DNA from: Sedimentisphaerales bacterium | Lineage (GTDB): Bacteria > Planctomycetota > Phycisphaerae > Sedimentisphaerales > Anaerobacaceae | Direction: 5' to 3' | NCBI GenBank assembly: GCA_963708075.1 | Contig: OY970194.1 | Location: forward strand, 3,936,001 to 4,000,000 | DNA length: 64,000 bases | Shown: one piece after another, positions 1-64,000 of the stretch | Position numbering within the stretch: the first letter of the stretch is position 1 | How the letters are laid out: each line of letters begins with the position of its first letter | The notes under the pieces: generated by a model | The model's database searches: none | Told to the model about the DNA's origin: nothing | Seen by the model: only the letters and a program-made list of their open reading frames with translations | Made by a program: the position numbers and the translations under genes

Positions 1-1
1 C

Positions 2-1378
2 GAACCCGTGGTCACGGTAGTCCGCCAGGTCGGCGCGGACCAGGCGATCCATTTCGGCGGGCGTATTCCGTCCTCGCCGGTCCGGGCCTCTCAGCCCGCC
101 AACGGGCGGAAAGCTCTCCAGCCACGTGCCCCAATGCCTGTCCACGGGCCGGCTCAGTCGAAACGGCAGGACCAACAGGCGCCACTCCAGGACTGTGGGC
201 GGCGCCTTCTCCGGTCGCACGGTCAGTGACATCCGATAGCGCCCGGGCGCCGCGTCAGGAGGGATGCGCACGGTCAGCCACCACTGCTTGACCTGGCCGG
301 CGGCCACATGAGAGGCGCGGCCGGTAGGTCCTTCGATCATCTCCGGCACGATGTGGTATTCGCCCTTACCACCCCAACCGCTGACGCGTTGGGGCCAGCA
401 CCGAACGATCCCCACCTTCACGTTGTCGCGTGTTATGGTCTGTTTGTCCTTTTCCGCCACGAAGTCGGACAGTTCCAGAGTCACATGTCCCAGGTCTTTC
501 TGGGGACAAATGCAGAATGTGGCGGGCTCGAATTCGCCCGGCGCAGCAAAAGCAGTCACGGGCTTTCCAATGATCGAACGTGCAGGCACAAAGGTCGGCA
601 TGATCTGGTCGGTGTAATCGGTGGGGAAGACCACATAGCCCTTTTCCTGCTCGGCGGCGCTCCAGTCCAGCGGCGGGTTCGCGGGCCCGGATTTCACTTC
701 GTGCCAGTTAGGCAGCTCCGGCTCGGTCAGAAAGAAAATGTCCCGTTCGAGTCCGGCGACGACTTCAGCAAGCTCCGGCCCTTCCTTGCCGATTACCAGG
801 CCGTTCAGGACCCAGCCATGTGGGCCCCTGAACTCGATCTGCAATCGCTCGTCAGCCGCACGGGCCGGAAAAGACTCCATAAAGACAAACCGTGCCCGCG
901 GAATGCGCATGTCCAGTTTCTTCTCGCCGTTAGCCCATACCTCAAAGAGCGGTGGATCCCATTCGGGGTCGCCGGCGACGAGCCATACTGTGTACTCGCC
1001 GTCTGGCAAGGTCATCTGGAAAGCGTTGTCGCTCTCTCCCTCGATGAGCGCACAAGTCACATCCGACGTGATTCGATAGGCACCATACACCGAGGCAGTG
1101 TATTTATCTTCCGGCAATACGATCGCCGAGCCGCCGCGGTCAGAGGCCACTAAGCCCTGCGTCGATTGGAAGCCATAGCCCTTTTCGGATGTGAAGGCTT
1201 CCGTGACGGTTACTTTGGTGAAACCGACGCGGGCGGCGGAAGTAGGTGTGCCGAACTGGAACCTGGCCACTATCGCGGCCTGTCGGTTCGTCGCCACCCC
1301 GCCTGGGGGAGGATCATTGACGGCGGCAGACTTTTCTCCAGTACCTGCCAACACCACAGCGAGTAGCCATAACCACAT
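2..1378 (-). CDS. Secreted carbohydrate-active protein (GH123/DUF4091-like N-terminal region), partial, runs off the left edge
   Basis: Not in the ORF track because it has no stop in the window. Read by hand: AGGAGG RBS, ATG at 1378, MWLWLLAVVLAG signal peptide, open frame to the window start. Contains FAAPGEFEPATF and QWWLTVRIPPDAAPGRY, typical of GH123-like Ig domains. Confidence 0.6.
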   Translation of the reverse strand, partial: MWLWLLAVVLAGTGEKSAAVNDPPPGGVATNRQAAIVARFQFGTPTSAARVGFTKVTVTEAFTSEKGYGFQSTQGLVASDRGGSAIVLPEDKYTASVYGAYRITSDVTCALIEGESDNAFQMTLPDGEYTVWLVAGDPEWDPPLFEVWANGEKKLDMRIPRARFVFMESFPARAADERLQIEFRGPHGWVLNGLVIGKEGPELAEVVAGLERDIFFLTEPELPNWHEVKSGPANPPLDWSAAEQEKGYVVFPTDYTDQIMPTFVPARSIIGKPVTAFAAPGEFEPATFCICPQKDLGHVTLELSDFVAEKDKQTITRDNVKVGIVRCWPQRVSGWGGKGEYHIVPEMIEGPTGRASHVAAGQVKQWWLTVRIPPDAAPGRYRMSLTVRPEKAPPTVLEWRLLVLPFRLSRPVDRHWGTWLESFPPVGGLRGPDRRGRNTPAEMDRLVRADLADYRDHGF

Positions 1379-1456
1379 CTCTGTCCTCCTTCTGCCAATC
1401 GTGTGCACGCTCGCATCCTTCGGATGGCATGATTTCCCGCCCCGGCCACTCCTGCG

Positions 1457-2749
1457 TCACGCTTTTACCGCTTGATGCTTCTTGATGTAGTCAGCGTCAA
1501 TCTCTACACCCAGTCCCGGACCGGTAGGGACTTTGATCTTCCCGTCAACGACGCGCAGAGCTGACGTCTTGCATTCGAATTGCACGTTCGTTCGCAATCC
1601 CTTGAATTCGTGATGCGGACAAGCGTTGGGAAGGGCCGAGACAAAGTGCATCATATAGAGATATCCGAGCCCTCCGCCGGACATGTGCGGCGTACAGTCT
1701 TTTCCAAACGCCCTTGCCATGCGGGCCACCTGCATCGAGCGAATCATGCCGCCGAAATAGTAGTTGTCCGGCTGGACGATTTGCAGGCCGTCGTTGGCAA
1801 TCAGCCAGCGAAAGCCGTGCAGGCTGTACTCCTGTTCGCCGCCCGCCACGGGCAGGGCCAGGGCATCGGCCACTTGTTTCGTCTCTTCATACCAGTCGAA
1901 CATCACGGGCTCCTCGAAGAAGCCGTAGCGGTACTCTTCCAGCAGGTGTCCCACGCGGATGGCCTCTTCCACAGAATAGAAGCCATTCGCATCGGCATAC
2001 AGAGCCATGTCATCGCCGAAGGTCTTGCGGATGAGCGGAATGATGATCTCCGTTCTTCCCTTGGGACCGACGGCCTTGATGTCCTTCGTCATGAACATCA
2101 GTCCGCCGACTTTGATCTTGACGGCATGGGCGTTGTATTCCGCGACATCTCTTTTGATCAGGTCCAGGGACTCCTCTACCGATTTCTCACGGTACTCGGT
2201 GGCCTGGTACACCGCTACCTGGGGGTGGTGGATTTCTCCGATCAACTGACCCATGGACTTGTTCGCGATACGGCCCAGCATGTCGAGAATGGCAAACTCA
2301 ATCGTGGCCAAGGGGATCCCGAGCGCCAGGCCGCTCAACCGGAAATTGAAATTGTAGATGTAAACCTTCTCCAGCAGCAAGTCCAGGTCGCGCGCGTCCT
2401 TGTCGATGAAGAACGGTTGCAGCAGGTTGACAAAGATAGGATAGAGCGAGTTCAGACTGCTGTGACCGACCGAGATTCCTTCCGCCCCATCCGTCGAACG
2501 CACCCGGCAGAGGAAATTGCCCTGGTACCGAAGCAATTCCAGGGTCTCGATGATCACCGGAGTCGCAAACAGCTCCTTCTTGAGAACAGGCTGCTTGAGG
2601 ATCTCATCGAGCGTGGCATACTTGGGGTTCAGGGCCCCCGCTGAGCCCGGGGATTGAGCTTGGGAACCCTGAGAGGACAGCGGTGACGCCGTGGCCGCCA
2701 CGCCACCCGCAAGAGCAGTCGCAATGAATTGTCGTCGATTGGTTCGCAT
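1457..2749 (-). CDS. Mandelate racemase/muconate lactonizing (enolase superfamily) enzyme with Tat signal
   Basis: NRRQFI twin-arginine leader; KxK (KIK), metal ligands D(ANG)/E(EP)/E(QE), PH motif, C-terminal PTGPGLG. Confidence 0.85.
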
Positions 2750-2780
2750 AGGTCATCTGTCCTAATTATAGCGTGACGGA

Positions 2781-4343
2781 TCACTGTTTCCGTTTCTTTT
2801 TGTTCTTCTGCGGCTCTTCCTTGGAGGCCGGTGGATTCTGCGCCGCTTTGGCCCGCATCGCCTGGGCTTCGGCGGCTTCCTTTGTGCCGGGCGCCGGACG
2901 CCAATCGCGCTCAGGCACGAAACGTTGGTCTCCGGCCGTCAGCTCTTCGAGAGTCTCCAGACGGCGGCCCTGGTCGTTGGTGTCCTCGATCCATTCTTCC
3001 AGGACGGCTCGCAGCTTCTTCAATTCGGCCTGATGTTCGGGATTATCCGATTCGGCAAGGTTGTCGATTTCCCACGGGTCGGTTTCGAGATCGTACAGTT
3101 CCTCTTCCGGCATGGTCGGTCGGCAGAGGGTCTCCTGTGCGGGGGTGAGCTTGCCCTGGGCATGAAGTTCCTTGAGCAAGTTCCAGACAGGATACGAGTT
3201 CTCCTTGTAGGCATTGAAAGCGAGGAACGGCACCCATGGCGTGAAGTTGCGGATGTAGCGGTAGCGGTCGTTTCGTACCGTGCGGATGCGCATCACGGTC
3301 ATGTCGCAGCGGTCCCGATAGCCGAAGACATACTGACGATCCGGCTCGCAGCGGTCGCCCAGGAAGACCTGCCCCTGCATCCTGGGAGGCTTCGGCGCTC
3401 CGGCCAGGGCCAGCGTGGTGGGAGCGAGGTCAATGCCGTGGAGCAGGCGAGTGTCGACGGTCCCGGCCTGGAAATGCGCCGGAGCAGGGAAGTTCTTAGG
3501 CCAGCGGATGATCAGCGGTACCAGCAATCCCTCCTCGTAGCAGAACTGCTTGCCGCGGACATGAGACTGCCCGTTATCGCCGAAGAAGATGACCACGGTA
3601 TTGTCGGCGAGGCCGTCTTTCTCCAAGGCCGCGAGCACGAGGCCTACCTTGCGGTCCAATTCGGTGGCCTCATCGAGGTACTTGCCCCAATCCTCGCGTG
3701 TCACCGGATGGTCGGGGTAGTACGGCGGGATTTCGACCTTGGCCGGGTCGGCTTTCTTAGGTGCCGTGTAGGCACGGTGAGTCTCGTTGAAGTTGACCTG
3801 TGCATAGAATGGTTGATGCGTCTTGAGGTCATCCCACCTCGCCGAGTCGAACGGTTTGCCCTCGTATAGGAAGTTCCAGTCGGTCTTGCCGGTGCCTTTG
3901 AAATCACACGGCGGGGGCAGCTCACGAACGTTCGCCGTGAAATACCCGGCCTGTCGCATCCAATCACTGAGCACCTTCACCCCTTCCGGCAGCGGCTTCT
4001 TGTTGGTTGTGCGATGATTGTGCGCCCCGATGGTCGTGGCATACATGCCGGTGTTGAACGCCGAGCGGCTGGGCGAGCAGACGTGTCCATTGTAGCAGCG
4101 GGTGTAGCGCACCCCTTGGGAAGCCAGGCGGTCCAGGTTGGGCGTCCACACCTCCTTGGCCCCGTAGCAACCCAGGTGTTGGCCGAAATCCTCGGCGATC
4201 AGCCATAAGATGTTGGGTGTCTTGAGGCTGGGCTTCTCCACGTCAGACGCGCCCCACGCCATGGGACAAAGGACCGCCAGCACAAGAACGGCGTGAATCA
4301 GGAACGCCAAACGACACGACAACCGTGATTTGCCGGCTTTCAT
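2781..4343 (-). CDS. Sulfatase (formylglycine-dependent, S1)
   Basis: PNILWLIAED, CSPSR motif, FGDNG, EELYDLETDPWE; signal peptide. Confidence 0.92.
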   Translation of the reverse strand: MKAGKSRLSCRLAFLIHAVLVLAVLCPMAWGASDVEKPSLKTPNILWLIAEDFGQHLGCYGAKEVWTPNLDRLASQGVRYTRCYNGHVCSPSRSAFNTGMYATTIGAHNHRTTNKKPLPEGVKVLSDWMRQAGYFTANVRELPPPCDFKGTGKTDWNFLYEGKPFDSARWDDLKTHQPFYAQVNFNETHRAYTAPKKADPAKVEIPPYYPDHPVTREDWGKYLDEATELDRKVGLVLAALEKDGLADNTVVIFFGDNGQSHVRGKQFCYEEGLLVPLIIRWPKNFPAPAHFQAGTVDTRLLHGIDLAPTTLALAGAPKPPRMQGQVFLGDRCEPDRQYVFGYRDRCDMTVMRIRTVRNDRYRYIRNFTPWVPFLAFNAYKENSYPVWNLLKELHAQGKLTPAQETLCRPTMPEEELYDLETDPWEIDNLAESDNPEHQAELKKLRAVLEEWIEDTNDQGRRLETLEELTAGDQRFVPERDWRPAPGTKEAAEAQAMRAKAAQNPPASKEEPQKNKKKRKQ

Positions 4344-5951
4344 CTTCTCTCCTGCTTCGATGCGGTCTTCTTTTGCGCGGCCTCTGCGAGAGGATAGCGG
4401 CGGACCTCCACGTCGTTCTTCTGCTTCCCGCCCGGCGTGCTGCGGCCATCCGTGACAACTTTCTCCATCAAGGCACGCATCTCGGCGACGAGCTCAGGCT
4501 TCTCTGCGGCAAGGTTCGTCTTTTCACCGATATCGTCAGCAAGGTTGTAGAGCTGGACATCGGTCCTTGCTTTCGGGTCTTGCTCCAGGATGAGTTTCCA
4601 CGGGCCACGACGCAGACCGGGAACACCGTTGGATGCACAACTGACGGCATGTTCGCGAACCGGCTGGTCCCCGCCCTTGAGCAGCGGCAGCAGGCTGAAG
4701 CTGTCCTCGCCGGCATTGTCCGGCAATCTCATGCCAAGAACATCGGCCAACGTGGCGATGAGATCGGCGTGGTGAACGAGCTGCTCGCACACCGCACCCG
4801 GTTTTACCTCGCCGGGCCAGCGTACGATGAACGGCACGCGATGCCCGCCTTCGAACACAGCCCCTTTGTAGCCACGGAGCGGACCGCTCGGAAAATGGCC
4901 CTTCATTTCGAGCTCGTCCGCGCCGATGTAGGGAGCACAGCCATTGTCGCTGGTGAACAAGACGATGGTGTTCTGGGCCGCACCACTTTCGCGCAGCGCC
5001 TCGAGCACACGACCCACCACGGCGTCGGTTCTCCATCACGAGATCGGCATAGAGGTTCAAGCCGCTCTTGCCGAGCCAGGGCCCGTTCACGGCCAAGGGC
5101 GTGTGCGGAGACGTGAGTGGCAAATAGAGCAGGAATGGCTGCTTCGCCCTCACTTGGCGATGGATGAAGTCCACTGCACGGTCGCCAAGCGTGGGGAGGA
5201 TAGCTTCGAGCTGCCAGTCCCGCAGCGCCGGCCCTTGAAGACTGGCCTGGTTCGTCGCCAGCTTATCCACCGGCAGCAACTCGCTCGGGATGCCCACGGT
5301 GCGGTCGTTCTCGATGAAACAATATGGCGGCCAATTGGGCACATCGGTACCGAAGTACTCGTCGAAGCCGCGCGTGGTCGGCCCGCCCGGGATGGGTCGG
5401 GAGAAAACGTCTCGCCACGTCGCACGGTGCGCATCGGTGACGGTGGTGGAGACCTGGCCGCCACCGCCGGCCTGGCCGCCGAACCCGGTGAAGTGCGGCC
5501 GCTGTTCCTCCGTGATCGGCCAGTCGCGACCGAGATGCCATTTGCCGATGCACGCGGTGCGATAGCCGTGCTGCCTGGCGAGGCCGGCCACTGTGAGCCG
5601 GTCCGGTGCGATGAGCGGCGCACCCCATACGGAAACGATCCCTTGCTGCAGCCGCGACCGCCAATGATAGCGGCCCGTCAGCAGCGTGTAACGTGACGGC
5701 GAGCACACGCCGGAACTGGAGTGGGCGTCCATGAAGCGCATTCCCTCAGCAGCCAGGCGGTCCACATTCGGCGTGGGAATCTTCCCGCGTTGCGGATTGT
5801 AACAGTGAACGTCGCCGTAACCCAGGTCATCGGCGAGGATGATGACGATGTTGGGCTTGCCCGAGGAAGCTGCCCGGGATATCGCCGGGACGGCGCCAAT
5901 CCCCACTCCGACCACCAGCGCCAACGTGATGAATGAGACTCGATGTTCCAT
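4340..5951 (-). CDS. Arylsulfatase A-like sulfatase, split by a +1 frameshift near 5030 (probably a sequencing error)
   Basis: Start MEHRVSF at 5951; KPNIVIILADDLGYGD, CSPSR, GKWHLG in ORF 4536-6410; TSDNG, RGYKG, EGGHRVPF in ORF 4340-5020. Removing one A from GAGAACCGAC restores ...VMETDAVVGRV. Confidence 0.85.
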
Positions 5952-5957
5952 GTCACG

Positions 5958-5966
5958 ATTATAGCA
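5958..5966 (-). promoter_or_regulatory. Extended -10 promoter (TGcTATAAT) directly upstream of the sulfatase ATG
   Basis: Minus strand reads TGCTATAAT-CGTGAC-ATG, with no Shine-Dalgarno in between. Confidence 0.55.
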
Positions 5967-6465
5967 CCCTCGCTGCCCCTTTGCAGCAGGCAATATGTGG
6001 CGTGGGGACATCCCATAGAGTACAGGTATTGTCCCATCGTAAGTAGATATGACTGTAGAACTTGCGACATCGCCCGGCGGAAGCATTTGCCTCACCTTCT
6101 TGGTCGATGAGCCTCTATGAACCATGAAACAGAATCTGTGGCGCAAAGAGGTATATCGACCGCTGTGACGCAGAGATTGCTGGAGCACTCCGGTCCACAG
6201 CTCACCAATGACGTATGCACAAATGTCGATCCCGTGCTGTGTCAGGCGATCAGTTAGTTGCTGGTGTCGGAATGGGTTTGATGGCCATCTGACAGTGGTC
6301 GATCTCACCGAGCGACTGCGATTCAGATAGTCTCCGTGGAAGACCTGGCCGGTCATGGAGATGGGCACAAGAATCCTTTTCGGAGGTTGTGCCAGTGCCC
6401 CTATTTCCATGCAGGCAGGTGCGTCAGCTATGTCAGAATAGATCCAGAGTATACAGGAGGGGACC

Positions 6466-6496
6466 CATATGATAGTATTTCAATAAGTATCATATG
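6466..6496. promoter_or_regulatory. AT-rich inverted repeat, candidate operator of the mqn-like operon
   Basis: CATATGATA-N13-TATCATATG, perfect 9-bp arms, about 195 bp upstream of mqnA. Confidence 0.4.
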
Positions 6497-6690
6497 TTAC
6501 GGGTGGGCCCGTGAGTTGAACCGGGGGTAAGTAGCCTGCGTATGCATCCGAGCCTTAGCCTCCGGGCAGAGGCTCTTGCAGATGCGTTGGTAAGGCCTGT
6601 TACGAGATCGGCCTTGACGTGGATTGCTACCGTGGCGGTAGTCCTTTGCCTTGACCGACTCGATTATTTTGGACTCCGACTCATAAGCTT

Positions 6691-7491
6691 ATGAACACAG
6701 TCCAGGCATACAGATTCTGCGTCCTTCCCTACGCCAACGCCCTTCCCCTCGTCCACTTCATGACAGACGTCTATCCCCCAGCGAAGCTGTTTTACCGTGT
6801 GCCACGATCAGCGGTCGGAGGCTTGTTAGAGGGCGTAGTTGACGCGGCGTTGATTCCCATTGTCGATTGCTTCGCCCATCCCGATCTCGTGATGATTCCG
6901 GGATTGGGCATTTGTGCCGACGGCGACGTTACGAGCGTTCTCCTGCAATGCCGTCGGCCGCTGTCGCAGGTCAGAGTCGTCGGACTTGACCCCGAGTCCA
7001 GAACATCGAATACCCTCGTCCAAGTGCTGATGCGGGACCACTTTCGGATCTCTCATCGCGTTGAATACAGCCTGTGTGATGATGAGGCGGATGCCTGCGT
7101 GTGCATCGGCGATCGCGCCCTGTGTGCGGCGCCGGCGGTGGAAACGTATGATCTCGCCGGGGAATGGAAGAAGATGACCGGCTTACCGTTCGTCTTCGCC
7201 GTCTGGGCTGTGCAGCGGTCGTGCCCTGATCTCGAGGAAATCTCGTGGATTTTGCACCGCGTCAGGGATCGTGGATGCCACGCCATTGGCGAACTGGCAC
7301 AGCTCTGTGCGCAGCGGCTGGGTCTGCCTGAGAACCGTTGCCATGAGTACCTTGCGAATCGCCTGTACTACGATGTGGGGCCCGCGGAATGTGAGGGCAT
7401 GGGCTTGTTCCGAGGTCTCGCCGCGAGCCTCGTCAGACAAGGGGCAGACCACAGACAAGGGCAGAATACCCCAGTCCCCGAGTGGAGTTGA
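6691..7491 (+). CDS. mqnA: Chorismate dehydratase (futalosine pathway)
   Basis: PYANALPL, GICADGDVTSV, SRTS, IGDRAL, DLAGEWKKMTGLPFVFAVW motifs; directly upstream of mqnE/mqnC-type domains. Confidence 0.88.
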   Translation: MNTVQAYRFCVLPYANALPLVHFMTDVYPPAKLFYRVPRSAVGGLLEGVVDAALIPIVDCFAHPDLVMIPGLGICADGDVTSVLLQCRRPLSQVRVVGLDPESRTSNTLVQVLMRDHFRISHRVEYSLCDDEADACVCIGDRALCAAPAVETYDLAGEWKKMTGLPFVFAVWAVQRSCPDLEEISWILHRVRDRGCHAIGELAQLCAQRLGLPENRCHEYLANRLYYDVGPAECEGMGLFRGLAASLVRQGADHRQGQNTPVPEWS

Positions 7492-7492
7492 C

Positions 7493-9670
7493 ATGTTACA
7501 ACAATGGAATGAACGAATCTCCCCGGAAGAGGCGCTGAACCTCTTGACAAAAGCGGACACGGCCGAGCTGATGGCCCGGGCTGATAAGGTCCGCCGGCAA
7601 AGACACGGTGCGAACGTCTACCACGTGCACAGTCTGAACCTGAATCCCACCAATCTATGCGAGAATCGTTGCGGCTTGTGTGCATTCTGGCGCGAAGCCG
7701 GGTCGGGCGAGGCTTATACACTAAGCCTTCAGCAGGTTGAGGAAAGGCTCGAGAGAGCCAGAGGATGGGGACTCACCGACGTTCACATCGTCGGCGGCCT
7801 GAACCGGGAATTGGGCCTTGACTACTATGTCGAGTTGCTTCGCATCACCAAGCGGGTGCTGCCCACGACAGCGATACAAGCCCTGACTGCCGTCGAGGTC
7901 CAGTGGCTTTCGGATCGTGCCGGCAAATCAGTGGCCGAAGTGCTGGCAATGCTGAAGGCAGCCGGCCTGGATGCCCTGCCGGGCGGAGGAGCGGAGATCT
8001 TCTCCACACGGGTCCGAGAGAATATTTGCCCAAAAAAGCTTCCCGCTGATCAATGGCTCCATGTGCACCACATCGCCCACGACCTGGGTATCCCGAGCAA
8101 CGCGACCATGCTCTTCGGACACGTCGAAACCCCGGAAGAGATCGTGGACCATCTATGCAGACTCAGGACTCTGCAGGACCAGACCGGAGGTTTTCAGGCC
8201 TTCTGTCCTCTTCCTTTCCACGCGAAGGGCACGCAGATCGGTGTGGCGCGAGGTCCGGGCGGGCATGCCATCGCCCGGATCGTGGCCCTGGCCCGCATCT
8301 TTCTCGACAACTTCCCGCATGTTCGAGTCCTGGCCAATTTCCTCGACCGCAAGCTGCTGCAGACGTTGCTTTTCTGCGGGGCCGACGACATCGGCGGCAC
8401 CAGCATCGACGAGCAGATCGCTCGCTCAGCCGGAGCTTCCGACGACTGCTCGTTCCACGACCCTGAGGAGATGGCGACTTTCATACGGGAACTTGGACTT
8501 CGTTCGGTACTCACGAGCAGCCTGTATGACCATCGCAGCCGAAGACAACCGCAGGCGCAGGTCCCGTTGCTCGCTTCAAAGGCGGCAAGGGCTTTGCAGA
8601 AAGCAGAGGCTGGACAGCGGCTGAACGCCGAGGAAGCGACATGGCTCCACGATACCCTGCCGTTCTACGAACTGGGACGGATCGCCCATGAGCATCGCCG
8701 GCAAGTCATCGGCGACCAGCGATCCACGTTCATCATCGATAGAAACATCAGCTTCACGAACGTCTGCACCGTCGGATGCAAATTCTGTGCGTACCACAAG
8801 GGGCCCAGGGATGGCGATGCATTCACGATGTCGATTGAAGAGATCGTGCGACTCGTGGAGGAGGCGGCCGGCCTCGGCGCCACCCAGATCATGCTTCAAG
8901 GCGGCCTGAATCCGGCCCTGAGTTTCTCCTGGTATAAGGACATGCTTCGGGCCATCAAGGATCGTGTCCCCGCTGTCTGGCTGCATTCGCTGTCCCCCGC
9001 GGAGGTGCTGTGGCTCGCGCAGCGCTCCCATCTGCCCCTCAGGGACACCCTTGTGCAACTGCGAGAGGCCGGCTTGGATTCGCTACCGGGAGGCGGCGCC
9101 GAGATTCTCGTGGATGAGGTTCGCCAAAGAGTCAGCCCGGCGAAGATCACGACCCCTCAGTGGCTTGAAGTCATGGAGATAGCCCACAGTCTGGGTATGG
9201 GCACGACGGCGACGATGGTCTATGGCCTGGGCGAGACGACAGCCGATCGCGTGCAACACCTGCTGCACGTCCGCGACCTTCAGGATCGCACCGGGGGCTT
9301 CCGGGCCTTCATTCCCTGGAGTTTTCAGTCGAATCACACCCGGCTCTCCGAGCGGCCGCAAACCGGCGTGGATTACCTTCGCATGGTCGCCCTGTCCCGC
9401 CTGGTTTTGGATAATGTTGAGCACATCCAGGCCGGGTGGGTCACCGAGGGACCGTATATGGCCCAGATCGCCCTGACTTTTGGAGCGGACGACTTCGGCG
9501 GCGTCCTGATGGAAGAGAGCGTGGTCAAGGCCACCGGCATCAATCACACCGTGACGGCCGAACAAGTAATCGCCCTGATCGCCGAGACCGGGATGACCGC
9601 CGCCCAGCGAGATACGGAGTACAAGACTCTTCGAACCTTCGACAGGCAAAGGACCCTGAAAAGCGCGTGA
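7493..9670 (+). CDS. mqnE-mqnC: Fused double radical-SAM protein: MqnE-like (aminofutalosine synthase) N-half plus MqnC-like (cyclic dehypoxanthine futalosine synthase) C-half
   Basis: ATG at 7493, about 725 aa, one continuous frame. Two CxxxCxxC motifs (CENRCGLC; CTVGCKFC) and two PGGGAEI motifs. N-half has HIVGG, NATMLFGH, LQDQTGGF; C-half has IDRNI, MLQGG, FIPWSFQ, QAGWVT. Confidence 0.85.
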   Translation: MLQQWNERISPEEALNLLTKADTAELMARADKVRRQRHGANVYHVHSLNLNPTNLCENRCGLCAFWREAGSGEAYTLSLQQVEERLERARGWGLTDVHIVGGLNRELGLDYYVELLRITKRVLPTTAIQALTAVEVQWLSDRAGKSVAEVLAMLKAAGLDALPGGGAEIFSTRVRENICPKKLPADQWLHVHHIAHDLGIPSNATMLFGHVETPEEIVDHLCRLRTLQDQTGGFQAFCPLPFHAKGTQIGVARGPGGHAIARIVALARIFLDNFPHVRVLANFLDRKLLQTLLFCGADDIGGTSIDEQIARSAGASDDCSFHDPEEMATFIRELGLRSVLTSSLYDHRSRRQPQAQVPLLASKAARALQKAEAGQRLNAEEATWLHDTLPFYELGRIAHEHRRQVIGDQRSTFIIDRNISFTNVCTVGCKFCAYHKGPRDGDAFTMSIEEIVRLVEEAAGLGATQIMLQGGLNPALSFSWYKDMLRAIKDRVPAVWLHSLSPAEVLWLAQRSHLPLRDTLVQLREAGLDSLPGGGAEILVDEVRQRVSPAKITTPQWLEVMEIAHSLGMGTTATMVYGLGETTADRVQHLLHVRDLQDRTGGFRAFIPWSFQSNHTRLSERPQTGVDYLRMVALSRLVLDNVEHIQAGWVTEGPYMAQIALTFGADDFGGVLMEESVVKATGINHTVTAEQVIALIAETGMTAAQRDTEYKTLRTFDRQRTLKSA

Positions 9671-9678
9671 CACTGCCA

Positions 9679-11166
9679 ATGACAGCCCATGAGACGGTTC
9701 TACTGACAGGCATCACAGGGTCCATCGGAAGCTGGGTCGCCGGAACGATCCTGCAGGACGGCGGGCGAATCGTGGCCATCGTCCGGGCCGATACCGAGTC
9801 TGCCGCTGCCGCCCGAGTGCGCGAGGCACTGGCGGTCGTTAGCGTCCAAGAGCACGCCGATCATGTCAAGGCGGTGTGCGGGGACATCTGCGACGGCCAG
9901 CTTGTTGGACATCTCATCAGGGGGGAGACGGGAATATCGCACATCGTGCACTGCGCCGGCATGGTGGAGTTCGGGCAGGAGTTCGCGGCGTTGAGCCATC
10001 GAGTCAACGTGGAGGGAACCGCCAACCTGCTGACGCTGGCCGAGAAGCTCAGGGTCCCCTTTTGTCATTTCAGCACCGCCTACGTTGCCGGCGACCGACA
10101 GGGGCGGGTGTTCGAACATGAGACTTCTATGGGTCAGCAGTTCCACAATCCCTATGAGTCTTCCAAGTGCCAGGCCGAGTTGTTGGTCCAAGACTGGGCG
10201 ATGCGCACAGGTCTTGGTGCGTTCATGTTCCGGCCGAGCATCGTTGTCGGGGATAGTCGGCAAGGACGCATCGTCCACTTCGACGGGCTCTACAACTTCA
10301 TGCGCATGCTCGACAGCGTCGCAGGGGCCGTCGGCACGCGAGAGTTCCGTGTCGTAGCCAACCCGGATGCGACGAAGAATCTTGTGCCCGCCGACTACGT
10401 GGCCCGTGCCGCCTGGCACATTATCAGGACAAGTGCTCCCCGGACCTACCATATCACAAATCCTCAGCCAGTGTCGCTTGCAGTGCTCCGGGACATCTTT
10501 GCCGATCTGTTCGCCGTCCCCGGGGCACGGCTTGTGCGGGAGGAGGAATTCCGTCGGAAGAAACCCGATAGATTCGAGTCGATGTATCAAAAAGCGGCCG
10601 TTCAGTATGCCCCGTATCTGGCCGCAGAGCCGGTTTTTGACCGGACGAACACAGACACTGCCCTGCGTGACACTTCCCTGATGCCGCCGGAGATGAATAT
10701 GGCTTTCTTTCAAAAACTGCTGGACTATGCACGAAGAACCAAGTGGGGCAAGGCACACACGGAGCCTCCTGTCATGCTCCCGGGGCGAGAAAGATTCGTG
10801 GAACAGTATTTCGACAGCTTCCTGACCGAGAAGATGCACCAGCAACTGCTGCCCAACCTTAAGCATCTGACCGCAAGCTGCCGGATTGCCGTGGAAGACT
10901 TGCCCGGGCGGTCGTGGTCGCTGAGAATCGACCAGGGCCGGCTTGAGGAGATATCGCAAAATGGCATGGTCTGTCAGTGCACGTTCTCCCTCCACAGCGA
11001 CACCTTCTCGGCGATTGTCGGCGGCAGGCTCGCCCCGCAACAGGCATTCTTTCAGAGGAAGATCCATATCGCAGGCGACATGGAGACGGGCCTGAAATTG
11101 GCCACTGTCCTGGCGGCGTTCTTCAAGAAATGGCCCTACGACATGGAGACGCACCGTGTGGGATAG
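9679..11166 (+). CDS. Thioester/acyl-CoA reductase-type extended SDR fused to a C-terminal SCP2 lipid-binding domain
   Basis: LLTGITGSIG, HCAG, NVEGT, STAYV, YESSK, RPSIVVG; C-terminal GRLAPQQAFFQRKIHIAGDMETGLKL is SCP2-like. Alternative GTG start at 9667 overlaps the upstream stop. Confidence 0.82.
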   Translation: MTAHETVLLTGITGSIGSWVAGTILQDGGRIVAIVRADTESAAAARVREALAVVSVQEHADHVKAVCGDICDGQLVGHLIRGETGISHIVHCAGMVEFGQEFAALSHRVNVEGTANLLTLAEKLRVPFCHFSTAYVAGDRQGRVFEHETSMGQQFHNPYESSKCQAELLVQDWAMRTGLGAFMFRPSIVVGDSRQGRIVHFDGLYNFMRMLDSVAGAVGTREFRVVANPDATKNLVPADYVARAAWHIIRTSAPRTYHITNPQPVSLAVLRDIFADLFAVPGARLVREEEFRRKKPDRFESMYQKAAVQYAPYLAAEPVFDRTNTDTALRDTSLMPPEMNMAFFQKLLDYARRTKWGKAHTEPPVMLPGRERFVEQYFDSFLTEKMHQQLLPNLKHLTASCRIAVEDLPGRSWSLRIDQGRLEEISQNGMVCQCTFSLHSDTFSAIVGGRLAPQQAFFQRKIHIAGDMETGLKLATVLAAFFKKWPYDMETHRVG

Positions 11167-13334
11167 TCTCACGACAATCCTGGCCGACAGAAGTCGATGG
11201 ATCGCCGTGGCCTGCCTGTGCAGCGTCGCGATTCCCGTCTATTGGCTCAGAAATGCCCGCGTCGATAACTCAATCGAGGTGTGGACGGGGACAAGGAGCA
11301 GGACGCACCGCAGCTATCAGCAGTTCCTAGAGAAATACGGGAACGAGGAGTTCGTCGTGATTGCCGGCGAGGCAGAGGACCCGCTCTCCGAGGAGACATT
11401 GGCCTTTCAGGGCGACCTGGCGTCGCGCCTGCGACAGATCGATGGGGTGGAAGGCGTTCTGGATATTACGCAGGCGGCCGCCGCCTTCGAAAAGTACAGG
11501 CCCGAGGACTGGAAAGAGTCTCTCAGCGGCACCGGCTTTTTTCGGAATCTGCTGCTCGGCAAAGATGGACGCACATTCGGCGTCATCGCCTGGCTGCGGA
11601 AGATTGATGATCCCCCTTCGAGAAGGCTCGTGGTCGAAGAGATCGAGTCGGCGGTTGCCCAAGTCGCCGGTGACGGGAGGCAGATGCATCTGGCCGGGAC
11701 GCCGCTATTGAACGTAGCCCTCGACCGCGGCTCCCAGGAAGCATCCCGGCGGATTCTGCCCGCGGCCCTGGCTGTCTCCCTGGTTATTCTGGCGATCGTT
11801 CTGCGACGCGTCAGTGGAGTCATCGCGGTGATGGCCGCGGTGGGCGTGACCACGCTCTGGACTGTTGGCCTGATGGTTCTGGCCGGCAGAACCTTCAACA
11901 TGGTAACGGTGGCTCTCCCTTCCCTGCTGACGGTTCTTTCGCTCTCGGCCGGGATTCACATCGTCTTGCGAATCCAGTCGCTGCTGGCTGACATGGGGGA
12001 CCGCCGCGCCGCCGTGCGCGAGACTATTCGGGAAGTATTGCCGGCGGTTCTTCTATCGAATGTCACCACGGCCATCGGATTCGGCTCCTTGATGATCTCG
12101 GACATGCAGCCTGTCTCGGACTTCGGGTTGTTCGCCGCCGTCGGCATGATGCTCTCATTCCTTTTCAATGCGACCATGGTGCCGGGAATTCTCTCCTGGC
12201 TGCGTCCTGGTGCTATCACAGTCTCTGCGAGAACCGACGCACTGGACCTCGCCCGTGGGGCGGGCCGTCGCATCACGAAGAATCTGGTTCCTGGGCTCCG
12301 CGCTCGTCATACTGGTCGTCTCACTGCTGCTTATGACGGGACTTCGCGTGGAGTCGAATGTGCTGAAGTTCTTCCCGGCCGATTCAAAGGTCCGCCGGGA
12401 TTACCAGTTCGTTGCCGAGCAGCTCACGGGCCTGTACACCATCGAGCTCGATGCCGTGACCGACTCGCAGAACGGGAGCGTCCTGCTCAAGCAGATCGAG
12501 CAGCTAGGCACTGAACTGGCCGCGCGATCCGAGGTGGCTCAGGTGATTCACTACAAAAGTATCGCCACCGCCCTGGACCCAATTCGCCAGTCTGTTTTCG
12601 TCGAGACGGCCAGGGCTTCGGAGAATCCCCTGAAGCTCCTGGCGAAGAAATACCGTCATGCGGACGACGGTCGAATCTCGCTGCGAATGTCGATCCTGGT
12701 GCGTGCAATGTCAGGCACGGACTTCTATGCCTTGATGGATTTCGCACAGCAGGCGGCACAGCGGCTTGAGCCTCCGGCCACATACACGCTGACCGGCGTG
12801 GTCCCGCTGCTGAATTCGGCCCAGCGATCTCTGATCACCACGCAGGTCCGCAGTTTCGCCACAGCGGCAATCACAGTGCTGGCCCTGGTTGGCCTGTTCT
12901 TCTGGTCCTGGAGGGTCTTCCTCGCGGCCGCACTGCCCAATCTGCTCCCGACGGCGATCCTCTTTGCCGCGATGGCGGTTCTGAAGATACCCTTGGACGC
13001 GGCGACAGTCATGATCGCAGGCGTAGCTATCGGCATCGCCGTCGATGATACTTTCCACTTCTTCTCCTGCTACCGCGAGGCGAGGCAATCCGGGCAGGAC
13101 AGCCCGACGGCGATTTACAACAGCTTTCGCACGACCGGACGAGCCATCTTGTTCACGTCCGTCGTCGCCACCGCCGGCTTTGTCATTCTTCTGCTGGCCG
13201 AGTTCAAGCCGATCCAGTACTTTGGCCTTCTGGCCGGCGTGACCATGCTCACAGCCAGTGCGGCCGATTTCCTCGTGCTGCCGGCCTGCGTGGCTTCTGT
13301 GAACCTGTGGCATCGACAAGGGCAAGAACAGTGA
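11156..13334 (+). CDS. MMPL/RND family exporter, split by a +1 frameshift near 12230
   Basis: Two MMPL repeats: LSNVTTAIGFGSL..PVSDFG in ORF 11156-12514 and IAIGIAVDDTFHF..TGRAILFTS..GF in ORF 12168-13334. Removing one A from GAGAACCGAC joins the frames (..SARPTHWTS..). Confidence 0.82.
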
Positions 13335-14413
13335 ACGTGAAATCATCGTTTCTCGTCAGACTTGAGCACGTCCTTCGAATCCACTTCGATGCCAATCGCG
13401 GTGCGCCCTATTGGCTCGAGAAACAGCGTGAGCTTGGGATCGACGCCATCGAACACATTCGAACCATCGAGGACCTCGCCCTCCTCGGGCCTATGGATGA
13501 GCGTGCGCTGTCCGAGCGCCCTATCGAGGATTTCATTCCCAGGGTATTTCGCGAAAACAACGATCATCTTCTCGCCGAGACAGCCGGGACCCTGGGCAGG
13601 CCTAAAACCGCCGTCCACAGAGCGGATGAATTCGAAGCGGCCTTCATCGTGCCATTCGTCAAGGCCGCCGGCAGAGCGGACTTTCCCGAAGGCGGCCACT
13701 GGCTGTTCATCGGGCCGACAGGGCCACACATCATCGGCCGGGCGGCACGGCGGTGCGCCAGAGCCCTTGGCGCCGCGGACGCATTCACGGTGGATTTCGA
13801 TCCGCGATGGGCCAAGAAACTCCCGGCCGGCAGCTTCGCCGCGAAGCGATACCTGGCGCACATCGAGGAACAGGCTTTGGCCGTTCTCGAAGTCCAGAAT
13901 ATCGAGGTGCTCTTCGTGACGCCCGCTGTCTTAAGCAGTCTGACCGAGAGAATCAGCGAGGCGAAGCGCATGGCCATTCGCGGAATCCACCTGGGCGGCA
14001 TGGCAGCCTCGGCCGAGTTCATGCAGCGCACGACGGGACTGTTCCCCAACGCAGTGATCCTGTCAGGCTACGGCAATACTCTGTTTGGAATGATGCCGCA
14101 ACTTTGCTACTCGCATGAGACAGGTTTCGACTACTTCCCGCATGGCGACCGTCTCGTCGTTCGCCTGATCCCACTGTGCGAGGATGGGGACAAGCCGGAA
14201 ACCGCCGCCCATGTCGATTACGGCCGGCGGGGCCGGGTCATGGTGCACCGGCTGGATGAAATGCAGTTTCTGCCGAACCTGCTCGAACGGGACACCGCCG
14301 TACGGATTCCTCCGGAGCCCAGCGCCGCAGCCGACGGCTTCTTCCAGGATGGTCTCCGCGACCCGCAGCCGATCGTCAGCGAAACCATGAAGCCGGCCAT
14401 AGGATTATATTGA
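13331..14413 (+). CDS. GriC/EhpF-like adenylate-forming enzyme (PaaK/LuxE-related aryl-acid activating subunit)
   Basis: HF..RGAPYWLEK..LGID..EDL..PIEDFIPR N-terminus, ETAGTLGRPK P-loop, GPTGPHIIG, DFDPRW, GYGNTLFG, VDYGRRGRV, FLPNLLERD. GTG start overlaps the MMPL stop (GTGA). Confidence 0.7.
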   Translation: MNVKSSFLVRLEHVLRIHFDANRGAPYWLEKQRELGIDAIEHIRTIEDLALLGPMDERALSERPIEDFIPRVFRENNDHLLAETAGTLGRPKTAVHRADEFEAAFIVPFVKAAGRADFPEGGHWLFIGPTGPHIIGRAARRCARALGAADAFTVDFDPRWAKKLPAGSFAAKRYLAHIEEQALAVLEVQNIEVLFVTPAVLSSLTERISEAKRMAIRGIHLGGMAASAEFMQRTTGLFPNAVILSGYGNTLFGMMPQLCYSHETGFDYFPHGDRLVVRLIPLCEDGDKPETAAHVDYGRRGRVMVHRLDEMQFLPNLLERDTAVRIPPEPSAAADGFFQDGLRDPQPIVSETMKPAIGLY

Positions 14414-15123
14414 TGTTGCAAGCTGCATCGGAAGAACATGTGACGTTCCTGAGCGGAGCGGTTCGGCTCAGAGGAGTCCTCTCCTACCCGGAGCAGGCCC
14501 GGCCGGAGCTTGCGGTGCTGTTGTGCTCTCCGCACCCGCACTTTGCCGGTGACATGAACAACAACGTGATCTGCGCCGTCGCCCAACGTCTCGCCGCTCG
14601 CTGCGCGGTCATGCGATTCGATTACCGGGGTGTCGGGGAAAGTGAGATCAGCCTGGGGCCCGACGAGTCGGCCTTTGACTACTGGAATGAGATTGAGGAG
14701 ACGAAGGATTATCGCGATGCCGTCGAGGATGTCGCTGCGGCGGCCCGGGCACTGCTCGCGGCGACGGAGTCTCTCGACGTGGGCCTGTCAGTCGTGGGCT
14801 ATTCGTTCGGTGCGGCCACAGGCATGCTCTTTGCCTGCCACGAGAGCCGCGTGGAGAAGATGGTTGCGATCGCCCCGCCGCTGGGCAAGGTGCCTTTCGA
14901 ATTCCTTTCGGATTGCTGCAAGCCCAGCCTCCATATAGCCGGGAGGAACGACTTCCTGTATTCGGATGAGAAGATGGCCGCGTTTCGTCGGTCCGTTGGA
15001 CCGGCGGCGAGAGTTGTGGTCCTGGATGAGGCGGACCACTTCTTCCGAGGCGACGAGAACTCGGTGGCACGACAAATCGAGGAATATCTGCTTGGTACAA
15101 AAGGAAATCAGCATGGGTCTTGA
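14413..15123 (+). CDS. Alpha/beta-fold hydrolase
   Basis: PHPHFAGDMNNNV, RFDYRGVGES, GYSFG nucleophile elbow, GRNDF, ADHFF; TGATG stop-start overlap. Confidence 0.85.
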   Translation: MLQAASEEHVTFLSGAVRLRGVLSYPEQARPELAVLLCSPHPHFAGDMNNNVICAVAQRLAARCAVMRFDYRGVGESEISLGPDESAFDYWNEIEETKDYRDAVEDVAAAARALLAATESLDVGLSVVGYSFGAATGMLFACHESRVEKMVAIAPPLGKVPFEFLSDCCKPSLHIAGRNDFLYSDEKMAAFRRSVGPAARVVVLDEADHFFRGDENSVARQIEEYLLGTKGNQHGS

Positions 15124-17080
15124 GAAGAAACCCGAGATTCTCGCTCCGGCCGGCACGCTGGATGCGGTCCGCCAGGTGATCGATGCCGGCGCCGACGCTG
15201 TCTACGTCGGCGGCAAGGGTCTCAATATGAGGCAGCATCGGTCAAGCTATAACCTGACCGAGCCGGAGATCGCCGAGGCAATCGAGCTCGTTCACCGCGA
15301 GGGCAAGAGGCTCTATTTCACGCTGAATAGTCTGATCTTCGATTCGCAGCTCCCGCAGTTGCGGGAAGTTCTGGCCATGCTCGGCCGGCTCGGCCCCGAC
15401 GCCATCATCCTCCAGGATCTGGCCGTGGCAAGCCTGGCTCGGGAGATTTGCGTGCACGTGCCGCTCCACGCCAGCACGATGATGAACGTGCACAATGCGG
15501 AAACCGCCCTGGCGCTGAAGATGATGGGATTTGTGCGGGTCATTCCGTCCCGCGATATCCCGCTCCACGAGATCCGTCGTATCGGCGAGCGCTCGGGCCT
15601 GGAGATGGAGTGTTTCGTCCATGGCGATATGTGCATCTCGCAAAGCTCGCAATGCTACCTCAGCGGGATTCTCTTTGGCGAAAGCGCCAACTGCGGCCGC
15701 TGCATGAAGCCGTGCCGGTGGCAGTGGAAACTGGCCGTCCGTCAAGGCGACGGCGAATCGCTCGATCATGGAGAGGGCTACCTGCTGGCCCGCAAGGACC
15801 TGTGCATGCTGCCGCACATTCCGGCACTGGTCCAAAATGGCATCGCTGCCCTGAAGATCGAGGGCCGGATGCGGACGGCGGAGTTCCTGGCCCCTGTCGT
15901 GGCTCTTTATCGCAAGGCGATTGACTCCTATTTTGAAGATCCCGTGGGCTACACCACGAACGCGGGCGATATCCACAACCTCATCTCGCAACGCGTCCGC
16001 GAGATGACCACCGCGCACATGTTCGCCAATCCCGGCCGCGAGGGCGTTGACACGACGGGCAAGCGAGAACCCCGTTTCTTCAGCCATGCCTCCCCGGCCG
16101 CGCAGTTGACGGTGGGACAAGACGTGGCTCCGCACACCCCTGCAAAGTGGCCCGAACTGATCGTTCATGTCTCAACCGTGGCCGGGGCTGAAGCGGCTGC
16201 CGGCGCCGGCGCGAACGCGATCTACTTTTGTGGCGAAGGCTTCTGTCTGCACGGGGGAGTCCCGAGTGCGGAGGCCATCGGCAGCTTCGCCCGCAAGGCT
16301 GCTCAGAACAGCATTCGTATTGGTGTGATGATGCCGCACGTTTGCGATGAGCGGGACATGGCGGAGTGGAGGCGCCGCCTGCACGAACTCATCGCCTGGG
16401 GGAATCTCACCGTCGGTGTGTCGAATCTGGGCAGCCTGCAGATGGCTCGTGAGGAAAGGTGGCGTGACATCTTGACGGATTACCCGCTGAACACGGCCAA
16501 TTCCATTGCTGTCGATGAGCTTTCGACCCTTGGGGCACAGCGCGTCACGGCCTCGGCGGAGCTCACTTTTCAGCAGTTGTCTGCGTTCACAAAGGCGGTG
16601 CGGATGCCCATCGAGATCATCGGCCAAGGCCCAGTTTGTGGCATGCTGCTGGAGCATTGCGTGTTGGCGACTGCCGGCGGGCAGAACCCGCAGGGTGTTT
16701 GTTCGATGCCGTGCCGACGGGGTGTCTACGCACTGGAGGACACAGCATCACAGATCTTTCCGCTGGAGACGGACCGTCGTTGCCGCAATCATATCTTCAC
16801 GCCGGCGGATGTCTGCGTGTTGCCCAATCTCTCGCGGATGCTGTTGCTGGGCATCTCCGGCTTGCGGATTGAAGGCCACTTGGACAAGCCTGAAACGGTC
16901 GCAATCGTCACGCAAATCTATCGTGAAGCGATGGACTGTTTGAGAAATGGCCAAGCCATCGATGTCGCCGACGGGCTCTCGAAGATCTCCGCCGCCACAG
17001 AGCGCCCGCTCAGCGACGGGCCTTTTGACTTCCAGTCCATCAGGGTGATAGACAAGGAGAAAGAGCTTGCCCGAACATGA
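15113..17080 (+). CDS. Tandem U32-family (two-domain) Fe-S protein, probable O2-independent hydroxylase
   Basis: PEILAPAG, GADAVYVG, HAST, FVHGDMC with Cx6Cx15Cx3C, LKIEGRMR. A second U32-like domain from about 16150 has IYFCGEGFC, SNLG, LNTAN, SAELT, EHC-x13-C-x3-C, LRIEG. Confidence 0.82.
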   Translation: MGLEKKPEILAPAGTLDAVRQVIDAGADAVYVGGKGLNMRQHRSSYNLTEPEIAEAIELVHREGKRLYFTLNSLIFDSQLPQLREVLAMLGRLGPDAIILQDLAVASLAREICVHVPLHASTMMNVHNAETALALKMMGFVRVIPSRDIPLHEIRRIGERSGLEMECFVHGDMCISQSSQCYLSGILFGESANCGRCMKPCRWQWKLAVRQGDGESLDHGEGYLLARKDLCMLPHIPALVQNGIAALKIEGRMRTAEFLAPVVALYRKAIDSYFEDPVGYTTNAGDIHNLISQRVREMTTAHMFANPGREGVDTTGKREPRFFSHASPAAQLTVGQDVAPHTPAKWPELIVHVSTVAGAEAAAGAGANAIYFCGEGFCLHGGVPSAEAIGSFARKAAQNSIRIGVMMPHVCDERDMAEWRRRLHELIAWGNLTVGVSNLGSLQMAREERWRDILTDYPLNTANSIAVDELSTLGAQRVTASAELTFQQLSAFTKAVRMPIEIIGQGPVCGMLLEHCVLATAGGQNPQGVCSMPCRRGVYALEDTASQIFPLETDRRCRNHIFTPADVCVLPNLSRMLLLGISGLRIEGHLDKPETVAIVTQIYREAMDCLRNGQAIDVADGLSKISAATERPLSDGPFDFQSIRVIDKEKELART

Positions 17081-18359
17081 GCCCATAGGCCCGCAGGCGA
17101 TTCTGGCCAAGAAGCAGCAATACCTGATTCCCTGCTCGTACCATTTCTACAGGGATCCGCCTCAAATCGTGCGCGGCCAGGGGATCTACGTGTACGATTC
17201 CGCCGGCCGCAGGTACATGGACCTCTACTCCGGCGTGAGCGTTCATGCGCTGGGCCACTGCCATCCGGAGATGGTCGAGGCCATCTGCCAGCAAGTCAGA
17301 ACCCTGCAACATACAAGCACGATCTACCTGACAGAGCCCATTGTGAACCTGGCCGAGCAACTGGCGAAGGTGCTTCCCGGGCAGATTCGCAGGACTTTCT
17401 TCTGCTGCAGCGGCAGTGAAGCCAATGAAGGGGCGGCTTTGCTGGCGACGCTCCATACCGGCCGAAGCGAGTTCCTGGCCTTCCAGAATGGCTTGCACGG
17501 CCGCACGAAGTTGGGCATGAGCCTGACAGGCCTTGGTCTTTGGCGCACCGATCCCAACCCTGTCGGCGGGATTGTGCACGTGCCGCCGCCGCACTGCCGA
17601 AGTTGCCCGTTTGGGCAAAGTCTCGGCCAATGCCAATATCAGTGTGTCGCCGCTGTGGAGACCGCCATTCGCACGGCCACCAGCGGCAAGCCCGCCGCCA
17701 TGTTCGTCGAGCCCGTGCAAGGCAATGGCGGCATCATGGTCCCGCCGCCGGAGTACTTCCCCAAACTGCGTGAGGTCCTGAACCGGTACGGCATGCTGCT
17801 CATCGCTGATGAAGTCCAGACGGGTTTTGGACGCACCGGCAGAATGTTCGCTATGGAGCATTGGAACATCGCGCCCGATATTGTCACGGGCGGCAAGGCG
17901 CTGGGCGGGGGCACACCGGTGGGTTTCTTCTCCACGACCGACCAAATCGCCGCTAGTTATACCAGGCCCGGCGCATCGACCTTCGGCGGCAATCCCGTGA
18001 CGGCTCAGGCAGGCCTCAAGTTCCTGGAGATCCTGCAGCGTCAAGCCCTGGTGGACCACTGTGCCCGGATGGGAACCCTGTTACAGGGTCGCCTCAAGAA
18101 AATGGCTGAGAAGTCCGATATGGTCTCGGACGTTCGGGGTCTCGGATTGATGGTGGGGGTTGAGATCGCCGGGCATGGAACGCTATCTGCCGCCGAATGT
18201 ACGGATCGTATCCTAGAACGCATGAAAGATGTGGGGTATTTGCTGGGCAAGACCGGCCCCAGCCGCAATGTCCTGACATGGATGCCCCCTCTGATCATTC
18301 GACAAGAAGAGCTGATGGAGGCTATCGACGCCCTTGAGAAGACTCTCCAAAGTCTGTGA
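17067..18359 (+). CDS. Class III PLP-dependent aminotransferase
   Basis: AAGGAG RBS with TTG start; LGHCHP, SGSEANE, HGRT, EPVQGNGG, IADEVQTGFGRTG, GKALGGG (PLP Lys), STFGGNP. Confidence 0.9.
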   Translation: MPEHEPIGPQAILAKKQQYLIPCSYHFYRDPPQIVRGQGIYVYDSAGRRYMDLYSGVSVHALGHCHPEMVEAICQQVRTLQHTSTIYLTEPIVNLAEQLAKVLPGQIRRTFFCCSGSEANEGAALLATLHTGRSEFLAFQNGLHGRTKLGMSLTGLGLWRTDPNPVGGIVHVPPPHCRSCPFGQSLGQCQYQCVAAVETAIRTATSGKPAAMFVEPVQGNGGIMVPPPEYFPKLREVLNRYGMLLIADEVQTGFGRTGRMFAMEHWNIAPDIVTGGKALGGGTPVGFFSTTDQIAASYTRPGASTFGGNPVTAQAGLKFLEILQRQALVDHCARMGTLLQGRLKKMAEKSDMVSDVRGLGLMVGVEIAGHGTLSAAECTDRILERMKDVGYLLGKTGPSRNVLTWMPPLIIRQEELMEAIDALEKTLQSL

Positions 18360-19329
18360 CTCCCGGAGGCAGCCCGTTGCCAGGCTGCTCCTGGCAATAG
18401 CGGTATTCGCCATTCTCCTGGCGAGCTGCGCCTCATTCAAGCACCTGACGCTGGTGAGCAACACATTCCCGAGCGCCAAGGATTGTGGCAAATGCCACGT
18501 TGAGATCTACCATGAGTGGTCGCAGTCGGACCATGCTCACGCCTATACGAACCTGCACGTTCGGGCAGCAACAGATGATTACAGGTTCGAGAGCTGCCTG
18601 AGCTGCCACTCGCCCGAACCCACGCTGACGGATCGCGCTCCCACCGTTCGGGCGGCCGGCCGTGAGGAAGGGGTCACCTGCGTCGCCTGTCACCTCGATC
18701 AGGGTGCTCTTGCGGGTCCGCTGGAGCCGACCGGCAAAGTTCATCCGCATCCGATCAGCGTTCGGCCGGAAATCTACCACAGCAGTGGCATTTGCGGCCG
18801 ATGTCATGAAGGCACCATGACGCAGTGGGAATCAGTCCATGTGGAAAAACGAACTTGCCAACAGTGCCACATGGAATCCGTCACACGCAAGGTCACCCAG
18901 GCCACGGGCGGAATATCCAATGTCCTGGTGGCCATGGAGAAACAGGTCCCCCAGAGACGCCACAAGTTCTGCATTCTCGGCGACGCGCAATCACAAGAAC
19001 TCGTCACCCTGACGATCGAATCCTTGGGCGGCACGCTCGATGTTGTGGTCGAGAACAACCTGCCCCACAGCCTTCCGACAGGCGATTTCGGCTTTCGAAT
19101 CGTGACTCTGGAAGTCTTCGGCATCGACGCCGGCGGCAAGTCGATTCTCGCCGGAAGCTGGGAACTGGCTGGGGAATCCTCGACCGCCATTCCTGCGCAA
19201 GGGGCACGAGCGTGGTCATTGGATATCGGCCCCGGCTGCAAAACGGCCCGCGCCGTCCTGACTCGACGCAGCTACGACCAGGAGGCTCTCGTGCTGGCGG
19301 AGGCACAGGTGGAGGTGGCGAAGCCATGA
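18334..19329 (+). CDS. Pentaheme cytochrome c lipoprotein (c554-like) with C-terminal beta domain
   Basis: Lipobox ILLASC; five CxxCH (CGKCH, CLSCH, CVACH, CGRCH, CQQCH); EWSQSDH and PHSLPTG motifs. TTG start uncertain. Confidence 0.82.
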   Translation: MRRLSKVCDSRRQPVARLLLAIAVFAILLASCASFKHLTLVSNTFPSAKDCGKCHVEIYHEWSQSDHAHAYTNLHVRAATDDYRFESCLSCHSPEPTLTDRAPTVRAAGREEGVTCVACHLDQGALAGPLEPTGKVHPHPISVRPEIYHSSGICGRCHEGTMTQWESVHVEKRTCQQCHMESVTRKVTQATGGISNVLVAMEKQVPQRRHKFCILGDAQSQELVTLTIESLGGTLDVVVENNLPHSLPTGDFGFRIVTLEVFGIDAGGKSILAGSWELAGESSTAIPAQGARAWSLDIGPGCKTARAVLTRRSYDQEALVLAEAQVEVAKP

Positions 19330-21308
19330 AGAAGGAGACGATTCGTCGCTTCACCCGGCCGGAATTAGGGCTACACTGGAGCCAGGCAGTGCTATACATC
19401 CTGCTGTTCGGCTCGGGCACGCTTCTGCTGGTCGGGCGAATCCTCGATCATCCGCTCGCCTCTCAGAAGTCTCTCGGGGCGCTCCACCGCGTTGCGGGCG
19501 TCGCACTTGTCGTACTCCTGGGCCAGGCTCTGTTGCTCAGTATCGTTGCGGACAACTTCCGCAGCTTCTGGCGCACGCTGCGAGAGTGTCTGCGCTGGCG
19601 ATGGGGTGACGTCGTCTGGCTCGTCAAAGTCCCGTTCAATGCCATCACGCGACGAGTGAAGCTGCCGCCCGCGGATCGCTTCAACGCGGGCCAGAAGCTC
19701 CACGTGCTGGTCATCGTCTGTGTGCTGGTCGGCTTCAGCATCTCGGGCCTGCTGATGATGCTCATACCCGGAGCGCTCGGGCCATGGATCATCCACCTGA
19801 TCTGTTTCATCCCGGCCGCCGCTTTCCTGGCGCTGCATCTGTTCCTGTCACTCCTGAATCCCGAGACTCGAAAGGCCCTCCCGTCGATCTTCTCGGGCCA
19901 CATGTCGTTGGAACTCGCTCGACGACACCACGGTCTGTGGGCAGGACAACCCGACTCGGCGGAACACCCATCCTATGTATCCCTCCGGATGGTGCTCATC
20001 ATGATCGCTCTGGTAATGGTCGTCGCCGGGGTCTTCGCGATATGGTATGGACCGGCAAAAGTCTCCGGCGTTGTGGCAGCCACAATCACCCGCCACGGCA
20101 CAAATGCAATCACGCCGGCGTCTCTTTCCAAGGTCCATGACGGTGACAACGCGGATACCGACAACTGCGCATCTTGCCATTTGCCGATGGCATCGCCGCC
20201 TTCGGAGAAATGCCTTGTCTGCCACACGGAGATCCAGGAGCGAATGACGGCCGGATCGGGCTTCCATGGCAAGATTGCCGGCTCGTGCAGACAATGCCAC
20301 ACGGAGCACAAAGGCACCGAGGCCATCCCCATATCACTGGACCGACAGGCATTCAACCACGGCAACACCAACTTTCCGCTCGATGGCAAACACCAGGCCG
20401 TGCCATGTGAGAAGTGCCACGAAAGGACCGGCCCGGACACTGCCGGCAGAATGCAGTACACCGGGCTTGACTACAAGAGTTGCATAAATTGCCACTACAA
20501 CCCGCACAATGACCCGCGCGCCAGCCACTGCCTCGAATGCCACACTATGCAAGGCTGGGACCGCGATAATCTGACGTTCGATCATGATCGTGACAGCCAA
20601 TTCCCACTCCTGGGTGCACACGCCAAGCCGGATTGCGAGAAATGTCATCCCCGCCAGACAACAAATGGCCGGGTGCAGGTCCGCCTGTTTGACGTTGGCA
20701 AGTCCTGTCAGGATTGCCATGCCGACCCGCATGCCGGCCAGATGAGCTCTGCGTGCGGCACCTGCCACACGGAGACAGGCTGGACCGGGAACAACCTCGT
20801 ATTCTCGCATGATAAGCACTCATCGTTCCATCTGGATAGGCTTCATTCCTCAGCGAGTTGCGATGACTGCCATGGCCGACAGGCCAGGCGTTATCGTCCG
20901 CTGCCACGCGAATGCGACACGTGCCATACGATCCAACAGGCCGCCATGCAGGGAACCGCACGGGTGCTCTCCGGGCCCCCTGATCCTCACAATGACCGAC
21001 TCTCCTGCACGGATTGTCACGATGTGAACACACCAAGACAACGCCAGGAGGAGTTCGCCGCCAGGTGTGCAACCTGTCACAATTCCCGATATGGCGCCCT
21101 GTTCTACTCCTGGGCGAATGCTCTTGATGAAAACCGTGCTTCAATCAAACAGAACCTGAAACGCATCGATGATCCGAATGACGCGAGAAGGCTCCGGCTC
21201 GAGCAAATCCTGGAAGATGCGGCCGCAGCAGGTTTCCACAACCTGAATCTGACTCAGGAGATCTTGCGGGCAGAAACTCCGACACATCCAGAGAACGTCA
21301 ACAAATAA
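19326..21308 (+). CDS. Cytochrome b (FdnI-like, membrane) fused to a 13-heme cytochrome c domain
   Basis: ATGA overlap start MKKETIRRF; LHW, LHR, RFNAGQK, IH..LH histidines in four TM helices, a fifth TM, then 13 CxxCH motifs counted, partly in repeated FxH..FPLxGxH..CxxCH..CxxCHxxPH..CxxCH..GW units. Confidence 0.85.
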   Translation: MKKETIRRFTRPELGLHWSQAVLYILLFGSGTLLLVGRILDHPLASQKSLGALHRVAGVALVVLLGQALLLSIVADNFRSFWRTLRECLRWRWGDVVWLVKVPFNAITRRVKLPPADRFNAGQKLHVLVIVCVLVGFSISGLLMMLIPGALGPWIIHLICFIPAAAFLALHLFLSLLNPETRKALPSIFSGHMSLELARRHHGLWAGQPDSAEHPSYVSLRMVLIMIALVMVVAGVFAIWYGPAKVSGVVAATITRHGTNAITPASLSKVHDGDNADTDNCASCHLPMASPPSEKCLVCHTEIQERMTAGSGFHGKIAGSCRQCHTEHKGTEAIPISLDRQAFNHGNTNFPLDGKHQAVPCEKCHERTGPDTAGRMQYTGLDYKSCINCHYNPHNDPRASHCLECHTMQGWDRDNLTFDHDRDSQFPLLGAHAKPDCEKCHPRQTTNGRVQVRLFDVGKSCQDCHADPHAGQMSSACGTCHTETGWTGNNLVFSHDKHSSFHLDRLHSSASCDDCHGRQARRYRPLPRECDTCHTIQQAAMQGTARVLSGPPDPHNDRLSCTDCHDVNTPRQRQEEFAARCATCHNSRYGALFYSWANALDENRASIKQNLKRIDDPNDARRLRLEQILEDAAAAGFHNLNLTQEILRAETPTHPENVNK

Positions 21309-21453
21309 GTAGCACATCCAAGGGCCTGAAATTGGGCGGATAGGCTTCCTACCCGCTCTGTCACGGGCAGCAAGATTCACCGCCGGCCGGAAAACAGCGC
21401 AGAGATACAGGATATGCTCTATAATGCGAGAGGCCTATGTTCGGAGATCGTCC

Positions 21454-24261
21454 ATGAGAACACTGTGTGTTGTCCTTGGCGTACTTGCAGTCTACTCGTC
21501 GGCGGGGATGGCGCAACAGGCGCCCATTGTGATCGAGAATCCTCACTTGCGATACACAATATCTTCCGAAGGAAAGAACCTTGCCTTTGTCGATCGTGCA
21601 ACAGGTGTTGACTACCTGATACAGGACGCACCGTCCGTGTGCGCTCTGGCTCGCTGCAAAGGCGTAGAGTACCCTGCGACATCCGCTCGATTTGCGGATG
21701 GCCGGTTGACCATTGAGTTCAGCCAGGTGGACGGGAAAGCCGTTCTTGGCGTCATACCCCGGGACTCATACATTCAGTTCACCGTTGATTCGGTGAGCGG
21801 CGACAATATCGAATCGATCATCTTTCTGAACGTTCCGCTTACGCTGCAAGGCAGGCCCGATGAGTCTTTTGGCGCATGCGCTTTGTCTCTTAACCTGATC
21901 ACCCGCGTGGACCAACTGCCGGCACTTCAGGCGAACCTGCGAGCGTCATGCTATGGCAAATTCGGTATGGACGGGGCCAAGGTTGCTATCGTCGGGATGC
22001 CGATGCCCAGAATGCTGGAGGCTCTCAGGCATGTATTGACCGATGCGGATGAGATGCCCCATTGTACGGTCGCAGGCCCCTGGGCGCACGATGTCCCGTT
22101 CAACCATGGCTCCTACTTGTTCAATTTCGGCTCGCTTACGGATTCGAACGTGGACGAATGGATAGCCATGGCCAGGAACCTCGGGGTGACCCAGATCGAC
22201 AATCACGGTGGCGGAGGTTTCTTCCGGTTCGGTGACTTCGTTCTGAACAACGAGAAATGGCCCGACGGATGGGATGCGTATCGTCGGATTGTGAACCGCC
22301 TTCATGACGCCGGAATCGGGTCTATCTTCCATACGTACGCGTTCTTCATCGATAAACAATCGAAGTATGTCCGCCCGGTTCCAGACAAACGGCTTGACGC
22401 CTTTCGAGCCTTCACACTCGCCGCGGATATCAGCGCCGACGCCACAGAGATCACCGTTGCCGAATCCACGCAAGCCATGACGACCGTCACGGGCTTCTTT
22501 GAGCACAACAGCGTCATCCTTCATGTGGGTGACGAACTTGTTGCTTTCGGCGCCGTGAGCCAGGAGCCCCCCTGGCGATTCACGAAGGTCCAGCGAGGCG
22601 CGTTCGGGACCAGGGCAGCAGGACATGAGAAGGGGGCGAAGGCCCGCCACCTCAAGGAGAGCTTCGGTCTTCTCGTGCCGGATCCTGAATCGACGCTCTT
22701 CGAAGAGATCGCGAGGAACCACGCCGAGATCGTGAACTCCTGCGGGTTCGACGGCATCTACCTCGACGCCATCGACGGCAGCAGTATTCTGCGCGGTCCG
22801 GACGAGTGCTGGTACTGGGCGGACAAATTCGTCTTTGAGATCCAGAAGCATCTTCAGAAACCGGTGGGCATGGAGATGAGTGCCATGTGGCACCATTTCT
22901 GGCAGTATCGGACCCGCTGGCAGGCGTGGGACTATCCACAGCGTGGTCACAAACGCTTCATCGACCTGCACGCGGACTCCGTCAATGGCGGCCTCCTGCT
23001 GCCTCTGCATCTCGGCTGGTGGAATTTCCAGCACTTCAACCCACCGCAGGTCGAGCCGACCTATCCGGATGTGATCGAGTATCTCGGGGCCAAGCTCATC
23101 GGCTGGGACGCGGGAATCTCGCTTACCGGTGAGATCGACCAGGCCCGGCTCTCTGCGGTTCCGCTTTTCCGTCGAGCGGTCGATATCCTCCGTACGTGCG
23201 AGGAGCTCCGTCGAGACAATGCCTTCGACGAGACAATCAAAGCCCAATTGCGCCGGCCGGGAAAAGAGTTCTCGCTGGTTCGCGATAGTAGCGGGAAGTG
23301 GCGATTCCGCCCAGTTGTCCATGAATCACATGTGATCTCGTCTGCGGAGCCCTGGAGCCTCTCCTGGACGGTAGACAATCCCTTCATGGAGCAGCCGGCG
23401 CGATTTCGCCTTGAAGCCCTCACGGCCGCAGGTTCGTATGATGATCCAAATAACATCGTCCTGGCCGACCTCTCTGAGCCAAACCAGTTTGCGGGGTCGC
23501 CTCGTACCGCCGGCGGAGTCACCGGATCACTGTCGGAGGCACCGGATGGAGTCAGGCAGGCGGGCGTATTCACGGCAGCCAATTCCGGCAAGGTACCGCG
23601 CAATGCCGCATGGGCCAGGCTGGACCGCAAGCTCGAACCCTGCCTCAACCTGAAGGGCCGTGAGGCGATAGGCGTCTGGGTGGAGGGTGATGGCCGTGGG
23701 CAGATCCTCGGCATTCGGCTCGAGAGCCCCCGCCACATTTCCTTTGGTGCCGTGGCGGACCACTATATCACGGTTGACTTTACCGGCCGACGACTGTTCA
23801 CGCTCGTCGAAACAGAATCAGCCCGCTGGAGTGACTATGTCTGGAATGACGGCAAAGGGCTTTATAACGTCTACCGCGAGACCATCGACTTCGGCACGGT
23901 TGAATCCGTGGGCATCTGGTACAACAATCTCCCGGAGGGTCAGCAAGCACGGTGTGTCATCGGGCCCGTCAAAGCACTGCCAATGGTTGCCTGTACTGTG
24001 AGGAACCCTGCGGTGACAATCAACGGCAAGACCATAACCTTTCCGGTGGAAATGCCATCGGGCGGCTATCTGGAACTCAGCACAACCGGTGACTGCATGC
24101 TCTATGGGCCAAAGGGCGAGGAGATCGCCAACGTATCACCAAAGGGCCCGATTCCCTTGCTGTCGCCCGGGAAGAATCAGATCCAGTTCTCGGCCGATGC
24201 AGCCGATGGGCCTGCCCCGCGCGTGAGACTCACGATCAGCTCACATGGGCAACCTCTCTAA
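21454..24261 (+). CDS. Large secreted protein, putative glycoside hydrolase-like TIM barrel of unassigned family
   Basis: TATAAT at 21420, GGAG RBS, signal peptide MRTLCVVLGVLAVYSSAGMA; KWPDGW..IVNRLHDAGI and GFDGIYLDAIDG resemble clan GH-D style barrels. Confidence 0.5.
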   Translation: MRTLCVVLGVLAVYSSAGMAQQAPIVIENPHLRYTISSEGKNLAFVDRATGVDYLIQDAPSVCALARCKGVEYPATSARFADGRLTIEFSQVDGKAVLGVIPRDSYIQFTVDSVSGDNIESIIFLNVPLTLQGRPDESFGACALSLNLITRVDQLPALQANLRASCYGKFGMDGAKVAIVGMPMPRMLEALRHVLTDADEMPHCTVAGPWAHDVPFNHGSYLFNFGSLTDSNVDEWIAMARNLGVTQIDNHGGGGFFRFGDFVLNNEKWPDGWDAYRRIVNRLHDAGIGSIFHTYAFFIDKQSKYVRPVPDKRLDAFRAFTLAADISADATEITVAESTQAMTTVTGFFEHNSVILHVGDELVAFGAVSQEPPWRFTKVQRGAFGTRAAGHEKGAKARHLKESFGLLVPDPESTLFEEIARNHAEIVNSCGFDGIYLDAIDGSSILRGPDECWYWADKFVFEIQKHLQKPVGMEMSAMWHHFWQYRTRWQAWDYPQRGHKRFIDLHADSVNGGLLLPLHLGWWNFQHFNPPQVEPTYPDVIEYLGAKLIGWDAGISLTGEIDQARLSAVPLFRRAVDILRTCEELRRDNAFDETIKAQLRRPGKEFSLVRDSSGKWRFRPVVHESHVISSAEPWSLSWTVDNPFMEQPARFRLEALTAAGSYDDPNNIVLADLSEPNQFAGSPRTAGGVTGSLSEAPDGVRQAGVFTAANSGKVPRNAAWARLDRKLEPCLNLKGREAIGVWVEGDGRGQILGIRLESPRHISFGAVADHYITVDFTGRRLFTLVETESARWSDYVWNDGKGLYNVYRETIDFGTVESVGIWYNNLPEGQQARCVIGPVKALPMVACTVRNPAVTINGKTITFPVEMPSGGYLELSTTGDCMLYGPKGEEIANVSPKGPIPLLSPGKNQIQFSADAADGPAPRVRLTISSHGQPL

Positions 24262-24398
24262 TTCAACCGGGAGGTGTCCCTTCAACCAGTCGCACCCACG
24301 TGCATTGGGAATCGGCCATGCGGCAAACCGACACGCGCCGCCGATCCCGTCCCTCGTCGCAGACAGCAACTGTGTGATCACGTGACAGTCCGACTCCT

Positions 24399-24424
24399 GT
24401 CATTCCCGCACAAGCGGGAAATCC
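24399..24424. repeat. REP-like hairpin GTCATTCCCGC-ACAA-GCGGGAAATCC between convergent genes
   Basis: TTCCCGC/GCGGGAA inverted repeat with a GTCA leader. Confidence 0.55.
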
Positions 24425-27140
24425 TAATCACGGTCGCGCTCATCATCCTCACGAGCCGTAGTCACAGCCCATGTCGGATACGGCTCGCGAGGGCCTCTCA
24501 TGGCGTGCCAGAGAATGCGGTTCAACACGTCCTCCGGGCAGCGATCCACTTGCTCCAGAGGCAGTCCGGCCGAGACGATCGCATCTCTGCGCAGTGTGGC
24601 GTCCGACACCTCCTTGGGATTCGGATTCATCTGGTCCAGAGGGCACGTTCGTGGGCACCGCGACGTAGGGAGTAAGGTCGGGCACGTCGGCAAAACAGTC
24701 GCTCATGGGAGTGGCCGTGGCGTCAATTTGGTTCATGGGCGGCAATCCCAGGATCAATTCGATCGTGCGGAGAATGCTCGTCTGGTTGTACTGGGTGCTG
24801 ACGACGGCCTTGCGCCTGGTGTAGGGGCTGATGACATAGGCTGTCGTGCGATAGCCGCTGACGTGGTCCCAGCCGGCCTGCGGGTCGTCTTCGATGGCGA
24901 AGATACAGGTCTTCGCCCAGAATGGGCTGTGACTGATCGCCTCCACGATCTGTCCGAAAGCCAGATCGTTGTCCGCCACCTGGGCCGCCGGCGTCGGGCG
25001 AGCCGGCCTTGGTTCCGGACGTGTGGTCGTTCGGCAGACAGATGATGATCAGATTGGGGAACTTGCCCGTCCGCTCGTATTCGCGCAGTTCCTTGATGAA
25101 CTGGGCGGCCCGGAAGATGTCGGGGATATCCATGTCCCATCCGACGGTTTGCGTGTTCAGATAGGGTCGCAACGACTCGATGGCGGGCCGGCTGCTGATA
25201 TGGATCAGGTCCGTCCGATCGACGAAATCACGATAGTAATCCAAGAACTTCGGCCGGTCTTTCTTGCCGGGATCCTTCCATGCGGTCTCAGTGATGGCGA
25301 ATTCGCCGTAGACGCGAAGCGATTTGCCCCGGGCGATGGCGTTGTCCCAGATGAACCCGGAAGGAGCGTAGGCCAGGGCGTCCACGTCCGTGTCGTCCAT
25401 GCCGTCGGGATAGCTGCGGGGAAAGCCCGCGAAGGACTTCTCCATGTAGTCCGTGGCGAACGCCGAATCCGACCACTGATGGCCGTCGGCGCTGAGGATG
25501 CCCGAGCAGTAGATGTTGTCCAGCAGAACGAACTCGCGCACCATCTTGTGCTGATTGGGTGTGATCTGTGCGCCGAAGACACACAGGGATGGATCGCCGT
25601 TGCCTTCAGGAATATCCCCGAGGACCTGATCGTACGTCCGGTTCTCTTTGATGATGTAGACCACGTGCTCGAAGACAGACGGCTCGCCGACTCTTTGGGG
25701 GATGGGTCGCGGCGGCTGGTTCGATCGCGCCGGCTGTCGGGCTTCCTTGAGAAGCGGGTATCGGTAGTTATCCAGCACCCGGCGCGTCAATGCCGGCAGT
25801 TCTTTGCCCCGAGGGACGGGTACAAGCGACAGGGTTCCATGGTACTGATAGCTATTGTATTCATGGGCCCGGGATTCCTTGAGGCCGCTGGTCGAGCCGA
25901 CCCCTTTGATATTGGCCACGACCAGCCAGTGATGCGCAGCATCATAGGCAATCGCGCCGGGAAACCACCCGACCGGGATCAGTCCCAGGAGTTTCGATTC
26001 ATCGGGACGGAAGCGGAACACGGCAATGGCGTTCTGGGTTCCGTTGGCGACATAGAGGGTATCGCCGGAGGGATTGAATGCCAGCGCGTTGGGGCTGGCT
26101 CCGAACAGGTCCGCCGGGCTGGATTTGGCCCAGATAGTTTCCACCACCTTATCCGTGCGCGTATCGATCACGCTCAGCGTGTCGCTGCCTGCGTTGGCCA
26201 CGACGACATGGCGTCCATCCGGGGAGCCCGCGATAGCGGAGGAATGAAGCCCCACCATGATTTCGTCAACGGGCGCGTCCTGGTTGATGCGGATCACGGA
26301 AACCGAACCTTCGCCGGCAATGTGCCGCACGGGATCGACCCGCACCCGCATGCCCTGCCCCGCCGGACCGGTGAGGCTGTCCTCGTCCGGGAGACGACCG
26401 CCCCAGTTGCTCACGTACGCCTTGCCGCCCACCGGAACCACGCCATAAGGCGCGACGCCCACCGGCCAGGACCGAAGCATTTCCCCGGTGTTCGTATCGA
26501 TCTCCGCCAGGCGATTGGACAGGTTCAGGACCACGTACAATCGGCGTCCATCGCGGGAGATCGCCAGTCCGGCCGGGATTTCCTCCTTGCGCCACGGAGC
26601 ATTGGCAGCGGGCAAGCCGATGGAAGACAGGCCGCGGACCCGCCCCTCGGGACTGACGGCGAACACCTTGATGTCGCCATTGACGTTGGACAGATAGATC
26701 CGCGAGCCATCAGGACTGAATATCAGACCGGTATAGCTGAGCTGGCCGGATTCGTCCGGCTTGAGAATGTGGGAGGAAACGTCGTTAGGGCCCCGGGACT
26801 CGCTGGAAGGCAACGTGACGCGCTGTTTGATGTCGCCGGTCTGCGGATCGACCAGAACCAACTCCTGCGTCTTGCCGGACGTGGCGAGCAGGCGGCCGTC
26901 GGGACTCAACGCCACGGCTTGCGGCCGCATGCCCGGCAATTCCACCTGGATGCCGGTCGGCGTGAGCACCTGATGAATCGGCGTGATGTATCTTTGCGGA
27001 CTGACTTCGCCCACAGGCTCGGTGTTGGAGTAGTCCACGGTCCGGCAGGATCCGGCCAGGACCAGCACAGACAAGAGTGTGATGAGCGTGGAGGGCGACG
27101 GTATCCCATGCGTCGACGTGATTATGTCTTTCTCGTCCAT
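24424..27140 (-). CDS. YncE-type beta-propeller/alkaline phosphatase-family (phosphoesterase) lipoprotein, two +1 frameshifts (about 24995 and 24642)
   Basis: LVLAGSC lipobox, YVSNWGG/VANAGSDT propeller repeats, YIIKENRTYDQVLGD, SADGHQW, LPNDHT. Continues in ORFs 24449-24979 (DNDLAFG, EDDPQAGWDHV) and 24424-24693 (LNRILW). Each break is one extra C in a C-run. Confidence 0.82.
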
Positions 27141-27365
27141 CGTGCTCTCCTGTCAGGATCGTCAAGACCAGTTTGAACGGCTTTCAGGGAATCTGTACTA
27201 TCAGAATGCCGTTCATTTGTCACGTAGTGCTTCGGAAATCGGGGATAGGCGCTGTCAAGGAGCATCGCCACAAGGCAGGAAACATGGAATGAGGTGGCCG
27301 ACCGCTCCGTGTCCACTACCGTCCGCAAAGCAACGAGGCACCCACAAAGCGGGCTGATACGGCGC

Positions 27366-30300
27366 TCACTCGTACAAGCCGGGTGACCCGTCGTAGTTCA
27401 GACTCGGACGCCATGCGTTCTCGTCGCTAAGTGCACTGGGGTCTGTCTTCGATGGATCTCGGACAACCAGGGAAAAGCCCCGGCCATCGGTGCTGGTGTA
27501 CCAGCCATCATCAAAGCGGAAATCGTGGATGGTTTGGCCGGTGGCATCACGCAGAACGATACGCTCGCCTGCGTTGTCCAGGCTCCCGGCATACTGGCCA
27601 GCGATGTTGAAATCCTGCCCGTATTTGCCCTCGAAGGCCTCAACATCTTTCACCGCCAGCACGTAGCCGCCTGGGGCCAGTACAACGCTGGGGAAAGTGA
27701 ATTGGATTCCCTCCGTGAACTCCACGAGATTCAAGTTTACAGTCTGCGTTCCGATGTTGGTCAGTTCGATGTACTCAGTGTTGGGATCATCCGGATTGCC
27801 GGTGTCTGCCGGATGGTACATGATCTCGCTGATCCGCAGGCTCTCAGCGACAGGCCCGACCGCGAATACGGCTTCGTTCAACGCACTCCATGCATCCGAG
27901 GCCAGGGCGAGGGATTTGATGCGAGTGCTTTGCGGCAGTGGAACCGGCCCATCGTAAGGAATGGCAGTGGCGGACACCGCGCCGCCCACTTGCCCCTGCT
28001 TGCCCCCGGCCAACTCAGCCGAGATGACGAAGTCCGAGCTTGTATTCGATGCATTCAGGCCCTGAATCGCCAAAAGGTTCGAATCCCGCCGCAGCAAACC
28101 AATATGGGCGGAGACATCGAACACCTCTGACCCATCGGATTCATGGCTTACGTCCGCGCGGGAGTCCCACTGAGGAGCCCCGGCGAACCGCGAACGCGCA
28201 ATCTCCACGCCATTGAGATACGCGACGAAGCCATCATCGTAGCGCATCCGTAAAGTCATGAAGTCGTATTCACTTGGATCGCTCTGTGCAGCAAACAGTA
28301 TTCGGATATAGCAAGTTGTGTTCAGTCCGTACATCTGCGAGCCCACGTCGACGCCGATCAGCGCCTCATATCCCGAGGCTCGCTCATAGCCCACTGCTCC
28401 GGTGCCGCCCGGCCAGGTTAGATCATTGAAACGCAAGTTGCTTCTCCATGCATCCCCGATGGGGCCCTTCGGAACGAAGACTCTCTTTGCGGCACTTTCC
28501 GCGACAAGCGTGGTCAAGGCGTCCGGCTCACCGGCCGCGATGGGCTGTCGAGGGTCGGAGCCATCGAGCGTGTAGTAAACCTTGCCGTTCGGCGCCTGCA
28601 TGGAAAGCTTGTCGCTTGAGGCGATGTGCCCGCCGTGCTGATAGGAACCATTGACGTAGAAGACCGGCGCATCGGTACGCGGGTACAACCCGGCGGCCTT
28701 CAATTGCTCAAGCAGGATCCCTGTCCGCTGTGGGAAGTACTCCGTCAGCAGCCGATTCCGCTCGGCCATCCACTCCACATCGCGGGTGTACGGCCGCGCT
28801 CGCTGGGCATCGCCCCAGCGGGCGGATTCGCAGATGATCGCACTGTAGATCTCATGGGCCCGCGTCTCCCAGCGTGCGGCAGCGGCATCGGGCGTCAGAG
28901 CGCCGCCGTTGAACATGTGCCTGTGCACGCGGTCAGCGTAGCGGAGGCGAAATTCAGGATTCTCCCGCAGCTTTGTATAGACGTGCGAGATGCTGGTGGG
29001 GACATCGACGTTGATGTTCAGGAAGTCCGTCGCCTCCCAGATACTGTACTCCATGTCCCAAACGAAGAATCTGAACTTCGGGTCGCCGATCCGGCTGCCG
29101 ATGGCCCGCTGGTTGTTGGACTGAAAGATCTCCGGGCCATCCTTGTTGGTCGTGTACTGATGGATGAGGAAGAAATCGATGAGATTGTCGAGGTCCACAT
29201 ACCTCTGCATTTCGGCATAAGCCTGGGGACTGGCGAGCCCGCGGTCGGCCAGCGAGAGCATTTCGTTGTATCGATTCAGGTCGCCATCGACAGCCTCATT
29301 TGTGGTGGTCCGGCGGTTCAACGCATCGTAATCCTCGTCGGACCCTCCGAAGTACTCCTCGCCGAATTGCGCATCCGGCCGCTCTACGGGGTTGTACAGG
29401 CCCCAGTAGAGTCCATTGAGGTACAGGTGGACGAACGTGGCATGCCCATCGATCTTGCCCATGTCACGCGCGGTGTCGCGGGCGAAGGCGTCGCGGATGT
29501 ACTGGGCCTGCTCCGGGTACTGCTGTCCCGCCCATGACCGGCCGTGCTGTGCCCGCAGCACGATGCTGTCAAATCGATCCACCGGGGCATCGGGAAAGAG
29601 CTTGTAGTCCATCTTCCTGGGACCGTATTCATTCCGGAACTCCAGTCGGAGCGAATGCTTCTTCGTTCTGTCGTGGCTGCGCCAGGAGTAGCTGTGGATG
29701 CGTATGCCGCACTGTCCGACATAGGCCGTGCTCCCATCGCCATTGATGATCTCGATGGATGTAGGACGCTCCCAACTATCGCCCCGGCCCGTCGCGTTCG
29801 AATAGATCCCGCGCTGACTTCCGAAGAGGTCCTCAGGGTCCATGATGACAGACATCGTGCGGCTACTCCGCAGCGCCGGAATCATCTCGTCCCGGTACGC
29901 CGGATCGTTCACCACCTCCGAGTCCATTTCATAATCGGCGCCGGCCCCGGCCCATAAGGCCGGAAAACCCGCAGGATTGCCCGGCTGGTGAAGCACATCG
30001 TTGAGGAATATGTACGTGTGTGTCCGCACCCCGCTGGACTTCCATCCAGGCTTCATCGCTCGTGCCCTCAGGCAGGTCGTGCCTGTGACAGCGATGGGCT
30101 TGCTGTAGGGGCGGGTTTCAAACCCGCCCGTACCAGACACCCCAGGCTCTGATCCATCAAGCGTATAGTATATCGTCGCATTCTTCGTGTTGCATGTGAT
30201 CGTGACTTCAAACGGGCTATCATAGAAGCCCCGCGGATAGCTGAACTCAACATCAGCGACCACGCCCTCATACGCACGCACATTCGGCGCTGCGGGTGTG

Positions 30301-30803
30301 GGAGAATCCAGGAACCCCCAGGCCTCGCCGCCGTCAGGGAATCGGCCATACGAGACATCGGTGAGCTGTTCGCCGAACACGACATGATCGAGGAGAGCGT
30401 CATCTGTACCGAACAGTGCAATCTCCTCACCCCCGACGTTCAATCCGAAGCTCGCGTGCAGTCCTGCATCCGCAGCATCACGGTCGAGCCAGACGATAAG
30501 GTACCCTTTCGCCGGTATGGTTGTGAGGCCCGCCTGATCTCCCGGGATCCGCCACTTCATCGGGACGCTCAGGTAGTCGGTCATGTACATGTCTGCGACA
30601 TTCACCGGACCGTCACCCGGATTGTATAGCTCCACCCAATCATCGAACTGGCCCTGCGGGTCTGCCAGGACGCTGTCATTGGCCGCCATGAACTCGTTGA
30701 TGACCACACGGCCGCTCGCCAGAGCGAACGATGAGATGGCGGTCAGCAGGAGAATGCTGCTCCGAAGCACAAGACGAGCGATATGTCCGGGCTGGAGAAC
30801 CAT
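27366..30803 (-). CDS. CotH kinase-family protein with lamin-tail and chitobiase/Fn3-associated domains
   Basis: VVINEFMAAN..DWVELYN, IYYTLDGSEP, LYLNGLYWGLYNPVERPD, WDME, ESARWGD, LRISEIMYHP; signal peptide after ATG 30803. Confidence 0.85.
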   Translation of the reverse strand: MVLQPGHIARLVLRSSILLLTAISSFALASGRVVINEFMAANDSVLADPQGQFDDWVELYNPGDGPVNVADMYMTDYLSVPMKWRIPGDQAGLTTIPAKGYLIVWLDRDAADAGLHASFGLNVGGEEIALFGTDDALLDHVVFGEQLTDVSYGRFPDGGEAWGFLDSPTPAAPNVRAYEGVVADVEFSYPRGFYDSPFEVTITCNTKNATIYYTLDGSEPGVSGTGGFETRPYSKPIAVTGTTCLRARAMKPGWKSSGVRTHTYIFLNDVLHQPGNPAGFPALWAGAGADYEMDSEVVNDPAYRDEMIPALRSSRTMSVIMDPEDLFGSQRGIYSNATGRGDSWERPTSIEIINGDGSTAYVGQCGIRIHSYSWRSHDRTKKHSLRLEFRNEYGPRKMDYKLFPDAPVDRFDSIVLRAQHGRSWAGQQYPEQAQYIRDAFARDTARDMGKIDGHATFVHLYLNGLYWGLYNPVERPDAQFGEEYFGGSDEDYDALNRRTTTNEAVDGDLNRYNEMLSLADRGLASPQAYAEMQRYVDLDNLIDFFLIHQYTTNKDGPEIFQSNNQRAIGSRIGDPKFRFFVWDMEYSIWEATDFLNINVDVPTSISHVYTKLRENPEFRLRYADRVHRHMFNGGALTPDAAAARWETRAHEIYSAIICESARWGDAQRARPYTRDVEWMAERNRLLTEYFPQRTGILLEQLKAAGLYPRTDAPVFYVNGSYQHGGHIASSDKLSMQAPNGKVYYTLDGSDPRQPIAAGEPDALTTLVAESAAKRVFVPKGPIGDAWRSNLRFNDLTWPGGTGAVGYERASGYEALIGVDVGSQMYGLNTTCYIRILFAAQSDPSEYDFMTLRMRYDDGFVAYLNGVEIARSRFAGAPQWDSRADVSHESDGSEVFDVSAHIGLLRRDSNLLAIQGLNASNTSSDFVISAELAGGKQGQVGGAVSATAIPYDGPVPLPQSTRIKSLALASDAWSALNEAVFAVGPVAESLRISEIMYHPADTGNPDDPNTEYIELTNIGTQTVNLNLVEFTEGIQFTFPSVVLAPGGYVLAVKDVEAFEGKYGQDFNIAGQYAGSLDNAGERIVLRDATGQTIHDFRFDDGWYTSTDGRGFSLVVRDPSKTDPSALSDENAWRPSLNYDGSPGLYE
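30105..30129 (+). repeat. GTAG-family REP-like hairpin inside the CotH gene
   Basis: GTAGGGGCGGGTTTCAAACCCGCCC, identical over 25 bp to 30902-30926. Confidence 0.75.
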
Positions 30804-30901
30804 TCCTTCCTCACAGGTTCGTAGCAGCGCCATAAGGCGTTGCTTCGAATGCCCTTAAACAGACATACGTGCCGATTCTCTATTATAACGTGTGTCAGGG
30901 C

Positions 30902-30926
30902 GTAGGGGCGGGTTTCAAACCCGCCC
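30902..30926 (+). repeat. GTAG-family REP-like hairpin, intergenic
   Basis: GTAG then GGGCGGGTTT-C-AAACCCGCCC perfect stem. Confidence 0.75.
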
Positions 30927-31141
30927 AAATGCAATGGCGCCAATCCGGCACTCGTGGCCATGCCGGGTCCCTGGATTTGTACATGAACCAGTTGCGGGAG
31001 CTGGCCAAGACCTACGGCAAGCTGAATATCCTCGACGCCACAGAGGGACCAACGATCCGCGAGTTCACGCTGTTTTGACAGGGGGGACGCTGCCGAAGAA
31101 GCTTCTGGCGATGTTTGGGGCGATCCGGTATGATGGAGGGC

Positions 31142-32332
31142 ATGGCCACAAGCCGCAAAGTCCTGTTGACGATCGGGTGTTCGCGGGCTTCGGAGCGGGG
31201 GATGCTGCGGGGGATCGTTCGTTACTCGCGGTTCCATGGGCCATGGATGCTCTATCGAGAGCCGCCATTCTACCGCAAGCCGCCGTACTGTCCCCAGCCC
31301 AGACAGGCAAAGGCATCGACGCGATTGCAGAATCACGGGATCGACGGCATTATCGCTTTTGCCGCCAACTGTGCCCAGCTTCGCGAGTTCATTCCTCCCG
31401 GTTTTCCCGCCGTCGTCTTGCCGATCGAGGACAAGACCCCCGGTTGTTGCAGCATCGTGGAGAAGGACGACGTGGTGGGTCGCATCGCCGCAGAGCATTT
31501 CCTGGAGCGAGGGTTCGCTCGCTTTGCCTTCTGCGGATTCGATCACATGTACTGGTCAAGGGTGCGGCAGGAAGGCTTCATTCGGCGTCTGGCCAAGGGG
31601 GGATTCACCGTCCACCTGTATGAGCCCCCGGGACCATCCGCACGCGTGCCGTGGGAGGCAGAGCAGGCCTCCATGACCGAGTGGCTCAAATCGCTGCCCA
31701 GGCCGATTGGTCTGTTGGCCTGCAACGACGATCGCGCTCAGCAGGTCTTCGAGGCCAACAAGGCCGCGGACATTCGAGTGCCGGAGGAGATCGCCATCCT
31801 CGGTGTCGACAACGACGACATGATCTGCGAGTTGACCAATCCACCCCTATCGAGCGTGGCGATGAACTTCGAGGAGGCCGGGTACGAGGCGGCCGCCCAA
31901 CTGGACCGGCAAATGAAGGGCAAGGAGGTTTCCGCCAGGGAGATCCACATTCGACCCACGCACGTTCATACCCGGCAATCCACGGATGTCATGGCGGCGG
32001 AGGACCCGGTCGTGGCAAAGGCGCTGCGATTCATCCGGGGCCACGCACGTGACATTCTGTCCGTCGAGGACGTGGTGGAAGCCACGGCCATCTCCCGGCG
32101 GCCCCTCGAACGCCATTTCCGACGGGCCGTGGGAATCAGTATCCACAAGGAAATCCAGCGTGTTCGCGTCGAGCGGGCCTGCCAAATGCTCGTCGAGACC
32201 AACTGGTCCCTGGCGAATATCGCCGAGCGGTGCGGGTTCTCGAACGCTATCCACTTCGGCGTCGCATTCAAACGGCAAATGAGGGTCACGCCCGAGCAGC
32301 ATCGCAGGGGATCCGTGGGTGCCGACCACTGA
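31142..32332 (+). CDS. XylR-type transcriptional regulator (LacI-like periplasmic-binding fold plus AraC HTH)
   Basis: AAEHFLERGFARFAFCG, WLKSLPRPIGLLACND, VPEEIAILGVDND, PPLSSV, RQSTD, IAERCGFS..F..AFKR. Start could be 31130/31133. Confidence 0.9.
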   Translation: MATSRKVLLTIGCSRASERGMLRGIVRYSRFHGPWMLYREPPFYRKPPYCPQPRQAKASTRLQNHGIDGIIAFAANCAQLREFIPPGFPAVVLPIEDKTPGCCSIVEKDDVVGRIAAEHFLERGFARFAFCGFDHMYWSRVRQEGFIRRLAKGGFTVHLYEPPGPSARVPWEAEQASMTEWLKSLPRPIGLLACNDDRAQQVFEANKAADIRVPEEIAILGVDNDDMICELTNPPLSSVAMNFEEAGYEAAAQLDRQMKGKEVSAREIHIRPTHVHTRQSTDVMAAEDPVVAKALRFIRGHARDILSVEDVVEATAISRRPLERHFRRAVGISIHKEIQRVRVERACQMLVETNWSLANIAERCGFSNAIHFGVAFKRQMRVTPEQHRRGSVGADH

Positions 32333-32344
32333 TCCATCCGGTGG

Positions 32345-32368
32345 GTAGGGGCGAAACCTCTTTCGCCC
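32345..32368 (+). repeat. GTAG-family REP-like hairpin
   Basis: GTAG then GGGCGAAA-CCTC-TTTCGCCC. Confidence 0.65.
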
Positions 32369-32393
32369 GCATGAATGGTGTCGTAACGAATGT

Positions 32394-32455
32394 CGCAAAA
32401 TCGAAGGCGAAAGACGCAAAATCGAATACATCTATGCACCCGGTTGTCCGATAAT
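32394..32455 (+). promoter_or_regulatory. Probable AraC/XylR-type operator (direct repeat) and -10 element
   Basis: CGCAAAATCGAA at 32394 and 32415 (21-bp period), followed by GATAAT at 32450-32455. Confidence 0.6.
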
Positions 32456-32490
32456 GATCGTGGCTGATTGTATGTGCATGGACGACCTTT

Positions 32491-32566
32491 GATTTACGAT
32501 TTATGATTTGCGAATTATGATTCTGGCTCCCGCCCCCACCAAATCGTAAACCGAAAATCATACGTG
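32491..32566 (+). repeat. Heptamer-repeat fold-back element, copy 1
   Basis: (GATTTAC/GATTTAT/GATTTGC)n - CTGGCTCCCGCCCC core - (AAATCGT-like)n. Confidence 0.7.
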
Positions 32567-32576
32567 GGAGACAACC

Positions 32577-33380
32577 ATGGAGCGACGGGCGTTCACACTG
32601 ATCGAGTTGCTGGTGGTCATCGCCATCATCGCGGTGCTCATGGCGATCCTCATGCCGTCCCTGAACGTCGCCAGGGAGCAGGCACGCAGCCTCAACTGTC
32701 GGGGCAATGTGCGGACCCTGACCCTCGCATGGCTGATCTACAAGGACGAGAACGACGCGAAGCTCGTCGGCGGTTTCCCTGAGCGGGTGACCGAGAGCCC
32801 CAAGAGCCCCTGGGTACAAATTCCGCCGGGGGGAGTGAATGCCTCGGTGGAGGAGAAGAAAGAATACATCAAGCGGGGCATGCTGTGGCCCTACGTCAAA
32901 GAGATCGACGTGTACCGGTGCCCCTCGGATAAGCGCAAGAACAGCCCTTACCACAAGTACGCCTTCCGCACCTATTCGATTGCCGGCGGCATGAACGGGG
33001 TGAGAAGCGAAAGCCCGTTCGAGTGGGAGATCATCCCCTGTGTCCGGTACACGGAAATCAAGCAGCCCGCCACCAAGTATGTCTTTCTGGCCGAGTGCGA
33101 CCCCCGAGGTTACAACATGGGTTCGTGGGTCATGTACCCGAAGAGCAAGCGGTGGGTCGATCCGTTCGGCATCTGGCATCGCGACAACAGCAGCACACTG
33201 GGTTTCGCGGACGGCCATGTCGATATGCACAGGTTCTACAGCCGGGGGCTGATTGAGTGGAATCTGAAGGCCCTGCATGAACCCGGGAGTTTCCAATTCA
33301 CCAGGCCTCCTCAGGACAATGAGGAGATGGCGGACTTCGAGTTCATGCTGAAAGGCTACGCGTACAGGTCGCTTCTGTAG
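32577..33380 (+). CDS. Prepilin-type N-terminal cleavage/methylation protein with H-X9-DG-type C-terminal motif (DUF1559-like)
   Basis: [49 protein letters not shown]. Confidence 0.88.
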
Positions 33381-33399
33381 GGTGGAGCAGGCTCCGCCC
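33377..33399 (+). repeat. GTAG-family REP-like hairpin overlapping the stop codon
   Basis: GTAGGGTGGAGC-AG-GCTCCGCCC; its TAG is the stop codon of the prepilin gene. Confidence 0.55.
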
Positions 33400-33470
33400 C
33401 GCGATTGGCCCGGCGCGACGCACATGCGTTCGCAGAAAGGAGGTGGTACGGAAGGAGACCTTCGGCAATT

Positions 33471-33548
33471 CACGATTTGCGATTTGCGATTTGCGATTTA
33501 CGACTTGGCAGGGGCGGGAGCCAGATCATAATTCGTAAATCGTAAATC
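33471..33548 (-). repeat. Heptamer-repeat fold-back element, copy 2 (inverted relative to copy 1)
   Basis: Reverse complement reads GATTTACGATTTACGAATTATGATCTGGCTCCCGCCCCTGCCAAGTCGTAAATCGC..., matching 32491-32566. Confidence 0.7.
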
Positions 33549-33598
33549 GGTTGTGGCAAGGGCAACTTACATGACTTGATTAGGGCTGGAGGAATACT

Positions 33599-36595
33599 AT
33601 GTGCAAGAGAACGACGTGTGTGATTGTCACGCTCATGATCGTGGCGGGCTGGATGGGCACGACGGCGATGGGGCAGGTTCCAGACAAGGACGGCCTGGTC
33701 CTGTGGCTCGACGCCTCTCAGACCGACACAATCGTGAAAGATGCCACCGGCAAGGTCAGTCGGTGGAATGACCTCTCCGGGAACAACTATTACGCCGAGC
33801 AGACCGCCGCCGCCAACCAGCCGACGTTCGCCGCCGGCGTCATAAGAGGCAAACCGGCCGTGGATTTCGGCAACTGGGTCTCCGGCAATGCCCTGGGTCT
33901 CTGGATGCAGTTCAAGAACGCCTCCGGCGCCGACCAGAACGTCAACACCATCCGAACGGTGTTCGCCGTCGTTCGGGGCTCGGCCTTTCTGCTGACCCAT
34001 TCCGCCAGCTACCACTTCCATCGCGATCGCAATGGCCTGGGTGCGGTGACAGTGGGCTTCTGGGATGCGTCGTACACCCATGCCAATATCAGGAATGGCA
34101 AGACCTTTCTCAATGGCACACAGGTGACCGATCTGGCAACGCCCTGGCCGGACGACTGGTCGATCATCAGTCTCGTTACGACGGGCAACGTCGAAGCCAA
34201 CCGGCTCTGCAACGACCGCGTATATCGATCGGGTGGAAACAAGTATGGCGAAATCCTGATCTACAATCGCGAGCTGACCGACACGGAACGAACCGGTGTA
34301 GAGGCCTATCTCACGCAGAAGTGGTTCGCCTCTGCCGGGGACCCGCAACCGGCGAACGGCGCGGTGGATGTGGCTCGCTTGGCGACCCTGAGCTGGTCGG
34401 CAGGCAAGGACGTTGTCACGCATGACGTCTACTTCGGGACATCTTCCGATGATGTGAGCAACGCCAGCCGAGCCGATCCGAAGGGCGTGCTGGTCAGCCA
34501 GGGGCATACGGACACCACGTACGCTCCTTCCATCCGATTGGAGATTGACCGGGCTTACTACTGGCGTGTCGACGAGGTCGGTGCGGCGCCGGGCAACGCG
34601 ACCGTCAAAGGCAGTGTCTGGAGCTTCACGGCCGAGGCGTATTCCATACCGGTCAGGAACGTGACAGCCAAGGCCTCCAGTCAGAACGGCCCGACTACAG
34701 GTCCCGAGAAGACCGTCGATGGCTCCGGCCTGGCCCCCAGCGATCAGCACTCCACGCTGGACGCAGACATGTGGCTCAGCGGCCCCGGCAGTCCGCAATG
34801 GATCCAGTATGAATTCGGCAAGACTGTAAAACTCGATCAAATGCTGGTCTGGAATTCGAACCAGGGATATGAGCCCCTCTTCGGTTTCGGAGCGAAACAG
34901 GTAGTGGTAGACTACTCCGCGGACGGACAGACCTGGAGCAAACTGGGCGAGTTTGAATTTGCCCGGGCGCCGGGCACCGCCGCCTGCACGGCGGATACGA
35001 AGGTGCCCTTTGGTGGCGTGACGGCACGATACGTGAAGCTGACGATCCAGAGCAACTGGGGCAATCTGACGCTGGGATACGGCTTGAGCGAGGTGCGCTT
35101 CCTGGCCGTGCCGACCTCGGCGAGAGAGCCGGACCCGGCTGACGGCGCTACCAATGTGTCGCCGGCGGTAACGCTGAACTGGCGGCCCGGACGCGAGGCC
35201 GGGACCCACGAGGTCTATCTCGGCACAGATCCCAATGCCCTGGCCTTGGCCGCGACGGTAACGCAGCCCTCCCTCGAGATGTCATTCAACCTGGACGAAA
35301 CCTATTACTGGAAAGTCAACGAGGTCAACGCGGTGAAAGACCCGGCCTCATGGGAAAGCGACGTCTGGAGTCTCTCCACCCAGCCGTACATCGTGGTGGA
35401 CGACTTCGAAAGCTACACGAATGAGTCTCCCAAGAGGCTGTTCCAGACATGGATCGATGGATTGGGCTTCTCGCCTGACGACTTCTTCCCCGAAGGCGGC
35501 AAAGGCAACGACTCAGGCGCCTTGGTCGGCTACGATCCCCTGGCGGGTGATATCGCGGAAACGGTCAGAGTCAATAGCGGCAGCCAGTCCATGCCGATAT
35601 TCTATGATAACTCCACCGCCAGCTTCTCGGAGGCCGGGCGCACGCTTGCTGAGCCACAGGATTGGAGCAAACACGGCATCAAGACGCTGTCCCTGGCCTT
35701 CCACGGCGATCCGAACAACACCGGACAGATGTACATCAAGATCAACAGCACGAAGATCCCCTACAACGGCAAGACCGAGGACATCAAGCGGACGTTGTGG
35801 CAGCCGTGGAATATCGACTTGGCCTCAACGGGCGCGAACCTGACGAGCACTACGAAACTGGCCATTGGGGTCGATGGCGCCGCGGCGGCCGGCGTGCTGT
35901 ACATCGACGACATCCGCCTGTATCCACAAGCGGGCGAACTGATCGTGCCGGTCGATCCGGGTACGACGGGCCTGGTTGCCCATTACAAGTTCGACGGCAA
36001 TCTCAAAGACTCCGCAGGCACACACGACGGTATCGCCCTGGGTGACGCCAAGACCGCCAGCGATCCCGCCAGGGGCCAGGTCCTGTCGCTCGATGGGGTC
36101 GGCGATGCCGTGGATGTCCCGCTCCTTGGCACGTCGAGCGCGGTCACGATCAGCATGTGGGTCAATTCGGCGGTCGATACCACCAACCTGGATTTTGCCG
36201 GCATGTTCCACAGCGACGGCTGGGAAGCCGGCGATGTTCACTGGCGATTCAGCTACGCCAGGGTCGATGGCGGCTTCTACGGTTTCGCGAATCTCAGCGG
36301 CAGATCGAGAGTCAAGCCCAATGTGTGGTACCACGTGGCAGCGATCGTAACGCCTACGGAATGGATGTTGTGGCTCGACGGCTTGAGAGATGGCGTAGCA
36401 ACGCTTGCAATACCCACCACGGTAACGCTGAGCGATGGCCTGATTGGCGCCTGGCTCGGGACCGATGGCGTCACGGTCGACCGTGAATTCACGGGCATGA
36501 TCGACGATGTGCGATTCTACAACCGCGCGTTGTCACAGGAAGAGCTTGGATGGCTGGCGGGCCGGACGGAACCATTCGCCAAACCGTTCAACTGA
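33599..36595 (+). CDS. Secreted multidomain LamG/discoidin(F5/8)/CBM-like protein
   Basis: GGAGG RBS, signal peptide; LVLWLDAS, HDVYFGT..YYWRVDEV repeats, WIQYEF..VWNSN, VVDDFESY, YIDDIRLY, C-terminal LamG FTGMIDDVRFYNRALS. Confidence 0.82.
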   Translation: MCKRTTCVIVTLMIVAGWMGTTAMGQVPDKDGLVLWLDASQTDTIVKDATGKVSRWNDLSGNNYYAEQTAAANQPTFAAGVIRGKPAVDFGNWVSGNALGLWMQFKNASGADQNVNTIRTVFAVVRGSAFLLTHSASYHFHRDRNGLGAVTVGFWDASYTHANIRNGKTFLNGTQVTDLATPWPDDWSIISLVTTGNVEANRLCNDRVYRSGGNKYGEILIYNRELTDTERTGVEAYLTQKWFASAGDPQPANGAVDVARLATLSWSAGKDVVTHDVYFGTSSDDVSNASRADPKGVLVSQGHTDTTYAPSIRLEIDRAYYWRVDEVGAAPGNATVKGSVWSFTAEAYSIPVRNVTAKASSQNGPTTGPEKTVDGSGLAPSDQHSTLDADMWLSGPGSPQWIQYEFGKTVKLDQMLVWNSNQGYEPLFGFGAKQVVVDYSADGQTWSKLGEFEFARAPGTAACTADTKVPFGGVTARYVKLTIQSNWGNLTLGYGLSEVRFLAVPTSAREPDPADGATNVSPAVTLNWRPGREAGTHEVYLGTDPNALALAATVTQPSLEMSFNLDETYYWKVNEVNAVKDPASWESDVWSLSTQPYIVVDDFESYTNESPKRLFQTWIDGLGFSPDDFFPEGGKGNDSGALVGYDPLAGDIAETVRVNSGSQSMPIFYDNSTASFSEAGRTLAEPQDWSKHGIKTLSLAFHGDPNNTGQMYIKINSTKIPYNGKTEDIKRTLWQPWNIDLASTGANLTSTTKLAIGVDGAAAAGVLYIDDIRLYPQAGELIVPVDPGTTGLVAHYKFDGNLKDSAGTHDGIALGDAKTASDPARGQVLSLDGVGDAVDVPLLGTSSAVTISMWVNSAVDTTNLDFAGMFHSDGWEAGDVHWRFSYARVDGGFYGFANLSGRSRVKPNVWYHVAAIVTPTEWMLWLDGLRDGVATLAIPTTVTLSDGLIGAWLGTDGVTVDREFTGMIDDVRFYNRALSQEELGWLAGRTEPFAKPFN

Positions 36596-36669
36596 CAGGT
36601 AACGCAGAGCTTGTGGGCGCAGCGGGTACGACGAATCATCATTCGCCCCTGCGTCATTGATTACGCACA

Positions 36670-36708
36670 GGGGGCCTGGATCACTTCCTCCTTCTGGTCC
36701 AGGCCCCT
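36670..36708. terminator. GC-rich hairpin between convergent genes
   Basis: GGGGCCTGGA...TCCAGGCCCC arms; related to the hairpin at 57601-57645. Confidence 0.4.
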
Positions 36709-36741
36709 TGCCATTGAGGGCAGCCATCACTCACCATCTGC

Positions 36742-39429
36742 TCACCGGGCAATCTCCATTGCGCCGAGAACGTACCAGCCATCCACGATGGGCAGGTCTG
36801 TGCCCAGCCGAATCCAGGGAGCCGCGTCGCCGTCGTTTCGCGTGAGCGCCAGTGCGAGGCGGTATTTTCCGGCCTGAACATTCGAGTAGTTCACGCGGGC
36901 CTTCTCAATGGCAGGCCGGCCAGGCATCCACTTTGCCGGGTGACATTCCTGCGGCCACGCGGTATCAACTCGCTTGCCGCTCTCGTCCAGCAGCGCAACA
37001 GCCACCGCACACGGAATGTAGATGGGCGCAACGCCCTGGTTGACCCAGGTCAGCTCCAACTCAAAACCGTCTCTTGGTGCGCGGCCAGGATAGACTGCAC
37101 GGCGCAGATGGAAGTGATAGCCGATGCGGTTGGTCAGGTGTTCGATAAGCTCGCGGTTTTCGTGGAGCATCCGCAGCCCCGACTGGCCGCCGCGCCCGAG
37201 ATCCACCCACTTGGGCGTGACGTAGCCTTCCGGGGCGCCGCTGTGAGTGTTCGCACACATGATGCCGATGTTGCAGACCCTGCCGAGCCGGCCCCAAGCG
37301 TCGAGGAAACGATCCAGCGAGGCCCAGTTGTACTGCCCCTCTTGCGGTTCGACGCTCGCCCAGTCCAGCCGCATCACGCCCATGCCCAGAAGGCCGAGCA
37401 CCTCCTGGGGATGCCTGTTCGGCAGTCCTCCCGCCGACCAGCCTTTTCCCGGATTGAGCAACATGCCCGCCAGCGGCTTGGGTTCGAGCGTCACAATCCC
37501 GGCGGACTCCTCTTTCTTCACGGCCGGCACGAGGCGGATCGCCTGGCCGCATCGAGCGGGCAGCGCCACCTTCAGGACCGAGCTACGATTCACCGTGAGC
37601 CGCTCGATCTTGACATGGGTCCGTGTCGCCACCGCCGGATCGTCAGAGTAGATGTGCGCCGTGTATTTCCGGCCTTCGTCCAGGAACTGGAGAGGGACAT
37701 CGAGTGAGCGAGGTTCATCACTGTTCATAGCGCCGATGAACCAGTTGTCGCCGCTGCGCCGTGCGATCACTGCGTATTGGCCGATGCTGCCGTGAAGAAC
37801 CTTGGTGTCATCCCACACGGTGGGACATTGGGCGAAGAACTCCAGCTCCGGCTCGTCACCGATCACGTTATGGGCGTCCGGGGCGCGGCCTGTCACTTCA
37901 CGCGAGATGAACGGGCGGTCGTACCAGAACAGGAATTGCCACGGACTGTAGAAGCAGACCGCTTTCGCCAGTTGATAGGCGTGCGTGGCCTGGCGGTCCA
38001 CCCGCTCATCGTAGTAGCAGATCGTGTTGTCGCCGGGGCCCGCGAGCATACGCGTGAACAGCGTGGTCAGTGACACGGTGTTGGGCTGGCGTTCCTCGTC
38101 GCCGCGAATGCCCTCCTGGGTCATGAAATTCGGCCAGGTTCGCGACCAGCCCGTCGGGCGGTACTCGTCGTGCACATCGACCATCAACTGGTGCTCGGCG
38201 GCCTTGCGGATAGCCTCATGCATCCAGCTCGTCCATCGCTGGGAACCGACGTTGACGAAGCCGAATTTGATGCCCTTCACACCCCACCGCCGGTAGAGCG
38301 GCAGCAGCTCGTCCAACTGCCGCTCCAGGGCCTTGTGGTTCACGTAAAGGATGATGCCGATGCCTCGCTCGCCGGCGTAGCGGATCACCTCCTGCAAATC
38401 CAGCGGCCCCTTCGAGCGTTTGGGATCGAGGTTGACCGCTCGGGCGTCGGAGGCGTCATCATTCTCCGCTCCGTACCAGCCGGCGTCGAACTCGACATAT
38501 TGGAGGCCGTGCTTGACGGCGAAATCCACGCAGGCCTTGCCGCCGACGGTGCTTAGGGTCACTTCACGAATCACCTTGCCCGGCTTGATCCAGGAGGTAT
38601 CTCTGATGGCACACTCATCGTTGAGGTTGAGGATGATGTCGTTGCGTTCCAGCAACTGCCCGGGACTCTCGGCAAGCATGATCACCCGCCAGGGCGTCCG
38701 CAGCGGCAACGAGGAGGAAACCTCACTGCTTAGCTCAGCAGTCAGACTGTGCGGGACACCGGCCAGAGGCGCCAGCTTCATCCTCGCGTAGTCCACGAGC
38801 CGGGCCTCGGCCACCGCCGCATACCTGTCGTCCGCCAGTCGAACAACCAGCGGACGCTCACAACCTGCTTTGATCTGGCTGATCGGCACATTCGCATACA
38901 GGCCCTGCGCCGTGTAAGTCGCCCACGCGCTGAAGTCGGCCGGGAAGCGGAATTCCGTCATCTCCCGCGAGACAGTGACCCGCTCCATATCCGGCTGCTT
39001 CGGCAGGCTGTAGCAAAACGCCGCACCTTCATCGTAAGCCCGCAAAGTCACGTGCAGGAGTCGGTGCGGCGCGTTTCGCTCCTGTAACTCAACGATAACC
39101 TGATTGTAGTGGTCGCGGATCGTGCTTCGCTCGCCGTAGACGGGTTTCCAGTGAGCATCTATGCTGCTTTCCGTCTGGCGTACAATCTTCAGCCCCTCGG
39201 CAAGCGGCCCGGTCGCGAGAACAGGTCCCAGGCGAGACGAGGCAATCACGACCTTGCCATCGTACGTGACGCTGTAGACAGGGCACGAGGTCGCACCTTC
39301 AAAATCTCTCACTTCAAGCGAAAGGACCACCCGGCCGTCCGGCGACTTCACCTCCGCGGCGCCGGCCGCCTCAATGGTCCCAAGCAGAACGAGTGACAGG
39401 ACGAAGGATGCTGGTACCACCCTCGACAT
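36742..39429 (-). CDS. GH97 glycoside hydrolase fused to a short C-terminal DUF4832/GH42-like segment
   Basis: VKSPDG, LRAYDEGAAF, TPWRVI, SWIKPGK, FDAGWY, WGVKGIKFGF, VDVHDEYRPTG, TQEGIRGDE, VWDDTKVL; then LLNPGKGW..WASVEPQEGQYNW..TPKWV..RIGYHF..NQGVAPIY. Confidence 0.82.
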   Translation of the reverse strand: MSRVVPASFVLSLVLLGTIEAAGAAEVKSPDGRVVLSLEVRDFEGATSCPVYSVTYDGKVVIASSRLGPVLATGPLAEGLKIVRQTESSIDAHWKPVYGERSTIRDHYNQVIVELQERNAPHRLLHVTLRAYDEGAAFCYSLPKQPDMERVTVSREMTEFRFPADFSAWATYTAQGLYANVPISQIKAGCERPLVVRLADDRYAAVAEARLVDYARMKLAPLAGVPHSLTAELSSEVSSSLPLRTPWRVIMLAESPGQLLERNDIILNLNDECAIRDTSWIKPGKVIREVTLSTVGGKACVDFAVKHGLQYVEFDAGWYGAENDDASDARAVNLDPKRSKGPLDLQEVIRYAGERGIGIILYVNHKALERQLDELLPLYRRWGVKGIKFGFVNVGSQRWTSWMHEAIRKAAEHQLMVDVHDEYRPTGWSRTWPNFMTQEGIRGDEERQPNTVSLTTLFTRMLAGPGDNTICYYDERVDRQATHAYQLAKAVCFYSPWQFLFWYDRPFISREVTGRAPDAHNVIGDEPELEFFAQCPTVWDDTKVLHGSIGQYAVIARRSGDNWFIGAMNSDEPRSLDVPLQFLDEGRKYTAHIYSDDPAVATRTHVKIERLTVNRSSVLKVALPARCGQAIRLVPAVKKEESAGIVTLEPKPLAGMLLNPGKGWSAGGLPNRHPQEVLGLLGMGVMRLDWASVEPQEGQYNWASLDRFLDAWGRLGRVCNIGIMCANTHSGAPEGYVTPKWVDLGRGGQSGLRMLHENRELIEHLTNRIGYHFHLRRAVYPGRAPRDGFELELTWVNQGVAPIYIPCAVAVALLDESGKRVDTAWPQECHPAKWMPGRPAIEKARVNYSNVQAGKYRLALALTRNDGDAAPWIRLGTDLPIVDGWYVLGAMEIAR

Positions 39430-39636
39430 TTCTCGCACAGTGTTTCTCCTTAAGGCCAACACAGGAACCTGCCATGTTACCGCCGATTGTAGCAGATCGC
39501 GTCACCGATCGTAAAGCTGCGGAGTTCACGAAACGAGTTTCCGCGGCCTGCCAGTGGACAGCCGAGAGCACGTTCGGTATCATCTGAGGCCTGTACGGTG
39601 ACAAATCCCGGCTCTGTTCTTGAAAAGGAGACAAGC

Positions 39637-41634
39637 ATGAGTCAACACCTGTCCTTACGTTCTTGCCTTGGGGCGATTGCATGTCTGATGGTCGTCACGG
39701 CAATCTGTGTGGGAGCCGAGCCCAATGCGCAGGCCTCCGGGCCGGCCGTTGCCGAGGTATCGGTCGACGCGTCTAAGATCAGGGAGCCGATTAGCCCTTA
39801 CATCTACGGCCAGTTCATCGAGCACCTGGGGCGATGCATCTACGGCGGCATTTGGGCGGAGATGCTGGAGGACCGCAAGTTCTACTTCCCCGTCCCGGCG
39901 GACAAGGAGATCTGGCGTCTCACCCGCGAGCAGGCCCGCGTGCTGGCCGCGTCCCCCTGGAAAGTGATCGGTGTAGGGGCGAATAATGATTCGCCCGTTC
40001 AGATGGTCAAACAGGATGCCTTTGTGGGCGACCACACGCCGCAGATCAATGCGCCAGGCAATGGGACTGTCGTGGGCGTCTATCAGGAGGAACTCGGGCT
40101 GGTCAAAGGCCGGACATATGTGGGATACCTGTATGTGGCCGCAGACGGCAAAGTGGCGCCCGTGACCGTCAGCCTGTCCTGGGGCCAGGCCGACGCGGAC
40201 AAGGCAGTGCAGACCGTTAAGTCGGTCGGTGCCAAGTACACCAAGGTTCCCTTCAAGTTCACGGCCGGAGCCGACAGTGACAATGGGCGGCTGGCGATCA
40301 CTACGAGCGGCAAGGGTAAGCTGAAGATCGGGTGCGTATCGCTGATGCCCGCCGATAATGTCGAAGGGTTCCGCAAGGACACACTCGAGCTGCTCAAGCA
40401 ACTCAACGCTCCAGTGTATCGGTGGCCGGGCGGCAACTTCGTGAGCGGCTATGACTGGCGGGACGGCTTGGGCGACCGGGACAAGAGACCCACCCGCACC
40501 AATCCGGCGTGGACCGGGATCGAAACCAACGACATGGGCATGCACGAATTCGTTCGCTTTTGCGAGCTGATCGGAACGGAGCCCATGATCGCGGTCAACA
40601 CGGGATTCGGCGACGCCTACTCGGCTGCCGCGGAGGTCGAATACGCCAATGGTTCGACCGAAACCCCGATGGGCAAGTGGCGGGCCAAGAATGGCGTCGC
40701 CAAGCCCTTCGGTGTCAAGTGGTGGTGCGTGGGCAATGAGATGTGGGGCAACTGGCAGCTTGGCTACATGCAATTGCGCCACTACGTATTGAAGCACAAC
40801 TGGGTCGAGGAGATGATGCGCAAGGTGGACCCGACGATCAAGACGGTGGGCAGCGGCGACGTGGGCGACGCGGGGCAGCGGAGCTGGACCCGGGGGATGC
40901 TCACAAGTTGTGCCGATCACATGGACCTGATCAGCGAGCACTTCTATTGCCGGGACAAGGAAGATATCCCGCAACACGTACAGCAGATCCCGAACAACGT
41001 CAAACGGATCGCGGATGCACATCGCAAGCTTCGTGAAGAACTGCCGTCGTTGAAGGGCAAAGATATTCGCATCGCCCTGGATGAGTGGAACTACTGGTAC
41101 GGGCCTCACGTCTTCGGCGAACTGGGCACCCGGTACTTCCTCAAGGACGCATTGGGCATCGCCGCGGGCCTGCACGAGTACTTCCGCAACAGCGACATCA
41201 TGTTCATGGCCAACTACGCCCAGACGGTCAATGTCATCGGGTGCATCAAGACCACCAAGACAGCCGCTGAGTTTGACTCTACAGGCATGCCTCTGATGCT
41301 GTATCGGCAGCACTTTGGCACGATCCCGATTGCTGTCGAGCACCAGGCAGCACCCCTGGATATCTCGGCCGCCCTAACGTCAGACAAGAAGGCTCTGACC
41401 ATCGCCGTGGTCAATCCCACCAAGGACACGACCCAACTGAAGTTGAATCTGGGTTCTGTCAAACTCGGGAGCAAGGCCCAGACCTGGGTCATCGCCGGGG
41501 ACGACCCCATGGCCTACAACCAGCCGGGCGAGTCACGCAAGGTGGACATCCAGGAGGCAGGGACCACGGATCTGGCCGGCGTTGTTTCTGTCAAGCCGTT
41601 GAGCATCACACTTTGGAAGGTGGCGGTCCAATGA
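39637..41634 (+). CDS. GH51 alpha-L-arabinofuranosidase
   Basis: AAGGAG RBS; IYGQFIEHLGRCIYGG, RWPGGNFVSGY, WCVGNEMWG, DEWNYW, MANYAQTVNVI. Confidence 0.92.
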   Translation: MSQHLSLRSCLGAIACLMVVTAICVGAEPNAQASGPAVAEVSVDASKIREPISPYIYGQFIEHLGRCIYGGIWAEMLEDRKFYFPVPADKEIWRLTREQARVLAASPWKVIGVGANNDSPVQMVKQDAFVGDHTPQINAPGNGTVVGVYQEELGLVKGRTYVGYLYVAADGKVAPVTVSLSWGQADADKAVQTVKSVGAKYTKVPFKFTAGADSDNGRLAITTSGKGKLKIGCVSLMPADNVEGFRKDTLELLKQLNAPVYRWPGGNFVSGYDWRDGLGDRDKRPTRTNPAWTGIETNDMGMHEFVRFCELIGTEPMIAVNTGFGDAYSAAAEVEYANGSTETPMGKWRAKNGVAKPFGVKWWCVGNEMWGNWQLGYMQLRHYVLKHNWVEEMMRKVDPTIKTVGSGDVGDAGQRSWTRGMLTSCADHMDLISEHFYCRDKEDIPQHVQQIPNNVKRIADAHRKLREELPSLKGKDIRIALDEWNYWYGPHVFGELGTRYFLKDALGIAAGLHEYFRNSDIMFMANYAQTVNVIGCIKTTKTAAEFDSTGMPLMLYRQHFGTIPIAVEHQAAPLDISAALTSDKKALTIAVVNPTKDTTQLKLNLGSVKLGSKAQTWVIAGDDPMAYNQPGESRKVDIQEAGTTDLAGVVSVKPLSITLWKVAVQ

Positions 41635-43442
41635 AGAACACCATGATCTGTATGGCAGCCGGGCTACTTCTCTGCTGCGCCACGGGCTTCAGCATGGACA
41701 AGCCCGTCAAGGTGACGTTTGAGGGCAAGGCCGCCGAGCACAAATGGTCTTTGAAAGAGTTGGACGCCCAGTTGCCCTCGGACTGGTCCGACTACAACTA
41801 CCTGGTAATGGAGATCAGGACGTCCACGCCGCAGCGTTTCTCCCTGTGGCTCCATACCACTAACGGCAAACGAAGGCTGATGCTCCAGCCCTTTGGCCAG
41901 AATGTCTGGCTGCGGGCCTCCATTCCGCTGCAATACCTCAAGGGCAGGGACCAGAAGGGAACGGACCTCGCTTCCGCCAGCAACCGGCGAACCAACTCGT
42001 TCTGGATGTCGGTGTGGGGACCGTTCGGCGATCTCAAGAATGTCGAGGCGATGAGCATGGCCATGGACTACCCGCTCAACAAGCCCACCCTGGAGATTCG
42101 GTCCGTCACTCTATCGAAGGAGGACGCGGGGTCTGAATTCATCGAGCAGGACAAACTGCCTGTGCTGGACGAATTCGGCCAGTGGGCCCACGCTAACTGG
42201 CCCCGCAAGATCAAGAGCCGCGAGCAGCTTCAGAAGGAACTGGCGGACGAGGAGAAGTCCTTTGGCCCCGGCGAATTCGGCTTCTGCAAGTATGGCGGTT
42301 ATGCCGGCACCAAGGCGGCGGCCACGGGCTTCTTCCGGGTCGAACAGATCGATGGCAGGTGGTGGTTCGTCGATCCAGACGGACATCTCTTTCTGTCCAC
42401 GGGCTCCAACGGCATGGGCGGCGTCAGATCAGGCAGAGGCGGCCCGCGGAATGCCGCATCTTCGGAGGCCGGTGCCCCGCCCGACCGGACCATCGCCCGC
42501 ATGGAGGCCTGGGGTCTGACCACGATCGGCAACTGGTCCTTCGTGACACCTGCGGAGAATCAACGAAAGGCCTACGTAGTAACCTTCCGCGGCCCGCGTA
42601 CACAGACCTCCTTTCTGGGAATGCAGGACGTGTACTCCGATGAGTTTGTCGCCAACGCCGATGCCGCCGCGAGCCAACAATGCGTCTCGCGCAAGGACGA
42701 CCCCTGGCTGCTGGGCTATTTCATCGGCAACGAGCCGCCCTGGCCGAATCGCGAGAGCGAGGTGGTCGATTTGTTCCTCAAAGGCCCCGACACCGCCACC
42801 CAGCGTAAGCTCAAGGAGTTCCTGGCCCAGGGCGATACGCCCAACCGACGCCGGGAATTCGTATACGCCATGTTCGAGCGATACCTCACGCTGGTCGGCC
42901 AGGCCATCAAGAAATACGACCCCAACCATCTGAATCTGGGCATCCGGTTCGGAGGCACGCCGCCGGAAGCCGTGATGCGCATGGCGAAGATGTTCGACGT
43001 GTGCAGCATCAACGTGTACGAGTACGAGCCGACCCGGCAGATGAAGAGAGTCTATGAAGTCACCGGTCGGCCGATCGTCATCGGTGAGTTCCACCTGGGC
43101 GTGCCGGCCGACGGCCTGGGCGCGGGCCTGGTCCAGACCGCCAATCAGGTCGAGCGGGGCAAGGGATACCGCTACTACATGGAGCAGGCCGCTGCCCTGC
43201 CGTGTTTTGTGGGCGCCCACTGGTTCTGCTGGCGGGACGAGCCGGTCCTGGGACGCATGGACGGGGAGAACTATAACATCGGGTTCGTGGATGCCACGGA
43301 CCGTCCGTACCCTGAACTCGTGGACGCCGCCAAAGCCACGCATAAGACGCTGCTCGACGTGCACTCCGGCAAGACGCCGCCGTTTGCGGAGCGTCCCAAG
43401 GCCTCGGAAGCCGGAACGCCGGAGTCGCCCTGGGGTAACTGA
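41631..43442 (+). CDS. GH50 (agarase)-like glycoside hydrolase
   Basis: LDEFGQW..WPRKI, ATGFFRVEQIDGRWWFVDPDG, TTIGNWS, GYFIGNE, DPNHLNLGIRF, IGEFHLG, VGAHWF..DGENYNIGFVD. Confidence 0.75.
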   Translation: MKNTMICMAAGLLLCCATGFSMDKPVKVTFEGKAAEHKWSLKELDAQLPSDWSDYNYLVMEIRTSTPQRFSLWLHTTNGKRRLMLQPFGQNVWLRASIPLQYLKGRDQKGTDLASASNRRTNSFWMSVWGPFGDLKNVEAMSMAMDYPLNKPTLEIRSVTLSKEDAGSEFIEQDKLPVLDEFGQWAHANWPRKIKSREQLQKELADEEKSFGPGEFGFCKYGGYAGTKAAATGFFRVEQIDGRWWFVDPDGHLFLSTGSNGMGGVRSGRGGPRNAASSEAGAPPDRTIARMEAWGLTTIGNWSFVTPAENQRKAYVVTFRGPRTQTSFLGMQDVYSDEFVANADAAASQQCVSRKDDPWLLGYFIGNEPPWPNRESEVVDLFLKGPDTATQRKLKEFLAQGDTPNRRREFVYAMFERYLTLVGQAIKKYDPNHLNLGIRFGGTPPEAVMRMAKMFDVCSINVYEYEPTRQMKRVYEVTGRPIVIGEFHLGVPADGLGAGLVQTANQVERGKGYRYYMEQAAALPCFVGAHWFCWRDEPVLGRMDGENYNIGFVDATDRPYPELVDAAKATHKTLLDVHSGKTPPFAERPKASEAGTPESPWGN

Positions 43443-43501
43443 GCCATGAGCCATGCGCGAACCGGAGGCTGTCTTCGTCACGTGTTCCGTCCAGGGATTC
43501 A

Positions 43502-44809
43502 TCAGCGGCCGATACAGTACAGGTTCTCTGCGGTTCGTATGAACAGGCGGCCGTTGGCGACGGCAATAGACGATTTGATTTCCGGCTCGCCCATGGCCGT
43601 CTCGAAAAGGACCTTGAACTCGTCGCCGCCGGCCTGGAGCACGACGACGTGGCCGTCCTCATTGATGCAGTAGAGCTTGCCGTCGCCGGCCGTCGGCGAC
43701 GCCCACCATGGTCGGCTCCCGGGCAGCTTGCCCTGCCAGAACTGCTTGCCCGTTCGCGGCTCGAGGCAGGTGACGACCTTGCGCCTGAGGCCGTCCAGCA
43801 CGTAGAGCCGCCCGTCATAGAACAGGGGTGTACTGCAGTCCGGCGCCGCCTCGTCAAAGTCCCACAGAATCCGCCCGCCCCGGCCATCGCGTGTGGGTGG
43901 CTCGAGAGCGAAGACCCCTTTGTGCTTGTGACGAGTGCCAAAGATCAGTCCATCGCCGGTCACCAGCGTAGGAATGATGCGGGAGTCACGAACCTTGTCG
44001 GTCCAGTACTCGAACCGCCAGAGTTCTTTGCCCGTCTGCGGATCGTGCAAGGTAATGAAATCGCCGCCTGTCGTGAGCAGCTCGGCCTTGCCGTCCCGAA
44101 CGAATGGGATCGGTGTCATGTAGGTCTCCATGCCCTCGTCGAAAGCGTCCGTCTTTCGGGGCTGCCTCCATAGCGTCTGCCCGGTAGCCGGGTCCACGGC
44201 CAGAATGAACGAGTCGAGGGGGCCGGCCGCACCAGGATTCTCGCCCCGGTATGGGGTATCGCGTCGAAAGACCACCACGTACAGCTTGCCCTCGTAGAGC
44301 AGCGGACTATTGCTGTACCCGAATTGCAGGGCCAGGTTGCCGTACTCCTTTTCGATGTTGCGGGACCAGAGCTCCTTGCCCTCGACATCGAAGCCGATCA
44401 GCGTACCGTCGCCGTACAGGAAGAATACACGCGTTCCGTCCGTCGCGGGAGACGGCGACGCCATGTTGTTTCGCGGGAATCGGCGGGCATCGGAGCCCAC
44501 CTGCCGCCGCCACAGCGGCTTACCGGCCACCGCATCAAAGCACAGCGCCACAAATTCACCCGTTCCTTTGATCATCGAGGTCACGAACACTCGGCCGCCG
44601 GCGATGACGGGCGTGGCCCCGCTCGGCCCCGGCAGCGGACTGACCCAGGCAATCCCTCTCTCCTTGCTCCAGGAGGCCGGCAGGTCTTTAACGTCCGTGG
44701 AACCGTTGAAGAACGGCCCCCTCCATTGCGGCCAATCCATCGCCACGCCCGAAATGGCAAGCCACAAAACCAAGACAATCATCAATGCCAAGCGGTTCAG
44801 ATTCATCAT
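43502..44809 (-). CDS. PQQ-binding-like beta-propeller protein
   Basis: Signal peptide then DWPQWRGP; repeated GKELW motifs; ASPTAGDGKLY, SSIAVANGRLFIRT. Confidence 0.88.
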   Translation of the reverse strand: MMNLNRLALMIVLVLWLAISGVAMDWPQWRGPFFNGSTDVKDLPASWSKERGIAWVSPLPGPSGATPVIAGGRVFVTSMIKGTGEFVALCFDAVAGKPLWRRQVGSDARRFPRNNMASPSPATDGTRVFFLYGDGTLIGFDVEGKELWSRNIEKEYGNLALQFGYSNSPLLYEGKLYVVVFRRDTPYRGENPGAAGPLDSFILAVDPATGQTLWRQPRKTDAFDEGMETYMTPIPFVRDGKAELLTTGGDFITLHDPQTGKELWRFEYWTDKVRDSRIIPTLVTGDGLIFGTRHKHKGVFALEPPTRDGRGGRILWDFDEAAPDCSTPLFYDGRLYVLDGLRRKVVTCLEPRTGKQFWQGKLPGSRPWWASPTAGDGKLYCINEDGHVVVLQAGGDEFKVLFETAMGEPEIKSSIAVANGRLFIRTAENLYCIGR

Positions 44810-44811
44810 TG

Positions 44812-45994
44812 TTACATGCTCAAAGGATGCTTGCGGTTCTCAATCGGAAATCGGACAGGCGCGTTGAGCCTGTTCGATTCATATACGGCCAGGATCATTC
44901 CCAGTGCCGCACGCCCATCGTACATACTGCCTTTCGGCTGAGTATCGGTTCTCGATGGCCCGGATCAGATCGAGTGCGATGAGACGATTGCCGTATGCGT
45001 GGCTGGGATCGCTGAGAGGCTCCGGCTTGTCAACACCGTCACTGGAGATACGCTTCCACTGTGCCTTGCTGCGCCCCGGCTGCCAGGATGGATCCTCCAC
45101 AAACCAGGTCTCAGGCACGGCGCCCATGGTCGTCGTGAGGATTCCCTTGCTCCCGTAGATCTGAAGGCCATATCGGCTGGAGGCGCCATGCCGGGCACGA
45201 TGCGTAGAGAAATAGCCCGTTGTCGTTGCATCGAAACGATACATGGCGTGAATCTCATCTCCGGCAAGACAACCTATCCCCTCCGCCCCATCGCGAACAT
45301 CGCTTCTTGTGACAGGATGTCCATCGGTCCTCACCTGCGCAAAGCACCATTGTGGGCTGCCCGCGAGCAATCGCATCAGATCCATGACGTGGGTGCCGAG
45401 CACCATGAGGTCCTCCCCGCCGCCGCGACGGTCCTCTTTGCCCCGGCCCCGCAGCTCAAGGATATCCCCCAGCTCCCCTTCTGCAATCATCTTCTGCGCA
45501 TGGGCCAGCGCCGGGCTGTGGCGCGTCTGATGGGCAATGGCCAGCTTCAGGTTCCGTTTCTCAAGAGCGGCAATCATCTCGTCTGCCTGTTCGAGCGTCT
45601 GACACATCGGCTTCTCAAGAAAGACGTGGCAACCCGACTCCGCACAAGCAAGCACCATGTCACGATGGCAGTCCAGCCAGCGAGGGGCTACGCTCACGAT
45701 CTTCGGCCGCTCCTTCTCCAGCATTTGACGGTAGTCGGCGTAGCTTTTCGGTGCACGGAGCCGCTGGGCCGCCGCCGCACAGCCTTTCGGATCCGGGTCG
45801 GCCACCGCCACCACTTCAACCTGCTCGACATCGTTCCATACGACGTCCAGTCCGTGGCCGTAGTCCCCCTGGCCCGTCCTGCCGATGACCGCGACGCGGT
45901 ATCTCGCGGCTTCGCTCTGGGTGCTGCCCTTTCGGCTCCCGGACAATGCGGTCAGCCCGAATGCGGTAGCCGCGATGAAATCTCGCCGTCTCAT
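44812..45994 (-). CDS. Gfo/Idh/MocA oxidoreductase with Tat signal, +1 frameshift near 44950
   Basis: MRRRDFI leader, EKPM, GTHVMDL. Removing one A from GAGAACCGAT gives IETDTQPKGSMYDGRAALGMILAVYES...ENRKHPLSM-stop at 44812, immediately before the next start at 44809. Confidence 0.85.
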
Positions 45995-46373
45995 GTGATG
46001 TCTCCTATCCGACAAGCCGTGTGTATCATCCCCCAGGAAGACCCTTCTCCTGCCAACATAGTTGCCGAGATTGCAGTAAACAGATGCAGGGGGCAGATCT
46101 GCATCCGGATCATACTCCCTTCGGCACGGCCCAATGGCCGGCGCGATACTCCCGGCGCACGAAACCGTTGGCGCCGGCAGCCCGACACGTGCGAGGCAAG
46201 CCGGCCAGCGCCATGGCGGTCGCCAATGTCCCCGACTGCCTCAGGAGGTTTCTGCGACTGAGCTCTTTCATAGGGAGCATTGTCCCGGAATCAGCTTAGG
46301 AATGCAAGCCTCCTCTGCGGTTGTTGATCCCGCCCTGGAACACTCTGCTATCTTCGCCCGAAAGGCTACGGCT

Positions 46374-46808
46374 TCAAATGGTCGGGGCGGCCTCGCCCAA
46401 GTGAATCGACTGGATGTCCCCCGGAGCGATTTCGACGTACTTGTAGTTGCCGGAAGTGGGATAGGCCGCACGGATTCTGACGGCGCCGGGCGAGACATCG
46501 GTGAGCTCCCCGGTGTAGAGTGTTGTCGATCCCATGATGCGCACCATGCCAAGAGGCGGCGGTGGAGGAGGAATAGGTATGCTGCGGGCCACCACGACGC
46601 ACCGTTTGCCGACGTGTGCCTTCGCCAGCCTGTCGAAACTGACCGGCTGCATCCCGCGCGTCAGGGCATCCCTCACCTTGGCAATCTCCGCACCGCTCGG
46701 TCCAATCACTTGCGGCGCAGGCCCGCTCTCTTTCCTTTTGCAGCCGGATATGGCCAGTAGAATTGCCGCTGCGGTAATCCAGTAACCCAGGTTCCTTGCG
46801 CTCATCAT
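46374..46808 (-). CDS. Small hypothetical lipoprotein
   Basis: AAGGAG RBS, LLAISGC lipobox, poly-Pro stretch. Confidence 0.6.
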   Translation of the reverse strand: MMSARNLGYWITAAAILLAISGCKRKESGPAPQVIGPSGAEIAKVRDALTRGMQPVSFDRLAKAHVGKRCVVVARSIPIPPPPPPLGMVRIMGSTTLYTGELTDVSPGAVRIRAAYPTSGNYKYVEIAPGDIQSIHLGEAAPTI

Positions 46809-46869
46809 GCAGCTCCTTCTGCGTGCCGGCTTCCCAGCAAGCATGTCTCGGCAGGTCAAGACTCCGCGC

Positions 46870-47634
46870 TCATGTACCGTCTTTCACGCCGGTATACCAG
46901 TAGGCGGGAACGTCTTCGCCGGTCGTCTTCTTGATGCCGCTGACATGCCCATCGAGCCAGCAGGTGTTCGAAACACCCATGTGGCGGAAGCACTCCCCCA
47001 CAGTGTCATAGCCCGGCCAATAGGTGTCAACAAAGCCCTCCCCGCCTTCTCGTGCTGGACGCCATTGTCGAAGGTTGATCCTGGCGCCCGGGCCGATACA
47101 GAACATGTCGGAACTGATATTATCCAGCTTCTGTTCAATATGATCCTGAAAGGCGATGACCTCATCGTGCTTCTTGAAGTCGTGGTCGATCTTCTTGCCG
47201 GTAATATATCCGTTGATGCCGTAGGAGCAGTACCTGAAGTACGGCTGGTAGGCGATCCCCCAACCGCGCTCCGGCCAGTCATCCGTCCGCCGGGTGCCGG
47301 GGCATCGGAAGATTCTCTTGTCCTTCGCATAAGGGTAGTAGGCAATGCCCCAGTAGGCAAAGCTGTCGTTGGGGGCAAACGGCTTGACGATGGCCGCACC
47401 TTCGTAGGCGTTGTCCCACAAGCCCTCATTTGGAGAGTTGTGCGTCTTGCCGTCATAATCGTCGACGTACATCCGCAGCGAGACTCCGAGCCCCTTCGTG
47501 TGGGCCGAGCAGACGATCTTCTGGGCCTGCTGTCTGGCCCTGGCCAGCGACGGCAACAGGATTCCCATCAGCAGGGCGATGATGGCGATAACGACCAGCA
47601 ACTCGATCAGCGTGAACGCATCCTGCTTTCTCAT
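46870..47634 (-). CDS. Prepilin-type N-terminal cleavage/methylation protein with H-X9-DG motif
   Basis: [50 protein letters not shown]. Confidence 0.88.
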   Translation of the reverse strand: MRKQDAFTLIELLVVIAIIALLMGILLPSLARARQQAQKIVCSAHTKGLGVSLRMYVDDYDGKTHNSPNEGLWDNAYEGAAIVKPFAPNDSFAYWGIAYYPYAKDKRIFRCPGTRRTDDWPERGWGIAYQPYFRYCSYGINGYITGKKIDHDFKKHDEVIAFQDHIEQKLDNISSDMFCIGPGARINLRQWRPAREGGEGFVDTYWPGYDTVGECFRHMGVSNTCWLDGHVSGIKKTTGEDVPAYWYTGVKDGT

Positions 47635-47803
47635 TGTGCAGTCCTCGATTGTCGCTCGTCGGCCGTTGAAGCCACTGCCGCGGCCGCGCGACATTCGCGG
47701 CCGGGCGCTCAACCCACGTATATTGCACAGGTTGAGCGCCCGGCTTCAGTTCTCAAAACTGGCTGTCACCGCCCTCCGGTCACGGCAGACCGGGCGGCCG
47801 TAC

Positions 47804-48172
47804 CTATTTGCCGAACGCACCGACAACCTCAATGTTGTCGATGGCCCACCACCAGTTGTTGTCGGCATCAGTCACGCCGAATGTGACGATCATGATCTGG
47901 GCCCCTGCCGGGTTGTTCAGGTTCACGGTCACTTCTTCATTGGTGGCATCGGTCTTGAATGCGGTCGGATTGGTGCCTTCAGACTCCCACAGCATGACCA
48001 CGACCGGCTGTCCACCGTTATACTGAACGGTAATACTGGCGGTTTGCGTGGCCTCCTGGCGCCAGCTCGAATCGAAAATGAGCTGGAGCGAGCCTGCTTC
48101 AGCCCCGGCGATGCTGATCGGCGGCGTGCTGAGGAAGGCGTTGTAGGACCCGTCCGGGTGGTCCTTATCGTC
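47804..48172 (-). pseudogene. Orphan C-terminal beta-sandwich domain fragment lacking its own start
   Basis: DDKDHPDGSYNAFLSTPPI..FDSSWR..NNWWWAIDNIEV reads as real protein but begins abruptly at the end of the GH35 gene, in another frame. Confidence 0.6.
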
Positions 48173-50303
48173 CTTCGCTGACTCGTTCTTCGCTGTCCAC
48201 GTAGGCGATGGTCCAGACGGTGTGCGGGATGGGCTTGTCATCTGCGTCAAGCAGATCGAGTTCCGCCACCGCCGCGAACGGCTTGCCATCCACGGCGCTA
48301 AGGGTTTCCAGGCAGAACTGGCGGCCCTGGGCGGGCTTGGCGAATCGCACCTCCTGTGCGGCAGGGCCAGGTGCGAACGTGCCGACGTGGACCGGCTGCA
48401 CGCCCTCCATCATCAGGACGGCTTGCTGGACCTTTCGAGTGAAATCAAGTTGTGGCCGGAGCTGATCCAGAACCGGTTTCACTAGACCGGTCAGGACCGG
48501 CTCTTGAGGGCCGAGCAGATCAAGGACGATTACCTCGTTGCGACCTTGTTTGAGCCACGGACCCGGCACGTACATAGTCTGCGTCGGTCCGATGTTCCAG
48601 AACCGGCCCATGCACCGGCCGTTGACCCACAGTACGCCCTTGCCCCACGTGCTCACGTCGAGGAAGGTGTCCGCGGGTTTGGCCAGATCGAATTCGCCCC
48701 GCCAGAATGCAGGCCCGCCCGCCTTGCCCGTCTTCCATTGCAGGCTCGCGAGCATGGGCTCATCCAGGGGCAGACGATATACCTGCCACGCGCCGGGTTC
48801 TACGGTGTCGCCGGCCGCGGTCTTGAGGGTCACCGGGCCGTGCAGACCTTTGCGGTCGTGCACCTCGGGGCCGAAGTTGATGTGGCCCATGGCCTCGATC
48901 AGGATGTCCAGGCGAGCCGCCGCCTGATGCTGCGGGATTTGCACCCGGTATTGGCGCGAGCGCCGGTCCATGGTCCCGAGGAGCTTGCCATCCAGAAAGA
49001 CCCAGGCGAAGTCACGGGCCTCCTTGGCACTGAGCTGCGCCTCGGGTCCGGCGGGCAGGATCGTGCGATACAGGATGCAGCCGCGACCCTGGTCGTAGGC
49101 CTCCATGTTGCGCGGGGCCTTGTCCTCGACGGGCGACGGCAGGTCGTCGAAGATCGCGGCGGACTGGCCGAGCTCGAAGCGGGGGATCGTTGTCACCGGA
49201 TTGGCAGCCGGTGGCTCAGGGAGCGTCTCGCCGGGCAGCAGGTGCTTCGCCATCAGCTCGCGAGTGAGCTTGAACTTCTCGCCGACCCATTCGGCCTCAC
49301 TGATGGGCGCGTCGTAGTCGTAGCTGGAGGTGTCTGGCTTAAAGGGCCGGTCGGCGCCGGACCAGAGGCCGAAGGTCGTACCGCCGTGAGCCATGTAGAT
49401 ACTGAACGATGCATTGTTCTCAAGCATGTACTCCAGGTCCGCCAGATACTGTGGCGTGTTGCCCAGGTGGTGTGGGAAGCCCCAGGTGTCGAACCACCCC
49501 GGATAGAATTCGCCGCACATCAGCGGGCCCTTGGGCTGGATTTCCCGCAACGCCTTGAACCCGCCTGTGGGGTCCTTGCCGAAGTTGACGACGTTGAACA
49601 GGTCGTCGCGCAGGCCCTTGCGAAGAGCATACGGCGGATTGCAGGCGAACAGCGGGACATCGAACCCCGCGTCCAGCAGAGCCTGACGCATCTCGCCCAT
49701 GTACCGGACATCATCGCCATAGAAGCCGTACTCGTTCTCGACCTGGACCATGAGGATGGGACCGCCCCGCGTGACCTGCATGGGTCCCAGCACACGACCG
49801 ACCTCCTTGAGCCAGCCGCGGCCGGCCGCCAGGAAGTCCGGGTCCCGGGTCCGTAACCGGATGCCGTCCTTTTTGAGCAGCCACCACGGCAGGCCGCCCA
49901 TCTCCCACTCGGCGCAGGCGTAGGGGCCGGGCCGCAGAATCACCCACAGGCCTTCCTGCTGCGCGAGCCGGCAGAACTCCGCCGCGTCCGCCCGGCCGGA
50001 CCAGTCGAATCGTCCCTGATCCCACTCGTGGAAGTTCCAGAACAAGTACGCGCACACGGTGTTCAGGCCCATCGCCTTGCACAGCCGCAGCCGATGTCCC
50101 CAATACTCCCTCGGCACGCGAGCGAAGTGTATCTCCCCGCAACGAATCTGCAGCCGTTGCCCGTCCAGCAGGAAGTCCTGCTCCCCGATGGCAAAGCGGT
50201 GTGTCACCTGCCCCGATGCCGCCGTGGCCCAAAGAGCGATACCACCCCCAACCACCAACCCAATCAAGCTCCGACGCAACCCACCGAGGCACTTCATAGT
50301 CAT
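48165..50303 (-). CDS. GH35 beta-galactosidase, C-terminal discoidin domain truncated
   Basis: GEIHFARVPREYW, GLNTV, RPGPYACAEW, QVENEYG, EFYPGWF, YMAHGGT, SSYDYDAP, GRFWNIGP; ends at WTIAYVDSEERVSE-GR-stop. Confidence 0.9.
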   Translation of the reverse strand: MTMKCLGGLRRSLIGLVVGGGIALWATAASGQVTHRFAIGEQDFLLDGQRLQIRCGEIHFARVPREYWGHRLRLCKAMGLNTVCAYLFWNFHEWDQGRFDWSGRADAAEFCRLAQQEGLWVILRPGPYACAEWEMGGLPWWLLKKDGIRLRTRDPDFLAAGRGWLKEVGRVLGPMQVTRGGPILMVQVENEYGFYGDDVRYMGEMRQALLDAGFDVPLFACNPPYALRKGLRDDLFNVVNFGKDPTGGFKALREIQPKGPLMCGEFYPGWFDTWGFPHHLGNTPQYLADLEYMLENNASFSIYMAHGGTTFGLWSGADRPFKPDTSSYDYDAPISEAEWVGEKFKLTRELMAKHLLPGETLPEPPAANPVTTIPRFELGQSAAIFDDLPSPVEDKAPRNMEAYDQGRGCILYRTILPAGPEAQLSAKEARDFAWVFLDGKLLGTMDRRSRQYRVQIPQHQAAARLDILIEAMGHINFGPEVHDRKGLHGPVTLKTAAGDTVEPGAWQVYRLPLDEPMLASLQWKTGKAGGPAFWRGEFDLAKPADTFLDVSTWGKGVLWVNGRCMGRFWNIGPTQTMYVPGPWLKQGRNEVIVLDLLGPQEPVLTGLVKPVLDQLRPQLDFTRKVQQAVLMMEGVQPVHVGTFAPGPAAQEVRFAKPAQGRQFCLETLSAVDGKPFAAVAELDLLDADDKPIPHTVWTIAYVDSEERVSEGR

Positions 50304-50542
50304 GTAAACTCCTGCGTTCCGGCTGATCTGCCATGGTCTCTCGATTCGGCGCAGACCGATCTTCGCATGGCATTATATCGGGACCCGCGGGGACCGCCAA
50401 CCCTTTGACGCCTGGGCGAACCAAAGCTGTCAGGTACGAATGGTTGATCTTCAGGGTATTCGATTCGGAGTTCCCTGGTCGTCCCAGGCAGGGTGCTGAG
50501 CGACCCTCGCTCCGTCGATACTCATTCCCGAAGACTGACCGC

Positions 50543-53500
50543 TTACTCCCCGGCAATCACGAAGTCGCGGGCGGTTACTGAACTCCAGACTTCAAGAGCC
50601 CGATGATACACCACCGCCTTGACGGTGGCGGAACTGGTCACGGTAAATGCACTGGAGTAGGAGAGGGCGCCGGGGTTCGTCGTCGGGTCCGTGCCGTCCG
50701 TGGTGTAGAATGCCGTGGTCCCTTCGGCGATGTCGGCAATGGTGACGCTTACCGGCCCCGGGAAGGTCCCGCCGTCGGGGTTGAAAGAGGGCGGCGAGGG
50801 GAGCAGATGAATGGTCACGCTCCGGGAGGCTGTCTGCCCCAGGCTGTTCGTGGCCGTCAACGTGATCAGATGCCGGCCGGCCGCCAACTGTCTCATGACG
50901 AACAATGATGGGCCCCGACCTACTTCGCCGTTGCGGTCGGAGGTCCAGACCAGCCGCTGGTCATCGAAGATTTCGCCCTCCTGCGGATCGTATGCGCTCC
51001 CGTGGAACGCGATCCCGGACTCCAGGCGATAGGTTGCATCCGCCTCCGGGCTGTCAATGGTGACCTCGGTCTCCTTGAGCGGCACCTCGAAGATCCCACT
51101 GACCGCCGAGGCACTGTGTATCCCGTCGCTGGCCGTCACCCGGATCCGGGCTTGGCTGCCGCCGGGAAGGAGGCTGAAATCCGTGGCAAAGCTGGTCGTG
51201 GTCACCGACGGCGGCAGGATGCTCCAACGCCGACCGTCTGAACTGTACTCCACCCGGTAGAAGAGACTGTCGCCGTCCGGGTCCGTGGCTGTCCAGGTTA
51301 TCGTGTAGGGGCCTGATATCTCTTGGCCGGCCGGAGGCGCAGTTACGGCGACCGTCGGGGCGCCGGCGCTGACCGGTACTTCGCTGCGGATGACGCTGTC
51401 CTGATCGACGATTCTGAATTTCACCGTCCCCTCCGGGAACGGAACAATCACATGGGTAAACGGGGCCGTATCCAAATCTTCAGGAGGATCGGACAGATCG
51501 ACAAATGTCGGGGTGAAGCCCTGGCGTCCCAGCACGGCGCCGTTCGCATCGACTGCCTGAATCGTGTAATTCCCTGTCACAGTGTCCGCCGGGCCGGCAG
51601 CGGTTGTAGTGCTCCAGGGAAGGGATGGCTCGACCGCTCCTGATCTGCTCACCCAGCCGGATGCCTCGACAAACCGGTCGAGCGCAGTTACTTCTGTGGC
51701 TGCGGCTATCCCGAAGGCCGTTATCCCGGAGGCGGCTGCGGACGCACCGGACCCGGTGGGAGCCAATGACCAGAACAGATGTTTCCAGACTTCCGGCGTG
51801 ATCCAGTAATTGCTCTGCGCCGTTCCGCTGCCCATGAGACACATGGAGTCATCGCGGAGGCCACGCCCCATCTCATAGGGGTGCAGCTCCTTGGCAACCA
51901 GTGTCCCTGTACCACTGCCGGGGAATGGCTTCACTTCCGGATCGGGGCCTGTGACGGCCGTATCAGTCCCCAGAATCGTGCCCTCGTACAAGTAGGGAGG
52001 ACAGTTGATGGCCAGATTGTAGCCGCCGCCGTCGTAGGTGTCTCCGACCTTGAAGATGTGCGCCACTTCATGAGGCACCGTGGCCTGCATGTCCTCATCG
52101 CTATTGACGACGATTGAGGCCTTGCCGTCGAGGTAGGCGTATCCCTGGATTCTCCGGATTGTCCCGTTCCTCTTTACCGGAATGCGTGACTGAACAAAGC
52201 CGATCACCAGGTCGTACGCTCCCCCCATCTTGTTCAGCTCTTCCCACAGTTTCCGCTCTCCGGCCGAAGTGGTGGTATCGTAATCAGCACCTGTAGCATC
52301 GAACAGGGGACCCTGTGACCAGGTGACTTTGTCATAGGCCACCGGATAGACCTGACGCATGAACTTGACGCCGCTCTGCCATTCGTTCCCCGGCGTCTCA
52401 ATCACCCCGTCGAATTTGGTCCTCACCGGTACGGCCAACACCTTCAGTTCCCGCCGATCCTGGAACTGGACGTTGTCCAGGACTTCTTCCGCATCCTTCA
52501 CCTTGGCCGTGAACTTATACGTTCCCGCCTGCCAGTTGCCGCATTCGCTTCGATCCCTGGGTCTGAAGATGACGGCGTTGTTTTCGGTGTCCCTGGTGAA
52601 ATCGGTAAGGGTCGCCACCGTTGAACCGTCCCGAGAGACTTCCAGACTGACACCGCTCAACTCGTCAACGGGCACCGCCTTGTCAAAGAATACCTGGACG
52701 GCCGTCTCCTTCCCGGCGGCAAAGTCCGACACCGGCACGTAGTGCTGATCGTCCACGTATTTGTAGCGTCCCAGGGCCTGGTTGACCTGGATCTTCTTCG
52801 CGCTCGGCTTCGGGTTGAACTTGTAGAAGATTTCCACCGTGCCGGTTCTGGTGACACCAGCGTCTGTCGCAGAATAGCTGTGCGTGATATGGCCGGAACC
52901 GGTGAATTCCTCCCCCTGGAACGTCAGCTCTCCCGTGATGTCCCCCTTGCTCTTACGGAGCCAGTCGTCCCAGGCGCCACCGCTGAAAGACGCCGGGTAA
53001 CTCTCGATCGGCACGGTACTCGTTTCGTTCCTGTCATAACCGCGGCTCGTAGTGCTGCCGGTGCCTGAACCTTTTATGTAGTCGCCGACACCCACCACTC
53101 TCAGCCGAAACTTGTACTTCACCGGGTCATCCTTGCTCTGCTGGGTGATCTTCAGATCCCTGACGACGTCTTCGAGATAGACCGGATCGACGGTCTCGTA
53201 ATGCCAGCTCTGATGTCCTTTCTGCTCGAAATCCCGGCAGCCACTTAAGGTGCCTGGTTTGCATTCATTCCACAGCCACGAATGATAGGAGGTGCCCCCG
53301 CCATGACCGGCAATGCTGAATTCTCTCGAGTCTTCAATGAGCAGTGCGGCCCGGGGATAGGACGGCAGTGGTGGGAGTCCGGGTATGTCCGGCAATTGCG
53401 GGATAGCCGGTAGCTCGTACTGTTTGTACTTGTACGTCCCCTCCACGGTCAGGTTGAGCCGCTCCTGCATTTCATAATGGTCCCGTTCCGTATCGTAGGA

Positions 53501-53698
53501 GGAGTTGTAGGTATCGGCGACGACGACCCTGACCCAAAGGTCAGCCTTGTCTATGTTCAGGACTTGATCGGATGCCCTTGCGGTTCCCGCCAGGTGAAGG
53601 TTGAGAAGAATTCCGATGAGGCCGAATACAAACGCAGAAGTAGTCTTTCTCAAGTTGGTGGGTTTCCTTGGCGGAAAGGGTCTTGAATGACGGGACAA
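50543..53698 (-). CDS. Large secreted protein with HExxH zinc-metallopeptidase-like domain and Ig/Fn3-like C-terminal domains
   Basis: Signal peptide; PHEVAHIF..GD, CLMG Met-turn-like motif; ITWTATDPDGD, WTSDRNG, FYTTDGTDP. Start codon uncertain. Confidence 0.6.
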   Translation of the reverse strand: MSRHSRPFPPRKPTNLRKTTSAFVFGLIGILLNLHLAGTARASDQVLNIDKADLWVRVVVADTYNSSYDTERDHYEMQERLNLTVEGTYKYKQYELPAIPQLPDIPGLPPLPSYPRAALLIEDSREFSIAGHGGGTSYHSWLWNECKPGTLSGCRDFEQKGHQSWHYETVDPVYLEDVVRDLKITQQSKDDPVKYKFRLRVVGVGDYIKGSGTGSTTSRGYDRNETSTVPIESYPASFSGGAWDDWLRKSKGDITGELTFQGEEFTGSGHITHSYSATDAGVTRTGTVEIFYKFNPKPSAKKIQVNQALGRYKYVDDQHYVPVSDFAAGKETAVQVFFDKAVPVDELSGVSLEVSRDGSTVATLTDFTRDTENNAVIFRPRDRSECGNWQAGTYKFTAKVKDAEEVLDNVQFQDRRELKVLAVPVRTKFDGVIETPGNEWQSGVKFMRQVYPVAYDKVTWSQGPLFDATGADYDTTTSAGERKLWEELNKMGGAYDLVIGFVQSRIPVKRNGTIRRIQGYAYLDGKASIVVNSDEDMQATVPHEVAHIFKVGDTYDGGGYNLAINCPPYLYEGTILGTDTAVTGPDPEVKPFPGSGTGTLVAKELHPYEMGRGLRDDSMCLMGSGTAQSNYWITPEVWKHLFWSLAPTGSGASAAASGITAFGIAAATEVTALDRFVEASGWVSRSGAVEPSLPWSTTTAAGPADTVTGNYTIQAVDANGAVLGRQGFTPTFVDLSDPPEDLDTAPFTHVIVPFPEGTVKFRIVDQDSVIRSEVPVSAGAPTVAVTAPPAGQEISGPYTITWTATDPDGDSLFYRVEYSSDGRRWSILPPSVTTTSFATDFSLLPGGSQARIRVTASDGIHSASAVSGIFEVPLKETEVTIDSPEADATYRLESGIAFHGSAYDPQEGEIFDDQRLVWTSDRNGEVGRGPSLFVMRQLAAGRHLITLTATNSLGQTASRSVTIHLLPSPPSFNPDGGTFPGPVSVTIADIAEGTTAFYTTDGTDPTTNPGALSYSSAFTVTSSATVKAVVYHRALEVWSSVTARDFVIAGE

Positions 53699-53967
53699 GA
53701 GAAACGGGTTGCCATAGGTGTCAGTAATACTCGGCCCAAGGTAACTACTCAGCTAGGCCCACCATGGCGATACCCCTTTGATTAGACGGGGATTTCCCGT
53801 TCGACTTCATAGCCTGTGCCCCGGCACGGCATACATGTCATGATACCGAAACACCGCATCTGATGTCAATAGCTCCGGTCATCCACTCAGCGTGTTCTTG
53901 CGTCGGAATCCGGCATTCTGCCACGAGATCCTGTATCCCGCGAACACCCATGATTGGATTCTCAGGA

Positions 53968-56900
53968 CTACTCATGTCTCGTGCCGGGTGTCCCAAATAA
54001 ACTCACGGCCCGCCAATTCCCGCCTCGATTGTTGTCGCTTGATACATCCATCAATTCGATGGTGTATCCGGTTTCTCCGGCCGTTTGGGGCCAGGGAGCG
54101 ACCGATGCGTAATCGACCCTGTCGACGACCTTGTTCTCTGTGTCCAGGACACGAAGGGATTCCCCTTCACTGCTGAGTCCAAACCCAAGGTTCCCCAGCC
54201 GATTCTTGACGTAGGGATGGACGGCCTTGAACTTGATCTTGTCCCGACACAATACCAGATGACTGCCGGGCCAAAGTACGGTATCTGGAGGGAATGCATA
54301 GGCGTGTCCCGCTCCGTCGGTGAACTGCCATCCGGTCAGATCAACGGCCGTGGCGGTACGATTGTACAGTTCAACCCAGTCATCACTATCAGCCTCGGGG
54401 GCAGACTTGAAGTTGATTTCCGTGATGACGATCGGATCTGCGACGGTCGTGGCATCCGCGTTCAAGAAGGCGGTGAATTGAGCATCGTCCAAGAGTTTGA
54501 TCTCGATCTCAGGTGTATCAACCCGCTGCGTTTGAACCACGGGGGCGTCTTCGCCTGACAGGGAACAGTCAAAGCTCATGTCGGACTTGTCCCCCCGGGT
54601 CTGATGGACCTCTACGGCTAATATGTTGACACCGGATCGCAAGTGAGCAGGAGAGACTTGAACCTTCGTGAAGCCATTTTCATTAGCAGTCGCCTGAGTT
54701 GCCGGCGTATCATAATAAATGGCTCCCGACGGCACGTTGATACGTGCGATTTCCTGGCCATTCAGATAGGCCACAGCCCCGTCATCCACCAGCAGAGAAA
54801 TCCACAATGAACGCCAACGTGCGACATTGGCCACCGAAAATGACGTGCGAAAATAGGCGGCGAAACGTTTGTTGTTCGCATTCCCACCGTAGTCGATCAC
54901 CGTGGCTTCGTCTCCATCACCATAGCCGAGTTGGGCCGGGCCGGAGGGCCATGCCGAATCGTCATAACCTGTCTGCTGCCATTCGGTGCCAAGATCCACT
55001 CCGATGTCCGAGTATCTCCAGACGGATCCCCTGTCCACAATGACCTTCGATGGGACCACAGCGGACTGGAGTTCCCAGTGCGAAAAGGTATACCCCAATC
55101 TGGGTGTCGCGCGTACGACGATGGGGATGTCATTGAAATAGGTCCCCTGGAATCCATCGCGGAGTCGCTTACCATTGATTTGAAGCACGGCGGAATCCGG
55201 GACATGCAGATGGAGGCTGACCTCAGACGTCCCGCTCAATCCAAAGTGGTCGAGAAAATGGCGTGCGGTCAAGGCGGGCCGTTGAACGGCAAAGAATCGC
55301 ATCTCGTTAACATTCTGTTCCCAGCGTGCCACAGAGTTGAATGTGGGACTCATCCAGGTCTCCAGGGCATCGGGATCTTTCTGCCCTCCCCACTTGGTGA
55401 TGTGCCGCGGAATCTCGGGCGCCAGTCGCTCCTGGAACCGATCTATGAATCCCGCCAGACGTTCCGGATTGAAGGTCGTATTCATGTGATAGGCATAACG
55501 CTGGATGAACTCATTCCGAAAGCCTTCATTCTTCAGCAGGTTTCTAAACAGGCGCGTGGACGATTCCGGATTGGGCCAGCCCGGCCCAGTGGTGGTGGTC
55601 GTCTTCTCGATCATGTCCTCTCCGACCGACCACGACATGAAACATTGATCCATGTCGTAGTTGACCCATCGCCACCGCGCACGAGGCCCCGAATTTGCCC
55701 GCCAGAATTTGATATTGTTGACCGGCCAATCCCTCTCCGCCAGGTAAATGTGCCCGATCATGTAATCGATATACTCGTCGATGTCAATCTGAGCCTTGAC
55801 AACCTCGTACTGCGCAGGATCAGCCATGTTATGGCTGTTGGCATAGTTCACCATGGCCGTGTAACCGGCATTGGTCCCCGAGACGACGCTGCCGGTGCCT
55901 TCCAGCAGATTCACTTCATCCGGGTCAACGCCGAAATTTCCGGCGACGTAGTGCTCATTGACCTTCTCACGGATATTGTGGATGCCCCAGTATTTACCAT
56001 TGAGGAACAGGACCGCCGGACGGTAGGCCTGACAGTCAATGTCCATATGTTCCACCAGCACCATTTGTGACAAGGCGTCACGGAACATGGTGAGTACCTG
56101 ATCATCTCCCGAAGCTCTCAGGACGAAGGATTCGAAATGGTCGATATCCTTGTCCGGAAAGAGCTGATACTGAAACGATCCCTTGCCATACTCTTTGCGC
56201 GAACAGGGCCAGTGATTTCTGAGGAAACCGGTGACGCGAGCAACCACCAAAGATCTTCACGCCGGCTTGCTGGTTGAAGCCCGGAGTCCCATCCGTTTCG
56301 TATAGTTCAACGTTCACGGGCCGTTCCCAATCCTGTTTCAGATTGCGGATGGCGCTGTCACAGTAGCCACCCTTTCCGCGAGTGCCGGTCACGTAAATCC
56401 CGCGTTCATCACTGAAGAAATGATTCGGATCCGTGACAATCGAGATAAAGGGAAGATGGATCGGCTCATCGATGAAATAGGTATGCGTGGCAACATCACT
56501 GGGTGCAAAACCGCGCGTGTAGCCGATGGCGCGGACCGCGGTGGTGGCATCAAGGGCAATCGGAGCCTGATAGCGTAAGGCGCTGTCATCCGGCGCCGTG
56601 CCGTCAAGAGAGTAGTAGATATCGATCTGCTCGGAATTCTGGAAGCGGAGCACCTGAGCTCCCTGGTAAAACCCTCCGGTAATTGAGAAGAGGGGTTGTG
56701 GCGTCACCTCCACGCTATCTTGAGGGTCATTGACTGACCCGGGGCTGGGTGGGCTGAAGAAGCTCCATTGATTCGGATCGTTTCCCAGACGCCCGTACGA
56801 CATGTCATCTTGTTGCGCACCGAAGCTCAGCGCATCCACGAGAACACCCTCCGGCGTGTGCAGGCCGAGTTGCTCCCCTCCTTTGTCCAGCTTGAAGCTC

Positions 56901-57220
56901 ATGTGGAGTCCGGTATTGCGACCATCGGCCCACAGGAGAAGAAAGCCGGTTCCAGGAATCAGGGTTCCGTCGGGAATCCGCCACTTCAGCGGCTCATCCA
57001 GGTTATCCGTCACGTAGTAGCCGCTCAGGTCCATGGCTCCATGGGCCGTGTTGTATAGCTCGATCCAGTCGGAGAATTCTCCAAACTCGGGGTCCCTGTT
57101 CGCCGTTTGGTTGGATGCGAGAAACTCATTAATAAGGATCTCAGGCGATCGGCCCCGCGTCGTCGCATCAGGAATGAGAAGAACAAGCATGCCTAAAGCA
57201 AATCGTGTACGTGTATTCAA
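53968..57220 (-). CDS. CotH kinase-family/lamin-tail protein, frameshifted near 56200
   Basis: AAGGAG with TTG start at 57220; ILINEFLASN, YYSLDG, DWERP, KSLALFA|RKEYG, FLNGKYWGIHNIRE, DWPVNN, ITEINF. Restoring 2 nt in the GCGC run joins ORFs 56102-57298 and 53968-56250. Confidence 0.82.
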
Positions 57221-57600
57221 GCGAAATGCTCCTTCTCGGATACGCGCGAGTGAACGATGACATCGGCACAAGGACGTTGCATGAGGTAAAGCCGCCACAT
57301 CACCCTGACCAACTCCGTCAGATCCGAGCAGACAACTGCCGAACCTGAATAACCCATTATACCAGTTTGAGGGCTAAAAACAAAGTGCCGTTTCCGGTGA
57401 GCGAGTATCGTAGCGTTTAGCCGAGGCAGAATCTACCCGCGGGCCGGCTATCTTGTTTCGTAATATGCTTAATCGCCGTTGGCGCTATCACCCCAGGTGT
57501 TCTCATGGGTTCGGAAGGTGGTCGTGGGTCCTGTGCCGGGTCTTGAGATCCTTGCTAGTATACACACGCACGCTGTTTCGCCGCCGGCACAGGCTAAGAA

Positions 57601-57645
57601 TCAGGGGGCCTGTCCCGGTCGAACGATCCGGTCCAGGCCCCCTGA
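57601..57645 (-). terminator. GC-rich hairpin downstream of the second LamG gene
   Basis: TCAGGGGGCCTG...CAGGCCCCCTGA 12-bp arms. Confidence 0.5.
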
Positions 57646-57668
57646 ACTGGTGCGCAGCCAGCTATTTA

Positions 57669-60600
57669 TTACCGTGGTCCATAGAACGGCGCCGTCCGGC
57701 CGGCCAGCGACGCAATCTCCCCGGGCGACAGTGCCCGATTGTAGAAGCGGGCATCGTCGATCATGCCGGTGAAGTTGCGGCTGATCGTGGCGCCGTCGGT
57801 TCCGAGCCAGGCGCCGATCAGGCCGTCGCCCAGCGTGACGGTGACGGGGGCGGTCAACGCCCGGGAAGACTCCTTCAGGCCGTTGAGCCACAACGCCCAC
57901 TCGGTCGGCGAGAGGGTGACCGCCACGTGGCTCCACTGGTTTGCCTTCGCAATCGACAGGCCGGTGAGGTCGCCCGTCGCGACGCCATTGACCCCGGCAT
58001 TGACCTTCCCATAGCTGTACCGCCAGTGCAGGTCTGCAGTCTCCCAGCCGTTGGCGTGGAAGAAGCTCGCGAACTGCACGGGGACCGGATCGACCGTCGT
58101 ATTCACCCACATGGCGATCGTCAGGGCATTGCCGCTCCCAAGCAGCGGGACCGCTACGGCATCGCCGACACCGTCCAGGGTGACTACCTGGCTTCGGACC
58201 GGATCGCCGACGATCTTCGCATCCCCTCTGGCGGTCCCATGGTTCGCGCCGGCGGAGTCCTTGAAGTCGGCGTCGAACTTGTACCAGGCAGCCAGGCCCG
58301 TCGTGCCCGGATCGACCGGGGTGATCATCTCGCCGGGGCCCGGGTACAGCCGGATGTCGTCAAAGAGCAGCTTGCCCTCCGCGCCGGCGCCATCGACGCC
58401 GATCGCCAGCTTCGCGACGCTCTTGAGGTTGGCACCCATGGATCCCAGATCGATAGTCCACGGCTGCCACTGACTTCTCTTGATGTCCTCGGCCAGGTCG
58501 TAAACGATTTTCGTGCTGTTGATCTTGATGTACATCTGCCCGGCGTTGTTCGGGTCGCCATGGAAGTACAGCACGAGCGTCTTGATGCCGGCCTGGCTCC
58601 AATCCTGGGCCGTGTCGAACGTTCGCACAGCCTCGGAGGTCGTCACACCGTTGGTGTTGCTGTACTCGAAGGGCATGGACTTCGTGCCGCCATGGACTGC
58701 GGCAGTCTCCATGACGTCTCCCGCCGTTGGATCGTAGCCGACCAGAGAGCCCGTGCCGTTGCCGGGATCGCCTTTGGGGAAGAAGTCGTCCGACGAGAAG
58801 CCCATGCCGTCGATCCAGGTCTGGAAGACGCGTGCGGGCGAATCGTTCCCATAGGTTTCGAAGTCATCGATGACCAGATAATCGGCCGTGGTGAAGCTCC
58901 AGATGGGGCCCTCCCACGTGCTGACCGTCTCGGCGGTGTTGACCTCATTGACCTTCCAATAGTACGTCATCCCGAGGCTCATGCCGGCGGGTGTGTAGCT
59001 GCCTGTGCCGGTGGTGCTCAACGGCGCTGTTCCATCCACCACGGCCTGCCGATCCGTGCCCAGGTAGACCTGGTGGGAGGCGGCCTCACGTCCGGTTCGC
59101 CAGCTCAAGGTCACATCCGGCTTCACACCCGTGGCGCCGGAGGCCGGCTGAGGCTGCCTCGCCTGTACGGGTTTGTAGTAGAAGCGGACCTTGCTCAGAC
59201 CATACTGCTTCACTATGCCGCCCCAGTTGCTTTGCGGAGCGAGCCTGACGAACTTGGCCGGGACGCCGTCAAAGGTGATGGTGGTGTTGTGGACATAGTC
59301 GCCCATGCCGGGCCCCTGAGCGAACTGGTGTACGGCGCCCAACTGCGTCCAGGTGAGGCCATCCATTGAGTACTCAATGACGACGTCCTTGAAGCCTAAG
59401 CCGAAACTCATCTCGAACGTAGTGTTATAGTTCCACACCCACATCTCATACACGCGATAGGTCGCATCAAATTCGTACTGTATCCAGATCGGTCCGCTCG
59501 TGCCGTTGCCGATCCACATCTCCGTGTCGGTGCTGGAGTGCTGATCCACGGCGTTGAGCCCGGAGCGATTGACGGTATTCTGTGGATTGGTCCCGGCTGC
59601 ACTGGGGCCCGACGCCGTGGCGACAACGGTCTCGATTGGATAGAAGGGTGGCTCGACGGTGAAACTCCACACGCTGCCCTTGAAGACAGTATTGTCGGGA
59701 GCGGCGTTGACTTCATCCACCCGCCAGTAACAGGTCTGCCCCAGTTGCAGAACGCCCACTGGATCATAGGAGTTGGCGTCCTGGCCTTGACTGACCAGTG
59801 CGCCCTTGGGGTTGGCGGCGCTGGCCGTGTCGACATCATCAAAAACAGTGCCGAAGTAGACATCGTGCGTTTTGGCGAATTCTCCCGGCGTCCAGCCAAG
59901 AACCACATCACGAGGAACATCCATGGCTCTGTCAGCCGGGATCGGATCGGAGGAAGGACGTGCATCTCCTCCCTTCATAACCATCTGAAGATCGCTCACC
60001 GACAACACCCGGCTATAGATCCGGACATCGTCGAGCAAACCACTGAAGTAGTAATTGGCAGTGGGCACTTCCGCACAAAGTCTTAGTGTGCCCGTCGATG
60101 CCACGAGGCTCCTGGTGACGCCCGTGGTTGTCGCGTCCAATACGCCGTTGACATACTCCCTGATCTCATTGGCTGTATCGTCAAATACGCAAGCGACGTG
60201 GTACCACGTGCTCGTTGACGTCAGAGCTGTTCCATTGGTGGCTCTGGTAAGGGTCTGTCCGCCGGCATCCCATACTTCCATTTCCAGCCGGGGCGTGTTG
60301 CCACTATTGCCTCCGTTGTACACGCCCATCTTGAAGCCGGAGTTCCCATTCCTGTTCCCTAGTATCTTTCTGTCGCCGTTTATCGCAGGTCGATTGATCC
60401 AGGCACAAAGCGTAATGCCCCCGGTGCCATTCGTGGACAGATTCAGAGTCCCACAATTGACATATTGATTGGTGCCGTTAAGGCTCAGGGCCTGGTCCAA
60501 CTGTCCGGCGCCATACGTGGGGCTGTTGACACCGGTGCCGTCGTTGGCGCTGCCCGTGCTGCCGGAGTTCGTCAGATTACCTTCAAAAGCCCACCAGCAG

Positions 60601-60692
60601 ACAAGGCTCGGGTCCGCTGCACCGGCACTACTCGTCAAAGCCAGCCCGGACACCAGGATAATGGAAAGCAAACGAATGGGTCTCTTGCACAT
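57669..60692 (-). CDS. Secreted multidomain LamG/discoidin protein, paralog of 33599-36595
   Basis: AAGGAGG RBS, start MCKRPIRLL at 60692; N-terminal LamG (FSGLLDDVRIYSRVLS), then the same module order as the paralog. Confidence 0.82.
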   Translation of the reverse strand: MCKRPIRLLSIILVSGLALTSSAGAADPSLVCWWAFEGNLTNSGSTGSANDGTGVNSPTYGAGQLDQALSLNGTNQYVNCGTLNLSTNGTGGITLCAWINRPAINGDRKILGNRNGNSGFKMGVYNGGNSGNTPRLEMEVWDAGGQTLTRATNGTALTSTSTWYHVACVFDDTANEIREYVNGVLDATTTGVTRSLVASTGTLRLCAEVPTANYYFSGLLDDVRIYSRVLSVSDLQMVMKGGDARPSSDPIPADRAMDVPRDVVLGWTPGEFAKTHDVYFGTVFDDVDTASAANPKGALVSQGQDANSYDPVGVLQLGQTCYWRVDEVNAAPDNTVFKGSVWSFTVEPPFYPIETVVATASGPSAAGTNPQNTVNRSGLNAVDQHSSTDTEMWIGNGTSGPIWIQYEFDATYRVYEMWVWNYNTTFEMSFGLGFKDVVIEYSMDGLTWTQLGAVHQFAQGPGMGDYVHNTTITFDGVPAKFVRLAPQSNWGGIVKQYGLSKVRFYYKPVQARQPQPASGATGVKPDVTLSWRTGREAASHQVYLGTDRQAVVDGTAPLSTTGTGSYTPAGMSLGMTYYWKVNEVNTAETVSTWEGPIWSFTTADYLVIDDFETYGNDSPARVFQTWIDGMGFSSDDFFPKGDPGNGTGSLVGYDPTAGDVMETAAVHGGTKSMPFEYSNTNGVTTSEAVRTFDTAQDWSQAGIKTLVLYFHGDPNNAGQMYIKINSTKIVYDLAEDIKRSQWQPWTIDLGSMGANLKSVAKLAIGVDGAGAEGKLLFDDIRLYPGPGEMITPVDPGTTGLAAWYKFDADFKDSAGANHGTARGDAKIVGDPVRSQVVTLDGVGDAVAVPLLGSGNALTIAMWVNTTVDPVPVQFASFFHANGWETADLHWRYSYGKVNAGVNGVATGDLTGLSIAKANQWSHVAVTLSPTEWALWLNGLKESSRALTAPVTVTLGDGLIGAWLGTDGATISRNFTGMIDDARFYNRALSPGEIASLAGRTAPFYGPR

Positions 60693-60809
60693 ACCTATCC
60701 TCCTTCTCAAGGTGACGGCACATGTCCGTGGACCAGGCTCAACCATGGACGATCCACTTGCGTCCGAGGCAGCACACCCAGCCGTGTCTTTATTATAGCC
60801 ACATGGCTC

Positions 60810-61040
60810 GTGTCTCGCAATGCCGTTCTTGCGTTCCATGGATGTCACCAGGATGGGGGTGGCTCCCTTGGCTCGTGCGTCTGCGACCGGTTTCTTGAGG
60901 TCCGATTTGTATGTATCAGAGGCATTGGCGGACTTGTCTTTCATGTCGTTGTGGCCGAACTGGACAATCAGGTAGTCCCCCGGCTTGATGAGGCTCATGA
61001 CCTTATCGATGCGCCGCGCCCCAAGCGAGTTCCTCTAAGC
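60810..61040 (-). pseudogene. Internal fragment of a rhamnogalacturonan acetylesterase-like GDSL/SGNH esterase
   Basis: stop-RNSLGARRIDKVMSLIKPGDYLIVQFGHNDMK...ARAKGATPILVTSMER; lacks block I (GDS) and the DxxH end. Confidence 0.7.
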
Positions 61041-61203
61041 GTGTGGGCAATGTTCTGGAGATTACTGCCGATGTGGAATAGACTTGTCGGCTGGACCGCA
61101 CCTACAGTGAAAAGCTGGTGCCCCGAGTTGAGGGTGGTTGCGGTTTAGGCGCCCGGCGAGTGAAAACACGCATTGATATGAAATCGAGATTCAGGAGCTC
61201 AAA

Positions 61204-63387
61204 GTGATGAGTCTGACAACGGCAAAGATCCTCCGCGGCGTGAGCTTTCTTGCTCTGCTGGTGCTCGGGGCATCGTGCTCAACGAGTCTCTCGCAGGGGA
61301 TGGACGAAAGAAGGCCTGCTCCCGGAAAGCAAATGGAATATCTGGGCCGCGGGGTGGCGGCCGTCAACCAGGGGGAGGGCAAGGTCTTCGTGAGCTGGCG
61401 ATTGCTTGGCACGGATCCCGATGGCATCGCCTTCAACGTTTATCGCGCGACGGGCAGCACCCAGCCGGTAAAACTCAACAGCACGCCCATCACCAAGGCA
61501 ACCTGCCACCAGGACAGCGGCGTCGATCTAACCAGGGACAACGCGTATTTCGTTCGCCCGGTCATTGACGGCGTCGAGGGCGAACTCAGCAGGCCCTTCC
61601 TGAACGAGGTCGCCGCCAATGCGCCCGTGCGGGATTATTTTGAGATCCCGCTGAAGCTGCCGGGGAGAACGCAGGCGGGCGACGGCTCGGTCGCCGACCT
61701 TGATGGCGACGGGGAATACGAGATCATCGTCAAAGGCATCCAACGCTCGATGGACACCGCCTCATCCGGGATCACCGGCAACACAGTCCTCCAGGCCTAC
61801 GAGTTCGATGGCGCGCTGCTGTGGACGATCCAGATGGGTAAGAACATCCGCGAGGGTGAGCACGACACCCAGTTCATGATCTACGACCTCGACGGCGACG
61901 GGCATGCCGAAGTCGCGGTCCGCACCGCCGACGGATCTGTTGACGGCACCGGCAAAGTCATCGGCGATTCGAACGCCGACTGGGTCGATCGGACTCAGGG
62001 CTCCCGCACGATGGGCAAGATCATGACCGGGCCGGAGTATTTCTCGATCTTTGATGGCAGGACCGGCGCTGAGCTGGCCCGCGCCAACTATATCCCCGGC
62101 CGCGAGCCGCTCGGAGGCTGGGGCGGCATTGGCGGCAATGGGGGCATGGAGACCACCACGACAGGCAACCGCATGAACCGGTTCCTCGCGTGCGTGGCCT
62201 GCCTGGACGGTGTCCGCCCCAGTGTCATCATGTGCCGCGGCTACTACGGCCGGTCCGTCCTGGCCGCCTGGGACTGGCGCGATGGGAAACTCACATCGCG
62301 CTGGGTCTTCGACAGCTTGAGCCACCCGAACAACGGTCAGCCCTACATTACTGAACGCGCCACCGTCGATCCGGCCGTCGGTCTGAACAAGATCACCGAC
62401 AATGCCGGCGCCTGGCAGGGAGCCCAGCCGGGTGAATGGATGATTTGGGACCGCGGTGGCGCCAAGGAGCGACGACAGGTCATTTCCATCCAGGACAACG
62501 TTCTCACCGTCGATGAGAACGTGACGCCCGGAGTCAGCAAAGGCGCTCATGTCTACGGCTATTCAGGCATGGGCGCACACTCGGTGATGGTCGCCGACGT
62601 CGATGACGACGGGAAAGACGAAATCGTCTATGGCTCGATGGTCGTGGATGACAACGGCAAAGGGCTGTTCACCACGGGCCTGCGCCACGGTGATGCGATG
62701 CACGTAGCCAAGACGGACCCGGACCGGCCCGGGCTTCAGGTTTACGGCCCGCACGAGAATGAAGGCAGCATCTGGGATCGGTGGACCCCGGGCGTGGCGC
62801 TGTACGATGCCCGCAACGGCAAGATTATCTGGGGCATGAGCGACGGCGGCGATGCCGAACGAGGAATCACCGGCGACATTGACCCCCGCTACCCCGGCGA
62901 GGAGCTTTGGGGTTCTCTCAGCGGCGTTCGCACCTGCAAGGGGGAACCGATCTCGCCCCAGAGTCCGAACATGACCAACTTCGTCATCTGGTGGGATGGC
63001 GATCTGCTCCGCGAGATGGTGAATGGCAACCGCATCGCCAAGTGGGATTGGCAGAATGGGGTGATGAACAACCTGCTGACCGCTGAGGGTGCTCAGGCCG
63101 CCGCGGGTACCAAGCAATCGCCGGTCGTCAGCGCCGACATCGTTGGCGACTGGCGTGAGGAAGTCGTACTCCGCAGCGGCAACCAGGCACTGCGCGTCTA
63201 CACCTCGACGATCCCGACCGATCACCGCATCTATACGTTGATGCACGACCCGCAGTACCGGGTGCAGGTCGCCGCGCAGAACGTGGTGTACAACCAGCCG
63301 CCACATCCCAGCTTCTACCTCGGCGAAGGCATGAAAGCGCCGCCGAAGCCGAACATCCGGGTGGTGGAGCCGAAGACAACACCGTGA
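61204..63387 (+). CDS. Rhamnogalacturonan lyase, PL11 (YesW/YesX-like)
   Basis: QMEYLGRGVAAV, FVSWRLLGTD, FNVYR, DLDGDGEYE, CRGYYGR, DVDDDGKDEI, HGDAMH, WWDGDLLRE, DWREEV, TLMHDPQYR, YNQPPHPSFYLG. Confidence 0.92.
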   Translation: MMSLTTAKILRGVSFLALLVLGASCSTSLSQGMDERRPAPGKQMEYLGRGVAAVNQGEGKVFVSWRLLGTDPDGIAFNVYRATGSTQPVKLNSTPITKATCHQDSGVDLTRDNAYFVRPVIDGVEGELSRPFLNEVAANAPVRDYFEIPLKLPGRTQAGDGSVADLDGDGEYEIIVKGIQRSMDTASSGITGNTVLQAYEFDGALLWTIQMGKNIREGEHDTQFMIYDLDGDGHAEVAVRTADGSVDGTGKVIGDSNADWVDRTQGSRTMGKIMTGPEYFSIFDGRTGAELARANYIPGREPLGGWGGIGGNGGMETTTTGNRMNRFLACVACLDGVRPSVIMCRGYYGRSVLAAWDWRDGKLTSRWVFDSLSHPNNGQPYITERATVDPAVGLNKITDNAGAWQGAQPGEWMIWDRGGAKERRQVISIQDNVLTVDENVTPGVSKGAHVYGYSGMGAHSVMVADVDDDGKDEIVYGSMVVDDNGKGLFTTGLRHGDAMHVAKTDPDRPGLQVYGPHENEGSIWDRWTPGVALYDARNGKIIWGMSDGGDAERGITGDIDPRYPGEELWGSLSGVRTCKGEPISPQSPNMTNFVIWWDGDLLREMVNGNRIAKWDWQNGVMNNLLTAEGAQAAAGTKQSPVVSADIVGDWREEVVLRSGNQALRVYTSTIPTDHRIYTLMHDPQYRVQVAAQNVVYNQPPHPSFYLGEGMKAPPKPNIRVVEPKTTP

Positions 63388-63621
63388 ATGAACGCTTCTG
63401 TGGACAACCAGATGAGCAGTCATAGACAGAATCAGGAAAGTCAATGTGTGCCTGTCAAGCGCAGATGCCACCTGAGAGTTCGTGACAATCTGGTGGGCGG
63501 TGCGCGTCAGAAGAGTCCAATTCAAGCGGTGTTCATTGCCGACAGTCCAATCTCAAGAACTTGGGACGAAGCCAACTCGTTTGACGGTGCTCATTCGATG
63601 GGCCCTGCCCACTCGAAAGCC

Positions 63622-63651
63622 CACGGGCCAACGAGTTTGCCCGTGCCACCC
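63622..63651. repeat. REP-like hairpin CACGGGC-N10-GCCCGTG followed by CCACCC
   Basis: 7-bp perfect arms in the non-coding region after the lyase; single copy in the window. Confidence 0.4.
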
Positions 63652-64000
63652 AGAACCTCGTGTTCGCTCTGCCACAATCTTGTCGTGCACCCACCTATGC
63701 CATTTGCACCAGATCCGTTTGACAAAGCCTCGCGCATCTGATATGCTTGAATCGGCATATGTGGAGTGACGGGCCGATGGTTGGACCGGGAACAACCCTC
63801 ACACGTGGCATGGGGATGCTGTCCCCGGCGGCGACAGGATACCAGCAACCACCGCAAGCATGGATCGCGACGGATGCCGAGCCTGCGCGCTGGGGTCTGC
63901 GCTCAAGACCTCGTGAGGGTCACGTTCCGGCGTTTGCCGGCGTTGGCCTACGCCACGATCTTGGTTTTTCGGCGTATTTTCACCGAAGGGGGTGCAGAAA

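Follow-up and report, generated by a model that had tools for sequence, protein, structure and literature searches.

The ten genes at positions 6691..21308 of the window (the whole stretch of 64,000 nucleotides that was analyzed) may direct synthesis of a non-isoprenoid, membrane-anchored naphthoquinone-type electron carrier and also encode the cytochromes that use it, a reading to which we assign a probability of about one half on the basis of gene content and context. As judged from the genes present, the locus is not one of housekeeping menaquinone synthesis, and mqnA, mqnE and mqnC are its accessory part, the conserved unit being a core of tailoring genes.

Organization of the gene cluster

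ORF and profile checks recovered the ten co-oriented genes on the + strand at the place earlier described, and their tight junctions (1 bp spacing or overlap between neighbors) were confirmed:

6691..7491, +, mqnA, chorismate dehydratase, 266 aa (PF02621; its PDB matches are chorismate dehydratases)
7493..9670, +, MqnE-MqnC fusion, 725 aa, two radical SAM domains (TIGR03700 and TIGR03699)
9667..11166, +, thioester-reductase-type SDR (NAD_binding_4) fused to SCP2 (GxxGxxG, S and YxxxK conserved)
11156..13334, +, MMPL/RND transporter, split frame (11156-12514 and 12168-13334)
13331..14413, +, GriC/EhpF/ThnN-type adenylating enzyme, 360 aa, without the usual GriD partner
14413..15123, +, alpha/beta hydrolase, putative acyltransferase (conserved Ser in GYSFG, Asp and His)
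15113..17080, +, U32-U32 tandem protein, 655 aa (CX6CX15CX3C in the first half, four conserved Cys in the second)
17067..18359, +, class III (omega) aminotransferase (PLP lysine conserved)
18334..19329, +, pentaheme cytochrome c, five CxxCH motifs, lipobox-like Cys
19326..21308, +, cytochrome b561/FdnI-type membrane domain fused to 13 CxxCH motifs

The starts of the reductase (9667 or 9679), hydrolase (14410 or 14413) and pentaheme (about 18334) genes are uncertain, and a promoter and terminator scan stayed at chance level (3 versus 3.6 and 9 versus 11.0). All ten genes occur in conserved order in 11 of 70 long related loci. Gene order is kept in relatives with ligase identity of 58-83%, which excludes a chance grouping. 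It is hardly credible that the operon is a mosaic in which the U32 protein hydroxylates RNA and the cytochromes are unrelated neighbors. Although the best NCBIfam match of the U32-U32 protein is TrhP (below cut-off) and the membrane cytochrome varies by lineage, U32-U32 and ligase genes coincide in 54 of 121 genomes (56 with the ligase, 55 with U32-U32), the genome has a separate U32 protein with 32% identity to U32-U32, and the block is kept while its flanking genes vary in the relatives inspected.

The predicted exporter gene is present; its frame, however, is not intact in this assembly, where one extra base near 12232 splits it in two. By sequence comparison, the extra base is missing from three other loci and one contig of run X3, and MMPL is a single frame of 729-739 aa in 17 of the 19 related loci listed. 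For 40 of 70 loci the fetched sequence includes the gene, which was lost in genome G027, so that the export proposed in the sequence-only reading has a candidate gene, but a variable one.

Early futalosine genes without the late menaquinone pathway

MqnA, MqnE, a nucleosidase encoded outside the cluster and MqnC presumably convert chorismate into cyclic dehypoxanthine futalosine, as their family assignments indicate. MqnA, MqnE and MqnC of the housekeeping futalosine pathway are all present by family scores and motifs; the fusion protein has two CxxxCxxC motifs and, as a whole, exceeds both the TIGR03700 and TIGR03699 cut-offs. In a tree, the cluster MqnE fell into its own long-stemmed clade within MqnE, the kind of separation that had been envisaged for these copies. 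The operon holds the only mqnA/E/C copies of the genome (92.8% complete), and mqnA is its sole PF02621 gene.

No MqnD, UbiD or UbiX was found across this 92.8% complete genome, nor were MqnP, MenB and MenD. Four UbiA-family genes (two MenA-like, one DPPR synthase and one EboC-like), MenG and MTAN are all located elsewhere in the genome, in agreement with the reported lack of mqnB/MTAN, mqnD, UbiA-type, MenG and UbiD/UbiX genes in the window. The MqnB model is below cut-off. The MTAN exceeds its cut-off, but its N-terminus is signal/lipobox-like; it is thus only a tentative candidate for the adenine-removing step, which we counted against our best explanation. The view of the locus as something other than a housekeeping menaquinone locus held. 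No separate complete mqn set was found in the genome, but the late pathway is missing as well, and so the idea of a dedicated futalosine offshoot is not refuted.

A variant route to ordinary menaquinone, in which U32-U32 replaces MqnD and MenA and MenG encoded elsewhere complete the molecule, appears very unlikely. The operon does contain the only mqnA/E/C copies, two MenA-like genes and MenG are available, and two long-contig anammox-type genomes show a single, MqnA-sized PF02621 match. However, MqnP, UbiD and UbiX are missing, MenA acts on the other regio-isomer and occurs order-wide regardless of the cluster (176 of 201 genomes), and the ligase, reductase, transaminase and hydrolase would be left without a task. 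We also considered U32-U32 as a general MqnD replacement for anammox menaquinone and dropped it because many anammox-type U32 genomes also hold a second, MqnD-sized PF02621 gene.

Within the order, leaving aside one family (f2), 8 of 191 genomes have mqnA, and a close ligase occurs in exactly these 8. Each of these 8 has a single, MqnA-like PF02621 match, located beside the cluster in 7, and none has UbiD or MqnD. Members of f2 have PF02621 (6 of 10 genomes) and UbiD (5 of 10) without a close ligase. For a lineage that lacks the futalosine pathway, this suggests that mqnA/E/C were added to feed the core.

Tailoring core

The core consists of reductase-SCP2, the GriC/EhpF-type ligase, the hydrolase, usually the transaminase and often MMPL, and is spread through Planctomycetota. 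Hydrolase and reductase were each retained in 69 of 70 loci, and the transaminase in 58. The mqn genes are an add-on to this widespread core with its swappable slots, a point absent from the sequence-only reading.

On profile comparison, the ligase matched EhpF in the PDB over its full length (E 6e-40); EhpF activates aryl carboxylates. The PDB entry nearest to the reductase was the MxaA reductase domain, and 74 of 93 ORFs encode reductase and SCP2 as one protein. Longer ligase forms comprised four matches (hydrolase-ligase, ligase-MqnD paralogue and two partial MMPL joins); a ligase-reductase fusion was not seen among them, which is weak evidence. Complex prediction for ligase and hydrolase gave a weak pass (0.37 versus 0.00 for the best control), with at least 96% of contacts shared between runs and partner pLDDT of at least 89. 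Among solved pairs, 116 of 157 reached the pass mark, as did 2 of 215 mismatched pairs; just 18 of the 157, plus both mismatches, did so at scores of 0.60 or less. One natural fusion and this modeled complex suggest that ligase and hydrolase may be coupled.

Swappable slots

U32-U32 occupies a slot that is held in other module versions by an MqnD paralogue. The latter carries an IHE motif, was present in 36 of 70 loci, usually between ligase and transaminase, and in the three hosts examined comes in addition to housekeeping MqnA and MqnD, as a third PF02621 gene. The two halves of U32-U32 have the motifs CX6CX15CX3C and C-x13-C-x3-C-x22-C, and no PDB relative was found by sequence. Neither protein was present in 12 of 86 dereplicated loci; in seven loci lacking both, an ArsS-type radical SAM domain was fused to an unknown domain, for which an Atlas search gave no match. 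These fusions would fit a general head-group chassis, counting against our best explanation.

The second slot holds a lipoprotein, either pentaheme or of NLP fold. The pentaheme protein is the constant cytochrome of the U32 version, and 40 of its 46 homologues have the lipobox-like Cys pattern. It tracks the module in one class (48 of 52 strong matches were in ligase-positive genomes), and in another genome, G112, ligase, transaminase orthologue, U32 and pentaheme are all missing together. In 44 of 86 dereplicated loci it is replaced by the heme-free lipoprotein, an NLP-like beta-sandwich (Z 9.4, rmsd 3.7, 171 aligned; next unrelated row 2.9) whose Atlas matches were unnamed clusters only. A quick tree was used for slot exclusivity, and neither U32/MqnD nor pentaheme/lipoprotein exclusivity was significant allowing for kinship (6-9 changes and no more than 5 starred independent pairs). 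Both this result and the replacement of the pentaheme protein by a heme-free one count against our best explanation. The membrane partner is swapped as well, among FdnI-type cytochrome b, NrfH/NapC-type and petB/petD-like modules, all of which belong to families that react with quinols.

The NLP-like fold has been solved with amino sugars (structure entries), in line with a rather unlikely alternative in which the module would make a futalosine-derived amphiphile with the ribose-derived polyol retained. The transaminase would aminate the ribose C1 aldehyde, comparable to HpnO in aminobacteriohopanetriol synthesis; ligase, reductase and hydrolase would add a tail, MMPL would export the envelope lipid or ligand, and redox function would be secondary or absent. 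Such a product would agree with the finding that none of the order's 8 cluster-bearing genomes has MqnD, since the sugar arm need not be cleaved, with GT2 genes in 14 of 70 loci, with weak HpnN matches of MMPL and with the ArsS-type proteins, ArsS being another adenosyl-transfer enzyme. It is at odds with the MqnD paralogue, whose IHE motif points to aromatization, with the multiheme and cytochrome b genes that track the U32 version across distant lineages, and with the monoheme cytochrome also present in 16 of 46 lipoprotein-type loci; moreover, MqnC would be superfluous for a purely structural lipid.

Proposed product and route

According to the carrier reading, a late futalosine intermediate would keep its carboxyl and gain a fatty rather than a prenyl tail. 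The post-MqnC slot (the MqnD paralogue or, here, the two-cluster U32-U32) would yield an aromatic, hydroxylated naphthoate, in the U32 version probably by prephenate-type O2-independent hydroxylation, and the GriC-type enzyme would adenylate the retained carboxyl. Two routes to the tail can be proposed, and we lean slightly to the first. In this route, reductase-SCP2 would make a fatty aldehyde from a housekeeping acyl thioester, the transaminase would turn this aldehyde into a fatty amine, and ligase and hydrolase would join amine and naphthoate into an N-alkyl naphthamide. In the other, taken from the sequence-only reading, ligase and reductase would convert the aryl acid to an aldehyde, which would be aminated and then acylated by the hydrolase. 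The carboxyl is probably kept and activated, as claimed in the sequence-only reading, but the order of reduction and amination stated there would apply to just one of the two routes. Neither route needs a prenyltransferase to yield a lipid-tailed quinone. MMPL would then move the product to the outer leaflet, and the membrane cytochrome b/multiheme module and pentaheme lipoprotein would exchange electrons with it.

Relation to known systems

MqnA, MqnE and MqnC are shared with the futalosine menaquinone pathway; here, however, E and C are fused, seven further genes are present, the genome lacks MqnD, MqnP, UbiD and UbiX, and the mqn genes are absent from most of the order. The one precedent for a dedicated offshoot, in the available part of its report, is the gon cluster of Streptomyces caniferus (PM100117/PM100118), which has dedicated mqnA/E/C(/D) copies, no mqnB, and a naphthoate carboxyl that is kept and activated by an AMP-dependent ligase (PMC4763440). 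As in gon, mqn genes of the module lie together with tailoring genes and a ligase of the kind that activates a carboxyl. Only gon has MqnD, a methyltransferase, KSIII and PKS, its quinone being hung on a macrolide (PMC4763440, same part); only the module has the GriC-type ligase, reductase-SCP2, transaminase, U32-U32, MMPL and cytochromes. No MqnD with PKS/KSIII occurs among the ten genes or the recurring neighbor families.

GriC/GriD of grixazone and EhpF are related through the ligase. No GriD-like dehydrogenase was detected by tblastn in the genome or the module loci, whereas in a Planctomycetota clade of the nearest paralogous ligases such a gene adjoins in 9 of 11 loci, which favors the aryl-reduction route over the fatty-amine route that we prefer. 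UbiT/UbiU/UbiV likewise combine an SCP2 protein with two U32 domains that have four conserved Cys each, as described in the portions of PMC6747719 and PMC10990095 available; here the domains are fused, Cys spacing differs (UbiU, CX6CX16CX38C), scores are below the UbiU/UbiV cut-offs (178 versus 440 and 60 versus 275 bits) and there is no ubiquinone pathway context. By comparison with the fatty-acyl-to-amine step of tambjamine TamH (PMC9594044), the thioester reductase and class III transaminase of the module could supply an alkylamine tail. This is an analogy only, as the AAR-type reductase of TamH is non-homologous to the module SDR, and the enzymes here are separate, with no carrier protein in the cluster.

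The open-access literature yielded no description of this gene combination. To our knowledge, all known respiratory quinones are prenylated; a naphthoquinone bearing a fatty tail on its carboxyl and served by cytochromes of its own would be a new carrier class. It would also give a function to an uncharacterized U32 subfamily, the GriD-less GriC clade, the MqnD paralogue and the unannotated NLP-fold lipoprotein. In addition, automated quinone surveys could misread mqnA/E/C of such genomes as menaquinone synthesis.

Occurrence in anammox-type genomes and Brocadia expression

Other genomes also hold the genes as a unit, which supports the sequence-only reading. By homology, a matching gene set is present in many anammox bacteria: among 54 genomes carrying a hydrazine-synthase-like gene, 36 have the U32/cytochrome version. 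The module is dispensable, as it was not found in the other 18 of these 54 and occurs in only 4 of 13 genomes of its own genus, which likewise counts against our best explanation. A link to ladderanes was dropped, the module being present in many non-anammox genomes and the B12 radical SAM gene upstream in G027 scoring below cut-off and not recurring. Anammox and other Planctomycetota may feed the core from housekeeping copies. More tentatively, Planctomycetota, including most anammox-type genomes, might possess a second, non-isoprenoid respiratory quinone (a futalosine-derived naphthoquinone with a carboxyl-linked fatty amine) with its own Rieske-less cytochrome b/multiheme complex, the two-cluster U32 enzyme carrying out the post-MqnC step without MqnD in anaerobes. 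The main quinone of Kuenenia is given as MK-7 in the available part of PMC12954380, which counts against our best explanation. Electron movement into and across anammox membranes is stated to be open in the accessible sections of PMC12954380 and bioRxiv 855817; the module points to specific genes and a predicted lipid to be sought in existing anammox cultures.

A small, diffusible aminomethyl- or amino-naphthoquinone, which the cytochromes would recharge and which would act outside the cell as an electron shuttle, antibiotic or signal, is an unlikely product. The operon encodes an exporter and a lipoprotein cytochrome, occurrence in the order is patchy as in secondary metabolism, and GriC/GriD yield free aryl aldehydes (PMC10179220, available part). 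However, SCP2 and the thioester-type reductase imply hydrophobic intermediates, and published Brocadia data (PMC7188810, the part of the supplement available) disfavor the shuttle that had been proposed. A Brocadia locus with matching annotations and order was transcribed, and its reductase, SCP2 and putative ligase genes were down on the electrode (log2FC -1.3, -2.5 and -1.3; padj 0.004, 0.0002 and 0.015, respectively). The direction of change was read from the electrode-induced pentaheme gene EX330_07910 (Shaw et al.), which was rejected as the module pentaheme because its neighbors place it in another locus. One gene of the matching Brocadia locus, EX330_00370, was up on the electrode in the same part of the supplement.

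Gene content of the cluster

Ten genes of one orientation are tightly packed at window positions 6691-21308. All ten members of the co-oriented cluster proposed in the sequence-only reading were recovered there by gene positions and family scans.

Genes of the cluster, in order (all + strand, within 6691-21308)
Gene 1: MqnA (family scan)
Gene 2: MqnE-MqnC fusion; both TIGR cut-offs exceeded, two radical SAM motifs
Gene 3: NAD_binding_4 reductase fused to SCP2 (family scan)
Gene 4: MMPL (family scan), in two frames here
Gene 5: AMP-binding-like protein (family scan), the GriC/EhpF-type ligase
Gene 6: alpha/beta hydrolase (family scan)
Gene 7: double U32 (family scan)
Gene 8: class III aminotransferase (family scan)
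Gene 9: 5-heme cytochrome
Gene 10: cytochrome b561-type domain with 13 CxxCH motifs

The match of the ligase profile to EhpF (E 6e-40) was full-length. Conserved residues included Ser-Asp-His in the hydrolase, NAD(P) and YxxxK motifs in the reductase, the PLP lysine in the transaminase, and four cysteines in both U32 halves (CX6CX15CX3C in the first).

The MMPL frame is split by one extra base near 12232, which is missing from three related loci (L014, L094 and L095) and a contig of sequencing run X3. Of the 19 relatives printed, 17 have MMPL as a single frame (729-739 aa). At about 12232 no difference was listed for X1, the nearest run, whose coverage of that site is uncertain. The frameshift is likely an assembly error. 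An upstream sulfatase (4340-6410) and a downstream beta-propeller phosphoesterase (24449-27140) likewise seem to be broken across frames, suggesting further single-base errors in the assembly. An ORF of 945 aa (21424-24261), 115 bp past the operon, had no match in Pfam or NCBIfam and was absent among the recurring neighbor families of related loci.

Role of the mqn genes

The genome, 92.8% complete, is a single contig of 7.5 Mb; among close loci, titles are Sedimentisphaerales or Phycisphaerales, besides other Planctomycetota labels. The known menaquinone route follows MqnA-E-B-C-D chemistry, and MenA is regiospecific. The cluster copies of mqnA/E/C are the only ones in the genome, a circumstance that the sequence-only reading had counted, in combination with canonical branching and ordinary MK-n as sole product, against a separate function. 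That circumstance holds, but the known route is incomplete, since MqnD, MqnP, UbiD and UbiX were not found in the genome; its view that this is not a housekeeping menaquinone locus is thus upheld. MenB and MenD were also not found; the UbiA family has four members, of which two are MenA-like, one is a DPPR synthase and one is EboC-like. MenG and MTAN are encoded outside the cluster. This MTAN (L173:1489-2370; contig C1, about 2,840,400-2,841,300) starts with a segment resembling a signal peptide and lipobox, so that removal of adenine has no clear enzyme; the protein is possibly periplasmic. Its gene adjoins a purine permease-like gene.

Matches to PF02621, the MqnA/MqnD family model, occurred in 14 of 201 genomes of the order, six in one family (f2) and eight elsewhere. 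These eight are exactly the genomes with a close ligase (E at most 1e-180; two further weak matches were paralogues). Each has one PF02621 match, and UbiD was found in none of them. MenA occurred in 176/201 genomes with or without the cluster and is read as precursor salvage. Therefore, mqnA/E/C serve the cluster here, and menaquinone cannot be completed with them by the known route. Within the genus, 4 of 13 genomes have the cluster. In a check proposed by the sequence-only reading, the MqnE half formed a separate clade inside MqnE (26 rows, comprising 21 cluster copies and five without context; SH-aLRT 100, stem 0.6) in a quick tree of 83 rows, a subset of 120 listed homologues.

A conserved core with two variable slots

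With the ligase as bait, 79 GTDB and 80 metagenome loci were fetched; counts refer to the 70 loci no shorter than 15 kb, without dereplication. Presence was 69/70 for hydrolase and for reductase, 58 for transaminase, 40 for MMPL, 19 for mqnA and 16 for MqnE/C. The full set of cluster genes recurred in 11/70, in line with the co-occurrence predicted from the sequence.

Two positions were variable. The first held U32-U32 (23/70) or an MqnD paralogue (36/70), with both in 2/70; three MqnD-type hosts examined had housekeeping MqnA and MqnD as well. The second held the pentaheme lipoprotein (21/70) or a 370-540 aa lipoprotein without annotation (46/70), never both. The predicted fold of the latter (pLDDT 92.8) resembled the NLP beta-sandwich (Z 9.4, rmsd 3.7, 171 aligned), and Foldseek gave no match at E 0.001. 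Slot traits changed 6-9 times on an 86-row ligase tree, on which independent-pair tests of exclusivity fell short of significance; exclusivity is therefore a pattern and not a result. The alternative lipoprotein (L061:4062-5171 and 45 other long loci) has a conserved ETxxxCGCxH motif, and its Atlas look-alikes are unnamed clusters, mostly of Thermodesulfobacteriota.

Divergent loci were also seen. In L011 (G027:C18), all that is left of MMPL is 61 aa, cytochrome b gives way to an NrfH-type multiheme protein, and upstream lies a B12 radical SAM gene scoring under the TIGR04072 cut-off. In L080:4779-15486, the reductase is directly followed by another class III aminotransferase subfamily; U32 and MqnD are both absent.

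The module in anammox-type genomes

We sampled 121 genomes of the class of G101, a genome titled Candidatus Anammoxibacter that carries locus L029. A strong ligase match was found in 56, U32-U32 in 55 (both in 54) and a strong match to the pentaheme protein in 52, 48 of these with the ligase. Among 54 HZS_alpha genomes (one or two copies, in our reading mostly frames of 810-845 aa; G172 and six multi-copy genomes were excluded), the ligase was present in 36 and missing in 18; none of the six multi-copy genomes had it. Ligase and transaminase orthologue were both missing in two genomes (G112, G205), and the transaminase orthologue was broken in a third (G218).

Twenty of the 56 ligase loci were fetched. 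All had the order ligase-U32-transaminase, 18 each had reductase plus SCP2, MMPL and the pentaheme gene, and none had mqn genes. Downstream in L206 were petB- and petD-like genes, a pentaheme gene, a NapC-type decaheme gene and an 11-heme protein gene; the ORFs scanned there included no Rieske gene. In two long-contig genomes (G122:C1, G126:C3) the sole PF02621 match is MqnA-sized; about 1.2 Mb separate the module of G122 from the pentaheme gene.

A Brocadia contig, matched to the module by annotation and not by sequence, follows the module's gene order: epimerase/dehydratase, sterol carrier, RND exporter, hypothetical, U32, aminotransferase, cytochromes, hydrolase (PMC7188810, supplement file 3). 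The supplement gives base means of 18-428 for these genes; on the electrode, reductase, SCP2 and putative ligase were lower and EX330_00370 was higher. The parts of that paper available to us do not present them as a pathway.

Proposed chemistry

Substrate binding by EhpF, the roles of HpnO and HpnN and the chemistry of ArsS are general background. Available text on U32 proteins describes O2-independent hydroxylation using prephenate, and an SCP2 partner that binds lipophilic intermediates (PMC10990095, PMC6747719); GriC is described as adenylating an aryl acid (PMC10179220, in part). With neither a prenyltransferase nor a decarboxylase present, the carboxyl would be the natural handle for tailoring, and a lipid tail would be supplied by reductase-SCP2, transaminase and hydrolase only.

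We prefer a route in which this tail would come from a fatty amine, since the reductase belongs to the thioester type (MxaA is its closest relative in the PDB), SCP2 is fused to it in 74 of 93 reductase ORFs, and the cluster has no carrier for an aryl thioester. One natural hydrolase-ligase fusion points the same way, as does a predicted ligase-hydrolase complex, a weak pass (0.37 versus 0.00) at a level wrong more often than right unless the complex is likely beforehand. Reduction of the aryl carboxyl, as in the sequence-only reading, is nearly as good, because GriC normally pairs with a reductase and another reductase is nearly always present here. TamH resembles the module in function only and is not a homologue.

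Nature of the product

Gene content predicts a quinone-type carrier. The membrane cytochrome differs among lineages: FdnI-type b with 13-19 hemes, a 208 aa gene without family plus 16 hemes and a ferredoxin-flavoprotein, NrfH-type 20-heme, or petB/petD-like. The FdnI, NrfH and petB/petD families are known for reactivity with quinols. That the membrane cytochrome is swapped while the pentaheme protein stays constant argues for a quinol-like partner. Elsewhere in the genome (contig C1, about 461,900-465,400, 787,000-788,000 and 1,022,000-1,023,700) are more multihemes that resemble the 13-heme domain, together with another MMPL (26-33% identity).

Several findings speak against a quinone. Half of the module versions contain the lipoprotein that lacks heme, MqnD is retained alongside the U32 version in many anammox-type genomes, and the module is dispensable in both lineages (4/13 in the genus, 36/54 HZS_alpha genomes). 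The main quinone reported for Kuenenia, in the text available, is MK-7 (PMC12954380). In addition, ten module loci without transaminase carry, once or in tandem, a domain of about 170 aa with no match in Pfam or Atlas. Seven of these loci have it joined to an ArsS-type radical SAM protein (over the TIGR04167 cut-off) whose gene abuts that of the reductase (L049, L050, L055, L056:5461-7737, L060, L081, L090); single-domain forms are L030:2409-2951, L039:4355-4957 and L087:4480-4974. These loci suggest that the core may be a chassis that takes other head groups too. That Planctomycetota and anammox bacteria have a second respiratory quinone, one that is not isoprenoid, is a tentative reading, with a probability of roughly 0.3.

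Comparison with known systems

By membership, the locus is outside housekeeping menaquinone, GriC/GriD and UbiU/V systems, with elements borrowed from each. It shares MqnA/E/C with the first, whose MqnD, MqnP and UbiD/UbiX the host lacks, and the EhpF/GriC-type ligase with the second, whose GriD partner is missing from module loci. The sequence-only reading knew of no cluster of this composition, and we found no description of the module in the open-access literature. The one precedent of its kind found was the PM100117 gon cluster, which, in the text available, has dedicated mqnA/C/E/D without mqnB and activates the naphthoate carboxyl (PMC4763440). The module differs from it in tailoring genes, coupling to respiratory cytochromes and spread.

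Ligase matches occurred in at least 104 of 301 genomes of a phylum sample; about 33 are module-type, and the remainder score like a paralogue. A GriD-like dehydrogenase, absent from module loci and from the host genome, adjoins the paralogue in 9 of 11 paralogue loci inspected. This widespread second GriC paralogue of Planctomycetota (L323-L332, L013) forms a separate conserved cluster distinct from the module, often with Fe-alcohol dehydrogenase, solute symporter, radical SAM and halogenase-like genes.

Follow-up and report, generated by a model that had tools for sequence, protein, structure and literature searches.

The window analysed here, a 64,000-nucleotide stretch of a Sedimentisphaerales genome, contains a ten-gene operon in which futalosine-pathway genes stand together with an EhpF-like adenylating protein, a thioester-reductase-type SDR, a serine hydrolase, a class III aminotransferase and multihaem cytochromes. 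The reading we prefer, to which we give about an even chance, is that the operon would build and export a quinone-like lipid, the N-alkyl amide formed between an aryl acid of the futalosine pathway and a fatty amine, whose chain would replace the prenyl tail. What is demonstrated is the identity of the genes, their co-occurrence, and the folds and catalytic motifs of their products. A wider proposal is possible, if doubtful: anammox bacteria and many other Planctomycetota may make a respiratory quinone that has gone unrecognised and has no isoprenoid chain. It would be a naphthoquinone carboxamide derived from futalosine and hydroxylated by the U32 protein, with a fatty amine as its tail (possibly a ladderane amine in anammox bacteria); the MMPL protein would export it, and the cytochrome b and multihaem c proteins of the operon would cycle it. 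In the window lineage this would be the sole futalosine product, with some member of the U32-type operon replacing MqnD. To our knowledge, respiratory quinones have isoprenoid-chain anchors throughout. If real, a futalosine branch that retains the 6-carboxyl and carries a fatty amine would amount to another way of designing an electron carrier for the membrane, and its product might serve as a lipid biomarker; it would also mean an EhpF-type half-ligase partnered by a serine hydrolase instead of a reductase, and a class of substrates new to U32 enzymes.

The operon and its futalosine genes

The ten genes lie on the plus strand as one tightly overlapping operon with intergenic gaps of +8 to -26 bases (Table 1). 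The earlier note had named the adenylation-type protein, the reductase and the omega-aminotransferase, and all three open reading frames lie where it placed them; its remark that carrier-protein and aldehyde-dehydrogenase genes are absent was confirmed by a family profile search, in which no operon gene matched either family. It leaves out the hydrolase, U32, MMPL, mqn and cytochrome genes, all of which matter. The extra base in the MMPL gene lies near 12231-12232; close relatives have a single open reading frame, and a near-identical contig (run X3) lacks this base. No account of the operon was found in the literature searched, which largely comprised papers outside subscription.

Table 1. 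Genes of the operon, in their order in the window
Gene	Product	Position	Strand	Features
mqnA	MqnA-type chorismate dehydratase	6691..7491	+	PF02621 E 4.9e-39; best PDB matches are chorismate dehydratases
mqnE-mqnC	MqnE-MqnC radical SAM fusion	7493..9670	+	TIGR03700 best on residues 6-346, TIGR03699 best on 375-712
reductase-SCP2	Stand-alone R-type thioester-reductase SDR with C-terminal SCP2	9679..11166	+	NAD_binding_4 E 1.7e-36; SCP2 E 1.3e-14
MMPL	Putative MMPL/RND lipid exporter	11156..13334	+	A single additional base splits the ORF in this sequence
EhpF-like ligase	EhpF/GriC/ThnN-family adenylating protein	13331..14413	+	Short ANL enzyme, 360 aa
alpha/beta-hydrolase	Atu1826-like hydrolase; proposed acyltransferase	14410..15123	+	Ser132-Asp181-His210
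double U32	Tandem U32 Fe-S protein, UbiU/UbiV-like; proposed prephenate-dependent hydroxylase	15113..17080	+	PF01136 twice
aminotransferase	Class III PLP aminotransferase, cluster-specific subfamily	17067..18359	+	Aminotran_3 E 4.3e-102; K277, EPxxGNGG, RNVLT
cytochrome	Pentahaem c-type cytochrome	18334..19329	+	Lipoprotein-like signal
cytochrome	Cytochrome b561-like membrane domain and 13-haem c-type domain	19326..21308	+	One fusion

MqnA is the sole VitK2_biosynth protein of the window genome, and the MqnE-MqnC fusion, which has two CxxxCxxC motifs, contains its only copies of either enzyme. An unlinked MTA nucleosidase and MenG are encoded elsewhere, and the canonical futalosine steps of MqnA, MqnE, nucleosidase and MqnC are all present. 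MqnD, UbiD/MqnL and MqnP gave no match in this genome (92.8% complete, one contig) or in 12 relatives, and the identity of the aryl acid is uncertain because the window genome has no MqnD. Operon-borne mqnA/E/C without UbiD/MqnL or MqnP were found in three lineages, namely the window clade, whose 13 genomes are kin and mostly incomplete MAGs, and the genomes G267 and G062; UbiD was found in 34 of the 36 remaining genomes of the same comparison. The window genome keeps two MenA-like prenyltransferases, and given these and MenG, prenylation would be possible. The classical men pathway was rejected as the source of the head group (MenB gave no match and MenD scored far below cut-off), and hopanoid side-chain tailoring by analogy with HpnO/HpnN was rejected since the genome has no squalene-hopene cyclase above cut-off.

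Among 79 close loci, 45 contain mqn genes, across several lineages and gene orders, and the earlier suggestion of a futalosine link holds; 14 of the 39 loci with full flanks have no mqn gene. Of the 20 genomes whose cluster includes an MqnD-like gene, 19 encode three VitK2_biosynth proteins, a number that points to this gene as a dedicated paralogue.

The adenylating protein and its partners

The adenylating protein matches EhpF across residues 12-360 (E 3.5e-36, 28% identity), and a profile comparison gave E 4.4e-48. Foldseek aligned its predicted model (pLDDT 93.9) to the EhpF structures 3hgu, 3hgv and 3l2k at TM 0.80, which bears out the ANL fold suggested earlier, and the P-loop residues T84-G86-G89 and E319-R320-D321 are conserved. 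The next structural neighbours form the PaaK/NatL2/AjiA1/ClxA group. ClxA, NatL2 and AjiA1 (TM about 0.62) share 16-17% identity with the protein and are longer, at 400-437 aa as compared with 360 aa; the top matches listed do not include LuxE. On sequence and modelled fold, the protein is a member of the EhpF/GriC/ThnN adenylating family with an ANL/EhpF fold. According to the accessible part of PMC10179220, characterised EhpF/GriC relatives all feed a reductase, and the accessible part of PMC12519233 describes aryl amides and esters formed by ClxA-type ligases.

By structure, the reductase comes closest to the terminal R domains of PKS and NRPS proteins (MxaA at TM about 0.8), and CAR R domains are also among its relatives. 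MxaA scores E 5e-50 as compared with about 1e-17 for epimerases, and identity as a sugar epimerase was rejected since R domains score far higher. The protein conserves TGxxGxxG as well as S132-T133 and Y159xxxK163, the S/T-Y-K triad of extended SDRs; it has no conserved cysteine, and its match to TIGR01746 is below cut-off. Its extended-SDR type, TGxTG motif, triad and predicted fold are those of the NRPS/PKS terminal R family, to which it probably belongs. A profile search of representatives returned 7,841 proteins of the reductase family at E<=1e-30. R domains need a thioester substrate. A PP-binding match that would indicate a phosphopantetheinyl carrier was found neither in the operon nor among 112 flanking proteins, among which no prenyl-, acyl-carrier or acyltransferase gene recurs; PP-binding genes do adjoin reductase orthologues at two loci (L134 and L136). 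The SCP2 domain scores 42.5 bits with the UbiT model, whose cut-off is 46.9, and SCP2 and MMPL together point to a long-chain product.

At the 39 related loci with full flanks, the reductase and the hydrolase occur together with the ligase in all 39 and the aminotransferase in 29, so that ligase, reductase and aminotransferase do co-occur in other genomes, as the earlier note required. A GriD-type dehydrogenase is found at none of these 39 and none of the 79 close loci, as against 10 of 12 ligase loci in a distant clade, which have no SDR; this mutual exclusivity corresponds to just one split of the ligase tree. A GriD encoded elsewhere in the window genome was rejected: an HMM of the GriD type, made from six related proteins, matched nothing there, and neither did LuxC.

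Partner profiles were determined in a single sample of 251 genomes of the phylum (hydrolase at E<1e-45, reductase at E<=3e-75). The hydrolase occurs in 24 genomes, all 24 with a close ligase; the ligase occurs in 25, and the 25th has a weaker hydrolase match adjoining. The reductase occurs in 45 genomes, with a close ligase present in 22 and missing in 23. The most constant partner of the ligase is hence the hydrolase and not the reductase (24/24 versus 22/45 genomes). Fourteen further reductase loci were examined, 13 of which lack ligase and hydrolase; four have the same MMPL family alongside, and three have PfaA-like PKS/ACP genes. Neighbours are uninformative at five of the 13 ligase-free loci. 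The order at locus L129 is PKS, PPTase, Rieske, FabG, reductase, aminotransferase, AMP-ligase and condensation domain, without mqn genes. Eight of the 13 ligase-free reductases nest within ligase-linked ones (SH-aLRT 98), and monophyly of the ligase-linked reductases was rejected by the AU test (p 9e-5). Over 73 loci, the distances among ligases and among reductases are correlated (rho 0.77), as common descent would lead one to expect; little weight attaches to this.

For Atu1826-like hydrolases, we know of no citable precedent for a role as acyltransferase. The U32 protein conserves E166, H170, C174, C181, C197 and C201, and is present at only 22 of the 79 loci. All models score below cut-off (TrhP 209 of 534 bits, UbiU 179 of 440, UbiV 61 of 275), and orthology to a named subfamily (UbiU/V, TrhP, RlhA) is not supported by them. 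Its U32 domains and cysteines mark it as a U32 protein with the Fe-S motif, for which the role of the cysteines is taken from the accessible part of PMC10990095. In the atlas searched, the CGC.H lipoprotein matched hypothetical proteins only.

Possible routes and products

In the preferred reading, MqnA, MqnE, the unlinked MTA nucleosidase and MqnC would produce cyclic dehypoxanthine futalosine, which the cluster MqnD paralogue, where present, would convert to 1,4-dihydroxy-6-naphthoate. The SDR-SCP2 protein would reduce long-chain acyl-ACP or acyl-CoA from general metabolism to an aldehyde, and the aminotransferase would turn this fatty aldehyde into a fatty amine. The EhpF-like protein would adenylate the ring carboxyl, and the serine hydrolase would take the aroyl group and hand it over to the amine, in a role like that of GriD's acyl-accepting site in GriC/GriD. 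The U32 protein would hydroxylate or oxidise the ring, and MMPL would export the product to the site of the cytochromes. Clades without the aminotransferase would make an ester or a glycosylated alcohol instead. The formation of fatty amines by a reductase and a transaminase is established in the accessible parts of PMC9594044 and bioRxiv 10.1101/2025.08.11.669332.

The window aminotransferase belongs to a subfamily that forms a 51-row clade (SH-aLRT 99); it falls under all NCBIfam cut-offs, is not PigE-like (a separate clade) and could alternatively be a lyase or racemase. A second subfamily has been recruited into one operon clade (L071, L107-L111), where all six proteins scanned have the PigE aminotransferase domain as their best match, at E 1e-112 to 1e-121; their scores do not reach the full-length cut-off. 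Relocated orthologues in the ArsS clade were rejected: the 39-42% matches in five of five genomes tested are a different subfamily. MqnD-like or U32 genes occur at 47 of 50 aminotransferase loci, a co-occurrence that would link the enzyme no less to the head group than to the tail.

The main route of the earlier note, in which the ligase adenylates the aryl acid, the SDR in GriD's place forms the aldehyde and the aminotransferase yields an aminomethyl-arene, is unlikely and appears weaker than the fatty-amide route; the note's alternative, in which the aryl acid is coupled to a fatty amine or alcohol, agrees better with the comparative evidence. The EhpF fold, the GriC/GriD precedent (PMC10179220, as far as accessible), the kinship with CAR R domains, the reductase at every full-flank locus, its correlated distances and the complementary occurrence of ALDH and SDR would all suit an aminomethyl product. 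Of the claim that the SDR replaces GriD, the absence of GriD stands; the exclusivity, however, is one tree split, about half of the reductase genomes lack the ligase, which the hydrolase tracks throughout, and there is no carrier protein or conserved cysteine as the source of the thioester. The reductase also stands next to fatty-chain PKS genes, SCP2, MMPL and the invariant hydrolase would be left without a role, and the product would have no membrane anchor where MqnP is missing.

Quite improbably, a fatty alcohol could instead be esterified to the aryl acid, with the PLP enzyme acting on the head group (the 4-oxo group or the open-chain ribose aldehyde of cyclic dehypoxanthine futalosine) to give an amino-naphthol or amino-polyol ester. 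In one 14-row clade the aminotransferase and the MqnD paralogue have been lost together while ligase, reductase and hydrolase are retained, which fits such a head-group role, as do the MqnD-like or U32 genes at aminotransferase loci and the esters of ClxA-type ligases (accessible part of PMC12519233). The PigE-like aminotransferase, however, adjoins the reductase in its clade, mostly without MqnD or U32 nearby, and L129 pairs reductase and aminotransferase without mqn genes. The LuxD/E/C system has a three-part layout of hydrolase, synthetase and reductase. The operon's trio of hydrolase, ligase and SDR resembles it, and the loci without mqn genes would suit a fatty-acid reductase in which the hydrolase frees a fatty acid, the ligase activates it and the SDR reduces it, giving fatty amines or alcohols beside unrelated mqn neighbours. 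We regard this as very unlikely, with EhpF and PaaK-group enzymes, not LuxE, among the listed top Foldseek matches, mqn genes recurring across lineages and gene orders, and three VitK2_biosynth proteins in nearly all genomes with an MqnD-like gene in the cluster.

Relation to known systems and distribution

GriC/GriD (grixazone) and EhpF/EhpG (phenazine) are two-component aryl-carboxylate reductases with an adenylating protein of the same short ANL family. Their ALDH partner is retained in the distant Planctomycetota clade but absent from the operon loci and the window genome, where the ligase is constantly accompanied instead by a serine hydrolase and an SCP2-bearing SDR of the R type, and often by MMPL. 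With ClxA, NatL2 and AjiA1, which are PaaK-group amide or ester ligases, the operon differs in that transfer is proposed for the separate hydrolase. The logic of thioester reductase and class III transaminase is shared with TamH, TabE/TabA (tambjamine) and PigE (prodigiosin), as described in the accessible parts of the sources, and one operon clade has a PigE-like transaminase, whereas that of the window is a separate subfamily. The operon has no dedicated ACP or fatty-acid ligase, its reductase is of a different family and bears SCP2, and the amine would be amide-linked to the aryl acid.

The menaquinone pathway via futalosine proceeds through MqnA-E, then decarboxylation, prenylation and methylation; the window lineage shares MqnA, MqnE and MqnC in the operon, with MTA nucleosidase and MenG elsewhere, but has MqnE and MqnC fused and lacks MqnD, UbiD/MqnL and MqnP. 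As in UbiT-UbiU-UbiV of anaerobic ubiquinone hydroxylation, the operon has SCP2 and two U32 domains with Cys motifs, although its U32 domains are fused together, its SCP2 is fused to the reductase and all models are below cut-off.

The operon is common to anammox bacteria and other Planctomycetota. Fourteen genomes from two families carry it, and five of five of these that were tested have hydrazine synthase, so that the operon is amenable to study in anammox biomass.

The operon and its three enzymes

The operon runs from 6691 to 21308 on the + strand, the spacing between neighbouring genes ranging from +8 to −26 bases, and the open reading frames of ligase, reductase and aminotransferase lie where the earlier note had placed them. 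No description of the operon was found in the literature searched. Close relatives carry the labels Sedimentisphaerales or Phycisphaerales. The extra base in the MMPL gene is absent in the three relatives compared, where the gene is intact, and in a near-identical contig from run X3; either misassembly or a frameshift at strain level may account for it.

Genes of the operon, in order, and the reading frame behind it
Feature	Position	Strand	Remark
MqnA		+	
MqnE-MqnC fusion	7493-9670	+	725 aa; fused in the window's clade
SDR-SCP2 reductase	9679-11166	+	
MMPL	11156-13334	+	frame broken by an extra base near 12231-12232
EhpF-like ligase	13331-14413	+	
alpha/beta-hydrolase	14410-15123	+	
tandem U32		+	
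class III aminotransferase	17067-18359	+	
pentahaem cytochrome		+	
cytochrome b/13-haem protein		+	
ORF, 945 aa	21424-24261		directly behind operon; zero Pfam and NCBIfam matches

The ligase belongs to the EhpF family. It matches EhpF across residues 12-360 (E 3.5e-36), and the fold comparison proposed in the earlier note agrees: the predicted model (pLDDT 93.9) superimposes on EhpF with a TM of 0.80, followed by PaaK-group enzymes including NatL2, AjiA1 and ClxA (TM about 0.62-0.69). EhpF presumably lacks the ANL C-terminal domain, and lengths of about 350-366 versus about 430 aa are consistent with its absence. For the reductase, profile and model both match terminal R domains of PKS/NRPS best; its S/T-Y-K triad is intact and no Cys is conserved. 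The aminotransferase retains the PLP lysine (K277) and has Asn at the position that holds the Glu switch in many class III enzymes. It scores under every NCBIfam cut-off shown, and its reaction type is therefore inferred.

Partners of the ligase and of the reductase

A genome scan returned 113 ligase relatives, the best 80 of which gave 79 loci. Counted with HMMs built from those same loci, the 79 contain hydrolase (76), reductase or SCP2 (67), aminotransferase (50), CGC.H lipoprotein (42), MMPL (37), MqnD-like (35), U32 (22), MqnA (12) and MqnE/C (12) genes; GriD-type ALDH was found in none by HMM search. Co-occurrence of the three enzymes elsewhere, on which the earlier proposal depended, is seen among loci flanked by 6.5 kb or more on each side (39 in all): every one has reductase and hydrolase, 29 the aminotransferase, 25 any mqn gene and none ALDH. 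The CGC.H lipoprotein (L034:13387-14490 and 41 other loci) has a conserved motif and no Pfam family, and never shares a locus with the pentahaem cytochrome (42 and 16 loci, none with both). An operon variant at eight loci (L037, L038, L042, L043, L047, L063, L072, L091) is without aminotransferase and MqnD paralogue and has an ArsS-type radical SAM fusion, usually with an HpnB-like glycosyltransferase.

Among 251 sampled genomes of the phylum, 79 have a ligase relative and 25 a close one (E below 1e-60). These 25 include 14 from families f32 and f75, with hydrazine synthase in 5/5 tested, whose loci differ in completeness and comprise reductase, SCP2, MMPL, ligase, U32, aminotransferase and cytochromes.

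With thresholds chosen after the lists were seen, the hydrolase (E<1e-45) occurs in 24/251 genomes, all 24 with a close ligase, and the reductase (E<=3e-75) in 45/251, 23 of them without one. In genome G101, hydrolase and ligase are both present though unlinked; weaker hydrolase matches in 31 further genomes were left uncounted, those in G062 and G174 adjoining a ligase. Fourteen further reductase loci, in other genomes or as additional copies, were taken from outside the known operons. A divergent ligase and hydrolase occur at L137, and neither gene at the remaining 13. Four of these carry the operon's MMPL family, one another MMPL and three PfaA-like PKS/ACP genes; the last five give no informative context. 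In a quick tree, eight of these 13 fall within the ligase-linked reductases, whose grouping as one clade is rejected by the AU test (p 9e-5). In family f9 the reductase lacks a close ligase in 17/17 sampled genomes, and an MMPL-reductase two-gene unit is present in 4/6 fetched best-hit loci (L125-L128).

In twelve hand-picked loci of more distant ligases, an ALDH adjoins the ligase in 10/12, six of these loci being the source of the ALDH HMM, and reductase, hydrolase and aminotransferase are found in 0/12. That matches the GriC/GriD arrangement, in which an adenylating protein is paired with an ALDH (PMC10179220; PMC11278526). The window system is not of this kind. The proposal that the SDR replaces GriD has weaker backing: the close and distant tiers form one split in the ligase tree, so their exclusivity counts once, and the ligase-free reductase genomes speak against it. 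The loci L093-L104 represent a second Planctomycetota EhpF clade with GriD-type ALDH, several also having Fe-alcohol dehydrogenase, sodium:solute symporter, PQQ-type propellers, a radical SAM enzyme and a flavin halogenase-like protein.

The link to futalosine

The suggested tie to the futalosine pathway is upheld in that the only mqnA, mqnE and mqnC of the window genome are the operon copies. MTA nucleosidase, MenG and two MenA-like genes are located elsewhere; searches of this genome gave zero matches to MqnD, UbiD, MqnP and MenB, and MenD fell far under cut-off. Twelve related genomes have at most one VitK2_biosynth protein each and neither UbiD nor MqnP (0/12 each); UbiD is present in 34/36 other genomes. 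UbiD and MqnP are likewise missing from G267 and G062, unrelated genomes whose operon includes mqnA/E/C/D, while a third of this kind (G269) retains UbiD and has an MqnP-like gene under cut-off. The window system is not the canonical pathway, whose late steps are prenylation, methylation and decarboxylation (PMC3914697). We infer that the operon draws on the aryl acid without loss of the carboxyl carbon; without MqnD, this acid may in the window be cyclic dehypoxanthine futalosine instead of a naphthoate.

Because three VitK2_biosynth proteins occur in 19/20 genomes whose operon has an MqnD-like gene, the evidence points to a dedicated paralogue. This paralogue and U32 are near-alternatives (19 loci U32 only, 32 MqnD only, 3 both, 25 neither).

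In seven genomes of anammox families (G101, a single contig, G130, G200, G210, G228, G245, G157) only MqnA, adjoining MqnC, was found, with no MqnD match and UbiD kept; among the genomes searched, loss of MqnD with MqnA kept coincides with the U32-type operon. The two MenA-like prenyltransferases and MenG of the window genome (L080:6217-7320, L081:6497-7429, L115:6611-7300), with MenB, MenD, MqnD, MqnL and MqnP not found, make quinone salvage possible. An ebo-like cluster in this genome (L083, G000:C1 about 6818000-6822500) comprises EboC-type UbiA, TatD-like, DHQ-synthase-like and phosphodiesterase genes.

The product of the operon

We give about an even chance to a fatty-amine amide of the aryl acid, the alternative given in the earlier note. 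Reductase and aminotransferase would form a fatty amine, ligase and hydrolase would amidate the aryl acid, U32 would modify the ring (U32 role after PMC10990095) and the MMPL protein would export the product. This reading is favoured by the differing partner profiles of hydrolase and reductase and by locus L129, with the order PKS, PPTase, Rieske oxygenase, FabG, reductase, aminotransferase, AMP-ligase and condensation domain and a same-family MMPL nearby. That layout suits an amide of fatty amine and acid, AMP-ligase and condensation domain replacing the operon's ligase and hydrolase. Further support comes from a second aminotransferase subfamily, swapped into one operon clade (7 rows), for which PigE is the best model in 6/6 scanned; PigE itself reportedly combines transamination with reduction of a thioester (PMC8341465). 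Precedents are TamH and TabE/TabA, which convert acyl-ACP to fatty amines (PMC9594044; bioRxiv 10.1101/2025.08.11.669332), and ClxA, whose products are aryl amides and esters (PMC12519233).

Against the amide, full-flank loci contain the reductase no less regularly than the hydrolase (39/39), reductase and ligase vary together (rho 0.77), and MenA-like genes remain in the window genome. The missing MqnD counts against it too, as the window's acid may then not be a naphthoate. Related genomes are moreover not independent of one another, and MAGs make up the majority. An aminomethyl arene formed by reduction of the ring carboxyl, the main route first proposed, has perhaps a one-in-four standing; the amide is favoured over it as removing the missing-thioester problem and giving SCP2, MMPL and hydrolase roles. 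The aminotransferase may act on a head group, since one clade of 14 rows has lost both it and the MqnD paralogue, and 47/50 aminotransferase loci have MqnD-like or U32 genes; we consider an ester with an aminated head group improbable nonetheless. A Lux-like system to which the mqn genes are unrelated is very improbable, LuxE not being among the structural matches listed for the ligase model.

L129 and L139 both lie at G148:C3 about 581000-605000, with a PfaA-like PKS, an R-type reductase and a GSA-like aminotransferase; the cluster is a candidate producer of an N-alkyl amide lipid.
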